IMG/VR virus record: IMGVR_UViG_3300021379_000808 | Coordinates: 1-50,602 of that record | Source of the DNA: a virus | Taxonomy: Duplodnaviria > Caudoviricetes | Reading direction: 5' to 3' (one strand) | DNA length: 50,602 nucleotides | Shown here: positions 1 to 50,602 of the stretch, in pieces | How the letters are laid out: every line of letters begins with the position of its first letter | Position numbering within the stretch: the first letter of the stretch is position 1 | Made by a program: the position numbers and the translations under genes | The notes under the pieces: model-generated | Told to the model about the DNA's origin: nothing | The model's input: the letters and a program-made list of their open reading frames with translations, nothing else | The model's database searches: none

Positions 1-189
1 AGTGGTTATGTAGTTGCCATCTTGGTCGTAGATGTCACCCGTGTCAGGGTCTAACCAGTTGCCGTTTTGGTATTGCTGGTAGCTAGAAGGGGGCGTCCAC
101 GTAGATTCATCATCATTGCCACCATCGTCGTTACCACCATCATCATTGCCACCATCATCATTGCCACCATCATCATTGCCGCCGTCGTC
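1..189 (+). repeat. Terminal direct repeat / circular overlap, left copy
   Basis: 1-189 aligns ungapped to 50414-50602, with mismatches at 88, 121, 142, 145 and 148. Confidence 0.95.
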
Positions 190-2565
190 GTTCCCGTCGT
201 CGTTATCGCCCGGAGTATCGTCTGGAGGGGGAATTAGATCGTAATCAGGATCTTGGATTCTAGCCAAAAGCTCCGGCATTGATGTCGCAAGGTTCTGAAG
301 GTTTGCTACCGCCTGAGCTTTCTGCTGTGGCGTCAAGTTTGGATCAGCGTAGATTGCACCGATAGAGGTCATTGTTTGACCCAGAATCATCGTTGCAGAC
401 TGCTGGTCAATGTTTTCTCTCTGGAACTGACGGTCAAGATCAGCCTGTATCGCCGACCATTCTTGCTGGTTTGTTTGTTGCCATTCGCTAAACGCCTGTG
501 CCGAAGCTTGTGCCTCAGCGCTTGCATCGCGGTTGAGTTGTGCCTCAGCCGCCGCAAATGTGTTCTGTATGCTCTGGTATTCAGCCTGTGCATCGCGATC
601 GAGCTGTGCCTGCTCTTCTTGGAATTCTTGCTGTTGCTCAAGAAGGCCTGTCTGCTGATCTCTGTCAGCCTGATTTTCTACAGACTGGAAGTCCTGCTGA
701 TTTTGCTGTAGCTCCAACCTTGAATCAATGTCGTTCTGTTGAATCTGAAGTTGTTGTATACGGTCAAGTTCTGCTTGAGTTCCTTGGAAATTGTTCTGGA
801 TACTTTGTATTTCTAGCTCAGCTTGGATTCTTTGGTCCTGAAGCTCTGCGGCAGACATTCGGTCTAGTGCGGATTCGCTAGATCGGAATTCCTGATCGCT
901 TTCCTGTAGTGAGATGCGAGCATTGATATCATTGTTCTGGATCTCAAGCTGTTGGATTCGATCCAATTCAGCCTGAGTGCCTTGGAAGTTGTTTTGAATT
1001 TCCTGCATCTCTCGATCATTTGAGAGACGCGCATCCTGAAGCTCTGCGGCAGACATTCGGTCTAGCTCTGCCTGTGTTCCACGGAAGCCAAGCTCAGTCT
1101 CTAGAAGGCCGCGTTCTTGATCTCGGTCAAGGGCTCTCTCGCCAGATTGGAAGTCACGATCTGCTTGGTTTTCTCCTGATTGAAATTCTTGTCGCTCTCG
1201 CTCAATCTCAAGACGAGCATCAATATCATTCTGCTGTACCTCAAGCTGTTGCAAACGATCTAGCTGAGACTGCTCTCCAGTAAAGTTATTCTGGATGTCT
1301 TGCATCTCGCGCTCATTTGCAAGGCGAGCTTCTTGAAGCTCACTAGCAGATAAACGATCAAGCGCAGACTCAGAAGACTGGAAGTCACGGTCTGCCTGTC
1401 GCTCAGTTGATTGGAAAGTTTGCTCGTTTTCCTGCAACTCTAATCGAGCATCTATATCGTTTCGCTGAACTTCTAACTGCTGTAAACGGTCTAGTTCTGC
1501 CTGAGTGCCTTGGAAATTATTCTGAATATCTTGAATCTGTAGCTCAGTCTGAATTCTTTGATCTTGTAGTTCTGCGGCAGACATTCGGTCTAACGCGCTT
1601 TCACTAGACCGGAACTCTCGATCAAGAGAAGATTCGCTTGAAGTGAATTCTCTATCAAGCTGTCGTTGGGTTGCATCAAACTCTCTATCGGCCTGTCGCT
1701 CATCGCGATCAAACTGACGCTGTCCGCCTTCAAATTCCTGTGCGTCGTCCTGCAAGAATCTAGATTGTGTGCGATCTGCATCGGCCTGAGTAGCCTGATT
1801 TCGCGAATCAGCATTAAAGCGAGAGGTCTGATTAAACTCGCCTGCGTTAAATAAGCTTGCCTGATTACCGGCATCTGCACCGAATCGGCGAGACTCATTA
1901 AGTGCCTGAGCATCAATTCTGCGATTGTCATTCTGCTGGCCGACATTAAACATATTCGCTTCATTGGTCATCTGGGTATTTGCCAGATTAACCTGATTCT
2001 GCGCCTGCTGATTCTGCGCCGCAGTGTCTGCGAATGTTCTTGCGTCCTGAAGTGCAAACGGAGCCGCCGCGTCAATCAGCGCCGCCTGAGCCGCGCCTGC
2101 CGCCATACTGGAGTTAAGTAGTCCTCGCGATGCCGCTACCTGCAATCCCTGTGCCGCCGCACGGCGCATCAACGGAGAGTTTGATGCCAGTATATTTTCT
2201 AGCTGTTCTTGGGATAGCTCGTTCTGCTGTACTGCGCGGGTTACTGCGTTTGCCTGCTCTATTTCAGCTTGGCTTGCCTCGCCTACCTGAGCCGCGTTAT
2301 AGCCTGTCGATCGGGCTCTTTCGGTTTGCGCTTGAGCAACTGGCGTAGAGCCCGGAGGAGTTGGAGTGCTTGCCTTCAACAACTGCATTGGCTGTTCCAC
2401 TCGCATTGGCTGTTCCACTCGCATTGGCTGTTGTTGGAATTGCATTGGAGCTGGAGCGCCATCACTCATCCCAGAGGCCAATAGACCCTGATTCGGATCG
2501 GGCGCAGGAGGCTGTCTAGGATCGGTAAGCTTCCTTTGCTGTTCCATTTGAAAATTAAGCGCCAT
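1..2565 (-). CDS. Putative internal virion/ejection (DNA pilot-like) protein, about 870 aa; continues across the junction to 50413-50366
   Basis: ATG at 2565 with upstream GGAGA. The segments I translated by hand share one frame (MALNFQMEQQ...NSPLMRRAAAQGLQVAASRGLLNSSMAAGAAQ...), which runs off base 1 and ends at TAA 50368-50366. Contains Gln-rich 33-aa repeats and lies with the ejected-protein genes. Confidence 0.8.
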   Translation of the reverse strand, partial: MALNFQMEQQRKLTDPRQPPAPDPNQGLLASGMSDGAPAPMQFQQQPMRVEQPMRVEQPMQLLKASTPTPPGSTPVAQAQTERARSTGYNAAQVGEASQAEIEQANAVTRAVQQNELSQEQLENILASNSPLMRRAAAQGLQVAASRGLLNSSMAAGAAQAALIDAAAPFALQDARTFADTAAQNQQAQNQVNLANTQMTNEANMFNVGQQNDNRRIDAQALNESRRFGADAGNQASLFNAGEFNQTSRFNADSRNQATQADADRTQSRFLQDDAQEFEGGQRQFDRDERQADREFDATQRQLDREFTSSESSLDREFRSSESALDRMSAAELQDQRIQTELQIQDIQNNFQGTQAELDRLQQLEVQRNDIDARLELQENEQTFQSTERQADRDFQSSESALDRLSASELQEARLANEREMQDIQNNFTGEQSQLDRLQQLEVQQNDIDARLEIERERQEFQSGENQADRDFQSGERALDRDQERGLLETELGFRGTQAELDRMSAAELQDARLSNDREMQEIQNNFQGTQAELDRIQQLEIQNNDINARISLQESDQEFRSSESALDRMSAAELQDQRIQAELEIQSIQNNFQGTQAELDRIQQLQIQQNDIDSRLELQQNQQDFQSVENQADRDQQTGLLEQQQEFQEEQAQLDRDAQAEYQSIQNTFAAAEAQLNRDASAEAQASAQAFSEWQQTNQQEWSAIQADLDRQFQRENIDQQSATMILGQTMTSIGAIYADPNLTPQQKAQAVANLQNLATSMPELLARIQDPDYDLIPPPDDTPGDNDDGNDDGGNDDGGNDDGGNDDGGNDDGGNDDESTWTPPSSYQQYQNGNWLDPDTGDIYDQDGNYITT
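108..204 (-). repeat. 15-bp tandem repeat encoding (DDGGN)n
   Basis: Repeated ccaccatcatcattg-like units in the coding frame. Confidence 0.85.
430..1900 (-). repeat. Degenerate 33-aa (3x11) coding repeats
   Basis: LDRMSAAELQ-type units start at 867, 1065, 1362 and 1593; spacings of 66, 99 and 77 aa. Boundaries approximate. Confidence 0.75.
2385..2432 (-). repeat. 18-bp tandem repeat (QPMRVE units)
   Basis: gcattggctgttccactc twice plus a partial third copy. Confidence 0.85.
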
Positions 2566-2613
2566 AGTTCTCTCCGTTAAACCAGCTCATAGATGGCAAA
2601 AAGCGTTAGGTAT

Positions 2614-2636
2614 AAAAAAAGCGCCACTAGGGCGCT
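2614..2636 (-). terminator. Rho-independent terminator after the oxygenase gene
   Basis: Minus strand AGCGCC-CTAGT-GGCGCT followed by a T run. Confidence 0.75.
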
Positions 2637-2657
2637 CTCTTGAAATGTGTTCATTGG

Positions 2658-3236
2658 TTAAAATTCGACCCATCCAGTCATAATATATTTGGTGTTGCTC
2701 AAGGGCGGATTGCCTCTGTGCGTATGCGTAAAGCCTGCCGGCCAAAGTAGAATATCTCCAGCCTTTGGCTTAAACCTTTTCCCGTAGTACAAGAACTCTG
2801 TCTCTCCGCCTTCCTCGACATCGTTTAGATAAAGAATGTAAGTCAGCACCCTATTCGATGACTGCCGATTCATATTCTCTGTATGCCAAATGTGGTAGCC
2901 CTCAGTGGGCTCCGTCTTCTGGACCTTGTGGTGCCAGATGTGGTGCTTGTCGAAGTCGTGGAGTATCTGCCACTTGCCCGAATATTCAGAGTAAACCTCA
3001 CCCCAAAACACTTGGTTGAAATCAGCAACAATCTCCAGACCTTCTGCCTCTGTCTCCTTGAATGGGTAGTAGGCTACATCGTCTTTGTTTAGCTTGTATC
3101 CTTCTCCGTTGGCCTGTCTGTCTATGACGTTACCAACAGAGTTGGCTTTATCGAACTGCTCAATGACCTTTTTGCAGTAGTCATCAGAGAAGGCAGACTC
3201 TTTGTGTAAAATAAAATCAGGGGCTTGAATTTTCAA
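2658..3236 (-). CDS. 2OG-Fe(II) oxygenase (prolyl-4-hydroxylase-like)
   Basis: YHIWHTE, LYLNDVEEGGETEF, HTHRGNPP and KYIMTGW motifs. Confidence 0.9.
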   Translation of the reverse strand: MKIQAPDFILHKESAFSDDYCKKVIEQFDKANSVGNVIDRQANGEGYKLNKDDVAYYPFKETEAEGLEIVADFNQVFWGEVYSEYSGKWQILHDFDKHHIWHHKVQKTEPTEGYHIWHTENMNRQSSNRVLTYILYLNDVEEGGETEFLYYGKRFKPKAGDILLWPAGFTHTHRGNPPLSNTKYIMTGWVEF

Positions 3237-3537
3237 TACGGGACTCCAATGATTCCGGTAAGGTATCAGGGAAGTCTACAGTGCTTGGCCAGTCTCTTAA
3301 AGCCTGTCTGTACTCTAATAAAATAGCGTGATTCGGGTAGTCTGGGAGCTTAGCAAACTCGTCTGTTTTGAACAGCTCTTCGTCTCTCCAAGCCCTTGCC
3401 TCAGCCTGAGAGATAGGTAGAAGGACAAATTCGTAGTAATCGAAATTTTCTTCTACAAAATCTGCACTGGCAATAATTGTATTAACAACATCGCCGTCAG
3501 CGTTTTTGATATTCCAATATCCTTTTTGCTGAATCAT
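3217..3537 (-). CDS. Tail fibre assembly chaperone-like protein
   Basis: ARAWRDEEL..TD and YRQALRDWP motifs; lies downstream of the fibre genes. Confidence 0.75.
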   Translation of the reverse strand: MIQQKGYWNIKNADGDVVNTIIASADFVEENFDYYEFVLLPISQAEARAWRDEELFKTDEFAKLPDYPNHAILLEYRQALRDWPSTVDFPDTLPESLESRIENSSP

Positions 3538-3541
3538 TTAA

Positions 3542-4609
3542 TTAGCCCTCGTACACGATTAAAACAGCACCGCCACCACCAGCGCCTGATGTATGCCCGT
3601 TGTTATACGATGTTACACCGCCGCCGCCACCGCCGAGACCACCATCGCCGCCAGAATTTGTGTTTGATGCTGTACCGCCGCCTCCTCCGGCAAAGGCTCC
3701 ACCACCGCCGCCAGCATTGCCTGAGCCTCCGCCAGCTCCGATAGTACCGCTTCCGCCAATTTTGTTAGCGCCTCCGCCAGCATCACCTGAATCGCCTAAA
3801 AGGGCCGTATGGTGGCTGTCTCGCTGGCTATTATTGTTGTAAGTGATGTTGGTGTTTACATACATACGCGAATGGGTAATACCGGGCGCGTTAGAGACAG
3901 TGTTTAAGTTGGAGTTGGTAGAGCTAACGCCTATAGAAAGAACGCCGCCTCCCGATGTCGTTGCGGTATTAGAGCTGTTGGCGCTAACGTTTTTTGATTT
4001 TCCTCCGATTCCAGCGCCTCCTGTGGACGCTCCCGCATTGCTATTGCACGTCGCATTGCCGCCCTGTGCGCCGATTCTGAAAAGACCAACAGCACCACCT
4101 CCTGCCGCCGCGCCTCTACTTCCACTAACATTGCGGGTTGCCGTGCCTCCGGCCCCACCTGAAAAGTTGCCATCGCCCCCAGTTGCGCCGCCGCCACTAC
4201 CGCCATTACCGACTGCTGTTGCGCCGCCAGCAGATCCATTGCCGCCACCGCCGCCATTTGCGAGCAGAGAGACACTTAAATTATTTGAGTTGACCGTTGT
4301 GGTTCCGCCAGAGCCCCCGCTTGCTACTCCTGTAGCAGACGCGCCGCCAGCGCCGACAACTACTATGATCTGGTCGCTTGTTGTAACGTCAAGAGTCTTG
4401 ACCGTACAGCCACCAGCGCCACCACCTCCAGCGGCCATAACATAAGGGGAGGCGGTATCAGCCGCCGCGCCGCCACCACCTCCTCCGCCAATACAATAAA
4501 TCTTTACTGTGCCGTCTTTTGGGAAATAGTAAGTTCCAGAAGTTGTAATAGAGTATGCAGGGACCGAGCTGGAACCGCCGCCACCAAAAAATCCTGATAA
4601 TGAGCTCAT
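3542..4609 (-). CDS. Glycine-rich tail/receptor-binding-associated protein
   Basis: Many GGGG runs, IGGGGGGG...GGGGAGG N-terminal motif, GGGGAVLIVY C-terminus. Confidence 0.75.
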   Translation of the reverse strand: MSSLSGFFGGGGSSSVPAYSITTSGTYYFPKDGTVKIYCIGGGGGGGAAADTASPYVMAAGGGGAGGCTVKTLDVTTSDQIIVVVGAGGASATGVASGGSGGTTTVNSNNLSVSLLANGGGGGNGSAGGATAVGNGGSGGGATGGDGNFSGGAGGTATRNVSGSRGAAAGGGAVGLFRIGAQGGNATCNSNAGASTGGAGIGGKSKNVSANSSNTATTSGGGVLSIGVSSTNSNLNTVSNAPGITHSRMYVNTNITYNNNSQRDSHHTALLGDSGDAGGGANKIGGSGTIGAGGGSGNAGGGGGAFAGGGGGTASNTNSGGDGGLGGGGGGVTSYNNGHTSGAGGGGAVLIVYEG

Positions 4610-7600
4610 TAAATGATCCTCCAGCCCTGAGTTGCGTTGCCTGAGTAAACAAACTCAAGGCCTATATACGCTTTGTCGATTGTCATATTCTCTGCCAATC
4701 CCATAATGTTCTGTGAGTTTCTGCCGACAGTCGTGTCGGTGAAGTTGCCCACGCTAATGTAAACCCTGTCACCCGCAGTAGGTGAAGCGGGTAGTGTAAT
4801 AGTTCTTCCCGAAGCTGTAACCGTACAGAACTCACCATCAGCAAGGGTTTTGTTCGTTGCTGTAGTTGTGGTTGTTGAGACAAGCCTGCTTGCGGTTGTT
4901 GCGCTCGTGGCGCTTGTAGCAGTTGCCGCATTCCCAGTGATGCTAATGTTTGTAGGAATTCTAGCTGTTGCAAAAGTGCCGGAAGTGATCTTGCTTGCCG
5001 CTAGGTTTGCGACCCTAGCCGCCGCTAACGTCCCTGATGTGATGTTAGAGGCGTTTGTTGTGTCTGTTGTTGCAGACGCCGCTTGGTTTGTAATGGTCCC
5101 AGCAGTTGTCGCACTTGTAGCGCTATCGACAGACACTCCGCTCTGATTGTTTAACCAACCAACAAAGCCTGTGTTGGTCATTGCTCTTAGAAAGTTATCA
5201 GAGGTTCCGTCGTCATTTCGGAAAATAATTCGGGCAGTTGTCGCAGGAGTACTTTGATCCGGATAGGTAGAGCGAACCAGCCTGCAAAAAATATCAGCCG
5301 CTGAATTTCGCGCAACAATCGTAGAGGCGGTATCTGAGGAGGAAGAATTAAGACCATCGAGAAGATCGGCGTCTAACCCCGAGCCGGAGCCGTCGTTACC
5401 TGAGTGCCAGATTGTTGATGCGGCAGAAGCGGCGCAATCGGTAAGATCTAGTGCCGCGCCTCGGTTAGTGCCCCCGCTCTCAAAGAAGCGCACACTGTTT
5501 GTCTGTAAGTCAAACGTAAGGTCTCCGCTGAGGTTTGTAGTTGGAGGTGCAGTAAGACGAATCTCTCCTCCCTCTCCCCCGCTTACAGACGTGCCACCAA
5601 TGGTTGCTATACCATCTATACTTGTCGAGCCTGTGATATTGATTCCGCCACTAGACTCCTGAATACGAACATCATTGTCTTCGGCAGTTGAGTTCTTGAA
5701 GTCAATGTAAGCACCAGCACCCGAGCGAGTAAGCTCAATCGCACCATCTGCTGAAAGCTGAACCTGATTGCTACCAGAGTTCATTGTCACTGCGCCAGCA
5801 GTGGTTAGTGTTCCGGGAAGACTTGACGCTCCATTGCTGTCGTTGATCGTTGCTGTCTTCCGGCCAGCCCAACCACTTGCCCAGTTATCTGGCGAGGAAA
5901 CAATCTCTATGCCATTTTCTGCGTTAAGATAAACCTTCTCGCCAGTCTGGCCTGTTGCTTGGCCACTAGAATCGCCGCCGTTAAGAACGAGCTGTGTACC
6001 GTTGTTCGTTCTTACTTCTGCCGTAGTAACAAGAGGAGCTGAGTAGGCGCCCGTTGTAGTGTAAGTGCCAGTACCTGATCCCTTGTTAAGCAGGTTTGCA
6101 AACGAGTGGCCGTGGCTATCGTTGGTAACAGAAATCGAATTGTAAGTTCCGCTTACATCCCCGCCAAACGTGGTGGATGTTGTAAGTGATCCCGTGATCG
6201 CACCGTAGCGACCGTCAAGGTTTACAACAACCGTTCCGCCATCGACCTGATTCAAGGTCAAGTTGCCGCTGTTTATGTCAAAAGCGACAGTTGTGATCTT
6301 GTCGTTATAGGCTGTGTTCCAGTTGCCTACTGCGGTATCAGTGATTGTATTGACGCCCATAAGAATGGTGTTGCCATTAGCGTCAAGCTGACCACCAAGC
6401 TGAGGCGTGGTGTCGCTTACTACTTCAGTGATTCCGGCAGATGATCCATCAATCGTAAAGTTGTTGCCCGTTCGGGTGACTGCAATCCCGCCACTACCAG
6501 AGAAGTCAATTGTCTCCCCAGCAGAAATGTTCTCCGCCGTACCTGCGCTTGCCGAGACGTTAAAGTTCGTGGTGTTAGTGTCGGTAGAGTTAATTGTTAC
6601 TGTGTTACCCGAGTTTGTTACCGATGCACCCCCTGAGCCCACAAAGGTAACAGTTTCGTTTTTGCCAATAGCCTCTGTACTGCTTCCGCCGTTTAATTGC
6701 CAGCCCTGATAGTTATCAAAGACAGTGCTGTTAAATGCGTTAGAGCCCAACGTCTTCTTCTCAACAAGACCTGCCGCCGTAATCATTAAAACAGGGTCTG
6801 TTGTTGAGGTTGTCGTGCCGATGTTAGTAAAGTTTACCGAAGCGTTTGTTGCGGTAAGTGCGCCAACCGATATGGCGTTAGTGGTTGTATTGCCGTTATT
6901 CGTTACTTCATCGAGAGTAAGCAGGTTTGGAGGAACATAAGCAGAATCCCAAGAGGTTCCGTTATAAACCTTCATAGTCCCGTTGTTAGTGTCGAAGTAA
7001 AGGGCTCCCGTTAGAAGGGCATTGCCGTCATTGTCTAATGCAGGATCAGATGCCTTTGGCCCAAGGTAACGATCATCGAATGAATCGTATGCCGCAACAG
7101 CGTTTGTCTCTGCCGTTTGTGCGGCGTTGGCACTGCTAAGAGCCTCACTTGCCTTTGTTGTAGCAATGCCGGCCTGAGTTGTAGCAATGCCTGCCTGAGT
7201 GGTTGCTGTGCCCGCATCTGTAGATGCTGAGTTTTCCGAGGCCAGCGCATTACTTGCTGATGTTGCCGCCTCGTTTGCTTTTGTGGTGGCCGTTCCTGCT
7301 GATGAAGACGCATTGTTAGCAGAGCTAAGGGCATTAGCCTCTGATGTCTGAGCGGCAAGCTTTGCCGCCTCTGCGTCGTCTGCGTGTCCCTCTGCAATCA
7401 CGACCTGAGAGGTCATAGCCGTCTCAACCCAGTTCTTGGTTGTCGCGTGATCTGCGTTGACTGGGGTGCCTACAGGTACTGCGGCAGAGAATCCCTGCTC
7501 TCCCACCTTTGGCGTTGGAAGCCTATCAAAGCCTGATACCGTATTATCGTAACGGTCATTAACGTCAGCCGATCGAGCGAGATCTCCAGAGCCAAGCGGA

Positions 7601-7629
7601 GTTAGATCGGGTACATATTGGTTTGTCAT
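4609..7629 (-). CDS. Tail fibre protein
   Basis: 1006 aa; Ala/Thr/Ser helical repeats, FDDRYLG...DNDGNALLTGALYF and IWHSGNDGSGSGLDADLLDG motifs; follows the nozzle gene. Confidence 0.85.
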   Translation of the reverse strand: MTNQYVPDLTPLGSGDLARSADVNDRYDNTVSGFDRLPTPKVGEQGFSAAVPVGTPVNADHATTKNWVETAMTSQVVIAEGHADDAEAAKLAAQTSEANALSSANNASSSAGTATTKANEAATSASNALASENSASTDAGTATTQAGIATTQAGIATTKASEALSSANAAQTAETNAVAAYDSFDDRYLGPKASDPALDNDGNALLTGALYFDTNNGTMKVYNGTSWDSAYVPPNLLTLDEVTNNGNTTTNAISVGALTATNASVNFTNIGTTTSTTDPVLMITAAGLVEKKTLGSNAFNSTVFDNYQGWQLNGGSSTEAIGKNETVTFVGSGGASVTNSGNTVTINSTDTNTTNFNVSASAGTAENISAGETIDFSGSGGIAVTRTGNNFTIDGSSAGITEVVSDTTPQLGGQLDANGNTILMGVNTITDTAVGNWNTAYNDKITTVAFDINSGNLTLNQVDGGTVVVNLDGRYGAITGSLTTSTTFGGDVSGTYNSISVTNDSHGHSFANLLNKGSGTGTYTTTGAYSAPLVTTAEVRTNNGTQLVLNGGDSSGQATGQTGEKVYLNAENGIEIVSSPDNWASGWAGRKTATINDSNGASSLPGTLTTAGAVTMNSGSNQVQLSADGAIELTRSGAGAYIDFKNSTAEDNDVRIQESSGGINITGSTSIDGIATIGGTSVSGGEGGEIRLTAPPTTNLSGDLTFDLQTNSVRFFESGGTNRGAALDLTDCAASAASTIWHSGNDGSGSGLDADLLDGLNSSSSDTASTIVARNSAADIFCRLVRSTYPDQSTPATTARIIFRNDDGTSDNFLRAMTNTGFVGWLNNQSGVSVDSATSATTAGTITNQAASATTDTTNASNITSGTLAAARVANLAASKITSGTFATARIPTNISITGNAATATSATSATTASRLVSTTTTTATNKTLADGEFCTVTASGRTITLPASPTAGDRVYISVGNFTDTTVGRNSQNIMGLAENMTIDKAYIGLEFVYSGNATQGWRII

Positions 7630-9110
7630 CTAGCGAGTCTCCTTGGAGAAAAATGCACCGTAACGCCATATAGCGTGTGAACAGAGTCTGTGGCGGACGT
7701 TGAACTCATAAGAATTGCAAGGTTCTTACCTACTAAACTCAAGCGGACCCTAGCGTCGTGGTGATACACAGAGTCCCAGTAAAACTGATCCCATACCGCG
7801 AAATCCCATAGCGCACCATTAGTCTGCCCTAGAGAGCCTGTGGAGCCTCTAGAGTAAAGACCTTTGCCGTAGTCGGTGGTGCCGCTTACCGCCAGATTCG
7901 TTGAGTCCCCGTCTACCGACAGGTCTGGCTGTATCATGCGGAATCGCTTGTATTGCGATGGAGATCCGTGATGGTGAAAGCTAGTTACAAGGTAGGCGTA
8001 AATTTCCTGCCCAGCAAAGTTTGTGCCCACCTCTAGCTGGTAGACATTGCCATCATCAGATCCAAAAAAAGATACAGGGGCGTTGTTCGGGAATAGCCCT
8101 TCACAAGCGCACTCAACAGAGTGCTCGTAGGCCACTCGCATAGCGCCAATCAGTTCGGTGCCTGCAAAGGTAAAGTACAGCCCCTGACGGCCATTATACA
8201 GTCGATATTGACTAGACGCACGACTAATTACTGCCAAAGACCCCAGCGGGAAGTTGCTCATATACGAGGCAATCTTCTGGCTCAAAAGGGCATACGAAAA
8301 ATTACCGTATGCTTGAGTCGCAGTCAGGCTCATTACACCTTGCTGATCGAGGCCGATAATCTGGCCGCCAATATTCGCCATTGTCTTTGGATAGGGACCG
8401 ATCTCTGTCATCGTGTCCAATCGGAAGTTGGCGCTGGTGTCCCCTGAGAGGAGCTGTGTCTTGTTCTCAGAGCCGACAATCAAAGCACTGGGCGCCGCCA
8501 TAAGGTCGGTAATTGTGTCCCCTACGGCAACCTCAAAGGCGTTTTGAACGGGGTCATATCCCGATGGATTCCCCGGCTCACTTGCTACCAGACTAGACTC
8601 TACGCCCAGAAATAGCTGGGTTCGATATCCGGCAACGCACGAAGGGTCATCAGTGCCTACGCCGGTCGTTATCTGGGTAAGCGTAGTCCCATCAAAACGC
8701 ACTGCCTTATCAACCCCATTAACGATATACATCTCTTCCTGAGCGTCTTGCCCAAAGAAGTTGTAGTTGACGGCCCGGTAGTTTCCTCCAACTGACCACG
8801 TAAAGGTGTTATCAACCTCTGACCAGCCGGAGGTGGTGGCCTTGTATAGTCTAGCGGCGGAACCATCCTCGCGAATTGCGTAAAGCTCGTTCTTGTAAAC
8901 GTGTACAAGAAGGACAGAGCCCGTACCGGGTACTGACTGAGAAGCAGTAGCCTGCCCATCATATAAATCATAACCGTAAATCCGACGATAACCGCCACCA
9001 ATAAGGCACTCGTAATTAGTAGCATCAAGGACTTCACCCGGCTGAGTAGCAAGCGGTGGAGCTTCAATGTTCCATCCTCCAATTAACGGGAAGTAGCTTG
9101 GTGTAATCAT
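7626..9110 (-). CDS. Tail nozzle / tail tubular protein B-like
   Basis: 494 aa, beta-rich, WDFAVWD motif, position after the adaptor. Confidence 0.7.
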   Translation of the reverse strand: MITPSYFPLIGGWNIEAPPLATQPGEVLDATNYECLIGGGYRRIYGYDLYDGQATASQSVPGTGSVLLVHVYKNELYAIREDGSAARLYKATTSGWSEVDNTFTWSVGGNYRAVNYNFFGQDAQEEMYIVNGVDKAVRFDGTTLTQITTGVGTDDPSCVAGYRTQLFLGVESSLVASEPGNPSGYDPVQNAFEVAVGDTITDLMAAPSALIVGSENKTQLLSGDTSANFRLDTMTEIGPYPKTMANIGGQIIGLDQQGVMSLTATQAYGNFSYALLSQKIASYMSNFPLGSLAVISRASSQYRLYNGRQGLYFTFAGTELIGAMRVAYEHSVECACEGLFPNNAPVSFFGSDDGNVYQLEVGTNFAGQEIYAYLVTSFHHHGSPSQYKRFRMIQPDLSVDGDSTNLAVSGTTDYGKGLYSRGSTGSLGQTNGALWDFAVWDQFYWDSVYHHDARVRLSLVGKNLAILMSSTSATDSVHTLYGVTVHFSPRRLAR

Positions 9111-9730
9111 ACAAGGCAGTCCGGCGCTTCAATCTTGGGTAGCTGATCTCGCTCCAAAGCGGCAAGCATCATCTCGTAGTTAATCAACGCCTTCTTCTCT
9201 AGCTCTAGAGCATCATCAAACAAGGCATAATCACGCAGGGCTGAGTAAACGATCAGCATATGGTATTGATCGGGCATTCCCGGTGCGTCGAAGTTTTCAA
9301 TCATCGAGACCGGAACGCTGTAATACTCGTAAGTAACCGTCTTGTTAGAATCCGGCTTAGCATTAAACGCAAGCTGACCGTCTGGCCTGATTGCCCAAGC
9401 TGTTGGCTCCCCGGCTTCAACTGTACGGTAGGCATTAGCAAACTCGTCATAAGTCAGCTTCTGCAAAAAATGTTCACCTAATGACACTCGCTCAATATCC
9501 TCCACGGTAGAAGGAAGCGAAACTAAATAGGTGTTTGCGGTGAGCGTGGAGGAGCCAGTAGCCCACATCCACGCCCAGTCTTTCCGCATAGACTGGATCT
9601 TTAACCAGCCGTCGTTAGTCCAATCCACAATACGCCGCATATCGCCAGTCTGTCCGACTGTTGATGACGGGCCGGTATCTGCAATACCTGTTTCTCTGAC
9701 AAGACGCTGACAAAGCTCCAAAAAAGTCAT
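9107..9730 (-). CDS. Head-tail adaptor / tail tubular protein A-like
   Basis: MTFLELCQRL...WxW...P(D)QYHMLIVY pattern and position. Confidence 0.75.
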   Translation of the reverse strand: MTFLELCQRLVRETGIADTGPSSTVGQTGDMRRIVDWTNDGWLKIQSMRKDWAWMWATGSSTLTANTYLVSLPSTVEDIERVSLGEHFLQKLTYDEFANAYRTVEAGEPTAWAIRPDGQLAFNAKPDSNKTVTYEYYSVPVSMIENFDAPGMPDQYHMLIVYSALRDYALFDDALELEKKALINYEMMLAALERDQLPKIEAPDCLV

Positions 9731-9732
9731 AG

Positions 9733-10131
9733 TTATTTCTCAATTCTGAATGGGTATGTTGGAACTATTCGCGAGCTTCCATCTTGATTCATAATGACTT
9801 GCTTCGCGTTAGTAAGAACTTCTACAACCGGCGGAGGAACGGGTACAGGCTCACCCCTTCGGATGTAATAGCTTTTCCCATTAACACCAACAAAAACAGG
9901 GGCTTGATCCTTTTCGTCTTGATCTATGACGACAGTTATCCAGTCCTTCTTACGGCCCGGGTCTTCTTCCTTTTTTACTTTCTGATTTGATGGTGGCTCA
10001 ATTTCAACAGCGGCTTTAATACGGGTCCGCAAAGTTTCTGCGCTGGGGTTGCCTTTGATGACAATTCCCAATATGCGAGCCTGTTCTTTGAGCTGATCTA
10101 ACGATAGGTTGTAAAGGTTTACTTCTGACAT
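9733..10131 (-). CDS. Hypothetical protein downstream of capsid
   Basis: AGGAG RBS; N-terminal helix-extension-helix-like segment; VFVGVNG..Y.I.RG motif. Confidence 0.8.
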   Translation of the reverse strand: MSEVNLYNLSLDQLKEQARILGIVIKGNPSAETLRTRIKAAVEIEPPSNQKVKKEEDPGRKKDWITVVIDQDEKDQAPVFVGVNGKSYYIRRGEPVPVPPPVVEVLTNAKQVIMNQDGSSRIVPTYPFRIEK

Positions 10132-10165
10132 AAAAGTCTCCTGCGGCCATTAGGCGGCATAGTTT

Positions 10166-10191
10166 AAAAATAAGGGGGCCGAAGCCCCCTT
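10166..10191 (-). terminator. Rho-independent terminator after the capsid gene
   Basis: AAGGGGGC-TTCG-GCCCCCTT followed by ATTTTT. Confidence 0.85.
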
Positions 10192-10204
10192 TGTTTGGTT
10201 TTGC

Positions 10205-11206
10205 TTAGACTTCCTTAGCGGCTACTTCTAAGCGGCACATCCAAGCTTGGTTAGCGATGAATGACTTGTGGTAAGTCTTCCAGCCAACAATGCCTTTCTG
10301 GCCCAGAGGATCAGACTTGTCTACCTGACCGGGGTTGATGATGGTGGGTGAAATAGCTTCCGCACCCTTCAGAGCAACGTGGCCATAAGCGTCTTTGCCG
10401 ACGTAAACGACTGGGTATACATCAGCGTTAGTGCCAGATGTAGAAACAACGCCGTTTGTTGAGGCCGTACCGCCAGCGTCTTCGATAGAAGAAAGAACAG
10501 GAGTGAGGATGTAGCGTACATCTTCAACCTTGCCGATCTCATAAGGAAGAGCCTTCATTGATCCGTACTTTTCAGTAGGAACAAATCCAGTCAAGTCGCG
10601 GATGTCTGATTCCAAGTCAGTGTGTGCAAACGCAATGAACGCCGCGTCAACAGCTTCAGTGCCGTACTTGACAGAAGACGACAGCATAGAAGTTACCTTC
10701 TTAGCGCGTTGTGCCTTGAGCTGACGAGTAACAGCTCGCTGACGAGCAAGCGTAATTACGTTATCAACGTCAGTACGAGCAGTGTCGGTAGACTCCGCAT
10801 AGAACACGTTAGTGCCGCCTTGGAGAACACCCCACATCAAAGTCTCGATGGTTTCTGCGGCTTGCTCACCACACATCATCGCTGAATCCTTGAGTACAGG
10901 ATCTTCGGCCAAGTCATGAACAACGTCAGTGATTTCAACGATATCACCATACTGGCTCAGAGTGACTGTTACGTCTTCGTAGTTCATCTGAGTTGCAGTT
11001 GGCGTGGCGCCTTCTGTCAGTGGAGTTGTTGCTACCGCGAAAGGAATAGGTCGTCGGAACTTAACAACCTGCGCCTTGTTCTTGGGCATTGGCTTTGTCA
11101 TACCAAACTTTGAAAGACAAAGGATGGGCTCTGCGTGAGCGAGCATTTCTTTTGCCGCATACGCTTGGGTCCGCTGTGAAACGGAGGTATAAGTTGTCGT
11201 TGCCAT
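10205..11206 (-). CDS. Major capsid protein, N4-gp56-like family
   Basis: 333 aa; KFG...MPKNK..VKFRR, PLTEG.TP, QYG, EIGKVE.VRY and DPLGQ.G.VGWK motifs. Confidence 0.9.
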   Translation of the reverse strand: MATTTYTSVSQRTQAYAAKEMLAHAEPILCLSKFGMTKPMPKNKAQVVKFRRPIPFAVATTPLTEGATPTATQMNYEDVTVTLSQYGDIVEITDVVHDLAEDPVLKDSAMMCGEQAAETIETLMWGVLQGGTNVFYAESTDTARTDVDNVITLARQRAVTRQLKAQRAKKVTSMLSSSVKYGTEAVDAAFIAFAHTDLESDIRDLTGFVPTEKYGSMKALPYEIGKVEDVRYILTPVLSSIEDAGGTASTNGVVSTSGTNADVYPVVYVGKDAYGHVALKGAEAISPTIINPGQVDKSDPLGQKGIVGWKTYHKSFIANQAWMCRLEVAAKEV

Positions 11207-11355
11207 TGTAAAAGTCTCCTATTGAGTGTCTGATTGGCAAATTAAGGTATCAATCGACCGATCACCTACCCGATGAGGAAACCGTCGCTAGTGCGGCTTT
11301 CGCGGCGTTGCTAGGTAACGTCATTGTTTGGGTGTTAGTCATAAACTCAGACCCC

Positions 11356-12219
11356 CTACTTAGAGGCGAAGAAATCAAATGCGGCTTCGAAGTCATCTTC
11401 TGGCGGCATATTAGATCGTGACCTTCCTCCTCTTTGAGGAACGGTCTGAGCTTGTCGAAGTTGCTTCTCTCGTCGCGACTTCAATTCGTTAGATGCCTGT
11501 TGACCGGGCATCAAATCATTTTTGTAGGTCCGTAGCAGATAGGCCGCATCCCCAGCCTGCTGGCTAGTCATCATGCTCCTAATGTTTTCTGGCTGATATT
11601 GGACCCACGATTTAAAGCTTTCAGATTGCGCTATCTCGCGGTAATCTGGATGCTCCATCTCTAAAATCCTGAACTGATCCTGCACATAGCTTTCTTGCGC
11701 TTGAGCTTGTATGGGCTGAAGTTCACGCCTAATGCTTTCGATTTCAGCCTGATGCCGAGCTTGTAGCTGGGAAAATTGAGACTGAACACCTTGAGCGATG
11801 TCGGGGTAATCTTCTTGTAGCGCCTTCCACTCAGATGGCGTCATGCTATCTGTGCCGGATCTTTCTACTTGTTTTTTAAGTTTCTGAATCTCTTGTTCGT
11901 ATTCAGATACTTTCCTCTGATAGGCGTTTTGCCTGCCTAGATCAGAGTTGTACTTGTGTTGCCAGAGCTGAGCTTGATTCTCTGCCTCCCGCAACCTCTC
12001 TTCCAAAGAAAACTCGGGTTGAGGATCTTCCTCTACTTGTCCTTCCTCTACTTGCCCTTCGTCTTCTTCTTCTTCTTGCCCTTCCCGTAACTGTACATCT
12101 TCCTCTACCTCCTCGGTTTCAGATTCAAATTCAAGTTCTGGTTGGTTTTCTGCGGCTTTACCTTCCGCAAGTTCATCGAATGCGTCCTCGAAGGACTGCT
12201 CTTCAGTTTCATTGGTCAT
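11356..12219 (-). CDS. Capsid scaffolding protein (putative)
   Basis: Acidic N-terminus, coiled coil, FEAAFDFF C-terminus; lies between portal and capsid. Confidence 0.75.
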   Translation of the reverse strand: MTNETEEQSFEDAFDELAEGKAAENQPELEFESETEEVEEDVQLREGQEEEEDEGQVEEGQVEEDPQPEFSLEERLREAENQAQLWQHKYNSDLGRQNAYQRKVSEYEQEIQKLKKQVERSGTDSMTPSEWKALQEDYPDIAQGVQSQFSQLQARHQAEIESIRRELQPIQAQAQESYVQDQFRILEMEHPDYREIAQSESFKSWVQYQPENIRSMMTSQQAGDAAYLLRTYKNDLMPGQQASNELKSRREKQLRQAQTVPQRGGRSRSNMPPEDDFEAAFDFFASK

Positions 12220-12245
12220 GCCATACTCCAGCGGCCCAAAGGCGG

Positions 12246-12425
12246 CTATTGGTCAGTGTTGTCTTCAAGAAGCGCGAGCGCCTCCAGCCTTTCCAGAATG
12301 ACTAACGCTCCGCGCTGTCTCTCCGAATCTCTGTCAGCAATAAGCATCTGAACTGCATCCTGACGCTCTTGCTCAACAAACTTGAGCACCGACTTCCAAG
12401 TCAGTGAGTTAATGTCTATCGCCAT
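12246..12425 (-). CDS. Small hypothetical protein (59 aa), not in the ORF track
   Basis: MAIDINSLTWKSVLKFVEQERQ...; TAATG coupling to the portal stop; fills the gap exactly. Confidence 0.75.
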   Translation of the reverse strand: MAIDINSLTWKSVLKFVEQERQDAVQMLIADRDSERQRGALVILERLEALALLEDNTDQ

Positions 12426-14620
12426 TAGTAGCTATCAAACCCCTTCTCTAGGTTCTGCGCCCTAAGCTGTGCTGTGGTCAGCTTGATGTTCGTGTCAGCG
12501 GCGGCTTTATCCCGGTTCGTGCGATTCTTCTCAGAGTCAATTGCCATACGCGCCTGTAGCTGTCGCTCAGTCATTTCCGCCTTGGCCGCAATCTCAGCAA
12601 CCTTAATGCGCTCTTCCTGAGCCATTTCAGCCTGCTTCATCTGCTGATCCATCTGAATTTCCATCTCTTTGAGCTGGAACTGGTTGGCTTTAATCTGGGC
12701 GTCTACCTGCAACTTTTGTTGCTCAAGCTGGAACTCCGCTTGCTTCATTTGCATTTCAAACTGCGCGGCCTCCATCTCTGGGTTAGGAGCCTCAGCCATT
12801 GCCATCTCTTGCTCTTCCATCTCGGTTATTTCCGACTGCGGCTTAGTGATAAGCTCGTATGGAACCTCAAGCGACTTGGCAATCTCTTGATCCAACCCTG
12901 CCCAGTCTCGACGCTTAAACAGCTCTGGGTTTTGAGCGGAGATATTTGCGTAGATCATTAAGTTTTCTTGTTGCTTCTCACGCACTAACAGCGCCGAAGA
13001 TCCACGGGCCTCGATAGAGAAATCGCCTTTGATCGCAGGGTTTTCGCTGAACTGCATATTCCAGTCATAAAAGCGGCTAATCAGAGGGCGCGTTACATCG
13101 TCGTCCCAGTTTTTAACGGCCTTACGCAGGACAATGTTTGAGCTATTCATTAGCATCGCCATACCCGACGATGTTTTTGTGACGTGCGGCGCCATCTCAC
13201 CCTGAGCAATCAGAGGCAAGTTAGTCTCTTCATCAGCAAGCTGTCGCGCCATTGAAAAAATATTCGCAAGGTCAACCTGATGACTTGGCGTTGAGAAAGA
13301 AGCAAACGCCTCGCCTACCGATCGCGTCTTATCGCGCAGATACCAAACCTTTTTAGGCGTCATCTCCCAGCTACCGTCAGCCGGAGAGAGAAGCTCTTTG
13401 TTGACAACAAGCTGATCTGCAACCGCAAGACCCGCGTTGTCCATCATCATTCGCCAAGAGGCGTTAATAACTCGCTGTGGGTTCCGCATGAGATAGGGAA
13501 CGCCAAAACCAAAAATCGAGGACTCGTCTTTTTCCCAGTTAAAGACAGCAAAGGGACGGTCATTAGTCTCCATTGGGTTGACGGCGACCTTGATAACTTT
13601 CTCACCGGAAAAGAAAACAACCGCATCTACCTCATCATCCAACTCATCAACGTCGGTCTCATCTATTCCGCCCTCTTGCATATAGAGTGCGTCGATAAGC
13701 TCCGATTTTGAAATCGGTCCGTGATACTCCCAGATCTCGTACTTATTGCCCTCACCTACAGTGTTAATCCCCGTGATGTTGCGGATGTCGTCAATAAAGT
13801 CTTTCGCAATATGCGTGGACTTAGCAGAGCCCTTTACTAACTCCCTCACCTGACTAACCAAAACGCCGGGCAACTTCGCCATTTCGCGAAGCTGTTTCTT
13901 TGACATTCGGCGGCGCTCGAAAACAAACTCCGCCTCGTCGATTACGCGAGCAGACATATCCGGGAAAAAGTCCCAAGGGTCAATACGCTCTACTGTAGGC
14001 TCTAACGCCTCAACTACCTGAAGCATACTCATACCGTCAGGCATAATGTCCCAGCGCTTCTTGGTTCTCCCAATAATGATCGGACCCTTGATAACAGATG
14101 TGCCTAGCTGGCAGGCGTCGTGGATAACATCACGGGCCTTAATCTGGTATCGAGATTCGATAAGCTGGTCGTCAATCTCTTCCTGCATTAGCTCGGCAGA
14201 CTTTTTGGCAAGAGCCACCTGCTCACGCGCATACACCGCAGGATCATCTGGGCTTTGAGGGTTTCTTTCCGCTAATGCGTCAAGCTCAGGAACGGGTGTT
14301 GGCTGGATTGCAAAGTTGCGATCATCCGTTGGAAAAAGCATATCTTGAAGACGCGCTTCTGCCGCATTTGTCTTATTTCGCGTAATGTTGACAAAAACCT
14401 CTGAGCCTTTAGCTCTAGCCAGTCGTGAGGCCTCGTCAGCAGAGTATTCCCCGTGATACTGGCGGAGATCTTCTAGCCAGCGTTGCTCAATCTGGCTTCG
14501 CTTTGCCACCTGCTCGTGGCACAGCTTGCTTAGGCGAGATGCAAAAACGTGAAGGCGCTCCGCAATTTCTAGCTCAAGCTCTTCTGGTGTTTCCGCTTTG
14601 TAGCCCATATCGTCTTGCAT
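12425..14620 (-). CDS. Portal protein
   Basis: 731 aa directly after terL; DPWDFFPD, IFGFGVP and TSSGMAMLM motifs; C-terminal Gln-rich barrel. Confidence 0.88.
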   Translation of the reverse strand: MQDDMGYKAETPEELELEIAERLHVFASRLSKLCHEQVAKRSQIEQRWLEDLRQYHGEYSADEASRLARAKGSEVFVNITRNKTNAAEARLQDMLFPTDDRNFAIQPTPVPELDALAERNPQSPDDPAVYAREQVALAKKSAELMQEEIDDQLIESRYQIKARDVIHDACQLGTSVIKGPIIIGRTKKRWDIMPDGMSMLQVVEALEPTVERIDPWDFFPDMSARVIDEAEFVFERRRMSKKQLREMAKLPGVLVSQVRELVKGSAKSTHIAKDFIDDIRNITGINTVGEGNKYEIWEYHGPISKSELIDALYMQEGGIDETDVDELDDEVDAVVFFSGEKVIKVAVNPMETNDRPFAVFNWEKDESSIFGFGVPYLMRNPQRVINASWRMMMDNAGLAVADQLVVNKELLSPADGSWEMTPKKVWYLRDKTRSVGEAFASFSTPSHQVDLANIFSMARQLADEETNLPLIAQGEMAPHVTKTSSGMAMLMNSSNIVLRKAVKNWDDDVTRPLISRFYDWNMQFSENPAIKGDFSIEARGSSALLVREKQQENLMIYANISAQNPELFKRRDWAGLDQEIAKSLEVPYELITKPQSEITEMEEQEMAMAEAPNPEMEAAQFEMQMKQAEFQLEQQKLQVDAQIKANQFQLKEMEIQMDQQMKQAEMAQEERIKVAEIAAKAEMTERQLQARMAIDSEKNRTNRDKAAADTNIKLTTAQLRAQNLEKGFDSY

Positions 14621-14631
14621 ATGACTTCCCT

Positions 14632-16152
14632 TTAGTAACCAGCCACCTTGTCAACAATTGACAATGATGTCGGCATATCAAACTCATCTTTGATTAGTGG
14701 CTCAGCAAACGTAAGTGCCAACGCATCGGCGCAATCCGTAGATCGCATCCCACGCTTCTTAATATCGTCCTTACTTTCTAGCTTTCGTCTTTGGTTCGAG
14801 TCGTACTTGTACTGCGGTGCGACAAGATCCGTATGTAGGTCGTCCCGGTCTGGGATCATTACTGGCATATCACCGTCTAGCCAGTCTCTGAGCTCCCACC
14901 ACATCTCGGCTCGACGATTGACAAACTTCTTTGGGTCAAGAGCCGCGCTCCCGAAGTTGATTCCAACAACCACATTCCCGTGGCCAAGTTCTTCGAGGCG
15001 GTCAACAACGCCAGCACCCAGACCACCAACGTCAATGGCAACCTGATCCGGTTGCTCGTCTTTGATGATGCTGTGGACAATGCCAGCGACTTCCATAGTT
15101 GACAGTTTTTCGTAGACCTCTAGGTCATACACTGCCCGGCCTTTGCGGCGAACTATTGCTGTCCTATCGTCACCAAATCTTGCGGGGTCCACACCAATAA
15201 TTAGTGGGCCTATCGCTAATACCTTGCCCCTTCTAGCCTGCATTACTAGCTCAGGCCTAATCAGGCTATGACCGCCAGAGACTTGGAACGCCTCTTGAGC
15301 CGTCATTGGGTACTCTTGCCTAAATGCCACAAGCCCGTCAGTGCCATCGGCAGAAAGCTCTGCAATCTTTGCTCTGCGAAACGCCAACTGCTCATCGTCA
15401 AGGCTATAAAGCTCTACTAACTTCTCCTCTTCAGGAGTACGCTTCAGCCCAAGACCAAACTTCCGATACTCTTCCTGCCAGTACCAAGGCACGAATATCG
15501 CTTGGAAGCCACCTTCCCCCGCCTCAGCCTTCAGCCATTGCTGGTAAAAATAATTACCAATTCCGTTAGCAGTGGACTCCAGAATGATCTCTGTGTCCTC
15601 TTCATCGGGCACAGCCTGCAAAATGCCTTTTGCGTGTTCTGCCGCATTAGGCCAGTAGGCAACTTCAGATCCGTGAAAATACTGGATCGTTGATCCTCGC
15701 CCTACCGACTTGTTTCCCGCCGTCCCTACTTTGTAGCCAGAGTCCAGCTCATCAAAGGCCAGCTCTTTTGCGTTAGATGCGCCAGTAGAAGGCTTTACAA
15801 ACAGAGGCGCTTCTTTGTGGTAGCGCTCCACCATCTCAAAGAGCGATGATGTTGAGTCAGCCTCGTGCGTTAAAATAAACGCCCTGACGCCAACTCTATG
15901 CGTTACCTTCCAGTAGTACCGAGCCTCTGTGTAGGTCGATACACCTTGCTGTCTGCCTTTAAGGACAATCGCCCTTACCCTTCCGGTTTTTTCTTTCTGT
16001 TCCTGTATACAGGCGTGTATATACTTTTGCGCCTTGTTCATCTCAAACGTCTTTACCTCACCAGACTTAGATCTGATGTAAAGACAGTTTCTAGCGTAAA
16101 AGTCGAAGTCTTCCTTTAACCGCAGTCGGGTTATTTCAAGCTCTTTAGCCAT
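14632..16152 (-). CDS. terL: Terminase large subunit
   Basis: LKGRQQGVST Walker A, HGSEVAYW Walker B, ESTANG, GVDPARFGDD and D.ADALALTF nuclease motifs. Confidence 0.95.
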   Translation of the reverse strand: MAKELEITRLRLKEDFDFYARNCLYIRSKSGEVKTFEMNKAQKYIHACIQEQKEKTGRVRAIVLKGRQQGVSTYTEARYYWKVTHRVGVRAFILTHEADSTSSLFEMVERYHKEAPLFVKPSTGASNAKELAFDELDSGYKVGTAGNKSVGRGSTIQYFHGSEVAYWPNAAEHAKGILQAVPDEEDTEIILESTANGIGNYFYQQWLKAEAGEGGFQAIFVPWYWQEEYRKFGLGLKRTPEEEKLVELYSLDDEQLAFRRAKIAELSADGTDGLVAFRQEYPMTAQEAFQVSGGHSLIRPELVMQARRGKVLAIGPLIIGVDPARFGDDRTAIVRRKGRAVYDLEVYEKLSTMEVAGIVHSIIKDEQPDQVAIDVGGLGAGVVDRLEELGHGNVVVGINFGSAALDPKKFVNRRAEMWWELRDWLDGDMPVMIPDRDDLHTDLVAPQYKYDSNQRRKLESKDDIKKRGMRSTDCADALALTFAEPLIKDEFDMPTSLSIVDKVAGY

Positions 16153-16415
16153 TCTTCGTGCGACAATTCCGTAACTGCCGCCTTGACTTCGGTAGTAGAG
16201 AGACGGGAATGAATATAGGGCGCGGCGGCTTTAGCGGCCTCAATCCTGTCTTTCTTCTCTTCGTTTGGGTTTTGATAAATAGACGCTAAATACTCAAGAG
16301 GCGAAAGCTTACCGTCAGCGGTAACCTTCGCAATCTGCGATGCAGACGCCTTGTTAGAACTACCCTTCGGGCGTCCACGCCTTTTTGGTGGTACGTTCTT
16401 TTTTTCTTCAGTCAT
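16131..16415 (-). CDS. terS: Terminase small subunit (putative)
   Basis: GRPKGS.NK and AAKAAAPYIH.RL motifs; immediately upstream of terL. Confidence 0.75.
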   Translation of the reverse strand: MTEEKKNVPPKRRGRPKGSSNKASASQIAKVTADGKLSPLEYLASIYQNPNEEKKDRIEAAKAAAPYIHSRLSTTEVKAAVTELSHEEWLKSLK

Positions 16416-17623
16416 CAGAATAGTTTTAGCTGGTTATCCAGAACGAGGTCTGTCTTCCTGCTGATCCTTTCAATATCGTCTGGTAGCGCTTCTGTGTTAG
16501 TAATGATCGCCTCAAGCATCTGCTTAACCTGAACATCGTCATAGTTAGACAGCTTGCCGACTAGCGACTTAACCGCAGTAAGCTCCGACTTGGTTGCAAT
16601 AGCTGATAAGTCCGGCGGAGGGATTCTCGTAATCTCATCGCGAACCTCAATGATCGAATCAGTAATTGACTCAATCTCTGTCTGTAACGTCTCAACCTGC
16701 GCTCTGATTGACGCAATATCCTGCGTATTGTCCGGTATAGACAGACCGGCAATCCTATCTAGTATCTCTGAGCTCTCAGGAGCCCGTGAGGCGCCGATAG
16801 CCTCCAATATGGGGTCTAGGTCTATGCTTGGTATATCGTCTCTCTGAGCGCCATTTACGGCGTTGTAGAGATTGTCGAGTTTGTTGCTCAATGCGCGTAT
16901 GGCGTCTGAGTAATCCTTCTGCTTGATCGCCTTCTTGAGATGTCGTGGCGCCGCATCCCAAATAGTCGATGGAGCAGGGAACGCAGGTATCGAAGCCTGC
17001 ACAGTGCGCTTGATGTCCTTCTCCGACAATGATCCGGCAATATCTGCCGCAACGCGACCATCATCACCAAACGTAAATCGACCGGCAACTTCATCCGCAA
17101 TTTCTGTGGAGTCTACGTCTACAGTCCCAATCTCAGCCGCCGTGGCCGAAGCAATGCCCGCCGTTGTCATCGAAGGCTCTGCAAACTGAGTAGCAACCGC
17201 CGCCGCTAACTGGTTGTAATCAATGGTGACGTTACTCTTAATGCCAAGGGCAGATACCGTCGCAGGGTATACCGGCGATCCATCCGTAAAGAAATACGGC
17301 GTAGCGTAATCATCTGAATACAAGATCCCCGTTACCGCAACAATGCGAGGGTCGTATATCAGCTTCCAGTTGTTAATTAAAAAGTAAGTGTCGCCAGTCT
17401 GACCCCCGGGAATCGGATCAAGGCCAGTAAATCGCATTGCAAAGTAATAACGCTCGTTATCACCTCGCTCAACCCACCTAACCCAAGCCGAGTAAACGTC
17501 ATCGCGTATGTCTAACTGTGTGACACCATCGTTGACGTGTATCTCTCTGGTTGCGCCGTTGAAGTTGACCTTTTCATCGGCCAGCCATTCTTCACCGTGG
17601 CTGACCCAGAGAGACAGCGCCAT
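16415..17623 (-). CDS. Hypothetical protein (N-terminal globular domain plus coiled coil)
   Basis: 402-aa ORF tightly coupled within the operon. Confidence 0.8.
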   Translation of the reverse strand: MALSLWVSHGEEWLADEKVNFNGATREIHVNDGVTQLDIRDDVYSAWVRWVERGDNERYYFAMRFTGLDPIPGGQTGDTYFLINNWKLIYDPRIVAVTGILYSDDYATPYFFTDGSPVYPATVSALGIKSNVTIDYNQLAAAVATQFAEPSMTTAGIASATAAEIGTVDVDSTEIADEVAGRFTFGDDGRVAADIAGSLSEKDIKRTVQASIPAFPAPSTIWDAAPRHLKKAIKQKDYSDAIRALSNKLDNLYNAVNGAQRDDIPSIDLDPILEAIGASRAPESSEILDRIAGLSIPDNTQDIASIRAQVETLQTEIESITDSIIEVRDEITRIPPPDLSAIATKSELTAVKSLVGKLSNYDDVQVKQMLEAIITNTEALPDDIERISRKTDLVLDNQLKLF

Positions 17624-19642
17624 TTACTGGACAATCTCTTTCCAGCCCACATTTATCATAAGCTTCACGTCGCTCGTAAATGCTGTGCGGGTCTTGGCAA
17701 AAAAGCTCCAAACAACGCGAGATCCACGGAAGCCCTTTAGCGTTGCTGTGCCTGTAAATGCGCCAAACGCACTGGAATCAACAGCAGTGGCAAGGTCAAT
17801 GCTCCCATCTGGGTTTAATCCGGTGTAAAGCTCCGCCGTCGTTGTGCTTGTTGGCTTGATGTAATACGTGCCGTTGTAACTAGCGTTAGTAGAACCAAAG
17901 ATTTCCACCTTGCCAGCGTATGCACTTGTGTTAAACGGGAACGTAACAGACTGTGGTTCGCGCAGGTTAAGCAAGCCTGATACCGTAATTTCCGCTGTTG
18001 CCGCCGCTGTAATTCCGGTGATTGTGTTTTCTTTTGTGCCGCCATCGTCAGAGAAGTTCTTAACAGCACCGGCTTGGAAGTTGTTATAAGTGTCAGTTAG
18101 CTCAGCGCTGTATTTGCCCTTAAACATATCCTGAAGTACGACCTTGCCCGACTCGTAGCTAGTTCCAGCCGTTGACACTTCAAGCGTCGTTGTAGGAATC
18201 AGCGAAAAGTCGTGCCCCGAATGAACGCTATTAATTTCTGCTTTAAGGTCAATGATTGCATCGGGATAGCCCGATACATTGTCAAACGCATAGGCCGAAA
18301 TACTTGTAGGCGTATAAAGCGTATGGTTTACATCGCCGTTGGGTAGAAGCTCTTCTGGGCTTAGGCTGAATAGGTATTGCCAGTCATCGCTAATGTTTGC
18401 CGTAATAGTTTCGTGAGCGCTGGCGTATGTTGCTGGCTGACCAAATGTTCGAAGGTCAATGTTATTTTCAGTCCAGACAGAAGCCGACCACGTTTCTAAG
18501 AACAGCGTAGAGTTAGTTGCCGCAGTAGACTTGACTGACCAACAAACACTTAACGATGCCGTCTGGCTCATAGCGTATTGATAGTTGTTGCCGTGATAGT
18601 ACGAATGGCAGACAACGCGCTGACCATCTACATAAGTACCAAAGCGCAATCGACCTGATCCGTGCCACTGAATATCAATCCACCAGATGTTAGAGTTTTC
18701 TAAATCAATGACCGCCTGACTGTCGCCTGTACCGTCTAGCTTGTCACCGTTCCAGTCGGAGCGAGGAATCTTGAGATCCTTCACGGGTGCCTCTGGAATG
18801 CTAGAGCGGATTACCACGCTAAAGCCGGTGTCATCTGTAGCGTCTACGCCACCAGTGCCTACTTGAAAGAAAAAGCCGTTGTTGGCGTCAAACATACCCC
18901 ACCTTCTAGTAGAGCCTGTAGCCGCCGGACTGTTAAGGCGACAAGTTGCCGCATACAAGTGCGAGCTTCCTGCAACGTAGTGGTGATACGTGTTTGTTGC
19001 GTTGGACGCAAAGCCATCTGCCGCAACAAACTCAGAATCAAGATGGTTAATACCAATTGAAACAGATTTTCGGGTGTCGCTATAGGTAACGTATCCGCCT
19101 GACAACTGACTTGCCGAAAAGTTATTTGTTAGCACGTTTTCTTGACTAAATACATACTGGCCCAAAGGTGTAGCGCCAGACGTTCGCAACTTGCCCCACG
19201 CATCCAGCTGAGGTAGGCCTTCAGCAAACCGCACGTTAGCTGAGCCGGTAATGTCTACATCCATACCGTACTCAGGGTTGTCATAACCCATAATGTTGTT
19301 TGCGGTGATATAAACGTCGTAAGCATCAACAACAGCACCAGCAACTGTTGTTCCGTCTGGATCAATGATGTCCTGACCAGCAATGGGAACTACTTCGTCG
19401 TACTTGTCCTGCTTTGAGTAATGAACACTCAAGTGCCCAGTTACGCCATCGCCTTGAACGCCGTGAACGTGGACCATCATTGTAGGGCCGCCGTTACCGC
19501 TAATGGTGTACATTTTGCCTATCTTCCAGTTTGCAGAACCATATCCGCCTGAAAACTGCACCTCGGCAGTATGCACCATATGTATTCGGTCGCCGGTGGC
19601 CCGAGGTGGAACCTGCGTAAACCGCTTATCGTTTGCCGCCAT
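17624..19642 (-). CDS. Large hypothetical beta-rich, possibly lectin-like virion protein
   Basis: 672 aa; QVPP..TG, DAWGKLRTS, WNGDKLDGTG and QWHGSGRLRFG motifs. Confidence 0.75.
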   Translation of the reverse strand: MAANDKRFTQVPPRATGDRIHMVHTAEVQFSGGYGSANWKIGKMYTISGNGGPTMMVHVHGVQGDGVTGHLSVHYSKQDKYDEVVPIAGQDIIDPDGTTVAGAVVDAYDVYITANNIMGYDNPEYGMDVDITGSANVRFAEGLPQLDAWGKLRTSGATPLGQYVFSQENVLTNNFSASQLSGGYVTYSDTRKSVSIGINHLDSEFVAADGFASNATNTYHHYVAGSSHLYAATCRLNSPAATGSTRRWGMFDANNGFFFQVGTGGVDATDDTGFSVVIRSSIPEAPVKDLKIPRSDWNGDKLDGTGDSQAVIDLENSNIWWIDIQWHGSGRLRFGTYVDGQRVVCHSYYHGNNYQYAMSQTASLSVCWSVKSTAATNSTLFLETWSASVWTENNIDLRTFGQPATYASAHETITANISDDWQYLFSLSPEELLPNGDVNHTLYTPTSISAYAFDNVSGYPDAIIDLKAEINSVHSGHDFSLIPTTTLEVSTAGTSYESGKVVLQDMFKGKYSAELTDTYNNFQAGAVKNFSDDGGTKENTITGITAAATAEITVSGLLNLREPQSVTFPFNTSAYAGKVEIFGSTNASYNGTYYIKPTSTTTAELYTGLNPDGSIDLATAVDSSAFGAFTGTATLKGFRGSRVVWSFFAKTRTAFTSDVKLMINVGWKEIVQ

Positions 19643-19661
19643 ATTAAATAGCCCTTAGTTT

Positions 19662-21137
19662 TTAGGGGGTGTAAGCGCGATCTTGCTCAGCCGTCAGCGT
19701 CACGACGTTAGACTTACTGCGCTCAATCTGACCTGTTGCAACCACAGGCTTCGCTACGCCCTTGTTACCCGCAACGACCGTAATGCCTATCTGACCAGTA
19801 GCCGCAGACGTGTCCGTTCTGCCGCCCTGAGAGTTGTTGTCGTAATCAACATTGAACGAAAGACTGGCCGCATTAATAGTCCCAGCAATGTCTGCCGGTG
19901 TTGATGCGTTGTCATCAAGAATAATAGCTGTTGACGTACCGTAGTCATCACCACCTGTAATTGAGTCGGTAATGTAGCAAACAAAGTAGCCAGCGCCTCC
20001 TGATTGCAAGAAGCTGTTGAAGTTGAGCGTCAAAGTAGCCGCGAAGTCGTAAGCTCTTGGCGTACCGCCCTCATCGGTAAACTCAACTCGGTTTACGTCA
20101 GCCGCCGCAAGGTTTGTAATAAATACGCTGTCAGAGCAAACCAAGGTGTCACCAACAAAGCGCATTAGTGAGTCGGCAGTCTGGCCCGTTACTGTTCCCT
20201 GCGAGTTAGTAGCCGCAGAGTTGATGTCGCTGTTTTGGCGAAGCAAATACTGTACCTTGGTGTAAATCTGCTCAAGCGTCTTACCGTCGCCATCTACAAT
20301 GATTCGGAAATCAAAATCGTCTGTTGGCGAGTTGATATCAATCGCTTGGGAAACGGTGTAGTAGCTAACGTCAATGTTTGCATAGGTAGCCGCTTCTGAT
20401 CCCGTGATCTCCGCGTCTGTGTTCGCAATCTTTAGGTCGTCTGCGTTTGAAAGCAGGACGTTGACCGTAAAGGCTCCCGTACCAGTCTGACCAGTATCCG
20501 CAAGAACCGAATCACTGTATAGCTTTCCCGGCTCTCGACAAAACGCTTTGAAGAATGTCTGATTGTTAAACGTGGTTGTATTTGCATCAACAGTTGCGTC
20601 ACCAAAAACCTGAACCGCTTGGTTAGCTTCGTCTTGATATACAAAATTGACTTGGCCGCCATCAGCATCAACCGTCTGATAGTAAAGCTGAGCTCCTGCG
20701 CTTACCTCGCCCAGTGACACGATACCTACATATCGACGAGCCAGATCGCCTGTTGAGCTGGTGCCAGCAACATCTGGCGTTCCGCCTGCCTGATATTCGT
20801 TAAAGCCGCCGTCTCTTAGCGCGTTACGGGTGGCATCGTTGGCCGGACCCCAATCACTGTAACGCGAACCGTCAAAACCGAATTCGAACTGTCCCGACTT
20901 TGCGTCAATCGCATACATCGGGAAAGGGAACTGGTTGTACGTTGATGTCTCCCAAAGCTTAATAAACTTTGAGTAAAGCGCCTGTAGCGTGACGCCCTCT
21001 TTGAGCGACGTAAGCGACCCAAAAACATCTAGCTCAAATGTGCGAGCAGTTGTGTCAATCCAGATGTTTCCATCAACGCCAAGATTGCCTGCCGATGAGC
21101 TGACAACTAAATCGTCACCATCAATAATTTTTGCCAT
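19662..21137 (-). CDS. Large hypothetical, possibly virion-associated protein
   Basis: 491 aa, acidic and Thr-rich, with RBS. Confidence 0.75.
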   Translation of the reverse strand: MAKIIDGDDLVVSSSAGNLGVDGNIWIDTTARTFELDVFGSLTSLKEGVTLQALYSKFIKLWETSTYNQFPFPMYAIDAKSGQFEFGFDGSRYSDWGPANDATRNALRDGGFNEYQAGGTPDVAGTSSTGDLARRYVGIVSLGEVSAGAQLYYQTVDADGGQVNFVYQDEANQAVQVFGDATVDANTTTFNNQTFFKAFCREPGKLYSDSVLADTGQTGTGAFTVNVLLSNADDLKIANTDAEITGSEAATYANIDVSYYTVSQAIDINSPTDDFDFRIIVDGDGKTLEQIYTKVQYLLRQNSDINSAATNSQGTVTGQTADSLMRFVGDTLVCSDSVFITNLAAADVNRVEFTDEGGTPRAYDFAATLTLNFNSFLQSGGAGYFVCYITDSITGGDDYGTSTAIILDDNASTPADIAGTINAASLSFNVDYDNNSQGGRTDTSAATGQIGITVVAGNKGVAKPVVATGQIERSKSNVVTLTAEQDRAYTP

Positions 21138-21150
21138 TTCCTATTCCCCT

Positions 21151-22692
21151 TTAAGGCACGTAATTGCGGTCAACAGACTGAGATACCTGAATGGAACCTC
21201 CGTCTGGACCTAACTCAAAATTGTTTACATAAAACGGAACATAACCTTCCGCATATACCGCTATGTCAACAAACGTCCCAGCACTAAATGTGTAGCTGTA
21301 AGTTGTTGATGTTCCTGCAATATCTTGATCGTCTTGCAGTTTCGTTGTGGTTCCTGCGGACTTGATAACAATATCTGAGCCGGCAATCACGTTAGAGATC
21401 GTAAGAGTCTTCTGGCCGACAGTAAGGTTTACCGTTGCGCCAGCAGTCCTATAACTAAGCGCTGAGTCGGCAGTGATGTTTACCGTCCCAGATCCAATAT
21501 TGACAAAAAGAGCTTCGTTGCCCGTAGAGCCGTTAGAAGCCGCATAGCCTGTAAACGTCAGTCCATCAAGGGTGTGCGATGTGCCGCCCGTAATCTCCAG
21601 ACCGTGACCTGTACCAGAGCTAATAAACTGCGTGTTCGATAGCGACGTTACGGAGCTACCTGCGTTTAGGGCTGTTGCCGCTGTGCTGTTGCTAAATATG
21701 CAACCCATCATTGTGGCGCCACCTAGCGTCACCTGATTGCATCGAGCAAACGTCGTGTCGTCGATCGTGCTATTCGATTGAAATATGAACGTATCCATAT
21801 CCCGAAACGCGCAGGAATCAAAATTGATATCTGCGTTATCGACCGCCTCAAAATAGCCTCGGCTTACAGTGCCCAGCGCATTGATTGATATGCCGGTCCA
21901 GTCCACGCGACTCGCGGCATTCTGAACCTCAACGCCGTTAAACGTACTCCCGACATAATCCGTTGCCGCTACGAAGCAAGCCTTGTTGCTGTCTCTGAAG
22001 TCAATGCTGTTCCCGCCGGTAGATCCAAGCTGTAACAAGCCCTGAAACGTATAGACGCCGTTACCAAAGCGTAACAGGCCCCACTGTCGGGTTGTGTCAT
22101 TGTCAAAGGTCGCCGCTCCCGAGAAAGTCGAGTAGCCGTTAGCCAGATCGCCATCAGTAATAATTAAAGACCGACCGTGGCGTATCGCATCCAGCTTAAA
22201 TGGCTGACCCTTTTGCGGGCCTGATGCGGGTACGTTCCACATACAGCCAAATATTGCTGTGGAGCTGTGCGAGCCCGTGCTAGGCGTTACCGTTGGATCA
22301 ATTGGGTAGCACTTCCAGCCGCCGACCTGATACGTGTCATTCCCGTCTACATACCAGCGAGACTTGGTGTTTGAGTTGTTGCCGATGATTAACTGAATGC
22401 CACCATTGGCTTTTGAGTCAATAGCCTGCGCTACATCGGCCTTGGTCCAGATAAACACCGCATCACCCGATGCAACAGTCGTAGCGCCGTTGTCGTAAAA
22501 TATTCCCCGCGTTGAGCTAGAGAACGGGTTTCGTGACGCGCAACTCGTGCCTTCGATAAAATCATCCGTATCAACCTCTGTCAGCGCGTTCTGACCACCA
22601 CCGCCATCAGAGATAAGAGAAAAGTTGTTCGTGTTGCCAGTGTTCTGGTCGATAATCGACGTTAGGTCTGTGGTGTAGCTCGGAGCCGCCAT
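21151..22692 (-). CDS. Large hypothetical protein with a possible beta-helix region
   Basis: 513 aa; repeated xxCxF/xxTxF rungs in the middle. Confidence 0.75.
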   Translation of the reverse strand: MAAPSYTTDLTSIIDQNTGNTNNFSLISDGGGGQNALTEVDTDDFIEGTSCASRNPFSSSTRGIFYDNGATTVASGDAVFIWTKADVAQAIDSKANGGIQLIIGNNSNTKSRWYVDGNDTYQVGGWKCYPIDPTVTPSTGSHSSTAIFGCMWNVPASGPQKGQPFKLDAIRHGRSLIITDGDLANGYSTFSGAATFDNDTTRQWGLLRFGNGVYTFQGLLQLGSTGGNSIDFRDSNKACFVAATDYVGSTFNGVEVQNAASRVDWTGISINALGTVSRGYFEAVDNADINFDSCAFRDMDTFIFQSNSTIDDTTFARCNQVTLGGATMMGCIFSNSTAATALNAGSSVTSLSNTQFISSGTGHGLEITGGTSHTLDGLTFTGYAASNGSTGNEALFVNIGSGTVNITADSALSYRTAGATVNLTVGQKTLTISNVIAGSDIVIKSAGTTTKLQDDQDIAGTSTTYSYTFSAGTFVDIAVYAEGYVPFYVNNFELGPDGGSIQVSQSVDRNYVP

Positions 22693-22695
22693 AGC

Positions 22696-22971
22696 TTACT
22701 TGGACAGGTAGACCGAAAGTATTGAGAGCCCTGCGGCAAACAGAGTCCAAATAGCTCGCTCTGCTAAGCGCAACGTGTGCGAGTTCTCAGATGACTTATG
22801 CCTATGTGTATCCATCTCCGATTCGTAAGTGTCTAACCTAAACTCAAAGCGATCCATACGCTTGTTTGCGGCAATCTGACGCTCTTCAACACGAGCCAGC
22901 GCTTCTAATGTTTTTGCTAGTGAATCCAGTTTGTTTTCAATCCTGCCTAGCCGCGTATCGTAATCGCTCAC
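22696..22971 (-). CDS. Coiled-coil protein with C-terminal transmembrane helix
   Basis: RLGRIENKLD...LARVEERQ followed by AIWTLFAAGLSILSVYL. Confidence 0.8.
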   Translation of the reverse strand: MSDYDTRLGRIENKLDSLAKTLEALARVEERQIAANKRMDRFEFRLDTYESEMDTHRHKSSENSHTLRLAERAIWTLFAAGLSILSVYLSK

Positions 22972-22980
22972 ATCTACCCC

Positions 22981-23394
22981 TTAGAACGGTCTGTAATCGC
23001 GCTGAAGAAGACCGGGGCCGCTTGTGTCGATTGTCCTGCCGTTCGCGTTATACGGAATCTGGCGGCTCATCATTGGGCGACCCTGCCCGAAATCAGCCGA
23101 AGCCTGCGGCATAATCTGAGCCGGGGGCATCTGCTGTACCAGCCCAACCGGGGAGCCTAACGGCTGAGTAGGGGCCGCCGCACCGGCAACGCCACCCTGA
23201 CTCACGGGAGCTTGACTCATTGCCTTGGCTGGTGGAGGTGTGGGCTTTTTAGGTTGCGGACGCATAACCGTCTTTGATGGAGCCATAGCGCCCTGCATAG
23301 GCTTGTATTCCGGCTTTGCCATCGACTGCTGGTTTTGGGATCTGAACGTAGTCTGTGGCGACTGCGGCATTCCCATTCTTGACTCATTGGCCAT
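22981..23394 (-). CDS. Pro/Gln-rich disordered hypothetical protein
   Basis: Likely start MANESR at 23394, overlapping the upstream stop. Confidence 0.6.
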   Translation of the reverse strand: MANESRMGMPQSPQTTFRSQNQQSMAKPEYKPMQGAMAPSKTVMRPQPKKPTPPPAKAMSQAPVSQGGVAGAAAPTQPLGSPVGLVQQMPPAQIMPQASADFGQGRPMMSRQIPYNANGRTIDTSGPGLLQRDYRPF

Positions 23395-23842
23395 TAGCTT
23401 GGTTCCTATTCCCAAAGCGGTCCAAAGCCACGCCCACAATCTTGTCCATATGTGGAGCGGCAAAGTAAAACGAGAGGATCAGCATTACTGCGCCAGTCAT
23501 CCCATTAGCGTGTTGTGTCGTGAGCTCAGAAGCCTTGTTGAGTTGGTCCTGCATTGGACCCTCAGCAAAGACTGCAATCGTTAGCGCAAGCCACGAAAAA
23601 ATGTACTGGAGCAACCACACCGTAGTGATTGATACGGCAATCAATCGACGTGCTAGGTGTTGCCCGGATGTAGCCTCAAGCCATTGCACCAGCAGTGCCC
23701 TAGCCTCAGCCCTGTCCTGAGATGCCGCCTGAGCCTTTTCCTCGTCGGTATAGACCAGCGCATCAAGCCCCTTGGTAACGCCGTCTACAGCGCTCTCAAG
23801 AGCCTTGTCAGTCCCGAATATTCTCGATAGTAGATTAGCCAT
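23384..23842 (-). CDS. Membrane protein, 3TM-holin-like
   Basis: D.L..TDEEKA motif, hydrophobic helices, ILSFYF. Confidence 0.7.
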   Translation of the reverse strand: MANLLSRIFGTDKALESAVDGVTKGLDALVYTDEEKAQAASQDRAEARALLVQWLEATSGQHLARRLIAVSITTVWLLQYIFSWLALTIAVFAEGPMQDQLNKASELTTQHANGMTGAVMLILSFYFAAPHMDKIVGVALDRFGNRNQANGQ

Positions 23843-24056
23843 TATCCTCAGCCCATTCTTTCAGGCAGTTGCTCTCATCGTGCTCGACCATTGGGAACAG
23901 CGTTGAGCAAACCGCACAAGACAGAATGTGGATCTTGCCTGTGTCGTCAGCCTTCCAGTTGAACAGGCCGCTATTGCAGGAGGCGCATATCACCTGACTT
24001 ACTGGCAGATTCGGCGGATCTTCCTTGCCACCCTCAATTACTCTGAGATCGCCCAC
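23835..24056 (-). CDS. Small Zn-ribbon protein
   Basis: CxxC...CxxC; N-terminal LRVIEGGK. Confidence 0.7.
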   Translation of the reverse strand: MGDLRVIEGGKEDPPNLPVSQVICASCNSGLFNWKADDTGKIHILSCAVCSTLFPMVEHDESNCLKEWAEDNG

Positions 24057-25230
24057 TACGCGCTCTCCGAATATCGCACCTGTAGCGCTCTACCTCACCG
24101 TACTCTTTAGACTGCACAATGCAGTACATATCACGACCCGATCGGTAGCCCGAATTGTGGTGCCACGCATCCTTAGCCGCCATAGTGCGGAATGATTCCT
24201 GAACGCACCCCCTCAGCTCCTGCCGAGTTGTATGATGGATATGACCTGTATACCAGTATCTATGCTCAGACTCTGCCCACAGTTTAGGCTCATCCGTAGC
24301 CATCAGCTCTGACAACGCGCTGGTCCGAACCGTATCGCCGTGCGTTGTGCCAATCAGCACCTTGCCGTGCGTTATGTAATTGAATTTGTTGACCGTTGAG
24401 TGGATCAGCACTCTTGGCTCCTTGTGGAAGTACGCCGCAAGGAATGCCGACAGCATCACGCTCGAATGATCGTCGTGGTTGCCAATGCAGTTGATAACCT
24501 CGACCGTTGGGTGCTTTGACAGCGCCATCGAGATCAGATCGACCATCAGCATACAACCGGCTTGCAATACCCGATGCCACCTCGAATCAACGTCAAGCTT
24601 TGCCCCTGATCGCGTTGTGCGTTCGGAGCTGTTATCAGCGTGAAAGAAGTCGCCCAGATTGACGATCAATGCTCGGTCTGTTTTGGGCGCCACATCAACC
24701 AATCGAGACGTAGCGTTAATGAGGTCTTCCCGGGCTATGTCTACGTCAAAGTTTTCGCCTGCTTCCTCAGCGTGGGCATAGCATCCAATATGCGGATCAC
24801 CCATCACGTAACAGGCCATCAGATCCTCGCTGTCGGATACCGGAGCCTTGCGTGGCTTATAGACCCCTTTGAAGTCTTCCATCGCATCAACGATGGCCTC
24901 GTGGATTCCGGTAAGCTTGTCCTCTTCGGACTGCTGAGTCTTGACCCATTGGACCTTGACTGAGCCGTCGTCCGCATAGAGCGTTGACGTGCCCTTGACT
25001 GCAAAGCCCTCTGCAACCTGATGCACCATATCGCTCTCAGGTGCGACACCCTGCAATGCCGCTCGCTTCTTGAGCTTTGCCAGCCTACGCTTGACGCCCC
25101 TATCGTTAGCGCCGATAAGGCGTATTGCCTGATCTACATTCCCGTCTGTTTCTGCAAGCGCATCTAACAGCTCATGCTCTGCGACAGTCTCTGCAAACGG
25201 CTCAAGATAGCTAAGTCGATGTCCAGCCAT
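24034..25230 (-). CDS. Calcineurin-like metallophosphoesterase
   Basis: GDPH, GDFFH, GNHD, HGD and GHIH motifs. Confidence 0.88.
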   Translation of the reverse strand: MAGHRLSYLEPFAETVAEHELLDALAETDGNVDQAIRLIGANDRGVKRRLAKLKKRAALQGVAPESDMVHQVAEGFAVKGTSTLYADDGSVKVQWVKTQQSEEDKLTGIHEAIVDAMEDFKGVYKPRKAPVSDSEDLMACYVMGDPHIGCYAHAEEAGENFDVDIAREDLINATSRLVDVAPKTDRALIVNLGDFFHADNSSERTTRSGAKLDVDSRWHRVLQAGCMLMVDLISMALSKHPTVEVINCIGNHDDHSSVMLSAFLAAYFHKEPRVLIHSTVNKFNYITHGKVLIGTTHGDTVRTSALSELMATDEPKLWAESEHRYWYTGHIHHTTRQELRGCVQESFRTMAAKDAWHHNSGYRSGRDMYCIVQSKEYGEVERYRCDIRRARSGRSQSN

Positions 25231-25633
25231 AAGCTATTCGCCTCGCTACATCCCGGGCTCTAGCAGGTGTCTGCTCAGCCCATCTCGAATCGAGAGCTTC
25301 TGCGTGAACTCTCCCCCAGTCCTCAGCCTTGATGGCGTTAATCATCCGCTCAAAGCCAAGTACACCGTCGTAGCCCATCTGATAGGCCATTTCGATGATT
25401 GCCTCGCGTCTGGGTTGATCCAGATCCCTGAACCAATCCAGCTCCTCGAAGCGTCTTGTTAGTTGTTCTGTGTAGTCGATCAGTAGCGCCTCGGCGATGT
25501 GCTCCGGCACACCGTATCCGCCCCGCTCAATCATTGTCCCGTAGCCGATTGTCAGCTTGCCCTGACTGCATTGGTAAGCGTACCGCCTGAAGCCCTCAAA
25601 TCGCTTTAGACGGTCGATAAGACCCTGAGACAT
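25211..25633 (-). CDS. Endolysin (GH24 phage lysozyme)
   Basis: EG.R..AY.C..GKLTIGYG, MAYQMG and DSRWAEQTPARA motifs; likely start MSQGL. Confidence 0.9.
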   Translation of the reverse strand: MSQGLIDRLKRFEGFRRYAYQCSQGKLTIGYGTMIERGGYGVPEHIAEALLIDYTEQLTRRFEELDWFRDLDQPRREAIIEMAYQMGYDGVLGFERMINAIKAEDWGRVHAEALDSRWAEQTPARARDVARRIAYGWTST

Positions 25634-25646
25634 AGGGATGGACCCG

Positions 25647-25817
25647 CTAGTCGTCCTTTCGCTTACGGGCTGTTTTAGAGGCCTTATCGAATGCCTCATC
25701 CGTTGGAGCACCCTTAGAGCCCGGCTTACGCATCCGCTCCTTTGACCCTGCCGCGATACGCTTTCGCTTTGCGTGGATGTTGGCATACAGCCCCGGTCTT
25801 TCCAGTAGCCCGGGCAT
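25647..25817 (-). CDS. Small basic hypothetical phage protein
   Basis: GLYANIHAKRKRI...GAPT motif; TAATG coupling to the upstream gene. Confidence 0.75.
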   Translation of the reverse strand: MPGLLERPGLYANIHAKRKRIAAGSKERMRKPGSKGAPTDEAFDKASKTARKRKDD

Positions 25818-26014
25818 TACTTTTCGCTTACCGGCTGAGTGGTCATGAATCGCAGTACCACAATGCCTGATGCAATCGCGCAACCGATGAAGGCCTGCAC
25901 TGCCGGGTTAGCCGGGATAAAGCCCACGAAGCCCTGAAGCACTGACAGCACCGCAATCGCTACGCCGTACTGAACCGTCCGAGATTTTAGTGCCTGTTTA
26001 ACTGTCATCACCAT
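25817..26014 (-). CDS. Putative holin
   Basis: 65 aa, two hydrophobic helices, LRF.TTQPV; near the endolysin. Confidence 0.7.
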   Translation of the reverse strand: MVMTVKQALKSRTVQYGVAIAVLSVLQGFVGFIPANPAVQAFIGCAIASGIVVLRFMTTQPVSEK

Positions 26015-26295
26015 TTCACCTTATGAGACCAATACCGAGCGCTCAGCTTGCTAGGGTTAGAGTCCTGAGCATTGTGCCGGGCGTAGTAGCTTTTCCGACG
26101 CGCCTTATCCTTGGCCGTCTTTGGATTCTTGCCAGCGCCTTTGACCCCCTGTTGCCCAAAACGGATCGTCTTGACCTGATCGCCTTCCTTCGCGACCACG
26201 ACGTGTGACTTGGTTGGGTGATTGGGTGTGCGCTTTGGCTTGTTAACGCCAGACACGCCTGCGCGCTCAAGCAGACCTTTGATGTCTCTTGCCAT
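26008..26295 (-). CDS. Basic hypothetical phage protein, first late gene
   Basis: NKPKRTP.HPTKSH.V.AK.G...IRFGQQG...SARYWS..VKW; start MARD. Confidence 0.8.
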   Translation of the reverse strand: MARDIKGLLERAGVSGVNKPKRTPNHPTKSHVVVAKEGDQVKTIRFGQQGVKGAGKNPKTAKDKARRKSYYARHNAQDSNPSKLSARYWSHKVKW

Positions 26296-26306
26296 TTCCG
26301 CAACCC

Positions 26307-26333
26307 AAAAAAAAGCCCCGACTCGCGGGGCAA
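26307..26333 (-). terminator. Rho-independent terminator just upstream of the late operon (tR'-like)
   Basis: GCCCCG-CGAGT-CGGGGC followed by T8. Confidence 0.85.
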
Positions 26334-26392
26334 ACAAACTAAGAGGAGTGTTTCAAAAAAACCTGACGGGACGCTGGACGCAATTACCGCCA
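26307..26392 (-). ncRNA. Candidate terminated leader sRNA with anti-RBS seed AAACACUCCUCUUAGUUU
   Basis: Seed is complementary to RBS regions at 26714, 26971, 27513 and 34300-34311 and ends in a terminator; the 5' end is inferred. Confidence 0.55.
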
Positions 26393-26398
26393 GACCCG

Positions 26399-26427
26399 AT
26401 TGTCAACCTTTTAGGTTCTGGAATCAA
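26399..26427 (-). promoter_or_regulatory. Candidate late promoter (pR'-like)
   Basis: TTGATT-17bp-GACAAT; an overlapping TTGACA lacks a well-spaced -10. Confidence 0.4.
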
Positions 26428-26466
26428 CCGATTTAAGACCCACATAAATATTTATTTCTGAAGTGC

Positions 26467-26495
26467 TTGACACAGTAGCGCTACTCGATTACGGT
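26467..26495 (+). promoter_or_regulatory. Sigma70-type promoter of the early accessory operon
   Basis: TTGACA-17bp-TACGGT with an AT-rich upstream element. Confidence 0.7.
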
Positions 26496-26504
26496 TACAC
26501 CTAT

Positions 26505-26519
26505 CAACCAATTTGGTTG
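26505..26519. promoter_or_regulatory. Candidate repressor operator
   Basis: Palindrome CAACCA-ATT-TGGTTG just after the promoter, similar to 34342-34354. Confidence 0.5.
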
Positions 26520-26653
26520 GCTGGCTACGAGGAGCCCAGACCCAAACCCTGCGGGAGACAACCCACCAAACCGGCGACCACTGAGTCAACCAGTGAGAGA
26601 CGACACCAAACGAGCACGATGAGCACCACCACCGGAGACGGCGTGGGAACATA

Positions 26654-26705
26654 GCGTCAACACCTAATGCGAGGTGTTCTGATGATGGCCAGCAGGCCGA
26701 AACGC
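26654..26705 (+). ncRNA. Hammerhead ribozyme, type III
   Basis: GCGU-C^ stem I AACACCU/AGGUGUU, CUGAUGA-U, stem II GGCC/GGCC, GAA-ACGC; predicted cleavage after 26658. Confidence 0.85.
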
Positions 26706-26725
26706 AAAACAACGGAGTGTTACCA

Positions 26726-26911
26726 ATGCAGACCTTTGTATGCAAGGGTCGAGCGGGTAAGTGGTCCTACGGTTACCTTGCCGAGCCCGGCAAGCGAAAC
26801 GTGTGGGTGTACACCAACGGTGAGGTCACATACCGACCGCTTGGTGGAAACAACTTGATGGCCGCTTCAAGCGAAGCCACCACGTTGCACCGCAACTCGC
26901 TCGAGTCCTGA
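26726..26911 (+). CDS. Small hypothetical early protein (61 aa)
   Basis: GGAGTGTT RBS before ATG 26726. Confidence 0.65.
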   Translation: MQTFVCKGRAGKWSYGYLAEPGKRNVWVYTNGEVTYRPLGGNNLMAASSEATTLHRNSLES

Positions 26912-26982
26912 ATTAGATTCGGAGTCTGACCCACTTGGCAACAGAACGGGTCTCCCCTTTTAAAACAACTGGAGTGTTCAAT

Positions 26983-27429
26983 ATGACTACAAAAACATTG
27001 AAGCAAATCAACGCAGAACTCGCAGAGACCTCAGCCCAGCTCGAAGCTTTGGCGGATGTCCTGAGAGAAGCTAAGCAACACGTAGCTGACAAGACCCGGG
27101 AGGTCAGAGAGCTGGAGCGTTCAAGAACCGAGACGGCAGAGCGTGAACGGCGCAACTGGGTGAATCGCAACCGCTCGAAGGCCAAGCGATTAGCGGCCAA
27201 GTACGGTATCGAGATCGAGGACGAGTCGATCAGAGACTACGATGGATATGACCTGCGCCACTGGGTAGGTCAGCCAGACTGGCTTGAAGGTGACGACCCG
27301 CTCACAGATGGTCACTTCAGTCACTGCTGGAGCGACACTGTTTGGCTTGTCGAGTTTTACGCCAAGCATCACCCATCTCACCCAGATCACGAGAACCGTG
27401 AGCACAGGGTTCATAGCCCTCACTGCTAA
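26983..27429 (+). CDS. Hypothetical early protein with N-terminal coiled coil
   Basis: GGAGTGTT RBS before ATG 26983. Confidence 0.8.
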   Translation: MTTKTLKQINAELAETSAQLEALADVLREAKQHVADKTREVRELERSRTETAERERRNWVNRNRSKAKRLAAKYGIEIEDESIRDYDGYDLRHWVGQPDWLEGDDPLTDGHFSHCWSDTVWLVEFYAKHHPSHPDHENREHRVHSPHC

Positions 27430-27430
27430 A

Positions 27431-27490
27431 CCCGTCTGACGATGGCTGGAGGGATACCAGCCGAAACGCCTCCGGGCGTCACGGGAATCC
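27431..27490 (+). ncRNA. Hammerhead ribozyme, type I
   Basis: Stem I CCCGU/ACGGG, CUGACGA-U, stem II GGCUGG/CCAGCC, GAA, stem III ACGCC/GGCGU, GUC^ at 27480; loop II GGAU can pair with AUCC 27487-27490. Confidence 0.9.
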
Positions 27491-27522
27491 ACCCGACAAC
27501 ATACAAAAATTTGGAGTGTTTT

Positions 27523-28383
27523 ATGACTAAGAAAAAAGTTGATGCCTATCAGGTAATCACGGACAAAGTAATCGCGATGCTAGAGACTCACGGGTCAGGC
27601 TGGACTAAGCCTTGGTCTGACAGCCTCGCAGGATCGCCTGTAAGCCTTTCCACCGGCAACCCCTATCGAGGTATCAACCGACTGCTACTCGGCCTTGAGG
27701 GACGTTCTGATGCGCGCTGGGGCACATACAAGGCTTGGTCAGAGAAGGGCGGTCAGGTTCGTAAGGGCGAGAAGGGTACTGCGGTTATCTTCTTTAAGCC
27801 CTTAGAGATTCGAGGTGATGACGGTGAGGTCGAGAAGAAGATCCCCTTTGCCCGTATATACAATGTATTCAATGCCGAGCAAGTTGACGGTATCGAATTG
27901 ATCCAACCTGAAGAGCTGACCCCCATAGAGTTAGATCAGCGTTGCGAGGATTTCATTGCCGAGACTGCCGCGCAAATCCGATTTGGTGGTGACTCTGCGT
28001 TCTACTCCCCGGTTGTCGATTACATCGGTATGCCGAGACCAGAGGCCTTTGAGTCTACTGCCGGTTACTACGGCGTCCTACTGCACGAGCTCACTCACTG
28101 GACTGGTCACTCTACCCGGTGCGACCGCAAGATCCTCAATAGCTTTGGTAACGAGGACTATGCGTTCGAGGAGCTGGTTGCCGAGCTAGGCGCCACCTTC
28201 CTTTGTGCCGATTTAGGTATCGAAATAGAGCCCCGCGAGGATCATGCACAGTATATCGCAAGCTGGCTCAAAGCGCTACGAAACGACAAGAAATTGATCG
28301 TTAAAGCGGCCAAGCAAGCCCAGCTCGCAAGCGAGTTCTTGCACGGCCTCCAAACAGAAAATCAACTAGCAGAGGCCGCATAA
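27523..28383 (+). CDS. ardC: ArdC-like antirestriction protein (ssDNA-binding domain plus zincin metallopeptidase)
   Basis: W.KPW, YRGIN.L.L, W.TY..W...GGQVRKGEKG, VFNAEQ, HELTHWTGH and YAFEELVAE motifs; true start 27523 after the RBS. Confidence 0.92.
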   Translation: MTKKKVDAYQVITDKVIAMLETHGSGWTKPWSDSLAGSPVSLSTGNPYRGINRLLLGLEGRSDARWGTYKAWSEKGGQVRKGEKGTAVIFFKPLEIRGDDGEVEKKIPFARIYNVFNAEQVDGIELIQPEELTPIELDQRCEDFIAETAAQIRFGGDSAFYSPVVDYIGMPRPEAFESTAGYYGVLLHELTHWTGHSTRCDRKILNSFGNEDYAFEELVAELGATFLCADLGIEIEPREDHAQYIASWLKALRNDKKLIVKAAKQAQLASEFLHGLQTENQLAEAA

Positions 28384-28389
28384 GCGGCC
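28374..28389 (+). repeat. Stop-codon hairpin GGCCGCATAAGCGGCC, copy 1
   Basis: Identical to 28703-28718. Confidence 0.8.
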
Positions 28390-28403
28390 CGAGGGACAAG
28401 TAT

Positions 28404-28712
28404 ATGCAACCAATGCAAAAAGAAATCGTTAAAAAAATCGAAGCCTATGAAGGTATGGACCCAGCTAACGTGAGCGTAGCTGACCTGATCGCATACCAAC
28501 TGAGACTTACAACCTTGGTAAGTCGATACAATGCCAAAAACCCAGAACTCCGCCCAGTCCGAATTATGTTCTGCGGTAGTGGCGGCTTGATTGTTCATCT
28601 CGAATACCAGTACCTGAAGGTCTCACTGGAGCGGGTCAATGGGCGCCTCGACTGGCCCGATTCGCGTGATGTTTTGCAGGATTGGTACAACGACTACGAA
28701 CTGGCCGCATAA
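28404..28712 (+). CDS. Hypothetical early protein
   Basis: GAGG RBS; ends in NDYELAA. Confidence 0.75.
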   Translation: MQPMQKEIVKKIEAYEGMDPANVSVADLIAYQLRLTTLVSRYNAKNPELRPVRIMFCGSGGLIVHLEYQYLKVSLERVNGRLDWPDSRDVLQDWYNDYELAA

Positions 28713-28718
28713 GCGGCC
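28703..28718 (+). repeat. Stop-codon hairpin GGCCGCATAAGCGGCC, copy 2
   Basis: Identical to 28374-28389; followed by TTT. Confidence 0.8.
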
Positions 28719-28737
28719 TTTAACTGAGGAGAGAAAA

Positions 28738-29268
28738 ATGTCTAAGATCATCTACAAAGAAATCCAAGTCCACTGGTGTATGGCTCGTTGCTGGGTTGTG
28801 CGAGGAGTGCCATTTGAGGGTATGCACCAAGTACTCGATACCCTGCCAACTCAAAGTCTAGCCATAGACATCGCAAAGCTTCACGCCTTTGGATCTGACC
28901 AGCTACCCCGCAAGGCATTGCAGGTCAGGGTTTTTAAGAAAAGTCACGGGCTCAAACAAATCATATCGCCCCCTGAAGATCTAAGCGAAAAAGTAAGCTC
29001 GCATGAGGAGCTTGTAATGCGCCTAGCGCGAGAATACTGCGAGCGCAGATCTTTCCCTTTCGACATACCGAGCGTTGGCACAACTATCGGAGCGATGGAG
29101 TTGGAGAAGCCGGTGAGTTGGTGGGGATCTGCTCACGATGTCTACGAGTGGGCTCTCCGCCTGCGCGACGAGATCATCGAGATCCGCAACTATATGGCCA
29201 GTCAAGGGCGCGGCCTTCACGACGAGCCTGTCGATAGACAGACAGACTATGTGGGGGGTGCGTTATGA
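28738..29268 (+). CDS. Hypothetical protein
   Basis: GAGGAG RBS before ATG 28738. Confidence 0.75.
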   Translation: MSKIIYKEIQVHWCMARCWVVRGVPFEGMHQVLDTLPTQSLAIDIAKLHAFGSDQLPRKALQVRVFKKSHGLKQIISPPEDLSEKVSSHEELVMRLAREYCERRSFPFDIPSVGTTIGAMELEKPVSWWGSAHDVYEWALRLRDEIIEIRNYMASQGRGLHDEPVDRQTDYVGGAL

Positions 29269-29390
29269 GCTACCTATGGTTCGGTCTGTCTCTAACCATT
29301 CTTCTCACCGTGGGGTCAGTATTACTGGCCCTTTTGCTTGCAGAAGAGCGTTACATCGTACACCTAATGTATGGAAGGAAAAGAAAATGA
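29265..29390 (+). CDS. Small membrane peptide (41 aa), not in the ORF track
   Basis: ATGA overlaps at both ends; hydrophobic WFGLSLTILLTVGSVLLALLLA. Confidence 0.6.
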   Translation: MSYLWFGLSLTILLTVGSVLLALLLAEERYIVHLMYGRKRK

Positions 29391-29635
29391 ATAAAGTCGG
29401 ATATCTTCGTACTAACAAAGCCCCCATCTGGGGGCGCATATGCCGCAGTGCATACCACAACTGCCCCGATGAAGATTGGGGTGAGGTCATCGTTGCCGCG
29501 ATGAACCGGGGGATACTAGACCCCGAAGCTGTCTACTGGTGCGACATCGTTGAGTTCAATGAGGCCGCATCAGAGTACCCGGGGACAGTGAGCGAGTTTC
29601 TTGACTCACTGCCTGCTCCGGGGCGGCTGTCATGA
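29387..29635 (+). CDS. Hypothetical protein
   Basis: MNKVGYL start; ATGA coupling. Confidence 0.7.
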   Translation: MNKVGYLRTNKAPIWGRICRSAYHNCPDEDWGEVIVAAMNRGILDPEAVYWCDIVEFNEAASEYPGTVSEFLDSLPAPGRLS

Positions 29636-29802
29636 CCATCTCAGCCAAGGAGCGCATCGAGACACTCCTGCGAGGGGGCTACCGTCCAGACGAAGTGGCC
29701 TCAATCATCGAGGTAGAGCGAGAGCAATGGAAGCTCAACGAGTTCGATATCGAGGATATGCAGGAGATGGTTAAGCGCATCAAGGAGAAGTTAGACCTAT
29801 GA
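29632..29802 (+). CDS. Small hypothetical protein (56 aa), not in the ORF track
   Basis: MTISAKERIETLLRGG...; ATGA coupling on both sides. Confidence 0.65.
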   Translation: MTISAKERIETLLRGGYRPDEVASIIEVEREQWKLNEFDIEDMQEMVKRIKEKLDL

Positions 29803-29876
29803 GCTTTTATCAGCTAGCAAAAGCCATCCTTTGGGTGGCTCTCATCATAACCGCCTATTCGTTAGTGGAGGGATAA
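29799..29876 (+). CDS. Putative 25-aa membrane peptide
   Basis: GGAG RBS, ATGA overlap, AILWVALIITAYSLV. Confidence 0.45.
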   Translation: MSFYQLAKAILWVALIITAYSLVEG

Positions 29877-29877
29877 A

Positions 29878-30039
29878 ATGGACGCAATCGTTTACCTAGT
29901 GCTTTACCGGGGGCAGGGCTCCGGCGATACCTACAAGCACTGCTGTTATAACTGGAGTGAAGCAGAGGAGACTTTGCAGGAGCTCCAGCAGTCAGAACCA
30001 GATCGCGAGTGGTACATCTGCGAAAAGGATGTCTCGTGA
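29878..30039 (+). CDS. Small hypothetical protein (53 aa)
   Basis: GGAGG RBS; GTGA overlap with the next gene. Confidence 0.65.
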   Translation: MDAIVYLVLYRGQGSGDTYKHCCYNWSEAEETLQELQQSEPDREWYICEKDVS

Positions 30040-30215
30040 AACTGTCACCAAGCCAAGTCAAAGAGGCATCCGAACTAGAGTCCAAGGGCGTACAGCTCTG
30101 GGCTCTGGCTCAGATGTTCAGCGTTCACTACGACACGATGCGGAGATACCTTCGCAACTACCGAACTTATGGGGATTCAATGTTCACCCCGTACCCAAAA
30201 GAAATCGAGGAGTAA
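30036..30215 (+). CDS. Small HTH DNA-binding protein
   Basis: G.QLWALAQMFSVHYDTMRRYL HTH pattern; GTG start. Confidence 0.65.
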   Translation: MKLSPSQVKEASELESKGVQLWALAQMFSVHYDTMRRYLRNYRTYGDSMFTPYPKEIEE

Positions 30216-30218
30216 GTC

Positions 30219-30377
30219 ATGCAATCAGTTCAACAACTGCTTAACCGAATGGAAGCGGAGATGGCCGCACTAGATCTTGAGTATCAAGTTTACAAAGCGT
30301 CTTGCGCTTTTCACGAGGAGCCTATGGGATACATTGAGTGGAAGGCCGCAAAGTCAAAGGAGGAGGCCGATGAGTAA
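30219..30377 (+). CDS. Small hypothetical protein (52 aa)
   Basis: GAGGAG RBS before ATG 30219. Confidence 0.65.
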   Translation: MQSVQQLLNRMEAEMAALDLEYQVYKASCAFHEEPMGYIEWKAAKSKEEADE

Positions 30378-30642
30378 GTCAGAAGCCGCGAGAGCCTTGG
30401 CCGGTATGAGAAAGGTCCGAGAGCTTCACTGCATTGGTTGCGGGGAATCTTTCCACGCCGTCGATACCCGGGCGAAGTATTGCTCGAATCGTTGCCGCCA
30501 GAAGATGAAATACCAGCGTAAAGTTGCCGAGTATTTTGACAAGGAGTGCGCCGTTTGCGAGACCGTTATGTTCCTCAACGATAAGCGAGTGAAGTATTGC
30601 TCGCCTCGATGCCGCTCAATAGCCGCTGTCCTTCGGAAGTGA
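30370..30642 (+). CDS. Protein with two Cys4 Zn-finger repeats
   Basis: CxxC...KYCSxRCR twice; GGAGG RBS. Confidence 0.75.
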   Translation: MSKSEAARALAGMRKVRELHCIGCGESFHAVDTRAKYCSNRCRQKMKYQRKVAEYFDKECAVCETVMFLNDKRVKYCSPRCRSIAAVLRK

Positions 30643-30942
30643 ATCAAACTCCTTCCTAAATGCCTCAATCGCCATATCCCTCGCCCTGCGGGGGATTTTT
30701 TTTGCCCTGTCGATATAGATAAGCCTCAGCGTTTTCCTTAATGCCGGATGCAGTTTGTTGACGGCGGTTCCGGTCATCTCAACAACCATATCGCGCTCAG
30801 TCATTACCCCGGTGCTTCGATAGCCGGACTGATAATCTTTGAATGTTGGTGATACCGAAGGGTAGTCTAGCTGGCTGACCTCTCCCCTCTCAGCGTCCCC
30901 CCAGTCTTTAAGCAAAGTCATTGCCGCATATTTTGGCATCAT
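30616..30942 (-). CDS. Putative Q-like late antiterminator (start uncertain)
   Basis: Last gene of the nin region; L..WG...L.YP.VSP.F pattern and sigma-region-4-like helices. Confidence 0.5.
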   Translation of the reverse strand: MMPKYAAMTLLKDWGDAERGEVSQLDYPSVSPTFKDYQSGYRSTGVMTERDMVVEMTGTAVNKLHPALRKTLRLIYIDRAKKIPRRARDMAIEAFRKEFDSLPKDSGY

Positions 30943-31129
30943 CGGTAACATACTCATGAATTGCTCTGAGCAATCGGATATTCCGGACGTTCTCAACGTA
31001 GCGTTCATCTTCTACCTCCAGATTCTGAAGCTCGAATGCAACTGCCGCGATTGCTTTCTCGATCGTGTCTGCTCTCGCATAGCGAGGAGCGGACGCCCCC
31101 TGATCTATCTCTTCTGCCTCACAGTTCAC
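30908..31129 (-). CDS. Hypothetical protein
   Basis: GTGA overlap with the upstream gene. Confidence 0.55.
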   Translation of the reverse strand: MNCEAEEIDQGASAPRYARADTIEKAIAAVAFELQNLEVEDERYVENVRNIRLLRAIHEYVTDDAKICGNDFA

Positions 31130-31548
31130 CCAAACCAGTCCTCGAACTCTATTCGACCAGTGCCCCCTGCTTCCCGGTATTGACGCATCAAGTCGTATTC
31201 ATCGCGATAATGCTTTGCGATATCCCCCTTGCCTTTTGTGGCCCTTACCATTTTGCCCCAACCGATATCATTTACAAGCTCTAAAACTCGCTCTCGTTCC
31301 CACTCGGTCCAGATCTTCTCAAGCCTAGCTAGACCGCCCTCCCTGAAGTGACAGCCAGTGCATAGCGCCTCAGCATTCAGTCCGCAGAACCTAACGCCCC
31401 ACTTGCCGCGAGTGTGTCCGTGAGAACACTCAAGGCCTCTCGCCTTCTCGGGATACTTGGTGCCGCACCGTTCGCAAGTCCAGTCCGCTCGCTCTCTCAC
31501 GCATAGACTGAATGCAATGTCTGCTGGTGTTCGTTTTATTCCCCCCAT
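31126..31548 (-). CDS. ninG: NinG/Rap-like endonuclease
   Basis: D..FS..VR.R....CxxC...CSH....RF...N..ALC..CH. Confidence 0.7.
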   Translation of the reverse strand: MGGIKRTPADIAFSLCVRERADWTCERCGTKYPEKARGLECSHGHTRGKWGVRFCGLNAEALCTGCHFREGGLARLEKIWTEWERERVLELVNDIGWGKMVRATKGKGDIAKHYRDEYDLMRQYREAGGTGRIEFEDWFG

Positions 31549-31957
31549 AAAATCTCCGTAAATTGCTCGTTTGGTATGAACAGGTGTGGCTTGATGTCAT
31601 TGGGATCATTGCGATCCTTCCTGCCTGTACGCCAGACCTCCCCGGTAGCTTTAGATAAATCAACCCAGCCAGTACGGTCTGTCCACTGGCAAACAAACAG
31701 CGCTTCCGTACAGAATATCTCTGCCGCCTTGCGTAGCTTGATGACCTTCTCGTTTGGGATCATCACGCTTTGGTATTGCCCGATAGGATTTGTCCTGACC
31801 TTGCACTCGATGAAATACTCAACCACGTTGTCCCGGTTGACCAGCGCGTAATCAGCCCGAGAATTTTCCTTAAACTCTAGCGGCCTGTACCGCCATTGCG
31901 CGGCGAGCAAGCCGAGCAACTGCAAGTTCTTTTTGTCATCCTCCTCAGTGTTGTACC
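31376..31957 (-). other. Erroneous entry (coordinates reversed); disregard and see 31957-32376
   Basis: None. Confidence 0.
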
Positions 31958-31964
31958 TAATCAT
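31536..31964 (-). CDS. PD-(D/E)xK-fold nuclease-like protein
   Basis: ADY...IECKVR motif; start MIRYN. Confidence 0.6.
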   Translation of the reverse strand: MIRYNTEEDDKKNLQLLGLLAAQWRYRPLEFKENSRADYALVNRDNVVEYFIECKVRTNPIGQYQSVMIPNEKVIKLRKAAEIFCTEALFVCQWTDRTGWVDLSKATGEVWRTGRKDRNDPNDIKPHLFIPNEQFTEILWGE

Positions 31965-32376
31965 GCTTGACCGGCCAAGCTGGGAGTGACAGCCCCTTGT
32001 TGCCGAAAGCTCTGCACAAAGTGTCATAGGTCTTTGCGTAGTCCGAGGTGCTTTGATCGGTCGTGGATTCCTTCTGAGTCAGCGCAATCTGAACCGGGCG
32101 CCAGACCTCGTTCTTCACTGAGTCCCGAGTCCAGTCGCACTCAAAGCTCCCGCCCTTGAATATCGTGGATCGAATCTCCCTTGTGATACCTGCCTCATTG
32201 AAAAACTCTGCCGTGTTCCGACACCAGACCTCCAGCGCCGCTTGTTGCCGACTCGTCCGCTGTTTTCCGTTCTTCACGTCAACTGATATGCACGGCATAC
32301 TTTCCAGCTTGTTCAGCAAATTGTTCTTTAGGTTTTCAACCTGATCCTTCCTTTGGATAATGTAAAACTCACTCAT
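31957..32376 (-). CDS. NinB-like protein
   Basis: QRT.RQ.AAL.VW and STT motifs; ATGA overlap with the helicase stop. Confidence 0.6.
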   Translation of the reverse strand: MSEFYIIQRKDQVENLKNNLLNKLESMPCISVDVKNGKQRTSRQQAALEVWCRNTAEFFNEAGITREIRSTIFKGGSFECDWTRDSVKNEVWRPVQIALTQKESTTDQSTSDYAKTYDTLCRAFGNKGLSLPAWPVKHD

Positions 32377-33308
32377 ACTCTGTCTCCGTCGAACATAACC
32401 GGGCTCATTTTTCTTAGTTTTGTGGAGCAAAAGCCCCTGCACTTTGTATGTTGCCAGAGACCCACTGAGCCCTCGTACTTGTGGTATCTCTGCTTTGCTA
32501 CCTTGACGACAAGATCCGCCTTGTCATCGTCGTAGTCATCTACCTTCATTCCCAGCTCGATAAGCGCTCGCTTTGCAGATTTACGCTTGTCGTGCCAGAC
32601 AATCACAATACTTGCCGCGATGTTTGCTAAATGACTTGACCCGATGAAGTCGTATTTACCGGGGATCTTATGCTCGCCTGCTTCGCCGTGCGGCTTGCGG
32701 ACGTGGTGGACGAGGATCACACAGATCTTGAACTTCTTAGCCACCGCCGCGAGCGTCTGCGCGAAGTCGCGCTCCCGCTCAAGATCATCGCAAACGCCCA
32801 TCATCATCAGAGCATCAAGCACAACCAACTTACAGCCTTTGTACTTAGCAAACGCAATCGTCATTTGGATTGCCTCATCCGGCTTGATGGCATCAACCCG
32901 GTCGTAGATGTGAAGCTTGCCCTCAGCCCAATCAGCAAAGCGCCTCACCCAATCCATCGCAGGCTCACCGCACGTTGCCGCGATCTCTGCATACTGCTCG
33001 ATCACGTCCTCAGCCAACAGCTCTAAGCTGGCTACGCCAACCTTGTAGCCCTGCCGCAAGGCTGACAATCCGATTTGCGTGGTGATGGTGGATTTGAAGT
33101 GCCCGCTATATCCGCCCATCAAAACCATCTCTCCCGGCCTGAAAGCAAACAATCCATCTAGCTTTGACCAAGGTGCGTTGATGCCTTCGTGTTTAGCGTT
33201 ACGTCTCTCCTCCACCCGCTGAACCAGATCACGAGAGCTGAGCATATCGCCCACCTCGATCTCTGCGAGCTCCTCATTGACGTTGATGTCCCTGAAATCG
33301 ACATTCAT
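32373..33308 (-). CDS. SF4 (DnaB/T7 gp4-like) replicative helicase
   Basis: GYSGHFKS Walker A, SLE, VVLDAL, LVHHVRK and KQR motifs. Confidence 0.85.
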   Translation of the reverse strand: MNVDFRDINVNEELAEIEVGDMLSSRDLVQRVEERRNAKHEGINAPWSKLDGLFAFRPGEMVLMGGYSGHFKSTITTQIGLSALRQGYKVGVASLELLAEDVIEQYAEIAATCGEPAMDWVRRFADWAEGKLHIYDRVDAIKPDEAIQMTIAFAKYKGCKLVVLDALMMMGVCDDLERERDFAQTLAAVAKKFKICVILVHHVRKPHGEAGEHKIPGKYDFIGSSHLANIAASIVIVWHDKRKSAKRALIELGMKVDDYDDDKADLVVKVAKQRYHKYEGSVGLWQHTKCRGFCSTKLRKMSPVMFDGDRV

Positions 33309-33919
33309 AGATACTCCTCATTAGTGTTTTTCTTATCAGGCAATCGAGCCCAGTTACCGCGAATGCAATTCATGAAAGCTTGATCCCAGTTTGCGTAAGT
33401 CTTTCCGTTGGCTGTTGCATAGCCCACGAAAAACTCTAGGTGCTCATCGAGTCGATCAAAGCCCTTCGATCCTGCCCACTTTCTGACGTTATCCGAAACA
33501 CAAAACGCCTTCGGCAACGTGGTTTTCTTTGTCGCCTTATGGTTCTTTCTAGGTTCTTCTAGGTTAGTGTCCCAATTTTGGTACTGGTCAGGTACCAATT
33601 TTGGTACTGGTGTGGTCCCAGATTTGGTACTGGTCCCAGATTTGGTACTGGTCCCAATTTTGGTACTGGTTTTAAGAGCGTACTGATTGCCCCCGCCTTG
33701 ACTCCTTTCAACCTCAATTAAGCCTTGCTCTTCCAGCCTACCGACACAACGCATAACTGTTTTCCGATCCATACCTGTAGTCTTGGATAGGTAACTAACG
33801 CTTGGGTAGCAACGGCCAGTCTCTCCGTTATGGCAATCAGCTAGACAAAGCAGTAGTAGTTTTTCAGGAGCTGACGAAACCTGAGCCTCCCAAGCCCACG
33901 AAGTAGCGCTGAAGCTCAT
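33305..33919 (-). CDS. Replication initiator (lambda O-like, winged HTH)
   Basis: KLLLLCLAD...CYPS...L...TG...KTV...L...GLI; internal iterons. Confidence 0.85.
   Translation of the reverse strand: MSFSATSWAWEAQVSSAPEKLLLLCLADCHNGETGRCYPSVSYLSKTTGMDRKTVMRCVGRLEEQGLIEVERSQGGGNQYALKTSTKIGTSTKSGTSTKSGTTPVPKLVPDQYQNWDTNLEEPRKNHKATKKTTLPKAFCVSDNVRKWAGSKGFDRLDEHLEFFVGYATANGKTYANWDQAFMNCIRGNWARLPDKKNTNEEYL
33570..33670. repeat. Iterons of the replication origin
   Basis: Five copies of T(C/A)CCA(AT/GA)TTTGGTACTGG inside the initiator gene. Confidence 0.85.
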
Positions 33920-34293
33920 GCTGTAGCCCCCTTACGTCTGGCGACTGCGATCACTGCCTGCTTGTAACGATTGATGTCTTGCCGATTGATCCGTTCGCCC
34001 CTACGCATCATCGACTTACCGATTTCGATAACGTAGTCGTCAACCGTAGGTTCTTTAGATCTTATTGGTGCCTCGCCGTTACCGACTGCCGCAAAGGTCA
34101 ATCCCATTGCGCTGATAACTGACTCTTGATTACACCCGCTCATGCAGTGATAAAGAATTTTTCCGTTGTCAGTGTGCGTGACATACAGCGACGGATTTCT
34201 ATCGGGATGCGCCGGACAACACGCGCTCCACTTATTTTGCCCTCGCTTCTTTACCTTGCTGAGTCGGGACAAAAACGCATGAATGTCTGCCAT
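33916..34293 (-). CDS. Primase zinc-binding-domain-only protein
   Basis: CCPAH.DRNPSL...YHC..GC; no TOPRIM domain within 125 aa. Confidence 0.75.
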   Translation of the reverse strand: MADIHAFLSRLSKVKKRGQNKWSACCPAHPDRNPSLYVTHTDNGKILYHCMSGCNQESVISAMGLTFAAVGNGEAPIRSKEPTVDDYVIEIGKSMMRRGERINRQDINRYKQAVIAVARRKGATA

Positions 34294-34335
34294 TTTTCAT
34301 CCTCTTAGTTTTTAAAGTTCATCCAGCAAGGGTCG

Positions 34336-34365
34336 AGACTAATCCATAATGGATATCATAATCAA
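34336..34365 (-). promoter_or_regulatory. Candidate leftward promoter with palindromic operator in the spacer
   Basis: TTGATT-18bp-TAGTCT; ATCCA-TAA-TGGAT at 34342-34354. Confidence 0.5.
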
Positions 34366-34388
34366 CAACAATTCGAAATTTTCTTGGA

Positions 34389-34417
34389 TGGACAATCAAC
34401 TAACCAAAATATAGAAT
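34389..34417 (+). promoter_or_regulatory. Candidate repressor promoter
   Basis: TGGACA-17bp-TAGAAT. Confidence 0.6.
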
Positions 34418-34444
34418 GAGCCGCAGTTCAAACTTGAATTAGAA

Positions 34445-34780
34445 ATGAGAACAATAAAGCAGATACGCAGGGACAACTTAGAATACCTCGTGAGAACTCG
34501 CTACAACGCCGTACCAAACCGATTGGCTAAGGCTTGTGGGGTTCATCAGATCCAGATATCCCGGATACTAGCTGAGGGCGAAAGCCGCAGAGACTTAGGC
34601 GACAAGCTGGCTAGGACTATTGAAGCGGGAGCTGGGCTAGAAAACGGGTGGCTGGATCAAGAACACGCCGCCGCAGAGCAGATCATCTCTAAAATATCCA
34701 GCCTAAGTGCAGAGCAGAAAGAAGCTATTGAAAGCTTAGTCGATCAACTGCTCGCAACGGCAAACCAATCTACAGATTAA
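34445..34780 (+). CDS. CI-like HTH repressor lacking a peptidase domain
   Basis: IRR.NL...LAKACG....QISRIL...R.LGDKLAR.IE...GL..GWLD; divergent from the replication operon. Confidence 0.8.
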   Translation: MRTIKQIRRDNLEYLVRTRYNAVPNRLAKACGVHQIQISRILAEGESRRDLGDKLARTIEAGAGLENGWLDQEHAAAEQIISKISSLSAEQKEAIESLVDQLLATANQSTD

Positions 34781-34949
34781 AGACAGTATCACGTCCCTGT
34801 CCCCTGCATTTAGCTCGCATATCTTTATAAACAGTGGTAACTCATTGTTTTCGAATGTAAGCGCTTCCAAAGCGGAGCCCTTCAAGTAATGCGAAAGCAT
34901 ATATCCAACCCAGATAAATAATAAACACAACCCTAATCATCACTAAGGG

Positions 34950-34978
34950 TTGTACAACCAACCAAAAAAGTGTACTGT
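34950..34978 (+). promoter_or_regulatory. Candidate promoter of the recombination operon
   Basis: TTGTAC-17bp-TACTGT; preceded by inverted repeat ACAACCCT/AGGGTTGT. Confidence 0.55.
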
Positions 34979-35022
34979 TCTTCTAGCCGCTAAGTTTATC
35001 ACTAAGCCGCTAGGAGGAAAAT

Positions 35023-35304
35023 ATGAACCGCGATAATTACAAAGCCGCGACAACTGTAGACGTAAATCCAAACCAATTTACAACCTTTACCGTATCTCTG
35101 AAGGTGATTGCGCGTTGCTTAGCCGACGTTAGTTACATCATCGGAGGAGAGCCAACCCCTGATGGAGTCGAGAGCTGGCTCACTGGTTACAGTGATGCGG
35201 GTCTTGGCTTCCCTATCGAAAGCAACCCAACACAAGAGTATGAGGCCGGTTATGCCTGCGGCTACGCCGAGGACCAGCACCCGCCCGAGGAGTACGAACT
35301 ATGA
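35023..35304 (+). CDS. Hypothetical protein
   Basis: AGGAGG RBS; GY.D...YEAGY..GY motif. Confidence 0.75.
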   Translation: MNRDNYKAATTVDVNPNQFTTFTVSLKVIARCLADVSYIIGGEPTPDGVESWLTGYSDAGLGFPIESNPTQEYEAGYACGYAEDQHPPEEYEL

Positions 35305-35903
35305 GCAACAAAACCAAAGAGTCTCTAGCCAAGCGAAGCTGGGAAACCCTTTCTGCGTTGAACGTGAATGACTACAAGCAAAAGAAAGGCAACCTTACTT
35401 ATCTGTCTTGGACCTATGCAGTCCAGATGCTGATGGAGCATTACCCCGAATCGACCTTTGAGATATTCGAGCCTGTTAAGTACAGCGATGGATCTGTTGA
35501 GGTGCGCGTTCAGGTGACACTGCGTGAGGGCTCTGAAGAAATAACCAAGCTGATGTGGTTGCCGGTTATGGATAACCGTAACAACGCAATCAAAGAGCCG
35601 GATGCAAGAAAGATATCCGACGCTAAGATGCGCTGTCTCGTTAAGTGCATTGGGCTCTTCGGCCTTGGTCTTTACATCTACGCAAACGAAGACCTTCCTA
35701 TCGGCATTGAGGTAGAGGAAGAGCCAGAGTTGCCGCCAGAGGGCACACTCAAGACGCTAGAAGATAAGGTCATTGCTGGGTCAGGCACTGCCAAAGACGC
35801 CATCGACTACCTACAAAGCAAGTATGCGACAAACGAGGCCATAGCCAAGCGTATGGCGGCGGCTGAGAAGCTCTGCAAGGACAAGCAGGAGAAGGCCGCA
35901 TGA
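35301..35903 (+). CDS. Sak-like single-strand annealing protein (DUF1071 type)
   Basis: LTYLSW, MWLPVMD.RN, MRCLVK.I..FGLGLYIYA.ED.P motifs. Confidence 0.88.
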   Translation: MSNKTKESLAKRSWETLSALNVNDYKQKKGNLTYLSWTYAVQMLMEHYPESTFEIFEPVKYSDGSVEVRVQVTLREGSEEITKLMWLPVMDNRNNAIKEPDARKISDAKMRCLVKCIGLFGLGLYIYANEDLPIGIEVEEEPELPPEGTLKTLEDKVIAGSGTAKDAIDYLQSKYATNEAIAKRMAAAEKLCKDKQEKAA

Positions 35904-36796
35904 TTACCATCAATCACCAGCAAGGATCTCAGGAGTGGAAGGATTGGCGCAGATCTAAGCTCAGCGCATCCATTGCGCCAGAGATTATGGGCAAGGGTTA
36001 CAAGTCACGTAGCCACGCAATACAAAACTTCGGTAAGGACATTGAGGTTACGCCATTCCTGCAAGAGCTGTTCGATAGGGGTCACAGGGCTGAGGACGCC
36101 GCAAGAACCGTAGCCTGTGAGATTGCTATGGAAGAGCTGTTCCCCGTGGCCGGAGAGATCGAGGACACCGACTTCCCGCAGGAGGCATCGCTTGATTGCA
36201 TCCGCGACCTTAGCGGCAAGCTAACCGCCTCTTTCGATGGCTTGGACTTCGAGCGCAAAATCATCTGGGAACACAAGCTATGGAAGCCAAAGATTCAGGA
36301 GTCCATAGATAAGGGAGAGGTTCCTCTGCAATACCGCATACAGATGGAACAGCAGTTCATGATCTCAGGAGCAGAGCGAGGGTTGTTTATGGCGTCAGAT
36401 CCCGACGTGGATGAGATGTGCTACCACTGGATCGAGCCAGATATGAAGCTCCGCCTTGAGCTACTCGATGCGTGGCAATTGTTCTTGGAAGATCTTGAGT
36501 CCTATCTAGTTGTTGATTGCTCAGAAGATAGCACTTGGCTTGATATGGAGCGCCAGCTCATAACCGCAGAGGAAGAGCTTTCCGCCGCTAAGACCAAGCT
36601 AGATAACATACGCAACGCCGTTACGATGTTCGCCAATGGTCGCCGCGTTATAGGCAAGGACTACAACGTCAGCACTGTAATGAGGGCTGGCAATATCTCA
36701 TACGCCAAGGCGTTCAAAGAACTCAAGATCGACGCTGATCTAGAGCCCTTCCGGGGGAAATCCACAGAAGTTGTTTACATCAAAAGGAATAAATGA
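35900..36796 (+). CDS. YqaJ/lambda-exonuclease-like recombination nuclease
   Basis: QGS.EW..WR....SAS, GH..E, ASFDG, EHK and Q..QQ motifs. Confidence 0.88.
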   Translation: MITINHQQGSQEWKDWRRSKLSASIAPEIMGKGYKSRSHAIQNFGKDIEVTPFLQELFDRGHRAEDAARTVACEIAMEELFPVAGEIEDTDFPQEASLDCIRDLSGKLTASFDGLDFERKIIWEHKLWKPKIQESIDKGEVPLQYRIQMEQQFMISGAERGLFMASDPDVDEMCYHWIEPDMKLRLELLDAWQLFLEDLESYLVVDCSEDSTWLDMERQLITAEEELSAAKTKLDNIRNAVTMFANGRRVIGKDYNVSTVMRAGNISYAKAFKELKIDADLEPFRGKSTEVVYIKRNK

Positions 36797-37197
36797 TGTC
36801 AGTTAATAAAGTAATTTTGGTCGGCAATGTCGGCACAGAACCAGAGGTCAAGACGTTCAGCAACGGAGGCCAAGTAGCCAACGTAAAGCTGGCGACATCC
36901 GAGTCTTGGAAGGATAAGCAAACCGGGGAGCGCAAAGAGTCAACCGAATGGCACAGCCTTGTGTTTAATGGAGGGCTTGTTGGTGTTGTTGATGCTTACG
37001 TGAAGGTGGGCGACAAGCTCTATGTTGAGGGTAGCATTAAGACCCGCAAGTGGCAGGACAGCGAAGGCAACGACCGCTATACCACAGAGGTTAGGGTCCG
37101 CGATATGACAATGCTTGGTAGCAAGCAGTCTGCGCCTGCACCTACACCACAGCCTTCTCAGGCAGAAGATTTGCCAGCAGACGACATCCCGTTTTAA
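36793..37197 (+). CDS. ssb: Single-stranded DNA-binding protein
   Basis: VNKVILVGN, TEWH, EGSIKTRKW and DDIPF tail. Confidence 0.95.
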   Translation: MMSVNKVILVGNVGTEPEVKTFSNGGQVANVKLATSESWKDKQTGERKESTEWHSLVFNGGLVGVVDAYVKVGDKLYVEGSIKTRKWQDSEGNDRYTTEVRVRDMTMLGSKQSAPAPTPQPSQAEDLPADDIPF

Positions 37198-37206
37198 GGA
37201 GGCGAT

Positions 37207-37575
37207 GTGGAATACAACAAGACAACACACGAAGAGCGGATGAACATCCTCAACGACTACGCCAAGGGCAAGCCCGTTGAGGACATAGCCAACGATACTG
37301 GCTATGGTGCGCCAACCGTTCGAGCTGTAATGAACCGACTCCTTGAGCTTACTTGGGAGCTTGAAGGCAGGAACGGACAGTGCCCGGGCATTCGAAAGTT
37401 ACGCAAGATGGGTATGTTCGAGGAGATGATCCTTATCGCCAACCGAAAAGAGGATGCGCTCAAAGAGGCCTATGGCCGCAAGCAGGGCGCCTATAGGATT
37501 GTTGGCGAGCCCAAAGAGGAGCTTAACTTTATCCAGCGATTTATTGCTTGGGTTAAGGGGATATTCAATGCCTAA
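37207..37575 (+). CDS. Hypothetical protein with N-terminal HTH
   Basis: G..VEDIANDTG....TVR; AGGAGG RBS with GTG start. Confidence 0.7.
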   Translation: MEYNKTTHEERMNILNDYAKGKPVEDIANDTGYGAPTVRAVMNRLLELTWELEGRNGQCPGIRKLRKMGMFEEMILIANRKEDALKEAYGRKQGAYRIVGEPKEELNFIQRFIAWVKGIFNA

Positions 37576-37867
37576 AGACAGACTTGAGCTGGCAAGGGAG
37601 GCCCAAAGGCAGGCCAGAAAAAAGGTTCGGTACGAGATAGATCACCCCGTCAATTCGCCCGGTCACTACAAGGTGGCCGGTATTGAGGTGAGGGATATAC
37701 AGCGAGAGCTTTGCTCTAACCTAACTGGCCTTCCCTCTTGCGACTACGGCAATGCAATCAAATACCTTTTACGTGCGTACAGGAAAGGAGACCCGGCCAA
37801 GGATTTGGCTAAGTGCCGTTTCCACATTGAGGCGTTACTACAGGAGATAGACAATCATGATTCATGA
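37568..37867 (+). CDS. DUF3310-like protein
   Basis: D.PVNSP.HY...IE...GNAIKYL.R...K....DL.K. Confidence 0.8.
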   Translation: MPKDRLELAREAQRQARKKVRYEIDHPVNSPGHYKVAGIEVRDIQRELCSNLTGLPSCDYGNAIKYLLRAYRKGDPAKDLAKCRFHIEALLQEIDNHDS

Positions 37868-38093
37868 GCCCGATCTATGGAGAAAGGCGCCTAACTGGGC
37901 GCGTTACGTTGCACAGAACTCAGACGGTGTGCTGGTTTACTTTGAGAAGAAGCCACACGCACGTCTAGGGGAGGGTATTTGGTATGCGGCTGGCAAGTGT
38001 GAGCCAGTCGCGTTCAAGCGCCCTGACTGGGCAAAGTCTTGCAAAGAACGACCGCTAACGAGGGAGCCGTTCTATGCTGATTCATCTGGATAA
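37857..38093 (+). CDS. Hypothetical protein
   Basis: W..AP.WA.Y.AQ..DG....FE.KP motif; AGGAG RBS. Confidence 0.75.
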   Translation: MIHEPDLWRKAPNWARYVAQNSDGVLVYFEKKPHARLGEGIWYAAGKCEPVAFKRPDWAKSCKERPLTREPFYADSSG

Positions 38094-38325
38094 ATGGCTT
38101 TATGTAACAGGCACACCTAAGACAACCTTCAGGGGATGGAAGAAGAAGCTCGTTAAAGGACAGCACTATTTCGTTAATGGTCGATCAACTTACGTTGACG
38201 CCAAGGAGATGGACAATTGGCTAAGGGCATCAGGCGCTGGAGAAACAAGTGGCAGTTACGAGCCACAGTTGACGGTAAAGCGCACACCCTCACGCTCGAC
38301 TACCCAGATACTCAAGCTGGTCTGA
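38074..38325 (+). CDS. xis: Excisionase-like protein
   Basis: Small basic wHTH-like protein (G.HY...GR.TYVD...MDNW) upstream of and overlapping int. Confidence 0.65.
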   Translation: MLIHLDKWLYVTGTPKTTFRGWKKKLVKGQHYFVNGRSTYVDAKEMDNWLRASGAGETSGSYEPQLTVKRTPSRSTTQILKLV

Positions 38326-39260
38326 GGAAGGCCGTAAAGGCTAGGAAAGTCTGGCTTGCTCAACTCAAGTCTGGCTGTGTCGAGGATGTGCCTCAGTTTG
38401 GTGTGCTTGCTCAAGAGTACCTACGCCAATCTGACCTAAAGCACTCCACGTATCACGTATACCGTAGAGCGTTAAACCAGTTTTGGATGCCGCATCTAGC
38501 TACGGTTGGCGTGGACCGCATTAAGCCGAGTGTGGTCCGCGCCATACTTAAATCCCACGATGTAACCTCAAAGACAAAACGCAATGCGCTCATACCTTTA
38601 CGCAAGGTGTTCGAGCTGGCTATCGAGGAAGACTACATCGACACTAACCCGGTAGATTCTGTGCGGGTTAGGCGCCACCAGAAGCCCCCGGTTATTCGAT
38701 TCACGCCAGAAGAAAAGGCAAAGATACTCAAGCGCCTTGATGGGGACGGCTACCTGTTCTATCTGATTGCCTTCGAGACCGGGATGAGAACCGGGGAGAT
38801 ACTGGGCCTCAAGTGGGAGGACCACACCGGGGACAATATCCATCTATCAAGATCCATTGTGCGCGGCAGGATTGGATCTCTAAAGACTTACAACGCTAGG
38901 TCAGTGTTCGTATCGCCCAAACTGCGGAAGGTGCTTACAAGTCATCCTGATCGCTTCAAGGGAGGGTTTATATTCGTCACTGCTAACGGCGATTATTGCC
39001 GAGACGATGACAGGTTCAGAAGGGCTTGGCACAAGGCATTAAAGGGAGCGCGAATAACCTATCGAAGGCCATACACTTGCAGGCATACTAGAGCATCAGA
39101 GATGCTGATGGCTGGGGTGGAGCCAGCCTTTGCGGCAAGACAGCTAGGCCATTCAATACAGATGTTCTTAACGGTATACGCAGAGTGGATAGATGGCGTT
39201 AAGGATGTACAGCAAAGAGAGATACTTAAAGCCATAGGGGGCAATGATGCGAGTAGTTAG
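38217..39260 (+). CDS. int: Tyrosine integrase
   Basis: TGMRTGE, K, YTCRHT, LGHS and VYA catalytic motifs; N-terminal arm-binding-like domain; TTG start after AGGAG. Confidence 0.92.
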   Translation: MAKGIRRWRNKWQLRATVDGKAHTLTLDYPDTQAGLRKAVKARKVWLAQLKSGCVEDVPQFGVLAQEYLRQSDLKHSTYHVYRRALNQFWMPHLATVGVDRIKPSVVRAILKSHDVTSKTKRNALIPLRKVFELAIEEDYIDTNPVDSVRVRRHQKPPVIRFTPEEKAKILKRLDGDGYLFYLIAFETGMRTGEILGLKWEDHTGDNIHLSRSIVRGRIGSLKTYNARSVFVSPKLRKVLTSHPDRFKGGFIFVTANGDYCRDDDRFRRAWHKALKGARITYRRPYTCRHTRASEMLMAGVEPAFAARQLGHSIQMFLTVYAEWIDGVKDVQQREILKAIGGNDASS

Positions 39261-39498
39261 GTTTTGTAGTACGTGCGAGGATTATGAGGAAAGAGAGATA
39301 CCGATTAACTCAGCACAGCTTTACGACTGGATGTCAGGTACGCCGATAGAGATTGCGGCAAAGAATCTGACGCAGGAGGATATGGAGTTCCTTTTGTTCG
39401 ATGAGGGGCCGGGCTGGCACAAGGATTGCGGTGACGGCAACCGAGGTTTCGGCTGGGAAATTGGATCAGAATTGGACCAGAAGGACACAATTCATTGA
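39244..39498 (+). CDS. Hypothetical protein overlapping the attP arm
   Basis: CxxC...W..G..I..A..NLT.ED.EFL pattern. Confidence 0.55.
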   Translation: MMRVVRFCSTCEDYEEREIPINSAQLYDWMSGTPIEIAAKNLTQEDMEFLLFDEGPGWHKDCGDGNRGFGWEIGSELDQKDTIH

Positions 39499-39634
39499 TT
39501 TAAATGGCGCGCCCGGCAGGACTCGAACCTGCGTTCGGGTGCCCTGTAGTGTACTGCAATGCCCGTAGATACTCACTTTCGCTTTCGCTACGGACAAGGC
39601 AACTCATAAGAGTTGGACCAGATTATTGGACCAG
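39461..39634. other. attP: tRNA-Arg-like 3'-end core (39505-39533), four arm repeats and an IHF site
   Basis: Minus strand CGCAGGTTCGAGTCCTGCCGGGCGCGCCA; TTGGA(C/T)CAG at 39461, 39472, 39613 and 39626; AATCAATGAATTG (minus, 39488-39500) matches WATCAANNNNTTR. Confidence 0.85.
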
Positions 39635-42600
39635 TTAGCCAGCGCGGTCCTGCATGAATTCATCGTACCGCTTGTTGAAGCGATCAACGATATCGTCCTT
39701 GCTTTCCCTTAGCGCTTCGAGCTGTTGCTCTCTATCGGCAGGCGTTAGGTCGTCTCGATCCCGTATTCTCATCTCACGCTCGCGGATACGACGCAATCGC
39801 TTATAGACGTTATTGGCTTTTGGATACAGCGTTCGTATTCCATTAAAGCCTTCGTCGCTTGCCTTTCTTGCATTAGAGTCAGGCGCGTCATTGTATTCCT
39901 TGCGAGCGTTGATAATCTCCTGTCGCCTTTCGTAGAAGGTGTCGATGTCTCCGTAGTCGGACTGATCCTTACCAACAAGAACCCGAGCAAACGGCACATT
40001 AGCGATCTCCAACTGCCTGCCAGTAACGGGCCTAAATATAGAGTCGCCTGTACCTGTGGCCGTTCTCAATAAACCGCCGCCTGCGTACTCGATAATCTGC
40101 TGTAGAGTCTCTGGGCTAACGTCTGTAGAAATGCCCATAAGCTCGCCAGATCTGTACTCAGATCCGCCGCCAATAACGTCATTAAGGAACTGAGCCACCT
40201 GAACATAAGGCTCTTTGGTTGAAGGCCAGTACAAGTAAGCATCCGCCTTCTGTGCTCCGCCGGGGAAGTTTTCTGGGTAAATCTTCTCACCGAAGTAGTT
40301 AGTGTTTACTGCAAGCTCAGTGACCGGAAGCACAATGCTTGGGCTTATCGTTAGTGCCGCCTGAGCCGCCGCATTTTCCGCCCTGTGCAGACTGAACGGG
40401 GAGAACGACGTTGTGAAGCTAGACACCAAATCGCCAAGAATATTATCCCTTCTGCGCTGTGATCCTTTGAGCGCACCTTCCACCGAGTCGCCAAGATTCC
40501 AGAAGAAGTTGTAACCGTAGGGCAAGGGTAGCTTGTAGTAATCCCCGCCAGATCCGGGCTTCATAATGATGAGATTTCTTTCTCGTATGCCTGCGGGGAT
40601 CTTGTCCCAGAAAGCTTCGCCATCATCATCCTCACCACCCACTTCTCTCATTAGAGAAGCAAACCCAGCTCCGCCAGCAACAATGCCGCCAGCTATCTTC
40701 TGGGCTAGGTTTAGATTTCTCTGCACCTGAATGTTTCCTTGGCTGTTGACCTGAAGAGGGCTCAGTGTCCGCAAGAACTGAGTGGTTCCCTGAACTGCCG
40801 CGTTAAAGAACATATATAGCGAATTAACGAATGTTCCTATCTCGCCCTTGCGGTTAAAGTTCACCGTCATATTCTTGGCTAAGGACGCCGCCTGCTTGCG
40901 AGCAACGCCTGCCTTCCTAGCCTCGATATAGGCCGATAGTCTGACGCCGTTTTCTACTGCGCTGTTGTATTTCTCAACCAGCTCAGCAATCTTAACGCCA
41001 GCCTTCATCAAGTCATTCTTGGTGCCGGGGCCAGCTCTGCCTAGCTTCTTCTCTAGATCTGCGGCAATTGTGTCAACATCTGGAGAGTCAAAGTAACCAG
41101 TCTTTGCGCCGTCGTTAAGAAACTCTTGGTAGTATCGACGATACTCAGTAGCTTCTGGGTCAGAGTCGTCATTAACGGCATCTTGCTTATTGGATGATCT
41201 GATTGCGGCAATAGCCCTTGGCGTACCTGAGACAACTTTACCAGCAATCTGATTACCGTCTAACTTCCCGCCATCCATAGTGGCCTCTGCCATTAGATTC
41301 AGCGCCGCCGCCTGAATATCACGGGCGAAGTTCGTGACCACAAACTGAGGGTTGTATGAGGTATTAACAGATGCCAAGAACCGGGTCATCCCAGCAACAA
41401 CCTTGGTTACTGCGCTCAATCGCTCAGGACCAACATTCTGCATTGCATTAAGCAGTCGCTGATCCTTGACCTTGATGTAATGGACAATGCCATCCCGCTT
41501 GACTGCGTAGTATTTGTCTGACCCTGCCATATTGACCGGACCCTCTCTAACACTTCCGTTACGGAACTGCTCCTCAGTGTCCGGGTTTGCGTCAGTAAAG
41601 ACTTCCCACATATCAGGATCTGGGTTGCCCTCAACAAGATTAAGGAAGGTCTGGCCGACCTCGTTCTTCCTGTTGCGGATGGTCTTCTCTGTGAGATCCG
41701 CAATAACCTGAGATGTTGGGCTCTTCGCTTTGGATCTTCGGCCTAGTGCGCGGCGCGACTCTTTGCCTCGTATGTCAAAGCCCCTGCCTGTTCTAATTCT
41801 ATTGCCGTTAGAATCAACCTCGTCGTCAGCGAATCCCCGCAATGGGATGTAGTTTTCATACATACTCTCCCAAGAACTAACCTCCTCATCCGAGGCTAAG
41901 CCGCCAGACTTAATAAGATCTCGCGTAAGCTGAGTCATTGCGTATACTTGATTGGCAAGTTGGTTGTAGTCTGCCAGCTTCCCGGATCTCTGTACGCGCT
42001 GTATAACCTCTGCCGCTTCAGCGTTAGTCATACCTGAGCCACCGTCAGGTAGCTTGTCATTGATTGCCGCAATCTTACGGTTACGCTCTGGTGCGTGACG
42101 AGCCATCAGGTACTCGTCTAGATCGGCAACGCTAATGCCAGTCTTCTCAAGTAGCTCGACAAACGGACGAATCAGACGAACCTCTAGCTGTCGCAAGTCT
42201 TCTTCGGTCTTACCGTAAAAAGCCTCTTCCGCTAGGTAAGCGTCCTCGTCAAAGTCCAGCTTGCGCTCTTGCGTTTCCTCAATGAACTGCTGAGTGCGCT
42301 TGAGGCCGACCATTTTGTCTTGGAAGGTGCGGATGAATTTATCAGCAATAGTCTCTTCAGGCGGTCGCTTAGGGTAGATTCTCGCCGAGTCCCGCTGGAA
42401 CATTGGCAATCCTTCCTCTGTAACCTTCTGCTTAAACTCATCAGAGATAGGTGCGGCCCAGCCACGAATGCCTGCATCCTGCATGAGCTTCATTCTGAGT
42501 TTTTCTTCAGCTTGCTTTCTTGCGACCTCTACACCTTTGTCGGTGTAAATGTCCATAAAATCAATAGCAAGATAGTCGCTATTAGAAGGGAAAGTGACTG

Positions 42601-45600
42601 AGAAAGTGATCCTGTTGTTGTCGGAGTATTGGTCTCTGTATTTAATCTCTGCTTCGCCTGCGACCTTTAAAGCGTTCTCGTAAGCGGCAGTCGCATCAAG
42701 ACCCTGAACATCCACAGGGTAAGGCTTAACGCCGAGAAGCTTTCCTATCGCGCTAACGTGCTTCTTGTCATAAATCTGCTCGTAGAATCGGCCCCAGCGA
42801 TTGTTCAGCTGAGCGGCGCTTGAAATCATCAAGGCATCCTTGCCCTCCTCCACTGCGGTGATAAGCATCCGCTTGAGAGCAAGCTCCGCATAACGATCTT
42901 CAGTAAAGGGTACGTTTGGTGGAGCGCTTTGTGAATTGGCAAGCCTTCTTCTCGCGTCATCACGAGCCTTAGATTTCTTTCTGTTTTCGACCTCTAGACT
43001 TGCAAGTTCCCGCAGAAACCTATCAAGGTCTGGCTCAAGATCAGTAACCTCTTTAATGCTTCCTAGGTACGTTGCCGATGAAGAGTAGCTAATGTCCTTC
43101 CCCTGAAGCTCATCAGCAAAAGCCTGCCTAGCAATGCGTAAAAAATTATTGTAACTAGGAGTTGGATCTAAAATTCCCGGAGCATCCATTCTGCTCACCC
43201 CAAACAGATCCCCAACAAGCTTGGACACATCAGGGCTCAATAGCAATGCTTTTGCATTCTCCGCTACTGTGTCAATTCTCATTTGCGTACTGGCCATATC
43301 CAAGTCGATTTCATTAAGGGCTTTTTCGTCCCTATCAACCCTAGCCTGATCTCTTGGCCCTCCAGCTCTGCGGATATCACTCTGCCAATCAGACTGCATC
43401 TCCTCGATCATGAGGACATTGCCTAGCGCATTACGTCTATCGGTAGCGAGGACATTAAAAAGTGCGTTTTGCCCAAAGTGGCTTGAGTAGTATTGGCCCC
43501 ACTTGTTGTCAATGGTTGTAACAAACTCCCGGTACTGATCCCAATTCTCTTCTTTGACATCACTCAAGTAGTCTAGAAACTGGACATCATCTCCAGTGGC
43601 TACATACCCATACTCGTTAAGGTAGTTTTGAACCTGAACCTTGGCTTCGTCTAGGTCATAAACAATATCAAAATCACCCGTTTCTCCTCTCTCTGGGGTT
43701 ATTTGAATGCGCCAGCCCATATCATCGCTTCCTGAAATTTGGGCGTATCTGATCCCATCAACATCGGTAAGCAGATCAACGGTGGTGTATGGATCTGAGT
43801 TTATGTAGTCCTCTCGCGCAGTAACCCAAGCAACTTCGTCAATTTCGTTTTCAAACTCTGCCGCCAATTCAGGGTAAACTGTTTTTGCTCCAAGCTCCTT
43901 CACAAAAGAATAAACACCAGCCTCAGCGAACGACCCCCTGCTTAGGTATTCTTCTTGGGCTCTCGCGGTCACATCCTCATCGAATACGCCGCTTGATAAA
44001 AAGTCATAAACCTTTTGCTGATTTTCAAAAATAAAGTTGCTAATTACATCGCCAGCTCGACCCGCAAAGTCGCCCTGCTTTATCTCGTACTGGATGTCAT
44101 CCCAGATATACTCGTAGTATTCCTCGCTGTCTTGTATTTCAGGCTCACTGTACTCTAGCCCATCTTCGCTAATCTCAAATCCAGCCTGAGTTGTGGACTC
44201 AACGTCCTCCTCTAACTGTGGCGCCTCATCCCGCAAGAACTCAATCACCTCATCGCGAGTAAAACGACGGCTGGGGTCTTCGGTTAGGAACTGCTCAATC
44301 TCAGTGTACTGAGCCTCATCTTTTTTGATGCCCTTCCCTTTGAGGAAAGAAAAGATCTGGTCTCCACGAACGCTGGCGTCTGGGTTTTTCTTTGAAGGCT
44401 TAAAGATTTTATCGCCTTGGTCAATGATGACCTGCTCAGTGTTGGAGTACAGCTTTAGAGGGGTTTGCTTTGCTCTGGTGCGCTCGCCCATAATAAATGA
44501 TGGACGACCCTCTTGAGCGTTAGTCTGGTTGTTTAAAAAATTGTTCCGAGCTCTTTTTGCTACTAACGAAATATCACTTGCTCGCATACGCGATAGCTTC
44601 AAGAATGTGTTGTTGCGGAACCACTCGCGGATAGCACCAATAGCCTCGCGGGTACGTTGCTGTAACTTCTTAGAACCCTGCTGTCCTGTGTAAGCAAGCA
44701 TCTCGTTCACAAGAACTGCGTTGCGAGTATCTTGGTCTAAGCTGGAACCTTTCATTCCGCTAATATAAGGGCGCACATTAGCCTCAATGCCAAGCTCTCT
44801 AGCCAGCTTATCAAAGCCTTTCTGTCCACCCATTGCGGTCCACATACGATTCAGCGCTTTGTTGACGCCCTGATCTCGGTACATATCCATCACGCCGCCG
44901 TGAGTGCCTTCGTGTAGAAGCGCCTCTTCAACCTGCGATTCAGTCGCGAGCTTACCCTTGACGAGGTATACTGTCCCTCTATGGTAAACCGCGCTAATGT
45001 CCGCTCCATCGGAGCCCTGATCTCTTGCCGCTTGCTGGATTTCTTCCGGAAGCTCCGCAAAAGAAGAGCGCACGTCTACTCGATTACGGGCATCCCCGTC
45101 CTGACCGACGACCCTATCGAGGACAGAATTGAATTGTTCATCGTTGATGACGGGTCTTCGAGTGGCTCCTCTCTGGAATGAAGTGTCTAAACCTCCGTCT
45201 TCCTGAATGCCTCCAATCTCTGCATCACTACCTGTAGCTTGTCTCTCGCCGAAAGCTTCAGCTCCGGTCTGATCTCCAATGGGCGGCTGTAAAGTTGCTC
45301 TTCCTGATCCCTCGTTAAACGATTCAACATCTCGCTCTTCGGATTCGACAAGGCTTGCTTCTTGGGTTGGCTCTCTTTGCGATCCATAGCTGGCATCAAA
45401 AGACTCCTGATAATATTGGTCAACGAATGCTATTTCGTCGTCAGTTAATGGGCCGAACTCATCCTGAAGCTCAATAAGAGTTCGTGATATTTCTTCCTGC
45501 TCAACTTCTAAGCTAGGAATATCCGCTCTGCTATCGCCAACGAATACGCGATCATTAGACTGGATGGCCGTTGTGAAAAGATCCAAGACTTCGTTGGCTG

Positions 45601-47752
45601 TTGGGCGCTCTGGGAAGAAGCCATTTTCCGCAAGCTTCTCTCCCATATCATCAAAGCTCAGGCCATTCCTTCTTACGGGTCTTGCCCGTCCTGAGTAGCC
45701 CCTAAATGATTCTGGGTCTATACCCTGAGTAATCGCCTCGTCAGTTTGTATGCCGCCAAGTCGAGCGATTGCCGTTAGAACGTCAGTGTCTTGTGCGCTA
45801 GTTGATCGTGGGGGCACTTCCTGAGCTTGCTCAATGCGATCCTCAATCTCGATTAAGCGCGACTCCATCTCTGGTGCAGATGCCGCCTCATATGATTCTC
45901 GGAGTCCCTGCGTTGTGTCGCGAATCTCAGGCTCGGGCTGTGCCGCTTGATTAGTTTGGTCAATAAAGTTATTAACCGACTCAGGGTTTGCCTGTCTACG
46001 CTCGCGTCTGAATCCAGCAAGCGCAAAGCGCTCTGTGTTTGGATCTTGGAATACTTCCCAGTTGAACCCCGGCTCCGCCTTCTGACGGCTCTTCATTGCC
46101 GCGTCAGCGCCCTTTCTGGTAGCAAAGCCATCACCCCTAGATCCTTGGTAAATCGTGTCTGGAGCGCCTTCTATGGGCTCCTGATAGATGACGTTATCTT
46201 GGGTTAGAAGTGGGCGACGTTGAGTCCTAACTACTGGACCTTGCTCGACGTATGAGGCATCGAAATTAACGTCTGTGTCTGCGGTTATGACCGGCCCTTC
46301 CAAGGGCTCACTTGGATCTCGAACAGGAGGCTGACGCAAGAACTCCTGAGACATCTCAGTGCCGACAATCGCGTTAGCTCGCTCAATGAGTCTGGCTCGC
46401 AAGCCCTCATCTGCTGTGCCTTGTGCGCGGTCATATATAGCTTGTGCGTTGCGGAGGCGAGTGGCTCGCTCTGGCTGGTTTACCCTATCGGCGAAAAGTA
46501 TCTCTTCTGTTAAGTCAAAGGGTAACTGGGGAACTTCTTGCTGGGGCTGGAAAGGCGCTGGCGTAACAATCGGTTGGAAGGGTGTTGGCTGTAGCGTGTC
46601 CTGATCGAACTGATTAGCAAGCTCCGGTAGCTGTATTGTGGAAGGAGCTGGCTCCTCGATATTCATACGCTCGCGAAGAGCCGAAAGGTCTGTATTAGCA
46701 AAGCCTCCAGATGCGGCAGTCGCGGCATCGAGATTGTCGCCGCCGTTGGCTACTGCATCTGCTCTAGCGGCTTCTGCGTTTTCGCTGGCCTCCTGCATTG
46801 GAGAGGAGAGCCCAGCAACACCACCGCCCAGTATGCCTCCACCAAGCGCGCCAAGACCCGCCGCCTGACCGACGCCCTCAAAAGTTTCCCGCGTTGGGTC
46901 AATAGGCTGTACGGCAATGTTTCCTGCAATCTGACCGCCGCCTTCTTCAAGCGTCTCTTGCAGTGACTCGCTACCGGCGCCCTTCAGAGCGCGAGAGAAA
47001 AATCCATCGCCTTTAACGCCGCCTCTGGCTAGGCTTCTTTCGATAGTGTTCGGCAAAACACCAGCAGTAACGCCAGATATAACTCCAGATATGCTGGCCG
47101 CTTTGCGCGAGGCATCAAGGGCGATCTCATTCTTTGCTTCTTCTCTACCCACTTGGTCTGATAAAGCAATGAAGTCTGCGTTTTGATTCCAGATATCATC
47201 CGGCAATGCCTTGAGGTCGTCGAACACACTCCCGCCAACATCGCCAGCTTGCAGTGCGCCGCCAGTAACCACACCGGCTCCAGCGCCAACTCTTGCAGAT
47301 TTCGTTAGAAGAGATGCCCCCTTCGCAACAGCACCTCCGGGTACTGCCATTGGAGCCTGCTCAAGAACAAAGTTACCAAGTAGATCAAGATCGCTAATAG
47401 TTCCCCAAACAGCCTCGCCTGCCTTTGCAAGCTGACCATCAGCAGAGTCAATGCGAGCTTGAAGATCGGCCTGCTTCTGCAAAAGCTCGTCAGTCTTAAA
47501 TTGCTCGTAAAACTCACGTCCACGCTCCGCTTGGCGAGTGGCCATATTGTCCATATCGCCAGATACAAGACCATACAGACTACCCACAGAACCAAGGAGA
47601 TTGTTTGCGCCTATACCGAATGATGCAAAAATATTGCTTTTAAAGGGCTCGGGCTCAGGCTGAGCTTCAAATTCGTCAAAGAACCCGCCATAAGGGCTGT
47701 TGCTAGATGGTCCGTCGAACTCATCAAAAAAACCGCCGTACTTGGCCATCAA
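39635..47752 (-). CDS. Giant polyvalent (ejected) protein with HEXXH metallopeptidase and LPD38-like C-terminus
   Basis: 2705 aa; LLHEGTHGG, IEEMQSDW, AKNMTVNFNRKG...LYMFFNAAVQG and KLPLPYG motifs. Confidence 0.85.
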   Translation of the reverse strand: MMAKYGGFFDEFDGPSSNSPYGGFFDEFEAQPEPEPFKSNIFASFGIGANNLLGSVGSLYGLVSGDMDNMATRQAERGREFYEQFKTDELLQKQADLQARIDSADGQLAKAGEAVWGTISDLDLLGNFVLEQAPMAVPGGAVAKGASLLTKSARVGAGAGVVTGGALQAGDVGGSVFDDLKALPDDIWNQNADFIALSDQVGREEAKNEIALDASRKAASISGVISGVTAGVLPNTIERSLARGGVKGDGFFSRALKGAGSESLQETLEEGGGQIAGNIAVQPIDPTRETFEGVGQAAGLGALGGGILGGGVAGLSSPMQEASENAEAARADAVANGGDNLDAATAASGGFANTDLSALRERMNIEEPAPSTIQLPELANQFDQDTLQPTPFQPIVTPAPFQPQQEVPQLPFDLTEEILFADRVNQPERATRLRNAQAIYDRAQGTADEGLRARLIERANAIVGTEMSQEFLRQPPVRDPSEPLEGPVITADTDVNFDASYVEQGPVVRTQRRPLLTQDNVIYQEPIEGAPDTIYQGSRGDGFATRKGADAAMKSRQKAEPGFNWEVFQDPNTERFALAGFRRERRQANPESVNNFIDQTNQAAQPEPEIRDTTQGLRESYEAASAPEMESRLIEIEDRIEQAQEVPPRSTSAQDTDVLTAIARLGGIQTDEAITQGIDPESFRGYSGRARPVRRNGLSFDDMGEKLAENGFFPERPTANEVLDLFTTAIQSNDRVFVGDSRADIPSLEVEQEEISRTLIELQDEFGPLTDDEIAFVDQYYQESFDASYGSQREPTQEASLVESEERDVESFNEGSGRATLQPPIGDQTGAEAFGERQATGSDAEIGGIQEDGGLDTSFQRGATRRPVINDEQFNSVLDRVVGQDGDARNRVDVRSSFAELPEEIQQAARDQGSDGADISAVYHRGTVYLVKGKLATESQVEEALLHEGTHGGVMDMYRDQGVNKALNRMWTAMGGQKGFDKLARELGIEANVRPYISGMKGSSLDQDTRNAVLVNEMLAYTGQQGSKKLQQRTREAIGAIREWFRNNTFLKLSRMRASDISLVAKRARNNFLNNQTNAQEGRPSFIMGERTRAKQTPLKLYSNTEQVIIDQGDKIFKPSKKNPDASVRGDQIFSFLKGKGIKKDEAQYTEIEQFLTEDPSRRFTRDEVIEFLRDEAPQLEEDVESTTQAGFEISEDGLEYSEPEIQDSEEYYEYIWDDIQYEIKQGDFAGRAGDVISNFIFENQQKVYDFLSSGVFDEDVTARAQEEYLSRGSFAEAGVYSFVKELGAKTVYPELAAEFENEIDEVAWVTAREDYINSDPYTTVDLLTDVDGIRYAQISGSDDMGWRIQITPERGETGDFDIVYDLDEAKVQVQNYLNEYGYVATGDDVQFLDYLSDVKEENWDQYREFVTTIDNKWGQYYSSHFGQNALFNVLATDRRNALGNVLMIEEMQSDWQSDIRRAGGPRDQARVDRDEKALNEIDLDMASTQMRIDTVAENAKALLLSPDVSKLVGDLFGVSRMDAPGILDPTPSYNNFLRIARQAFADELQGKDISYSSSATYLGSIKEVTDLEPDLDRFLRELASLEVENRKKSKARDDARRRLANSQSAPPNVPFTEDRYAELALKRMLITAVEEGKDALMISSAAQLNNRWGRFYEQIYDKKHVSAIGKLLGVKPYPVDVQGLDATAAYENALKVAGEAEIKYRDQYSDNNRITFSVTFPSNSDYLAIDFMDIYTDKGVEVARKQAEEKLRMKLMQDAGIRGWAAPISDEFKQKVTEEGLPMFQRDSARIYPKRPPEETIADKFIRTFQDKMVGLKRTQQFIEETQERKLDFDEDAYLAEEAFYGKTEEDLRQLEVRLIRPFVELLEKTGISVADLDEYLMARHAPERNRKIAAINDKLPDGGSGMTNAEAAEVIQRVQRSGKLADYNQLANQVYAMTQLTRDLIKSGGLASDEEVSSWESMYENYIPLRGFADDEVDSNGNRIRTGRGFDIRGKESRRALGRRSKAKSPTSQVIADLTEKTIRNRKNEVGQTFLNLVEGNPDPDMWEVFTDANPDTEEQFRNGSVREGPVNMAGSDKYYAVKRDGIVHYIKVKDQRLLNAMQNVGPERLSAVTKVVAGMTRFLASVNTSYNPQFVVTNFARDIQAAALNLMAEATMDGGKLDGNQIAGKVVSGTPRAIAAIRSSNKQDAVNDDSDPEATEYRRYYQEFLNDGAKTGYFDSPDVDTIAADLEKKLGRAGPGTKNDLMKAGVKIAELVEKYNSAVENGVRLSAYIEARKAGVARKQAASLAKNMTVNFNRKGEIGTFVNSLYMFFNAAVQGTTQFLRTLSPLQVNSQGNIQVQRNLNLAQKIAGGIVAGGAGFASLMREVGGEDDDGEAFWDKIPAGIRERNLIIMKPGSGGDYYKLPLPYGYNFFWNLGDSVEGALKGSQRRRDNILGDLVSSFTTSFSPFSLHRAENAAAQAALTISPSIVLPVTELAVNTNYFGEKIYPENFPGGAQKADAYLYWPSTKEPYVQVAQFLNDVIGGGSEYRSGELMGISTDVSPETLQQIIEYAGGGLLRTATGTGDSIFRPVTGRQLEIANVPFARVLVGKDQSDYGDIDTFYERRQEIINARKEYNDAPDSNARKASDEGFNGIRTLYPKANNVYKRLRRIREREMRIRDRDDLTPADREQQLEALRESKDDIVDRFNKRYDEFMQDRAG

Positions 47753-48429
47753 TTGCCCCCTAATGCATTTTCCCTATACCAATCTGGATACATAGCCTTA
47801 AACTTTTCTACTTGAGCAGGAGGGAACTTGTTGAGCTTGATCCGCTCCCATATATTGGCGGGTGACGAGCTATCAACCTCAAGCGATGTCATCACTTGGC
47901 CTGTCAGGGCATCAAGCCGAGCAAAGTCGTTGGAAAACATAGGATCATCTCTCGATGCCGCTTGACTGATAAGGCTTCGGTTAAGCTCGGTATAAGCTTT
48001 GAGCAAGTTATTGACTCTATTGTCACTAACGTCAATTGAGCCCTTGCTTTTAAGCTCGCCCCCCTCAAGAACATAAACGTTGCCGTTAGCGTCCACCTGC
48101 ATACCTGAGAGTCGCGCATCGCGAGCCAATTCCGCTTGGTCAGACTGAAATTCCTGAGAAGAAGCTCTTTCGCTAGTCTGAAACCCTTGGCGAGCCTCTC
48201 TTTCTGAAGTTTGGAAAGCACGATTTTCTTGAGCAAGGTCTCGTTGAAATTGCTGATTTACCTGTCTGTCCGCAACAGCATCAGCTCTAGAGCGCGCATA
48301 CTCCTTATCGCGAATAGCTTGCAGGCGAGCCTCTCGCTTCTCTTCGATGGCCTCGCTGAATAGCGTTTGCCCGTATTGAGTAATGCCCTTCCCAAGCCCT
48401 CCAAGGGCGCCTAGCAATCCCAAGCTCAT
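47749..48429 (-). CDS. Putative internal virion protein
   Basis: GLLGALGGLG N-terminus; 11-aa FQTSERE repeats. Confidence 0.75.
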   Translation of the reverse strand: MSLGLLGALGGLGKGITQYGQTLFSEAIEEKREARLQAIRDKEYARSRADAVADRQVNQQFQRDLAQENRAFQTSEREARQGFQTSERASSQEFQSDQAELARDARLSGMQVDANGNVYVLEGGELKSKGSIDVSDNRVNNLLKAYTELNRSLISQAASRDDPMFSNDFARLDALTGQVMTSLEVDSSSPANIWERIKLNKFPPAQVEKFKAMYPDWYRENALGGN

Positions 48430-48989
48430 GCCATCACCTCGCCTTCTTCCATCTCTTCATCTTCATCAGGAACGCTATCTAACTGAGTATCGAAGTCATC
48501 TGGAAGCTGTTCAGAAACCATATCTACTTCGTTGTCATCGACCTGACCCATAGCGGCGGCAAGCTCGGTAGGATCTATGCCGTTGTCTTCTGCATAGATA
48601 AGGACCATCTCTTGCATTGCCTTTGATGCGGTCGGGCCATCGACCTGCATACCTGTTGCTTCAGCAACAGTCAGGATTTCGCCGAGAGTCATAATCCCAA
48701 GGACGGAAAGGTTTTCCTCGCGAATCTCCCCGCCTGTCTCTGTGTCAGCAGACTGAGCAAGCTTGTAGGCCAACATAGCAATCATCTGGGGAACTGCGGT
48801 AGGTGTACCGTCGAAAGTCTTGGCGATCTGGGTAGCCATATCGTCCTCGTAAAGGCGTTTGCCTACGAACTCGATGGCTTTTGTGAGAGCCTCGTCGCCT
48901 AAACCTTCCGGGTCGCTTGATGCCTTCATTGTCGCCTCTGGCGACATTTCCTTTTCTTCTGAGCCTGCTTGCTCAATTAGTCCTTTCAT
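48426..48989 (-). CDS. Acidic hypothetical protein
   Basis: 187-aa ORF with RBS and ATGA coupling. Confidence 0.75.
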   Translation of the reverse strand: MKGLIEQAGSEEKEMSPEATMKASSDPEGLGDEALTKAIEFVGKRLYEDDMATQIAKTFDGTPTAVPQMIAMLAYKLAQSADTETGGEIREENLSVLGIMTLGEILTVAEATGMQVDGPTASKAMQEMVLIYAEDNGIDPTELAAAMGQVDDNEVDMVSEQLPDDFDTQLDSVPDEDEEMEEGEVMA

Positions 48990-48999
48990 TTCCTATCTC

Positions 49000-49929
49000 C
49001 TAGCCCAATACGCCTTGCGCTCTGCGGCCAAAGTTTGGCATTCCTGAATTAGGTCCACTCACTGGCTGGGTAGACTCTGAGCCCATAACCTCATATCGCC
49101 GCGATTCCGGATTCCAACGAACCTGCGGAATATAAGACCCAATGTTGAGCCCGTATCGCTCCAGCTCCTCATCGCGAAGCTGTTGCTCTCTTCGGTACAT
49201 ATCCTCCTGAGCGCGACCCTGAGCATACCCAGAAAGCATTTGTCCTCCGGTCATAATTGCCGCCGCGCCGCCAGTTGAGTTCCAGAAGCCTCCAGCCGCT
49301 GGAGCACTAGCGCCTGCGCCACTTAGCAAACCTTGACTTGCAAGTGTTTGGGATGCCCCAGCACCAGCCCCCGCTCCTGCCGCAAGACTACCGCCGCCTG
49401 CGTTAGCGCCCGCAGAGCCAGCAAGTTGTGACGATTGAGTAACAGCAGACGACTGTGCCGCCCCCGTTGTCTGCCCAAGTGCGTTGGTTCCGAGACTGGA
49501 CTGACCGCCAACGGTGCTAAATCCACCCCCTGCGGCAGTCGCCGCATTTGCCGCATTTGCCGCCGCAACAGCACCTTGCCCCGCACCGTATGCGCCAGTG
49601 ATACCGCCTGAACGGATTGACCCTGCCGCCGCAAAGTTACCACCTGCCGCCGCTGACGCCGCACCAGTAACGCCAGCCCACGCGCCTTTAACGCCAGCAA
49701 CAGCACCTTTAAACGCCCCGCTGAGAGACCCCATAAAGCCCGTTCCGGCGGAGGCACCTCCCATAGCCCCCATAAGCGCCGCACCTCCAAAGTAAACAAG
49801 TGCCGCAGTAGCAACGACCTTTAAGATCTTGCTTTTCTTAATCGCCTTCCAAGCCTTAGAGACGCCTTTCTTAATGCCCTTGACTACCTTCTTGATGCCT
49901 CGGGTAACCTTCTTAACAACCTTGCTCAT
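49000..49929 (-). CDS. Putative membrane-penetrating internal virion protein
   Basis: Basic amphipathic N-terminus (KKVVKGIKK), hydrophobic helix, Gly/Ala-rich body; start MSKVVKK. Confidence 0.75.
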   Translation of the reverse strand: MSKVVKKVTRGIKKVVKGIKKGVSKAWKAIKKSKILKVVATAALVYFGGAALMGAMGGASAGTGFMGSLSGAFKGAVAGVKGAWAGVTGAASAAAGGNFAAAGSIRSGGITGAYGAGQGAVAAANAANAATAAGGGFSTVGGQSSLGTNALGQTTGAAQSSAVTQSSQLAGSAGANAGGGSLAAGAGAGAGASQTLASQGLLSGAGASAPAAGGFWNSTGGAAAIMTGGQMLSGYAQGRAQEDMYRREQQLRDEELERYGLNIGSYIPQVRWNPESRRYEVMGSESTQPVSGPNSGMPNFGRRAQGVLG

Positions 49930-50366
49930 TGCATTCCCCTCACATAGGAACAATTCATACTTAGACGCGAAAAGCCTATGCGCCCCAAAAAATTAATAAG
50001 ACGAGGATCGGCGTTTGGCTCAAGCTCCATTACAGCCACCTTGATGACTGGCCTAGACTTAATCCATCTACCAAGCTCACGAAGTAGTTTGATGCCCTCA
50101 CCCGGCACCCTTGTGTAGTACAACATAACCGAACACTGCTGGCGCTCATACCAAAACGATCTTTCACTCATAGCGCCAACTGCGGCAACCACCTTACCGT
50201 CTATCTCAGACACCCAGACAAAGTGCTGATTGCTAGATACCGCCTCCTTGATCGTATCCTTAATCGAGTCAGGATCAACGCGAACGGGAAGCGGATCTAT
50301 CGACACAGACTCAACCGCTATATCAGCGATTGCCGCTATATCAGAAAGAGTTGCTGGCCTAATCAT
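49926..50366 (-). CDS. GNAT-fold acetyltransferase-like protein
   Basis: MIRPAT..D, V.E.DG.VV, G.G..LL and R.GF motifs. Confidence 0.75.
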   Translation of the reverse strand: MIRPATLSDIAAIADIAVESVSIDPLPVRVDPDSIKDTIKEAVSSNQHFVWVSEIDGKVVAAVGAMSERSFWYERQQCSVMLYYTRVPGEGIKLLRELGRWIKSRPVIKVAVMELEPNADPRLINFLGRIGFSRLSMNCSYVRGMQ

Positions 50367-50602
50367 TAGGGAATTTGATCCTCACCTCTGTCATTTTGAT
50401 CGCCAACAGGGATAGTGGTTATGTAGTTGCCATCTTGGTCGTAGATGTCACCCGTGTCAGGGTCTAACCAGTTGCCGTTTTGGTATTGCTGGTAGCTAGA
50501 GGGGGGCGTCCACGTAGATTCATCATCATTGCCGCCATCGTCGTTACCACCATCGTCGTTACCACCATCATCATTGCCACCATCATCATTGCCGCCGTCG
50601 TC
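50366..50602 (-). CDS. 3' end of the origin-spanning 870-aa gene
   Basis: In frame with 1-2565; TAA overlaps the ATG of the GNAT gene. Confidence 0.75.
   Translation of the reverse strand, partial: DDGGNDDGGNDDGGNDDGGNDDGGNDDESTWTPPSSYQQYQNGNWLDPDTGDIYDQDGNYITTIPVGDQNDRGEDQIP
50414..50602 (+). repeat. Terminal direct repeat / circular overlap, right copy
   Basis: Matches 1-189. Confidence 0.95.

Follow-up and report, generated by a model that had tools for sequence, protein, structure and literature searches.

The DNA analyzed here, referred to as the window, is a stretch of 50,602 bases that makes up a whole virus record and, judged by its gene content, is a temperate tailed phage. The genes and features relevant to this analysis are collected in Table 1. 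The products of the replication operon are a zinc-ribbon primase-type protein of 125 aa, an O-like initiator, a DnaB-like helicase, a PDDEXK nuclease and a NinG-like protein. The late block runs without a break in the order 95-aa gene (phrog_7595), 65-aa gene, lysozyme-type gene and SbcD-like exonuclease gene, followed by the virion and packaging genes. The third of these late genes is of the lysozyme/endolysin type (phrog_7, 8.6e-17), and the 65-aa product of the second contains two hydrophobic stretches and may be holin-like. The nearest large terminases are those of Pseudoalteromonas and Vibrio podophages, with 54-55% identity. The phage group is a marine one.

The element under study sits inside a divergent region of 430 bp that separates the early block from the late block. 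Relatives of this region were retrieved via the 65-aa neighbour protein, which yielded L089 (a 42.7-kb contig), L091, L092 and L093. The alignment comprises four sequences from three lineages (the window; L089; L091/L092 and L093), with a mean column identity of 76%.

Table 1. Positions and strands of the genes, ribosome sites and leader elements discussed in the text
Feature	Position	Strand	Remark
Integrase gene	38217-39257		
Repressor-like gene, 111 aa	34445		
Replication operon		minus	adjoins the repressor-like gene and is divergent from it
AAACUAAGAGGA, ribosome site of the 125-aa zinc-ribbon (primase-type) gene	34300-34311	minus	12-nt leader complement, in this genome only
Early operon	26726 to ~30642	plus	61-aa, 148-aa and ArdC-like anti-restriction genes
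GGAGTGTTT, ribosome site of the ArdC-like gene (ATG 27523)	27513-27521	plus	9-nt exact leader complement
GGAGTGTT, ribosome site of early gene 2 (148 aa, ATG 26983)	26971-26978	plus	
GGAGTGTT, ribosome site of early gene 1 (61 aa, ATG 26726)	26714-26721	plus	
-35-like hexamer TTGATT	26422-26427	minus	read from the sequence and relatives
-10-like hexamer GACAAT	26399-26404	minus	same in the window, L089, L091 and L093
5' hairpin closed by CUGGCGG/CCGUCAG	26362-26394	minus	predicted folds
U7 tract between 5' hairpin and seed	26355-26361	minus	invariant in four of four sequences
Single-stranded stretch GAAACACUCCUCUUAGUUUGUUU	26332-26354	minus	predicted open
Intrinsic terminator GCCCCG-CGAGU-CGGGGC + U8	26307-26331	minus	terminator scan
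First gene past the terminator, 95 aa, phrog_7595	26008-26295	minus	ATG at 26295, without a Shine-Dalgarno sequence
Late (lysis/structural) block, unbroken	26295 down to 2658	minus	

The terminator consists of a stem-loop at 26331-26315, with six G-C pairs and a 5-nt loop, and a T8 run at 26314-26307 on the minus strand. It is the sole terminator-like site within 25500-27600 and is among the few strong ones genome-wide. The strong minus-strand terminator beside the seed that had been noticed in a sequence-only reading of this DNA is thus confirmed, and the coordinates of that reading are all correct. Only 11 bases (26306-26296) separate the U8 tract from the ATG of the first late gene, which leaves no space for a second promoter, so that the entire lysis/structural operon must be transcribed through the terminator; the terminator would then gate late expression, and it probably acts in the manner of lambda tR'. 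As in a PR'-tR' unit, the terminator, which is conserved, lies between a candidate promoter and the first late gene, and the lysis genes are located directly downstream of the leader.

The candidate promoter is sigma-70-like, with a spacing of exactly 17 nt between the -35-like hexamer and GACAAT. The -35 hexamer of L089 is also TTGATT and that of L091 and L093 is TTGAAA; each is placed 17 nt ahead of GACAAT, and the sequence of the spacer varies. Across the lineages 8-9 of 12 consensus positions are matched. The promoter of the window matches only 8 of 12, which explains why it was not called by the consensus promoter scan. By spacing alone, the RNA would start near 26392-26394. A predicted hairpin begins approximately 7 nt past GACAAT and opens with CUGGCG; its conserved inner block is AATTGCGTC, and in L091 it contains 30 extra nt but is still closed by CUGGC/GCCAG in the predicted fold. 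The U7 tract and a stretch predicted to be single-stranded follow, and the sequence immediately upstream of the terminator is AAACACUCCUCUUAGUUUGUUU. Within this stretch, the conserved core AACACUCCU occupies 26352-26344 and a 12-mer with a match at the replication operon occupies 26347-26336, both on the minus strand. The conserved promoter, hairpin, tracts and terminator together support an RNA with a predicted length of approximately 88 nt in the window and 111 nt in L091, and the unit of approximately 85 nt at 26307-26392 that had been suggested previously fits the RNA predicted here, which would start at 26392-26394 and end at about 26307.

Several features of the predicted RNA are those expected of an Hfq-dependent sRNA. 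The seed is conserved and, in predicted ensembles, accessible: the opening of the core is predicted to cost 1.97 kcal/mol in the window, 1.93 kcal/mol in L089 and 1.24 kcal/mol in L091, so that the seed is open in these predictions. Additionally, a Rho-independent terminator with a U8 tail and an upstream U-rich site (U7) are present and invariant in the four sequences. Other readings of the leader motifs were considered and set aside. The U7 tract is unlikely to be the tail of a first terminator, as it lies 6 nt beyond the hairpin in L091. A sigma-54 promoter reading of CTGGCG..AATTGC fails on a spacing that is 2 nt too short relative to the consensus, and a boxA/nut reading of CUCUUA fails because the sequence is conserved in neither L089 nor L091. 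No match to an Rfam covariance model was obtained for the whole genome at gathering scores, and a search of 26200-27600 at E <= 1 returned a single weak match on the plus strand, of the hairpin to asX2, with 20 bits versus a threshold of 70.

In all three lineages, the -35 and -10 hexamers are kept with their 17-nt spacing, as are the 5' hairpin, U7, AACACTCCT and both the stems and the U8 tract of the terminator. The sequence of the promoter spacer, the hairpin interior (with the 30-nt insertion), the bases that follow the core and the loop of the terminator vary. On the late-gene strand, the order of the leader is U7, (G)AAACACUCCU, a few variable bases, the terminator, U8, GG(G)UUGCG and the ATG. 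The core AACACUCCU is invariant, and the bases directly 3' of it differ in each lineage (CUUAGUUUGUUU, CUAGUUUGAGAUU and UUUAGU). The same pattern is observed in the terminator, where the stems and U8 stay unchanged but the loop varies in L089, L091 and the contigs X1-X3, which represent a near-identical strain found in three runs of one study. A search of public sequencing runs listed no RNA data set with this sequence, and the four runs compared are contigs. This strain differs from the window at 12 positions over 26042-26705. Among the 10 differences listed, none falls within 26326-26407; they are located in the terminator loop (26322 and 26325), in the promoter spacer (26408) and farther upstream, at 26437-26460 (the AT-rich tract before the -35 hexamer), 26485 and 26586. 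The seed is therefore conserved in relatives, with a 9-nt core unchanged in three lineages, and the proposal of a short unit resembling lambda PR'-tR' ahead of the late operon is supported in silico by its conservation in the same lineages.

The element has a narrow distribution. A near search of deposited phages returned no close DNA relatives, and a distant search matched just the conserved 95-aa gene. With this gene as the anchor, 599 of 600 candidate stretches encode a relative, but the leader is present upstream of the homologue in none of 76 loci (80 were kept, four of which lack an ATG) and is likewise absent from 17 further loci with homologues of this gene. The 61-aa early protein has no relative in IMG/VR; the relatives of the 148-aa protein have only that gene and ArdC in common, and the single genome_contigs match is marginal. 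Pattern scans gave a similar picture: an exact 19-mer of the seed had no match, and a pattern of seed plus stem had 88 matches, three of which are the element in contigs already known and the remainder chance. A pattern of stem, U8 and gene start had nine matches in the metagenomes, two of which are the element, both in one contig of the L091 type; L260 and L263 are one metagenome contig of this type. The latter pattern had four matches in IMG/VR, all known, and the promoter/hairpin block returned the same four. Only three leader-bearing lineages are thus present in the collections searched.

In the window, the 8-mer GGAGTGTT occurs four times, versus 1.26 expected (at least four in 3 of 100 shuffles), and all copies are on the plus strand, at 26345, 26714, 26971 and 27513. 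The last three lie 6-8 nt ahead of the ATGs of the first three early genes, and the first is the complement of the leader seed. The copy at 26345 has no ATG, GTG or TTG behind it at the distance typical of a ribosome site; the closest possible start is a CTG at 26363, 14 nt past GGAG. Two claims of the sequence-only reading therefore stand: the leader copy is not itself a ribosome site with a usual start codon, and the leader is complementary to the ribosome sites of three early genes, at a site that is shared across three lineages.

It is extremely improbable that the plus-strand copy is instead the working ribosome site of a mini-gene of 33-44 codons at 26363-26461, starting with CTG (TTG in L091). 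The frame is open in three lineages, CTG is exchanged for TTG at the same place, and the window and L091 differ in net length by 30 nt and 9 nt, both divisible by three. However, the start would lie 13-14 nt past GGAG, versus 6-8 nt at the three real sites, and no plus-strand promoter was found upstream. A comparison of the window with L089 reveals six amino-acid changes versus two silent changes in 33 codons, and the DNA blocks that are conserved are those of the minus-strand promoter and hairpin.

Across the three genomes, GGAGTGTT has four, three and three copies, and all 10 are on the early-gene strand; apart from the leader copies, they are all ribosome sites of the first two or three early genes. 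A reversed control pattern occurs zero, zero and one times. The early genes themselves vary by lineage (61 aa, 72 aa, another 61 aa and 123 aa) yet retain GGAGTGTT. That the core AACACUCCU is the complement of a shared early ribosome site in all three lineages is thus supported in silico. The longest exact complement between leader and early region within a genome is 9 nt in the window, 11 nt in L089 and 11 nt in L091. Matches across genomes are 8-11 nt and about as long as those within genomes (9-11 nt), which indicates invariance only; the covariation of seed and target that had been suggested as a check is not observed, as both the core and the early sites are invariant in the three lineages.

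The strength of this complementarity was compared with chance by shuffling the 31-nt single-stranded stretch and matching it to the 58 start regions of the genome. At least four start regions with a complement of at least 8 nt are found in 1.6% of full shuffles and in 8% of those with CUCCU retained; because of their common motif, the three early sites count as a single event in this test. When duplex energies were ranked over the same 58 start regions, early genes 2 and 3 and the primase-type gene occupied ranks 1-3 and early gene 1 was 6th, with the best duplex at the site of early gene 2 (148 aa, -18.4 kcal/mol). The best observed energy is reached by 155 of 250 fully shuffled RNAs and by 216 of 250 CUCCU-keeping ones. 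The ranking of targets proposed earlier as a check places three of the four expected genes at the top; the energies are no better than those of shuffles.

These figures bear on the possibility that there is no discrete RNA at all, which would mean that the hexamers are inactive, that the terminator shields the late genes from stray transcription of the early region and that the complementarity is coincidental. The promoter matches 8 of 12 positions and is uncalled by the scan, and Shine-Dalgarno-rich sequences find matches easily, with at least one match of 8 nt in 74% of the CUCCU-keeping shuffles. This explanation is nevertheless improbable: the hexamers and their exact 17-nt spacing are conserved though the spacer varies, the late operon requires some promoter upstream of the terminator, and all 10 copies of the 8-mer are at the leader or at early start regions.

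The sequence-only reading had also pointed to a perfect 12-nt complement at the first replication gene and had suggested that both early operons may be silenced. The 12-mer AAACTAAGAGGA is found exactly at 26336-26347 on the plus strand and at 34311-34300 on the minus strand. With at most one mismatch, it has two matches in the genome versus 0.24 expected (at least two in 4 of 100 shuffles), and an exact complement of 12 nt to any of the 58 start regions occurs in 0.25% of full and 0.75% of CUCCU-keeping shuffles. In the L089 genome, the replication target is retained (AACTAAGAGGA, locus L169), but the leader has lost one U, which leaves a bulged pairing of 6 + 5 nt. The orthologous gene of the L091 genome has an unrelated site, CTCGGGGTGAT, that does not pair with the leader. 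The match is therefore exact in the window, bulged in L089 and absent in L091, and of the suggested silencing of both early operons, the complementarity to the early genes is conserved in silico, whereas pairing with the replication target is lost in the relatives.

The composition of the element offers an explanation for the long match. AAACTAAG has four genomic copies, two of which are in real start regions (of the genes at 17624 and 33916), and ACTAA is present in six of the 58 start regions versus 1.08 expected. The open stretch is the reverse complement of a ribosome-landing module composed of an A/C-rich tract, AAACTAAG, AGGAG and TGTTT. The leader copy thus combines parts that are typical of start regions, and its long match to one other such region is a consequence of this; from these sequence comparisons, the 12-nt replication match most likely arises only because the element looks like an ordinary ribosome site.

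The likeness among the early ribosome sites may also have an origin other than regulation. The X1-X3 contigs join 26705 to 26961 and are without the 61-aa gene, and in L093, where one of the genes of L091 is missing, the junction coincides exactly with CAACGGAGTGTT. Cassettes are thus gained and lost at the early ribosome sites, which provides a non-regulatory explanation for the likeness of these sites. More distant relatives of the ArdC operon have a different shared site, GGAGTC(A/G)A, often after a CUGAUGAG...CGAAAC motif; in these relatives, searched with the AGGAGTCRA site, neither an orphan copy nor such a leader was found.

The unit may serve as a gate only, holding back the late operon until an antitermination or read-through signal arrives, with the RNA as a by-product without trans targets and the RBS-like block as a leftover of early-cassette recombination or as a cis binding or pause site. 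This explanation, the main rival of the one preferred below, is somewhat doubtful. It agrees with the terminator placed 11 nt ahead of the first late gene, where a second promoter cannot fit, with the two independent cases of cassette gain or loss at the shared start regions and with the presence in the element of all the start-region parts described above, and also with duplex energies that are not above those of shuffles and the lack of covariation. However, the leader copy lies within the unit transcribed in the opposite direction, upstream of the early promoter, a position where a deleted early cassette would not leave a scar, so that cassette exchange, as far as these junctions suggest, does not account for the conserved leader copy. 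Furthermore, the 9-nt core is invariant in three lineages and the directly following bases differ in each, and no other orphan copy is present in the three genomes or in the distant ArdC-operon relatives searched.

Proteins of the Q and Cro kinds were sought in the genome. Searches of the six frames of the genome with the Q families PF06530, PF03589 and PF06323 gave no matches at E <= 10. The 130-aa gene behind the NinG-like gene, a Q candidate by position, has no Pfam or PHROG match; its four homologues carry no Pfam domain, no PDB sequence matched it below E = 0.78, and its predicted model (pLDDT 76.7) has no PDB fold match at E <= 0.001. Likewise, no Cro-like or helix-turn-helix protein was detected in Pfam scans of 20 ORF translations, a result that is weak evidence of absence, given the tendency of profiles to miss small proteins. 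Small antiterminator proteins are easily missed by profile searches.

In the reverse logic, the start regions of abundant early mRNAs would pair with the nascent leader just 5' of the terminator stem and reduce termination, so that no Q-type protein would be needed to switch on the late operon as early mRNA accumulates. The distance from the end of the seed to the stem is 6-14 nt (6 nt in L091). In the window, early site 1 is preceded by a tract (CGCAAAACAAC) similar to the complement of the spacer and the first two stem bases, and the three Pfam Q families are without a match in the genome. This mechanism is nonetheless very improbable: the pairing stops short of the stem in L091, the negative profile searches have the blind spot for small antiterminators mentioned above, and to our knowledge there is no precedent in phages for an RNA that relieves an intrinsic terminator in trans. 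It is highly improbable that the two directions combine into a two-way RNA timer in place of Cro-like and Q-like proteins, in which the leader RNA, or the 5' end of the late transcript, would dampen anti-defence translation and early mRNAs would later relieve the terminator.

The explanation tentatively preferred here, which is possible rather than probable, is that a terminated late-leader RNA pairs with early start regions and lowers their translation. A weak sigma-70-type promoter (26427-26422 / 26404-26399) would start the RNA near 26392-26394, and the terminator would end most transcripts at approximately 26307, releasing the RNA of about 88 nt and gating the late operon. Through AACACUCCU and zero to three flanking bases, the RNA would pair with the GGAGUGUU ribosome sites at the head of the divergent early anti-defence operon, those of its first two or three genes (61 aa, 148 aa and ArdC-like), and the pairing may lower the translation of these genes, as StxS, c4 or sar RNA does on its own targets. 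From the conserved sequence elements, we infer the firing of the promoter, the accumulation of the RNA and its action in trans, the last of which is plausible.

A comparison with known systems reveals partial likenesses. In PMC7547250, StxS is described as the PR'-tR' short RNA of Stx phages, an Hfq-bound trans regulator that also represses a phage-borne gene, so the action in trans of a PR'-tR' by-product RNA is already published for StxS. The unit described here resembles StxS and lambda 6S in that a candidate promoter is located right before the lysis/late genes with a strong intrinsic terminator within approximately 100 nt, and in that the predicted terminated by-product is 70-90 nt long with a U-tail. 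It differs in that no recognizable Q-type antiterminator is found here, in that the unit is divergent from the early operon rather than downstream of it and in the lack of sequence similarity, with no Rfam match obtained. Additionally, where StxS acts on stx1 or rpoS, the RNA proposed here would target early start regions of the phage itself.

The c4 RNA of P1 and P7 has exposed sequences that pair in trans with the ribosome-binding region of a phage mRNA and block its translation (PMC12197685). The RNA proposed here would, similarly, be a small phage RNA with anti-ribosome-site pairing in trans. However, c4 controls an antirepressor in its own operon and decides immunity specificity, whereas the RNA here derives from the leader of a late operon and its targets are in a divergent operon. 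The sar RNA of P22 and the OOP RNA of lambda are short phage RNAs that lower the expression of early regulators by base pairing (PMC12197685). These RNAs are cis-antisense, transcribed opposite the target and fully complementary to it, whereas the leader RNA is encoded 370-1170 nt from the proposed early targets (approximately 8 kb from the replication gene) and shares 8-12 nt with them.

The predicted layout resembles that of the Hfq-dependent trans-acting sRNAs of Gram-negative bacteria: a 5' stem-loop is followed by a U-rich tract and an open seed, and the RNA ends in a Rho-independent terminator whose U tail is long. The proposed targets also carry A-rich (ARN/ACA-like) tracts ahead of their Shine-Dalgarno sequence, and such tracts are described in PMC4104026 and PMC3879156. 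If real, the RNA would, by these analogies, combine a late-leader origin as for StxS with an anti-ribosome-site action as for c4, and its novelty would be that genes of the phage's own early cassettes are targeted.

If the preferred explanation is true, a phage can subject its own early genes to feedback from the by-product of a late promoter gated by a terminator; such a by-product RNA has so far been documented mainly for StxS, with a toxin gene and host rpoS as its targets. The shared ribosome-site module of hammerhead-flanked early cassettes, whose hammerhead-like motifs would define where the target mRNAs begin, would then be a common handle for one small RNA, and a regulatory RNA gene could arise by copying of a target start region into the leader of an opposing unit. 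Late-gene gating would also become testable in a marine phage group for which the searches recognized no Q protein.

The gene for a 95-aa protein, which is the first to follow the leader terminator, is without a Shine-Dalgarno sequence. Its product belongs to a very common and conserved family, with a relative encoded in 599 of the 600 IMG/VR candidate stretches, and the best 80 of these relatives show 69-94% identity. The neighbourhoods of these genes are widely unlike one another and include those of relatives of cyanophages and of HMO-2011-type phages.

The leader is present twice, as loci L260 and L263, on a single metagenome contig of 50,743 bases. A single base, C or U, in a bulge of the 5' hairpin sets one copy apart from the other, and the two forms match the variants of the related phages L091 and L093. 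The duplication may mean that the assembly is circular and terminally redundant, or that strains are mixed in it.

In lambda, Q lies behind NinG, and the corresponding place in the window is occupied by a gene for a 130-aa protein. The terminator of the early operon falls within the 3' part of the convergent gene 30616-31008 on the minus strand. Only four homologues of the 130-aa protein were found, no family could be assigned, and the predicted structure, which is helical (mean pLDDT 76.7) and well modelled except for residues 31-49, has no match in the PDB. Elsewhere in the genome, a gene encodes a protein of 2705 aa that matches phrog_616 over its last 900 residues (7.6e-229); the members of this family are very large phage proteins.

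Features of the window discussed in this section
Feature	Position	Strand	Remark
Gene for 2705-aa protein	39638-47752	-	C-terminal phrog_616 match
Gene for 95-aa protein (phrog_7595)	26008-26295	-	ATG 11 nt past U8, the U tract of the leader terminator
Second start-region module, AGGAGACTTTT	10132-10142 and 11209-11219	-	before two structural genes
Gene for 130-aa protein (called as 113 aa)	30619-31008	-	behind NinG-like gene
Strong terminator, 9-bp stem + T7	30676-30696	+	closes early operon

Hammerhead-like cores (CUGAUGA...GAAAC) are observed upstream of early start regions of the window, at 26654-26705 and 27431-27490, and likewise in three distant relatives of the ArdC operon (L081, L086 and L087). 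A search of Rfam yielded no hammerhead at gathering scores and none at E <= 1 within 26200-27600.

The early genes have in common a start-region repeat that consists of an A/C-rich tract and GGAGTGTT. The module AGGAGACTTTT is similarly common to the structural genes 9733-10131 and 10205-11206; therefore, common start regions are not confined to the early operon. Compared with the window, the contigs of a near-identical strain from three runs lack the 61-aa gene, with 26705 joined directly to 26961. Similarly, one 61-aa gene of L091 is absent from L093, and the junction lies at the repeat. These sequence comparisons indicate that early genes come and go as cassettes through recombination at the common start-region repeat.

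Follow-up and report, generated by a model that had tools for sequence, protein, structure and literature searches.

Hammerhead ribozymes have previously been described in clusters that flank genes, including ardA, in prophage operons, where a role in mRNA processing was proposed; in the parts of that paper dealing with these clusters, the ribozymes are reported to cleave in vitro and in E. coli, and one set of three surrounds ardA in a prophage of Agrobacterium tumefaciens (Perreault et al. 2011; PMC3088659). The same paper describes, in the haloviruses HF1 and HF2, a hammerhead variant located 13 nt before the gene that opens an early polycistronic transcript, with a mapped 5′ end within 3 nt of the cleavage site (PMC3088659). 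The plus-strand hammerhead of Chrysanthemum chlorotic mottle viroid carries one extra nucleotide, naturally an A, after A9; as stated in the sections on this residue, the ribozyme is active, replacement of the A by U raised the rate 3–4 fold, and U was the fastest-cleaving residue at this position (PMC3705267). [quoted passage not shown]

This locus comes from an uncultured marine tailed phage with an integrase gene; the window, i.e., the whole stretch of DNA that was analysed, is 50,602 nt long. The region of interest appears to lie at the promoter-proximal end of an accessory operon that runs rightward and whose promoter, “early” direction, and extent are putative and were read from the sequence. 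The only gene of the operon with an assigned function is ardC, and the first late gene starts at 26295 on the minus strand. The features, in window positions, are as follows.

26300–26406, minus strand: candidate promoter of the leftward late operon with a short terminated leader (conserved elements and a terminator-like site)
26467–26519, plus strand: candidate rightward promoter with operator-like palindromes (read from sequence)
26500–26658, plus strand: C/A-rich untranslated leader, start approximate, upstream of the predicted HH1 cut
26654–26705, plus strand: HH1, a type III hammerhead (pattern scan, covariation)
26706–26721, plus strand: ribosome-binding site (RBS) box 1, with GGAGTGTT after an A-rich arm (motif count)
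26726–26911, plus strand: 61-aa ORF of no known family, dispensable cassette (no Pfam or PHROG match)
26962–26978, plus strand: RBS box 2 (motif count)
26983–27429, plus strand: 148-aa ORF (ORF2) of an uncharacterised family (homologues, AlphaFold model)
27431–27495, plus strand: HH2, a type I hammerhead (27431–27485) with a 3′ tail (27486–27495)
27505–27520, plus strand: RBS box 3 (motif count)
27523–28383, plus strand: ardC (PF08401, PF18818)
28374–28389, plus strand: stop-codon hairpin 1, with the ardC TAA in the loop (repeat count, fold)
28404–28712, plus strand: 102-aa ORF of no known family, dispensable cassette between the hairpin copies
28703–28718, plus strand: stop-codon hairpin 2, identical to hairpin 1 (repeat count, fold)
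28738–29268, plus strand: 176-aa ORF of no known family, the next gene of the operon

None of the cultured phage records matches the 83-base HH2 element, and the exonuclease is <46% identical to its best counterpart in a cultured phage; the 2.5-kb region matches just 141 bases, in one unannotated record.

Compared with the clusters as presented in those parts of the 2011 paper, the locus is alike in having hammerheads of mixed topology on the gene strand between phage cistrons, an anti-restriction gene adjoining a ribozyme, flanked genes that are not constant, and possible tertiary contacts of the pseudoknot type, and in that processing of a polycistronic mRNA is proposed; it differs in carrying ardC rather than ardA, in belonging to an uncultured marine phage, in having copies that escape Rfam, and in its documented breakpoints at a ribozyme edge, RBS, and stop-codon elements. 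The sequence-only reading knew of no earlier description of the combination; clustered prophage hammerheads and the processing hypothesis were already published in 2011 (PMC3088659), and the window subtype may already be listed in the supplementary figures or tables of that paper. Our analysis adds the finding of a hammerhead after the 148-aa gene family in 8 of 8 loci, in all three topologies, an extra U in 13 of 27 hammerheads, and exact cassette breakpoints. As described for HF1/HF2, the leader ends in a ribozyme that lies a few nt ahead of the first start codon; HF1 and HF2 are archaeal viruses with a core-variant ribozyme and a mapped 5′ end, whereas the cleavage site here is predicted. 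The viroid hammerhead shares the extra nucleotide between A9 and G10.1, and is a replication ribozyme with a natural A (PMC3705267), in contrast to the natural U in 13 of the 27 distinct phage hammerheads here. A search of full-text literature for ArdC together with a ribozyme gave nothing relevant among the matches listed (three of four), which concerned human-genome ribozymes or RNA structure inference and each mention ArdC a single time.

Compensatory base-pair changes in relatives bear out the claim that both hammerheads are genuine. The type I alignment had 98.8% of its cells paired and two-sided changes in 8 of 21 pairs, values as high being reached in 0/500 shuffles; the type III alignment was also 98.8% paired, with two-sided changes in 10 of 14 pairs, and shuffles scored as high in 0/500 cases on four of five whole-structure measures and in 6/500 on the two-sided-change pair count. 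Slid controls for the alignments were 31–47% paired. Both window copies contain CUGANGA, GAA, the A15.1-U16.1 pair, and a C at the cleavage site, and deviate from the core by one extra U between A9 and G10.1; this U is compatible with activity, since the viroid hammerhead tolerates an extra residue there, as the sections on it describe (PMC3705267). For HH2 (type I), cleavage is predicted between C27480 and A27481, and the minimum-energy fold of the 55-nt core is the hammerhead fold; its 3′ tail can pair with loop II, with four pairable bases whose pairs are invariant in 12 sequences, or, alternatively, fold into a 5′ hairpin of the downstream product. For HH1 (type III, stem I closed), cleavage is predicted between C26658 and A26659. 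Its stem III has only 4 bp, the L009 orthologue having a 6-bp stem III and no extra U; a loop-loop match of only 3 bases is possible, as judged by eye, and the hammerhead fold (−17.0 kcal/mol) lies 2.2 kcal/mol above the minimum-energy fold (−19.2 kcal/mol). HH1 may be slow or partly decayed.

A pattern scanner applied to both strands of the window found HH1 and HH2 only, both on the plus strand, against a background of 5 matches in 3,462,852 shuffled strand-bases (about 0.15 expected for the window); family-specific covariance models identified no further hammerhead copy in the window. Rfam found no window hammerhead at the gathering score, which is an operational cut-off and not a defining property, nor at E ≤ 10 over 26200–28900. 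Among the related loci, L005 reached 38.2 bits with Rfam Hammerhead_II (gathering score 37), and L008 and L015 reached 39.8 and 45.7 bits with Hammerhead_3, both below its gathering score of 48.5. The HH2 subtype, in which the extra U after A9 goes with a fixed loop II and a tail that can pair, was also found in other phage contigs and in six Paenibacillus genome contigs; current Rfam models thus miss a widespread type I subtype that marine phages share with Paenibacillus genomes.

The window and related loci contained 27 distinct hammerheads, 13 with the extra U after A9; all 27 have a GUC cleavage triplet and a G10.1-C11.1 pair, neither of which is required by the scanner. Duplicate loci (L001, L067, and L071), one overlapping artefact in L066, and three low-scoring scanner matches with summed stems <13 bp (L016, L018, and L063 minus strand) were left out of the counts. 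Because the scanner misses bulged or mismatched stems, the L009 copy of HH2, the Paenibacillus copies, and their counterparts in viral loci L062, L065, and L072 were identified by eye. All matches with summed stems of at least 13 bp are on the gene strand, and 28 of 29 copies are followed within 6–50 nt by a Shine-Dalgarno sequence and a start codon, the lone exception running off its contig. In the eight loci with the 148-aa gene family, the hammerhead that follows is type I in two, type II in three, and type III in three; a hammerhead of any topology after one gene family argues that selection keeps cleavage at that place rather than a particular RNA. In public contigs X1 and X3 (see below), HH2 does not directly follow the 148-aa gene. 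A scanner-detected hammerhead was present in 8 of 19 ardC loci, at varying positions. Metagenome loci fetched with the neighbouring 95-aa late protein gave 0 hammerheads in 80 loci (354,246 bases); these loci are mostly not syntenic and show no nucleotide similarity to 26296–30700.

We consider it probable that the accessory operon is transcribed as one RNA that is cut in cis by the two hammerheads into units with defined ends, and that it is built of cassettes exchanged at short elements. The ribozymes occupy the intercistronic gaps, directly ahead of ribosome-binding sites, and cutting of the mRNA, as the sequence-only reading proposed, is therefore the natural interpretation; cleavage in the cell and its consequences for expression are inferred. 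[quoted passage not shown] Cleavage by HH2 would part the two small genes at the front of the operon from ardC and the genes distal to it; HH2 is type I, and its body would be retained at the 3′ end of the upstream RNA. The ardC mRNA would then begin with a 5′-OH and a small hairpin, followed by an A-rich ribosome-binding site free of structure. Each unit would probably gain defined, structured ends in this way, and its stability and translation would be independent of the neighbouring cassette. Synthetic insulators of the RiboJ type likewise place a hammerhead and a small hairpin before a ribosome-binding site and make downstream expression independent of the upstream region; this likeness is an analogy of mechanism only, RiboJ being engineered and the HH2 arrangement natural.

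The hammerheads might instead be passengers, i.e., selfish or relic elements spread by recombination with the cassettes and of no benefit to operon expression. A type I element of about 70 nt is about 90% identical in contigs otherwise unrelated to the window, type I stem II recurs letter for letter in Paenibacillus genomes, close relatives lack ribozymes, and the 2011 paper allows, in the parts on these clusters, that some copies may be non-functional (PMC3088659). We nevertheless regard this as improbable given the strict gene-strand orientation, the location of 28/29 copies immediately upstream of a ribosome-binding site, and the fold kept by many compensatory changes; the three unrelated topologies at one intergenic position after one gene family point to selection for cleavage there. 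A still more remote alternative concerns the segment between HH1 and HH2, which may be released with a 5′-OH and a 2′,3′-cyclic phosphate and have its ends joined, by a host RtcB-type ligase or by ribozyme reversal, into a circular or spliced RNA. The substrates of RtcB are precisely such ends, and the bracket of type III, genes, and type I, which was found in four distinct contigs (the window, L009, L008, and L015), would leave both ribozyme bodies on the excised piece. However, no sequence feature brings the two ends together, and the passages on clustered hammerheads in the 2011 paper report that no spliced or circular products were found (PMC3088659); we therefore give this alternative hardly any weight.

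Processing in cis is our preferred explanation at the RNA level; at the DNA level, a cassette consists of an RBS box and an ORF, often with a stop-codon hairpin, and genes are gained, lost, or swapped at short repeated boxes, hairpins, and ribozyme edges. The first three genes do share an initiation region, as had been claimed; GGAGTGTT occurs in four window copies, all on the plus strand, and three of these precede the ATGs at 26726, 26983, and 27523 by 4–5 nt. The fourth copy, at 26345, was not listed in the sequence-only reading. On its own, the count is weak (four copies were reached in 3/100 shuffles). The two identical stop-codon hairpins stand out from shuffled sequence in both count and fold energy; the 16-base palindrome with a stop codon in its loop has exactly two copies, at 28374 and 28703, with 0.04 expected by chance and the count reached in 0/100 shuffles, and each forms a hairpin (6-bp G+C-rich stem, 4-base loop) of about −12.8 kcal/mol (z about −2.95).

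Exchange at these motifs, which the sequence-only reading had suggested as a possibility, is supported by relatives and by public contigs (Logan contigs of four runs, X1, X2, X3, and X5, from two studies), in which the points of gene gain, loss, or replacement coincide exactly with an RBS box, with the edge of HH2, and with the stop-codon hairpins. The X1–X3 contigs join 26705 to 26961, with RBS box 1 as the left and RBS box 2 as the right breakpoint, and the 61-aa ORF is missing from the X1, X2, X3, and X5 contigs as well as from L009. The X1 and X3 contigs carry 475 letters inserted between the ORF2 stop and HH2; the X2 and X5 contigs skip 28390–28700, such that the 102-aa gene is gone exactly between the hairpins; and the X3 contig has 28390–29005, starting at the first hairpin, replaced by 330 other letters. 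L009 also lacks the 102-aa gene, again exactly between the two hairpins, and has other genes between RBS box 1 and HH2, while L012 lacks one gene exactly between two GGAGTGTT copies present in L010 and L011. The expectation that related contigs hold variable genes between conserved elements was therefore confirmed, but the hammerheads do not co-occur with these elements in the closest relatives, L010–L012, where the RBS boxes, a stop-codon hairpin, and the promoter are retained and both hammerheads and ardC are absent; the ribozymes are thus dispensable for this phage type. Natural variants that exchange genes at a ribozyme edge, an RBS box, and a stop-codon hairpin fit a role of ribozymes and hairpins in insulating swappable genes from their neighbours. 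In T4-type phages, promoter-early stem-loops serve as short boundary sequences that mediate modular gene shuffling; in both systems, genes come and go at boundaries marked by short repeated regulatory sequences, the repeats here being ribosome-binding boxes, stop-codon hairpins, and ribozyme edges. Integron gene cassettes, which go with an integron integrase, an attI site, and attC sites bearing conserved core sites, provide an analogy only; the hairpins have 16 bases, no core sites are evident, and the only integrase found is of the phage type and about 10 kb away.

The rightward promoter was partly upheld: a TTGACA hexamer (26467–26472), a perfect 12-base palindrome (26474–26485), and a 15-base palindrome (26505–26519) are present, and the −35 hexamer and the first palindrome are conserved in L009–L012, but a scan of 25900–29400 for sigma-70 promoters gave 0 sites (shuffles average 1.8), and the weak −10 candidate at 26490–26495 matches the hexamer at 3/6 positions. 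No inverted repeats of at least 12 bases were reported for 26290–26560, the palindrome arms being only 6–7 bases. The description of the leader and the spacer as structured did not hold; neither the leader (26510–26655; z = +0.09) nor the spacer (26905–26985; z = +1.15) is more stable than its shuffles. Between the window and L009, the block 25202–26721 is 86.7% identical and ardC 90% identical; the leader (26505–26657) differs by just one indel, of a single base, and therefore has no conserved reading frame. The leader occurs in the window, the contig of L009, and similar public contigs only, an exact 23-base leader pattern was found among viral contigs in that of L009 only, and complementarity of the leader to the rest of the window is limited to chance-level matches of 9–13 bases.

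Leftward of this promoter, the minus strand carries TTGACAAT (26406–26399), a conserved TGCGTCC (26382–26376), the RBS-box complement AACACTCC (26352–26345), and a hairpin (26331–26315; 6-bp all-G:C stem) followed by a U8 run (26314–26307), 12 nt before the ATG at 26295. This site has the features of an intrinsic terminator and of a putative terminated late-operon leader, its candidate promoter being proposed solely from the conserved TTGACAAT...TGCGTCC motif. Weak Rfam matches in the window (asX2, RyhB, and others; E 0.8–8) correspond merely to the terminator hairpin. The leader elements are conserved in L009–L012, with variable intervening bases, and more distant relatives have a similar layout of TTGACAAT, leader, and terminator. 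In lambda, a late promoter yields the 6S leader RNA, and the terminator is read through under Q antitermination; the leader here also ends in an intrinsic terminator directly upstream of late/structural genes, but no Q-like gene was identified here, and the complement of the early RBS box has no lambda counterpart.

In the full model of the sequence-only reading, ribozyme processing is combined with a minus-strand sRNA (26406–26300) that silences the first three genes by pairing with the GGAGUGUU boxes, while ArdC and the 102-aa protein are removed through C-terminal Ala-Ala degrons, giving a short pulse of expression. The box complement does lie just upstream of the hairpin and U8 terminator, with its CU-rich part in a predicted hairpin loop, and is kept in 5/5 close relatives, in which adjacent bases vary and a 7-base gap occurs; in the ribozyme-free L010–L012, GGAGTGTT is still used at the first genes, and the copy upstream is retained. 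Against this, the pairing has only 8 bases, the element is equally explained as a terminated late-operon leader under antitermination control, the leaders of distant relatives carry a generic CCUCC or ACUCCU with no matched change found in the early ribosome-binding sites, and one low-depth contig lacks 26333–26376. The case for an sRNA gate over the RBS boxes is circumstantial, and we consider the full model unlikely. About equally doubtful is a dedicated cassette system delimited by RNA elements, in which a lineage-specific hairpin would present the Shine-Dalgarno sequence, a GNRA-like hairpin the stop codon, and hammerheads would insulate groups of cassettes, the same elements serving as recombination joints, and in which, in the window lineage, a late-operon leader RNA with the box complement would switch the cassettes off at the onset of late transcription; if true, genes could be swapped between phages with their expression undisturbed.

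The identification of ardC was confirmed by matches at 27523–28383 to PF08401 (E = 2.3e-29) and PF18818 (E = 4.4e-50), along with phrog_7245 (E = 2.4e-83); with an N-terminal ArdC domain and a zincin-like metallopeptidase domain in which HELTH matches the HExxH motif, the product is, by its domains, a predicted ArdC anti-restriction protein. The 61-aa ORF had no match in Pfam or PHROG. The 148-aa protein has 44 homologues, none of them named, and no Pfam family; its AlphaFold model (pLDDT 90.1) predicts a long N-terminal helix and a small His-rich beta domain, for which Foldseek found nothing in the PDB at E ≤ 0.001 and a few dsRNA-binding-domain rows near E = 1, while coiled coils found with VIA-align match the long helix only (Z about 6) and are uninformative. 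Of five operon proteins examined, two have the Ala-Ala C-terminus that the proposed degrons would require; ArdC ends in AEAA and the 102-aa protein in YELAA, which we take to resemble the end of the ssrA tag, a degron whose C-terminal LAA is recognised by ClpXP and shortens protein half-life. The terminal Ala-Ala codons lie inside the hairpin stem, and these ends may therefore be a by-product of it; among the hairpin-terminated ORFs of these operons, 15/15 end in Ala and 10/15 in Ala-Ala.

No terminal repeats were found in the 50,602-base window, a complete IMG/VR virus record for which CheckV gave a completeness of 100%. The phage is probably temperate, since it encodes an integrase; its exonuclease is <46% identical to the best cultured-phage match (Vibrio and Aeromonas phages), and seawater or marine is the usual label of the public runs in which parts of the region are found. 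Small genes from 26726 to ~30640 form a block read rightward, with 430 intergenic bases between it and the divergent late genes, which are read leftward; among the five ORFs of this block listed below, only ArdC could be assigned to a family, and its identification in the sequence-only reading was confirmed. A minus-strand ORF elsewhere in the window (39635-47752) encodes 2705 aa, of which the last ~900 residues match PHROG families that have no known function and are found in giant phage proteins.

Features of the window
26295 down to 1, minus strand: leftward (late) genes, among them those for an endolysin-like protein, a metallophosphatase-type exonuclease, a portal or adaptor protein, a major head protein and a tail fibre
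leftward from ~26406, minus strand: putative late-operon leader, with TTGACAAT, TGCGTCC, a U-rich stretch, the complement of GGAGTGTT, a hairpin and U8
26654-26705, plus strand: HH1, type III hammerhead (stem I closed, 7 bp; stem II, 4 bp; stem III open, 4 bp)
26706-26721, 26962-26978 and 27505-27520: ribosome-binding site (RBS) boxes 1, 2 and 3, each holding GGAGTGTT before an ATG
26726-26911, plus strand: ORF of 61 aa, no family
26983-27429, plus strand: ORF2, 148 aa, no named family
27431-27485, plus strand: HH2, type I hammerhead (stem I open, 5 bp; stem II, 6 bp; stem III closed, 5 bp)
27523-28383, plus strand: ardC, 286 aa, matching PF08401 and PF18818, phrog_7245
28404-28712, plus strand: ORF of 102 aa, no family
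28738-29268, plus strand: ORF of 176 aa, no family
38217-39260: integrase

HH1 and HH2 both presented a full hammerhead core when read by hand, each with one extra U between A9 and the first stem II pair. Rfam identified no hammerhead in the window at gathering score and none at E ≤ 10 over 26200-28900. A descriptor scan written for all three topologies, which demanded neither the GUC triplet nor the G10.1-C11.1 pair, found only HH1 and HH2 when applied to both strands of the window; over the window and 71 fetched loci it gave 41 matches in 1.15 million strand-bases (including duplicate loci and four low-quality or artefact matches that were later dropped), as compared to 5 in 3.46 million shuffled strand-bases. 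Relatives were fetched via the 148-aa protein, the exonuclease, and the 24-base stem II pattern. The 27 distinct hammerhead sequences (11 type I, 4 type II, and 12 type III) all carry the GUC triplet and the G10.1-C11.1 pair, and 13 carry the extra U. In the type I alignment, 98.8% of cells are paired and both sides change at 8 of 21 pairs, values that none of 500 shuffles reached on any measure, with slid controls 31-47% paired; in the type III alignment, 98.8% of cells are likewise paired and both sides change at 10 of 14 pairs, with no shuffle in 500 scoring as high on four of five measures and 6/500 doing so on the count of both-side-changed pairs. Among relatives, Rfam Hammerhead_II matched in L003-L005 (best 38.2 bits, gathering score 37), while Hammerhead_3 matched in L008 (39.8 bits), L002 (29.2 bits), and L015 (45.7 bits), all below its gathering score of 48.5; every type I copy of the HH2 subtype was missed by Rfam at E ≤ 1, and HH2 of L009, the closest relative, reached only 19.3 bits on RAGATH-1-hammerhead. 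The type I and type III alignments were also turned into covariance models; these match HH1 and HH2 by construction and found no third copy in the window. An extra residue at the same position is described for the plus-strand hammerhead of a chrysanthemum viroid, where it is naturally A rather than the U of HH1 and HH2; that ribozyme is active despite the extra A, and replacing the A with U is reported to increase the rate 3-4 fold (PMC3705267). With a full core, covariation over relatives, and Rfam matches in several of these, HH1 and HH2 are, on sequence criteria, both hammerheads, as had been claimed. HH1 is the weaker of the two; its minimum-energy fold (-19.2 kcal/mol) is more stable than the active one (-17.0 kcal/mol), and its L009 orthologue has a 6-bp stem III and no extra U. 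For the 55-nt core of HH2, the hammerhead fold is the minimum-energy fold.

Conservation extends past the HH2 cleavage site, where four of the conserved bases could form pairs with loop II. These pairs are invariant in 12 sequences; the pairing, if formed, would be the pseudoknot-type tertiary contact described by Perreault et al. (PMC3088659). In another possible pairing, the 3′ strand of HH2 stem I joins a copy of the 5′ strand located further downstream, giving an alternative hairpin that is isoenergetic with the hammerhead fold and that shows both-side changes at 3 of 5 pairs and 80% paired cells, a score reached by 2/500 shuffles; it is plausible that the new 5′ end of the downstream product folds into this small hairpin after cleavage. 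Six Paenibacillus genome contigs (L173-L178) contain the same subtype, with the extra U, identical stem II and loop II, and the pairing tail, followed by the alternative hairpin in different letters and then by a ribosome-binding site and ATG. These type I hammerheads match HH2 letter for letter over its 24-base stem II plus GAAAC, as do copies in L062, L065, and L072; the Paenibacillus copies have an interrupted stem III and were hence missed by the descriptor scan. This recurrence indicates that the HH2 subtype is an old and widespread form, one that lies outside Rfam coverage.

Every match with summed stems of at least 13 bp is located on the gene strand. Many copies abut the preceding stop codon, and in 28 of 29 copies from non-duplicate loci a Shine-Dalgarno sequence and start codon are found 6-50 nt past the ribozyme, the single exception running off its contig. 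The 148-aa protein family has 44 homologues, none of them named and with no Pfam family; a hammerhead follows the gene in 8/8 loci. Two of these hammerheads are type I, three are type II, and three are type III. The presence of three unrelated strand topologies at one position argues that cleavage after this gene is what matters, although 475 other letters separate the 148-aa gene from HH2 in public sequencing runs X1 and X3, counter to a strict rule. Within 2.5 kb of ardC in 19 loci on viral contigs, the descriptor scan found gene-strand hammerheads at 8 and no opposite-strand hammerheads; these are variously upstream, directly downstream, or one gene off, suggesting that they are tied to the operon type and not to ardC itself. 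The bracket “type III ... type I” was found in four distinct contigs. In the lineage of L002, L007, and L008, a 6-bp G:C hairpin is located between the stop codon and each type III hammerhead (e.g., L007:333-357 and 821-845), and the cleaved upstream mRNA would end in this hairpin plus five bases; tRNA genes are found downstream of hammerhead-bearing operons at L008:4741-4811 and L007:3272-3324. The model of the 148-aa protein (pLDDT 90.1) presents a 70-residue helix and a small beta domain, and the protein has invariant His, Pro, and Asp residues and a C-terminal His-Cys; a search for fold matches found none, with a few dsRNA-binding-domain rows only near E 1.

GGAGTGTT occurs four times in the window, always on the plus strand; as claimed for the first three genes, three copies lie 4-5 nt before start codons, and the fourth is at 26345. 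As a bare count this is weak, 3/100 shuffles reaching four. The 16-base palindrome with TAA in its loop (folding z ~ -2.95) is present in exactly two copies, one at the end of ardC and one at that of the 102-aa ORF, against a chance expectation of 0.04, in agreement with the two identical stop-codon hairpins proposed previously. When all loci are taken together, 19 open frames of at least 50 codons end in a hairpin of this kind (a stem of 5 bp or more with at least 4 G:C pairs, and a 4-base loop holding TAA, TGA, or TAG), as compared to 3.4 per shuffle replicate; 15 of the 19 belong to these operons, and C-terminal Ala is encoded by all 15. The C termini of ArdC (AEAA) and the 102-aa protein (ELAA) had been read as degrons; in both ORFs the last two codons lie within the 5′ arm of the hairpin, making up its 3′ part, so that the alanines may simply result from the presence of the hairpin. 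A repeated box of 10-16 bases surrounds the Shine-Dalgarno sequence and is peculiar to each lineage (the window; L002, L003, L004, L007, L157-L161, and L167); in four lineages it takes the form of an inverted repeat around that sequence, in differing letters, which suggests that the ribosome-binding site is presented in a small hairpin.

L009 (87-90% identical to the window) retains the intergenic region, leader, HH1, HH2, ardC, and one stop-codon hairpin, but it carries two different small genes between RBS box 1 and the first base of HH2 and lacks the 102-aa gene, the gap falling exactly between the hairpin copies. The next relatives, L010-L012 (~75% identical), have everything from just past the promoter to 29264 replaced; they lack the long leader, hammerheads, and ardC, still have GGAGTGTT at their first genes, and contain a stop-codon hairpin, and L012 has lost one gene exactly between two GGAGTGTT copies as compared to L010 and L011. 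Junctions were also compared in public-run contigs from two studies.

Junctions in contigs assembled from public runs
26705-26961, runs X1, X2 and X3: 61-aa cassette gone
26682-26961, run X5: 61-aa cassette gone too, the joint bridged by an L009-like HH1 end
after 27427, runs X1 and X3: 475-letter insertion, separating the ORF2 stop from HH2
28389 joined to 28700 or 28704, runs X2 and X5: 102-aa cassette gone
28390-29005, run X3: replaced by 330 letters, different content past hairpin 1

Each of these breakpoints coincides with one of three elements, namely an RBS box, the edge of a ribozyme, or a stop-codon hairpin, in support of the idea that the shared motifs could aid cassette exchange.

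Upstream of HH1, TTGACA followed by a perfect 12-base palindrome and, further on, a 15-base palindrome can be read from the sequence, as the sequence-only reading had it, but a promoter scan of the region called nothing. The leader and spacer had also been described as structured; their folding stability is no better than that of shuffled sequence (z = +0.09 and +1.15, respectively). The leader (26505-26657) differs between the window and L009 by one indel only, with identities of 86.7% over the whole 25202-26721 block and 90% over the HH2-ardC block; in the X1-X3 contigs, the best-supported differences listed include one substitution within the leader and eight within the preceding 80 bases. 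Since the indel is of a single base, a conserved reading frame can be excluded. A structure signal, an internal target in the window, and a further homologue were looked for and none was found. HH1 would release the leader RNA with a cyclic phosphate end. Run X1 contains a hint of a diverged leader-like variant in another contig. A different leader, G+C-rich and ~250 nt long, is conserved among L003:2440-2690, L004:2230-2470, and L005:1690-1900; it likewise runs up to a type III hammerhead that immediately precedes the first gene. Rfam gave nothing for it at E ≤ 1, and it may represent a ribozyme-released non-coding RNA.

Under the most likely mechanism, one transcript would start near 26500. 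HH1 would cut the leader off, its body staying on the 5′ end of the next piece, and HH2 would cut before ardC, its body staying on the 3′ end of the middle piece; this middle RNA (26659-27480, 822 nt) would have a folded ribozyme at both ends, and the ardC mRNA would begin with a 5′-OH and a small hairpin. Bacteria are known for 5′-end-dependent and 3′-exonucleolytic mRNA decay, and on this basis the stability and translation of each unit would be expected to be defined whatever the neighbouring cassette.

The sequence-only reading knew of no earlier description of the combination; clustered gene-flanking hammerheads and the processing idea have, however, been in print since 2011. Perreault et al. 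describe single prophage genes or short gene blocks often flanked by multiple hammerheads, the genes not being constant, and propose that long phage transcripts may be processed into shorter mRNAs (PMC3088659). They report that three prophage clusters cleave in vitro, that a triple cluster flanking ardA in Agrobacterium tumefaciens cleaves in E. coli, that ardA is just downstream of a hammerhead in three Legionella strains, and that circular or spliced products were looked for and not found (PMC3088659); the anti-restriction gene beside a hammerhead is ardA in those cases and ardC in the window. A 2019 review repeats the processing idea and considers the biology of bacterial self-cleaving ribozymes largely elusive (PMC6765202). 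Among the three matches listed of the four in a full-text literature search on ArdC and ribozymes, none was relevant; their co-mentions concerned human-genome ribozymes or RNA structure inference, with “ArdC” once each. The original observation is largely right, except for the “structured” leader and spacer, and its interpretation is partly right. Beyond the 2011 work, the present analysis adds a subtype that Rfam overlooks, the replacement of one topology by another at a single position, and clear cassette breakpoints that coincide with the sequences of RNA elements, the cassette structure being the main addition.

An sRNA gating translation of the cassettes had also been suggested. On the minus strand, a conserved TTGACAAT is followed ~17 bases on by a conserved TGCGTCC (26376-26406), then by the exact complement of GGAGTGTT and a 6-bp G:C hairpin with U8, and the ATG of the first late gene lies 12 bases beyond. 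All these elements are kept in L009-L012, with variable bases between the GGAGTGTT complement and the hairpin; in more distant relatives the promoter-leader-terminator layout is kept and the CU-rich motifs are generic. This element is most simply interpreted as a terminated leader of the late operon. The complement of GGAGTGTT is kept even in relatives without ribozymes that use the same RBS box, and no matched changes between the leader and early ribosome-binding sites could be shown in more distant relatives; we consider it unlikely that this late-operon leader also acts in trans on the cassette ribosome-binding sites. The promoter-like TTGACAAT and TGCGTCC upstream of the late genes are conserved to relatives at 60-70% protein identity; TGCGTCC is unlike the sigma-70 -10 hexamer and may be a site for a phage-specific factor.

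Follow-up and report, generated by a model that had tools for sequence, protein, structure and literature searches.

A Type III Hammerhead with an Inserted U at the Head of an Operon in a Marine Phage Genome, a Probable Insulator by Predicted Cleavage

Are early genes that move horizontally between phages insulated in their expression by hammerheads, and what does a U inserted beside A9 do to catalysis? Both questions bear on a locus in a 50,602-bp phage genome from IMG/VR, a record that is complete looking (CheckV 100%) and that was analyzed over its whole length (the window). Here, we describe the hammerhead at the head of an operon in this genome, HH1, and its neighborhood. We consider it probable that HH1, which precedes the genes of an operon in a temperate marine phage, is a genuine hammerhead of type III and that it would insulate by cleavage in the 5' untranslated region. 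Papers marked as excerpts are cited from partial text.

The phage encodes a terminase, a portal, a tail fibre, a RecE-like exonuclease, a primase/helicase, and an integrase, together with a 2,704-amino-acid polyvalent protein with an LPD38 domain. Because terminase, portal, tail fibre, integrase, and other phage genes are encoded, the 50.6-kb genome is read as that of a temperate tailed phage. Runs holding parts of the phage are, by recorded source, seawater, marine, or aquatic metagenomes, except for one power-plant metagenome (small shares each), and a cultured-phage collection gave one weak match only, with 7% of the query covered. The minus-strand genes finish close to 26337, and a terminator-like hairpin occupies 26331-26315; beyond 26337 a plus-strand operon begins with ORF1, ORF2, an ArdC-like gene, and more. 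Its closest relative and the main comparison below, L127, is one of 19 IMG/VR loci with an ArdC relative, and its ArdC is 96% identical. The features of the window are as follows.

26497-26653, plus strand: presumed non-coding leader upstream of the predicted cleavage site, about 99% identical in L127
26654-26705, plus strand: HH1, type III hammerhead ribozyme (descriptor scan, model R1, Rfam Hammerhead_3)
26726-26911, plus strand: ORF1 (61 amino acids), first cistron after HH1, an orphan for which IMG/VR held no relative
26983-27429, plus strand: ORF2 (148 amino acids), with seven homologue loci in IMG/VR
27431-27485, plus strand: HH2, type I hammerhead, predicted cut C27480/A27481
27523-28383, plus strand: ArdC-like anti-restriction gene, downstream of HH2 (Pfam and PHROG)
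38217-39260, plus strand: tyrosine-integrase-like gene
39635-47752, minus strand: polyvalent LPD38 protein, adjoining the tyrosine-integrase-like gene

The ArdC-like gene matched Pfam ArdcN (2.3e-29) and MPTase-PolyVal (4.4e-50) and PHROG 7245 (anti-restriction protein, 2.4e-83); its protein thus also bears a polyvalent-type metallopeptidase domain. Because ArdC, like the LPD38 protein, is polyvalent-type, the phage may have several anti-defence functions that it delivers or expresses early. ORF2 had no match to a PHROGs or Pfam family, and the protein atlas returned no usable hit. The motif GGAGTGTT precedes all three starts (ORF1, ORF2, and the ArdC-like gene); a fourth copy, at 26345-26352, is upstream of the candidate promoter and is followed by no start codon. 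Downstream of ORF1, a bulged hairpin (26921-26955) is followed by TTTT (26958-26961), and ORF1, hairpin, and TTTT together (26726-26961) have the look of a small insertion that ends in a weak terminator.

The earlier note on this DNA had described a type III hammerhead at 26654-26705, lying just before the first ribosome-binding site. Parsing of the sequence returned every part as it had been given, with coordinates as follows.

26654-26657, plus strand: 16.x strand of stem III, GCGU, pairing with 26702-26705
26658, plus strand: C17, with the predicted scissile bond C26658/A26659
26659-26678, plus strand: stem I hairpin, 7 bp, AACACCU (26659-26665) pairing with AGGUGUU (26672-26678), loop AAUGCG (26666-26671)
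26679-26685, plus strand: core C3-A9, CUGAUGA
26686, plus strand: extra U between A9 and G10.1, an insertion in the Rfam alignment
26687-26698, plus strand: stem II hairpin GGCC/GGCC (26687-26690 with 26695-26698), loop AGCA, first pair G26687-C26698 (G10.1-C11.1)
26699-26705, plus strand: G12 A13 A14 (26699-26701) and the 15.x strand of stem III, ACGC (26702-26705)

Core positions C3-A9 and G12-A14, the A15.1-U16.1 pair (A26702-U26657), and a base other than G at position 17 (C26658) are all present, as are the three helices (stem I, 7 bp; stem II, 4 bp; stem III, 4 bp including A15.1-U16.1). Stem III is flanked by an A-A mismatch after its 4 bp. U26686 is unable to pair, since the base after stem II is G12, and with this single unpaired U and the rest of the core intact HH1 falls in the inserted-base class of the CChMVd(+) type. 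HH1 is type III by both sequence and structure and precedes the first cistron, within its 5' untranslated region; the Shine-Dalgarno GGAG of ORF1 (26714-26717) and its ATG (26726) follow directly. In DNA letters, part of the core and the extra U also spell ATGATG (26682-26687), in a frame open to 26858. HH2 starts 2 nucleotides (nt) past the ORF2 stop, with a U following its CUGACGA; as had been observed before, it has the other permutation (type I) and stems unlike those of HH1.

The window was scanned with a descriptor that required the core (with an optional single inserted base), a minimum of 4 bp in stem I and of 3 bp in each of stems II and III, and type I/III order; on both strands of the whole window, only HH1 and HH2 matched. 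Dinucleotide-preserving shuffles (n = 300) gave a mean of 0.043 descriptor matches per window and any match in 10/300, with a single match as strong as stems I, II, and III of at least 5, 4, and 4 bp across all 300. To build a covariance model (R1), we took seven type III hammerheads from other phages (L120, L125, L126, and L078; seven-row seed alignment A4), leaving out both the window and L127; MAFFT alignments of type III copies (A2 and A3) put stem III out of register and were not used for modelling. Run with filters off on both strands, R1 matched exactly 26654-26705 at 32.5 bits (E value, 8.3e-7), and its runner-up, at 10.6 bits, was the core of the 27431 copy. Given the shuffles and the R1 score, chance is excluded for HH1.

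Rfam gave zero matches at gathering score in the whole window and no hammerhead in an E-value search of 1.4 kb. In a 91-nt search, RF00008 (Hammerhead_3) matched HH1 at 27.8 bits (E value, 1.4e-4), under its gathering score of 48.5, with the alignment running the full length of the model (1-54 of 54) and every core position matched. Compared with that model, HH1 has a longer loop I and a shorter loop II, and its extra U falls in an insert state. The L127 copy of HH1 scored 35.7 bits, also under the cut-off, and HH2 had no hammerhead family match even in a 91-nt search. Judged by its sequence, 26654-26705 is a genuine hammerhead, one more among the thousands known.

Across 99 sources, R1 gave 31 matches, and the three helices covary across this hammerhead family of HH1. 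In the family alignment (31 sequences, fitted to the R1 structure, including six of the seven seed sequences and some forced matches of low score on type I copies), 97.4% of cells are in standard pairs and 11 of the 14 pairs changed on both sides. Zero of 500 shuffles reached the observed values, and sliding the 3' partners by 1 to 3 columns lowered pairing to 36 to 47%. Hammerheads need a tertiary contact of stems or loops I and II to be active at physiological Mg2+. In HH1, UGC in loop I is complementary to GCA in loop II, three Watson-Crick pairs that are within chance for a single copy. Among type III copies, loop I-loop II complementarity of at least 3 nt was found in 15 of 28, versus 6.9 expected (0/2,000 shuffles reached 15), and the pairs vary by lineage (AGCA/UGCU, AUGC/GCAU, UCCU/AGGA, and, in HH1, UGC/GCA).

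The genes that follow HH1 differ between close relatives. Leader and HH1 are almost identical in the window and L127, as are HH2 and ArdC; from the ribosome-binding site of ORF1 to the first base of HH2 the two are unrelated (window 26706-27430 versus L127 2351-2908), and L127 carries two other small genes between the ribozymes, the stop codon of the second abutting HH2. The L127 copy of HH1 differs at four points: a stem I pair is G-U instead of A-U, N7 is A instead of U, the extra U is missing, and stem III reaches 6 bp. None of the invariant core bases is changed. ORF1 is missing from the relatives. In contigs of four runs (four studies; 26300-28400), leader and HH1 are present and ORF1 is skipped, the joints running from 26682, 26705, or 26709 to 26961 or 26967; two of the four have 475 or 568 extra letters between the ORF2 end and 27429, and contig X5 spells the rest of the hammerhead without the extra U, like L127. 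The variable segment is therefore bounded by the two ribozymes, which bracket ORF1-ORF2 as a gene-flanking cluster of differing content. The cassette breakpoints fall at the ribosome-binding motif AAAACAAC(T)GGAGTGTT, which is repeated, and no more than 2 nt from the HH2 5' edge.

The ORF2 homologues at the seven IMG/VR loci are 45 to 55% identical, and all seven loci have one to three hammerheads beside the gene on the same strand, of type III or I, with or without an inserted base. Up to three hammerheads of mixed type occur within about 3 kb on the gene strand (L126, 305-3338; L120, 2018-3520; L125, 358-898). A general link between ArdC and hammerheads was considered and rejected: a hammerhead was present in 16/86 ArdC loci and ended at most 250 nt upstream of the gene in 4/81 eligible loci (9 of 76 metagenome loci, where the match was without the ArdC N terminus, were dropped from the count). 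JGI metagenome contigs held 76 ArdC relatives (best, 63% identical) and no further copy of HH1; bacterial genome contigs held 13, all at most 47% identical, and no host or prophage copy.

Near-identical copies of HH2 with a covarying stem III occur in L124 and L126. Loop II of HH2, GGAU (27452-27455), is complementary to AUCC (27487-27490) just 3' of stem I, so that a pseudoknot is likely from the sequence; the pairing is kept by compensatory changes (GAAU/AUUC in L134, 5799-5854 plus flank, and GUGGAU/AUCCAC in L128). In the L127 copy of HH2 (L127 2909-2963), GA replaces UG after the core, with a canonical G10.1-C11.1 pair and then a bulged A instead of the extra U; the descriptor, which disallows bulges, missed this copy.

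The U after A9 had been presented as a departure from the usual core in both ribozymes. It is a real departure from the textbook core, in HH1 and HH2 alike, but it is neither new nor rare. In an unbiased set of 102 protein-anchored loci (L120-L221; 432,598 bp) with 22 distinct hammerheads, a base is inserted after A9 in 9 of the 22, each time a U. An IMG/VR pattern scan (core, then U, then a G-C stem II), which yields a set biased by its pattern, gave at least 117 loci; among the 117 pattern matches listed, at least 87 fold as complete hammerheads by the descriptor, mostly type I, and most of those that fold fully carry the inserted base. Within each of five pairs of copies that share a stem I sequence, the extra U is present on one side and absent on the other (window/L127, L122/L121 with L123, L126b/L125a, L125b/L120b, and L120a/L126a). 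The idea of one extra-U state per genome was rejected, both states occurring in L120, L124, L125, L126, L128, and L134. Two natural hammerheads carry U at the A9/G10.1 insertion position. We infer that phage hammerheads commonly carry and tolerate the extra U, and that it is no defect. It sits at A9/G10.1, which we take to be a divalent-metal site, and some loss of HH1 rate may therefore follow from it.

The reading that we prefer joins these observations in one mechanism. In the nascent RNA, stems I and II would fold locally, the short stem III would close the three-way junction, a loop I-loop II contact (UGC with GCA) would help dock the stems, and the core would catalyze transesterification at C26658/A26659, a cut predicted from membership in the hammerhead class. 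The leader product would end in a 2',3'-cyclic phosphate, and the downstream mRNA would carry a 5'-OH and two compact hairpins, 9 nt before the Shine-Dalgarno of the first cistron. HH1 and HH2 would together cut the transcript into the leader, an ORF1-ORF2 segment (26659-27480, 822 nt), and a message for ArdC and the downstream genes starting at A27481. Because HH1 is type III, its bulk would stay on the mRNA 5' end, and because HH2 is type I, its bulk would stay on the 3' end of the 822-nt fragment. The translation and stability of each segment would then become independent of its neighbours, as with RiboJ, an engineered hammerhead-based insulator. Such independence would be of use here, since relatives exchange the genes that lie between the two ribozymes.

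A wider proposal, which we put forward tentatively and regard as rather doubtful, is that in this group of marine temperate phages hammerhead pairs mark the borders of exchangeable cassettes as natural insulators, with extra-U switching tuning the cleavage rate. In three independent comparisons (L127 and contigs X1 and X15), the variable segment starts right after HH1 and the ribosome-binding motif and ends at most 2 nt from the 5' edge of HH2. Were the proposal true, any gene between the ribozymes would be expressed independently of its neighbours, and extra-U switching, as in the five matched pairs, would set the ratio of processed to unprocessed mRNA. Both the breakpoints that coincide with ribozyme edges and the frequent, repeatedly switching U insertion are possibly worth pursuit.

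Against insulation by cleavage, HH1 might be a hammerhead descendant that is crippled or very slow, now mainly a pair of 5'-UTR hairpins or in decay; we consider this unlikely. Stems I and II formed in both the minimum-energy and the centroid fold. The 4-bp stem III, whose failure to form the earlier note had named as grounds for doubt, does pair in the sequence, but it was absent from the minimum-energy fold of the isolated 65 nt, where a CGUCA/UGAUG helix formed instead that, in this model, would sequester the core and cleavage site. Such a competing GUC-N/CUGANGA helix should, however, be possible in most if not nearly all hammerheads, and weak stems III are very common in natural ones (PMC3088659, excerpt). 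The extra U adds to the case for impairment, as does the Rfam score, 8 bits under that of the L127 copy (which lacks the extra U and has a 6-bp stem III), and the orphan ORF1 insertion just downstream implies a recently rearranged lineage. Yet the invariant core bases are all intact, and an insertion that is found in 9/22 related hammerheads and is always U suggests selection rather than decay. Moreover, the CChMVd(+) hammerhead has an extra A (A10) between A9 and G10.1, and there, C or G was detrimental while U at the same position raised trans-cleavage 3- to 4-fold (PMC3705267, excerpt, summarizing De la Pena & Flores 2001).

HH1 could also be active with the released RNA as its purpose, either the leader of about 157 nt as a small RNA or the 822-nt piece ligated or circularized by a host ligase, e.g., RtcB; this we hold to be very unlikely. 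The leader is nearly identical in L127 and non-coding, the latter because a 1-nt indel in L127 breaks the only long frame (63 codons, 26463-26654), and two ribozymes do bracket a defined 822-nt segment. L127 is close overall, however, so that conservation of the leader says little, and the leader is no more stable than its shuffles (z = 0.06) and had no match beyond L127 among the fetched loci, so that nothing indicates a small-RNA function for it. For the larger piece, Perreault et al. considered spliced or circular products possible in their system and looked for them, and in the excerpted text detected none (PMC3088659); here, the two permutations imply that joined ends would rebuild no hammerhead.

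The transcript start from which a discrete leader had been predicted gained no support from the promoter scan. TTGACA is present at 26467-26472, the best -10 at 17-nt spacing is a poor TACGGT, and a scan of 25500-29000 returned zero sigma-70-like sites; because the promoter is unsupported, the leader length of about 155 to 157 nt is a guess. Two perfect palindromes, AGTAGCGCTACT (26474-26485) and CAACCAAtTTGGTTG (26505-26519), lie around or just after the candidate -35/-10 and could be operator sites for a phage repressor. In the window, neither the palindrome CAACCAANTTGGTTG nor, elsewhere, CAACCAAtTTGGTTG repeats beyond chance.

That HH1 is a chance motif, or part of a coding frame with ATGs at 26682 and 26685 in the core, is scarcely credible: 26667-26858 is open and the 3' strand of stem I holds a Shine-Dalgarno-like GAGGTG, but the shuffles and the independent model R1 exclude chance, the L127 core (CUGAAGA-GG) has no ATG and is followed by unrelated sequence, and most of the frame is deleted in the four contigs.

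Insulation by cleavage at HH1 thus stays our preferred reading, and the locus offers a clean natural test case for it, with a leader and a downstream ribozyme of different permutations, a cassette that differs between close relatives, and, in L127, a difference from the window in extra-U presence in both ribozymes. RiboJ, whose ribozyme derives from the sTRSV satellite, provides the first comparison. Placed in a 5' UTR, this self-cleaving ribozyme raised protein 2- to 10-fold and transcript about 2-fold (PMC6206723, excerpt). Its place, like that of HH1, is after the promoter or leader and ahead of the ribosome-binding site; it removes the variable upstream RNA and leaves a 5' hairpin. RiboJ is synthetic, whereas HH1 is a natural phage element whose insulating role is predicted only. 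The CChMVd(+) hammerhead holds its inserted base at the same core position as HH1, and its U version was the most active in vitro (PMC3705267, excerpt). It belongs to a plant viroid and its natural base is A, whereas in phages it is U that occurs naturally, and it does so commonly in both type I and type III hammerheads. Our literature search returned no passage on phage hammerheads with a base inserted at A9/G10.1; the figures, Dataset S1, or supplements of PMC3088659, a source seen as an excerpt, may well show such insertions.

Close parallels are also found in the hammerhead clusters of prophages, where the flanked genes are not the same from case to case (Perreault et al. 2011, PMC3088659, excerpt). 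Cleavage of such clusters was shown in vitro and in E. coli, and the authors proposed that long transcripts are thereby divided into mRNAs of gene length. A 2019 review leaves the role of phage and bacterial hammerheads open and allows that they may process polycistronic transcripts (PMC6765202, excerpt). Phage hammerheads (gene-flanking since 2011), clusters around variable genes, proximity to anti-restriction genes, and the A9/G10.1 insertion are each already in print. Like the window, the 2011 clusters have mixed permutations on the coding strand, one or two small variable genes bracketed, and an anti-restriction neighbour, and one set, a triple arrangement in Agrobacterium tumefaciens, flanks the anti-restriction gene ardA (PMC3088659, excerpt). 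Compared with that case, the gene here is ArdC-like and not ardA, the phage is marine and uncultured, HH1 lies in the leader ahead of the first cistron, and cleavage is predicted.

Follow-up and report, generated by a model that had tools for sequence, protein, structure and literature searches.

As read from its sequence, the stretch at 27431–27485 (+ strand) of this phage genome is a complete type I hammerhead ribozyme, and the motif and its 3′ tail essentially constitute the intergenic region between a 148-aa open reading frame (ORF) and the anti-restriction gene ardC. It represents a phage subfamily whose sequences combine a stem I of 5 bp with a 7-nt pseudoknot-forming loop II and usually have one U inserted after A9. 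We consider it probable that the motif is a functional hammerhead that processes the RNA between cistrons and insulates the neighbouring cassettes from one another. We infer both its cleavage in vivo and the effects of that cleavage on stability and translation.

The window, by which we mean the entire stretch of DNA analysed, spans all 50,602 bp of IMG/VR virus record IMGVR_UViG_3300021379_000808, which is complete. Structural and lysis genes occupy the minus strand up to ~26337. An operon of small ORFs begins at ~26700 and extends rightward as far as a terminator-like hairpin, which likely closes it. A promoter scan of 26200–30800 returned no sigma-70-like sites. The operon's small genes are accessory ones; the phage is of temperate type and encodes an integrase at 38217–39260. 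On the minus strand, a 2705-aa ORF (39635–47752) encodes a polyvalent protein with an LPD38 ‘large polyvalent protein’ domain; a polyvalent-type metallopeptidase domain is also present in ArdC. Comparing 26400–28400 by blastn with a phage GenBank collection gave a single 141-nt, unrelated-looking match within ardC. A pattern scan of cellular genomes gave 12 loci, mostly in Clostridia MAGs and two in Acidobacteria; as these are not necessarily close kin, they do not point to a host.

Two hammerheads in one operon

The type I motif is built from helices of 5 bp (stem I), 6 bp (stem II) and 5 bp (stem III), with stems II and III closed and stem I open, which is the type I topology (Table 1). Its core is closed by the pairs G27444–C27462 (10.1–11.1) and U27435–A27481 (1.1–2.1). 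The hammerhead consensus is found throughout: the CUGANGA core, the GAA, the A15.1–U16.1 pair (A27466–U27479, included in the 5 bp of stem III) and a C at H17 (C27480).

Table 1. Coordinates in the window of the two hammerheads and of the features around them
Feature	Position	Strand	Basis and remarks
Type III hammerhead	26654–26705	+	Descriptor, direct reading; kept in related locus L002
61-aa ORF	26726–26911	+	Within 26706–26960, a segment absent from relatives
148-aa ORF, cargo between the hammerheads	26983–27429	+	
Type I stem I, 5′ strand CCCGU	27431–27435	+	Direct reading, descriptor; pairs covary in relatives
Type I core C3–A9, CUGACGA	27436–27442	+	Direct reading; near-invariant in 55 relatives, N7 alone varies
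Extra U between A9 and G10.1	27443	+	Direct reading
Stem-loop II, GGCUGG (27444–27449) / CCAGCC (27457–27462), 7-nt loop AGGGAUA (27450–27456)	27444–27462	+	
Type I core G12 A13 A14 (GAA)	27463–27465	+	Invariant in relatives
Stem-loop III, ACGCC (27466–27470) / GGCGU (27475–27479), loop UCCG	27466–27479	+	Direct reading, descriptor, covariation
Predicted scissile bond, C17/A1.1	27480–27481	+	Position from the hammerhead consensus
Type I stem I, 3′ strand ACGGG; 5′ start of the predicted 5′-OH ardC leader	27481–27485	+	
Tail AUCC, pairing with loop II GGAU (27452–27455) as a pseudoknot	27487–27490	+	Covariation
ardC Shine-Dalgarno GGAG, inside the recurring GGAGTGTT	27513–27516	+	
ardC, 286 aa, ArdcN and MPTase-PolyVal domains, PHROG anti-restriction protein	27523–28383	+	Pfam, PHROG
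Terminator-like hairpin and T-run	30676–30696	+	Consensus scan only

An earlier note on this DNA had placed a type I hammerhead upstream of ardC, filling the gap between the preceding stop codon and the ribosome binding site, with loop II paired to the tail and a 42-nt leader left by cleavage. These proposals are borne out. The core is canonical and all three stems covary; the TAA stop of the 148-aa ORF (27427–27429) sits 1 nt before stem I, and the GGAG of ardC follows 27 nt after the motif's end; the GGAU/AUCC pairing is a covarying pseudoknot in 55 sequences; and a cut after C27480 would leave a leader of exactly 42 nt, 27481–27522. Left unstated at that point was the extra U at 27443, a feature that recurs after A9 in 54 of the 65 unique type I sequences of the family. 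By direct reading, the motif is followed by no T-run.

The insertion of one nucleotide between A9 and G10.1 has precedents. In 2001, De la Pena and Flores reportedly described one in the hammerhead of CChMVd. Hammerheads of Penelope-like elements are also reported to carry an insertion at this position (PMC4209133). Unlike these two cases, which come from a eukaryotic viroid and a retroelement, the inserted base is here a U and its setting is a phage operon.

The type I motif is not the only ribozyme of the operon. A type III motif is positioned in the operon's leader; read directly from the sequence, its core and its helices (7 bp in stem I and 4 bp each in stems II and III) are of canonical form. 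It too has an extra U after A9 (26686), and its predicted cleavage site follows C26658. The Rfam model RF00008 (Hammerhead_3) scored 27.8 bits against 26651–26708 with a local E-value of 1.5e-4, short of its gathering score of 48.5. Stem III has 6 bp in the closest relative and 4 bp here, because the window is without 3 nt after 26705. At four related loci (L021, L026, L027 and L084), the type III loop I AUAGCA is complementary over 4 nt to a loop II …UGCU, a match in sequence that suggests a loop I/loop II pseudoknot among the type III relatives; the loops of the window's own motif have UGC/GCA complementarity only.

The two hammerheads bracket the ORFs at 26726–26911 and 26983–27429, neither of which has a match in Pfam or PHROGs. 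Wherever a relative of the 148-aa ORF was found (7 of 7 loci), at least one hammerhead lies nearby. The segment with the 61-aa ORF is flanked by a repeated leader, AAAACAAC followed by an optional T and GGAGTGTT, at 26698–26721 and 26960–26978. Four copies of GGAGTGTT occur in the window, three of them ahead of starts in the rightward operon.

Covariation, chance expectation and database models

Related loci were collected by protein homology, 19 through ArdC and 7 through the 148-aa ORF, and 80 further loci came from a pattern search through viral contigs. In total, 94 type I instances were obtained, 65 of them unique, and 55 were aligned. The protein-retrieved loci hold many type I and type III hammerheads, all on the gene strand, and relatives bear from one to three hammerheads per locus. 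A covariance model gave 16 matches in the 26 related loci, and all 16 are on the gene strand.

In the 55-sequence alignment, 95.5% of the pair cells are paired, compared with 77.5% in shuffled alignments and 31–42% in controls with slid partners, and 18 of 23 pairs vary on both sides; none of 500 shuffles matched the observed values, which are to be read knowing that stems I–III, though not the pseudoknot, were partly selected by the search pattern and scanner. All three stems show compensatory changes among these phage sequences, with 5 of the 6 pairs of stem II altered on both sides. The 14 sequences that come from loci found by protein homology only tell the same story: 88.9% of pair cells are paired versus 73.6% when shuffled, and 13 of 21 pairs change on both sides, which no shuffle out of 500 equalled.

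The helix between loop II and the tail covaries at all five of its pairs in the 55 sequences. Its central pair is AU in 23 sequences, UA in 20, GC in 7 and CG in 4, and is unpaired in 1; matched loop and tail sequences include GGAU/AUCC, GGUU/AACC, GGGC/GCCC and AGCU/AGCU. On this comparative evidence, both the hammerhead assignment and the loop II/tail pseudoknot are well supported. The window's own pseudoknot has 4 Watson–Crick pairs only. For a type II test construct, Perreault et al. report that kobs fell ~20-fold when the pseudoknot was reduced from 6 bp to 4 bp (PMC3088659). The hammerhead of PDB entry 8YDC, a 2024 structure (PMC11300833), likewise combines a hammerhead core with a pseudoknot; we rejected it as the family of our motif because its pseudoknot replaces helix II, which is intact here.

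Stem II has variants among the relatives. In three type I motifs (L002:2406–2478, L006:3960–4035 and L007:5019–5094), a G10.1–C11.1 pair and a 1–2-nt bulge replace the extra U; the bulged nucleotide in the first of these, which is without the extra U, is an A. In L027:1886–1959, stem II apparently opens with a U–U mismatch.

The frequency expected by chance was estimated with a descriptor that requires all three helices, allows type I or type III topology and 0 or 1 inserted nucleotide, and is applied to both strands. It matches the 50.6-kb window twice, both times on the + strand, with cleavage sites 822 nt apart. In 1335 first-order Markov genomes of equal size it found 54 matches, or 0.04 per genome, and ~4 of the 54 had at least 15 stem base pairs; the real sites have 16 and 15. 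The loose pattern CUGANGA...GAAA...UH is uninformative (7 matches, 12.7 expected).

When the 55-nt motif is folded in isolation, the hammerhead secondary structure is the minimum free energy fold (-24.3 kcal/mol). Nearest-neighbour folding of 27400–27530 favours other pairings of stem I (-40.9 versus -25.4 kcal/mol), and stems II and III persist. One alternative fold in the longer context employs the same GGAU/AUCC pairing as the pseudoknot.

The earlier note had proposed an Infernal search with the Rfam hammerhead models as a check, and this search did not report the type I motif. Rfam 15 at gathering gave no match in the whole window, and at E ≤ 10 it gave no hammerhead match in 27380–27540; RF00163 (Hammerhead_1, gathering threshold 34 bits), run at E ≤ 10 on the record, also left the motif unmatched. 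The features of RF00163 are all present (an open stem I, closed stems II and III, CUGANGA, GAAA and UH). Unlike that family, our motif has the extra U after A9, and its tertiary contact is made by Watson–Crick pairing between loop II and the 3′ tail instead of a loop/bulge contact in an extended stem I; the model's score is not reached. At E ≤ 1, none of the 11 type I motifs that the scanner detected in eight related loci was reported either, and the same search returned just two sub-threshold type III matches and a tRNA. We regard the miss as a limit of the models and not as counter-evidence; the motif is a phage hammerhead with comparative support that standard Rfam annotation overlooks. The tRNA gene (56 bits) lies at L027:4241–4311, in a related phage locus.

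Placement between genes

The ORF call begins at 27442, inside the hammerhead core, its start codon being made of A9, the extra U and G10.1, and the earlier suspicion that this start is wrong is very probably right. Translated from the ATG at 27523, the protein has its ArdcN Pfam domain from residue 7, and tblastn matches at the 19 related loci begin at residues 1–7 of the same protein. We therefore correct the start of ardC to ATG 27523.

The further proposal that the ribozyme is a device of the ardC leader did not survive comparison. According to the covariance model, a type I hammerhead lies directly upstream of ardC at 2 of the 19 related ArdC loci (L002 and L017) and directly downstream at 2 (L003 and L016); it is found elsewhere within 2.5 kb at 5 and is absent from 10. 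Judged by this distribution, the type I hammerhead is a general intercistronic element of such operons and is not specific to ardC.

A survey of 60 type I instances from related loci (L003–L107) shows how tightly the element is packed between its neighbours. In 51 of the 60, an open frame of 50 codons or more ends within 120 nt on the upstream side, and in 39 of these 51 its stop codon falls 0–4 nt ahead of stem I. On the other side, a Shine-Dalgarno sequence and the start codon of an ORF of 40 aa or more are located 33–80 nt past the predicted cleavage site in 45 of the 60. A ribosome terminating at the abutting stop codon would cover stem I and the core, and this geometry suggests that translation of the upstream ORF may be coupled to cleavage.

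Intercistronic processing and its alternatives

The reading that we favour is one of intercistronic processing. As the polycistronic RNA emerges, the type I motif would fold and cut itself after C27480. Stem-loops II and III, which form the body of the ribozyme, would stay on the upstream mRNA and give it a structured 3′ end that terminates in a 2′,3′-cyclic phosphate, and the ardC mRNA would receive a defined 42-nt 5′-OH leader regardless of which gene lies upstream. The type III motif, by its predicted cut after 26658 in the 5′ leader of the operon, would have its ribozyme body remain with the downstream RNA, at the 5′ end. Between them, the two cuts would free the RNA of the two cargo ORFs from its neighbours, and the net effect would be to process the message between cistrons and to insulate neighbouring cassettes.

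This arrangement has been known from prophages since 2011, and our subfamily member joins a known class (Perreault et al.; PMC3088659). These authors describe multiple hammerheads that flank prophage genes and propose that they process mRNA into gene-length pieces; in their account, three prophage arrays self-cleaved during in vitro transcription, and a triple array around ardA of A. tumefaciens was cleaved in E. coli (PMC3088659). Like those arrays, the present one has at least two coding-strand hammerheads of mixed type that bracket variable genes or short blocks, belongs to an integrase-bearing phage element, uses pseudoknot tertiary contacts, and has an anti-restriction gene directly downstream, here ardC where A. 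tumefaciens and Legionella have ardA. Unlike the A. tumefaciens array around ardA, the gene is ardC and the pair consists of a type III and a type I motif. The self-cleavage of polycistronic phage RNA into gene-length pieces as it is transcribed, as proposed by Perreault et al. (PMC3088659), is the best-supported reading. Because hammerheads flanking phage accessory and anti-restriction genes were published in 2011, the find is in itself an ordinary one.

Engineered insulators offer a second comparison. RiboJ is derived from a plant satellite ribozyme. In E. coli, hammerheads of the RiboJ type placed before the ribosome binding site are reported to remove upstream RNA and to normalise the 5′ UTR (PMC7536230). 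The type I motif, lying ahead of the ardC ribosome binding site, would by analogy trim upstream RNA in the same way. The engineered RiboJ differs in that a hairpin has been added to its downstream RNA; the natural motif, of type I, would leave a leader without structure.

A different consequence of the same cut would be to stabilise the ardC message: its 5′-OH would evade the RNase E decay that a 5′-monophosphate stimulates, and the anti-restriction protein would be made faster or for longer. We regard this as a possible benefit, though an unlikely one. The predicted product does have its 5′-OH 42 nt ahead of the ardC start, and the type I topology would give this RNA an unstructured 5′ end, which counts against this reading. 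In Bacillus, according to work reportedly published by Collins in 2007, cleavage by the glmS ribozyme leaves a 5′-OH that targets the mRNA to RNase J1 for degradation. The argument depends on the host. Models of RiboJ-type insulators have uncleaved mRNA decaying twice as fast in E. coli (PMC7536230), and in three Legionella strains a hammerhead is reported to be directly followed by ardA (PMC3088659). Against a role tied to the anti-restriction gene, the element is found directly upstream of ardC at only 2 of 19 loci, and it often lies downstream of it or by unrelated genes.

In a further reading, the hammerhead and its leader have been selected mainly as a module of the cassette boundary, serving as an exchange marker, a shared recombination sequence and a means of context-independent expression; we think this doubtful. 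The closest relative, G001, has an ArdC that is 96% identical. Its DNA homology includes the type III motif and the ribosome binding site and ends at 26721, 16 nt past that motif; it is missing over 26722–27428 and restarts at 27429, 2 nt ahead of the type I motif. Both ribozymes are kept in this comparison, and the cargo between them is unrelated. Metagenome contigs join 26705 directly to 26961 in 4 of 4 runs, all from one study, and there 26706–26960 with its 61-aa ORF is missing. Two runs of the same single study have a 475-nt insertion at 27427|27429, and several distinct sequences adjoin 27427/27429 in the contigs.

The wider family gives a similar picture. Among 13 family pairs with at least 100 nt of one-sided ungapped homology, the break lies no more than 15 nt from the motif in 8 and within 30–40 nt of it in 3, and blastn HSP ends accumulate at the motif edges (36–79 per bin region, where ~9 is typical); the pair counts are small, the sequences are redundant, and the four runs come from one study. 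Moreover, the same comparison with relatives places breakpoints at the ends of genes that have no ribozyme (for example ~28390 and ~28703), and junctions at gene ends are the norm among phages, which counts against a special role for the hammerhead. The edges of both hammerheads coincide with indel or replacement junctions in the population, a coincidence that fits exchange at these boundaries and does not prove it.

If exchange were the main role, the conserved ribozyme sequence would act as a recombination linker between phages, and self-cleavage would free each acquired cassette and the gene that follows it from the expression of their neighbours. The choice between type III and type I would then set which neighbour receives the protective ribozyme body. 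We offer only tentatively, as more doubtful than not, the view that the hammerheads are ‘plug-and-play’ junctions, in which stop codon, ribozyme, pseudoknot tail and ribosome binding site delimit exchangeable cassettes. The tight and recurrent packing of stop codon, ribozyme and ribosome binding site, taken together with the coincidence of edges and junctions, makes the purpose of phage hammerheads testable as either insulation or cassette exchange.

Intercistronic processing by two ribozymes would also permit a circular product, in which 26659–27480 is excised by both cuts and ligated, or a product in which the flanks are spliced; we judge either to be very improbable. The excised ends, a 5′-OH and a 2′,3′-cyclic phosphate, would be substrates for RtcB-type ligases. 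GCGU-C precedes both predicted cleavage sites, and therefore the type III motif could regain its stem III at the junction of a circle. GCGUC is, however, the family's commonest stem III sequence, and the match between sites is not seen in other lineages. Perreault et al. sought spliced or circular products of the arrays they describe and report that none was detected (PMC3088659).

A chance motif, or an intergenic structure without catalysis such as a stabiliser hairpin or a terminator, would agree with the silence of Rfam and with the extra U in the core region, yet it can hardly be the explanation where two sites are found against 0.04 expected per genome, where the invariant core is surrounded by covarying stems that a plain hairpin would not need, and where the T-run of a terminator is missing after the motif.

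Further downstream, a palindromic stop-codon hairpin is directly repeated at the end of ardC (28376–28391) and at the end of a 102-aa ORF (28705–28720). The sequence at 28391–28702 is absent from relatives. Because of this absence and the flanking repeat, the 102-aa ORF (28404–28712) looks like an indel cassette.
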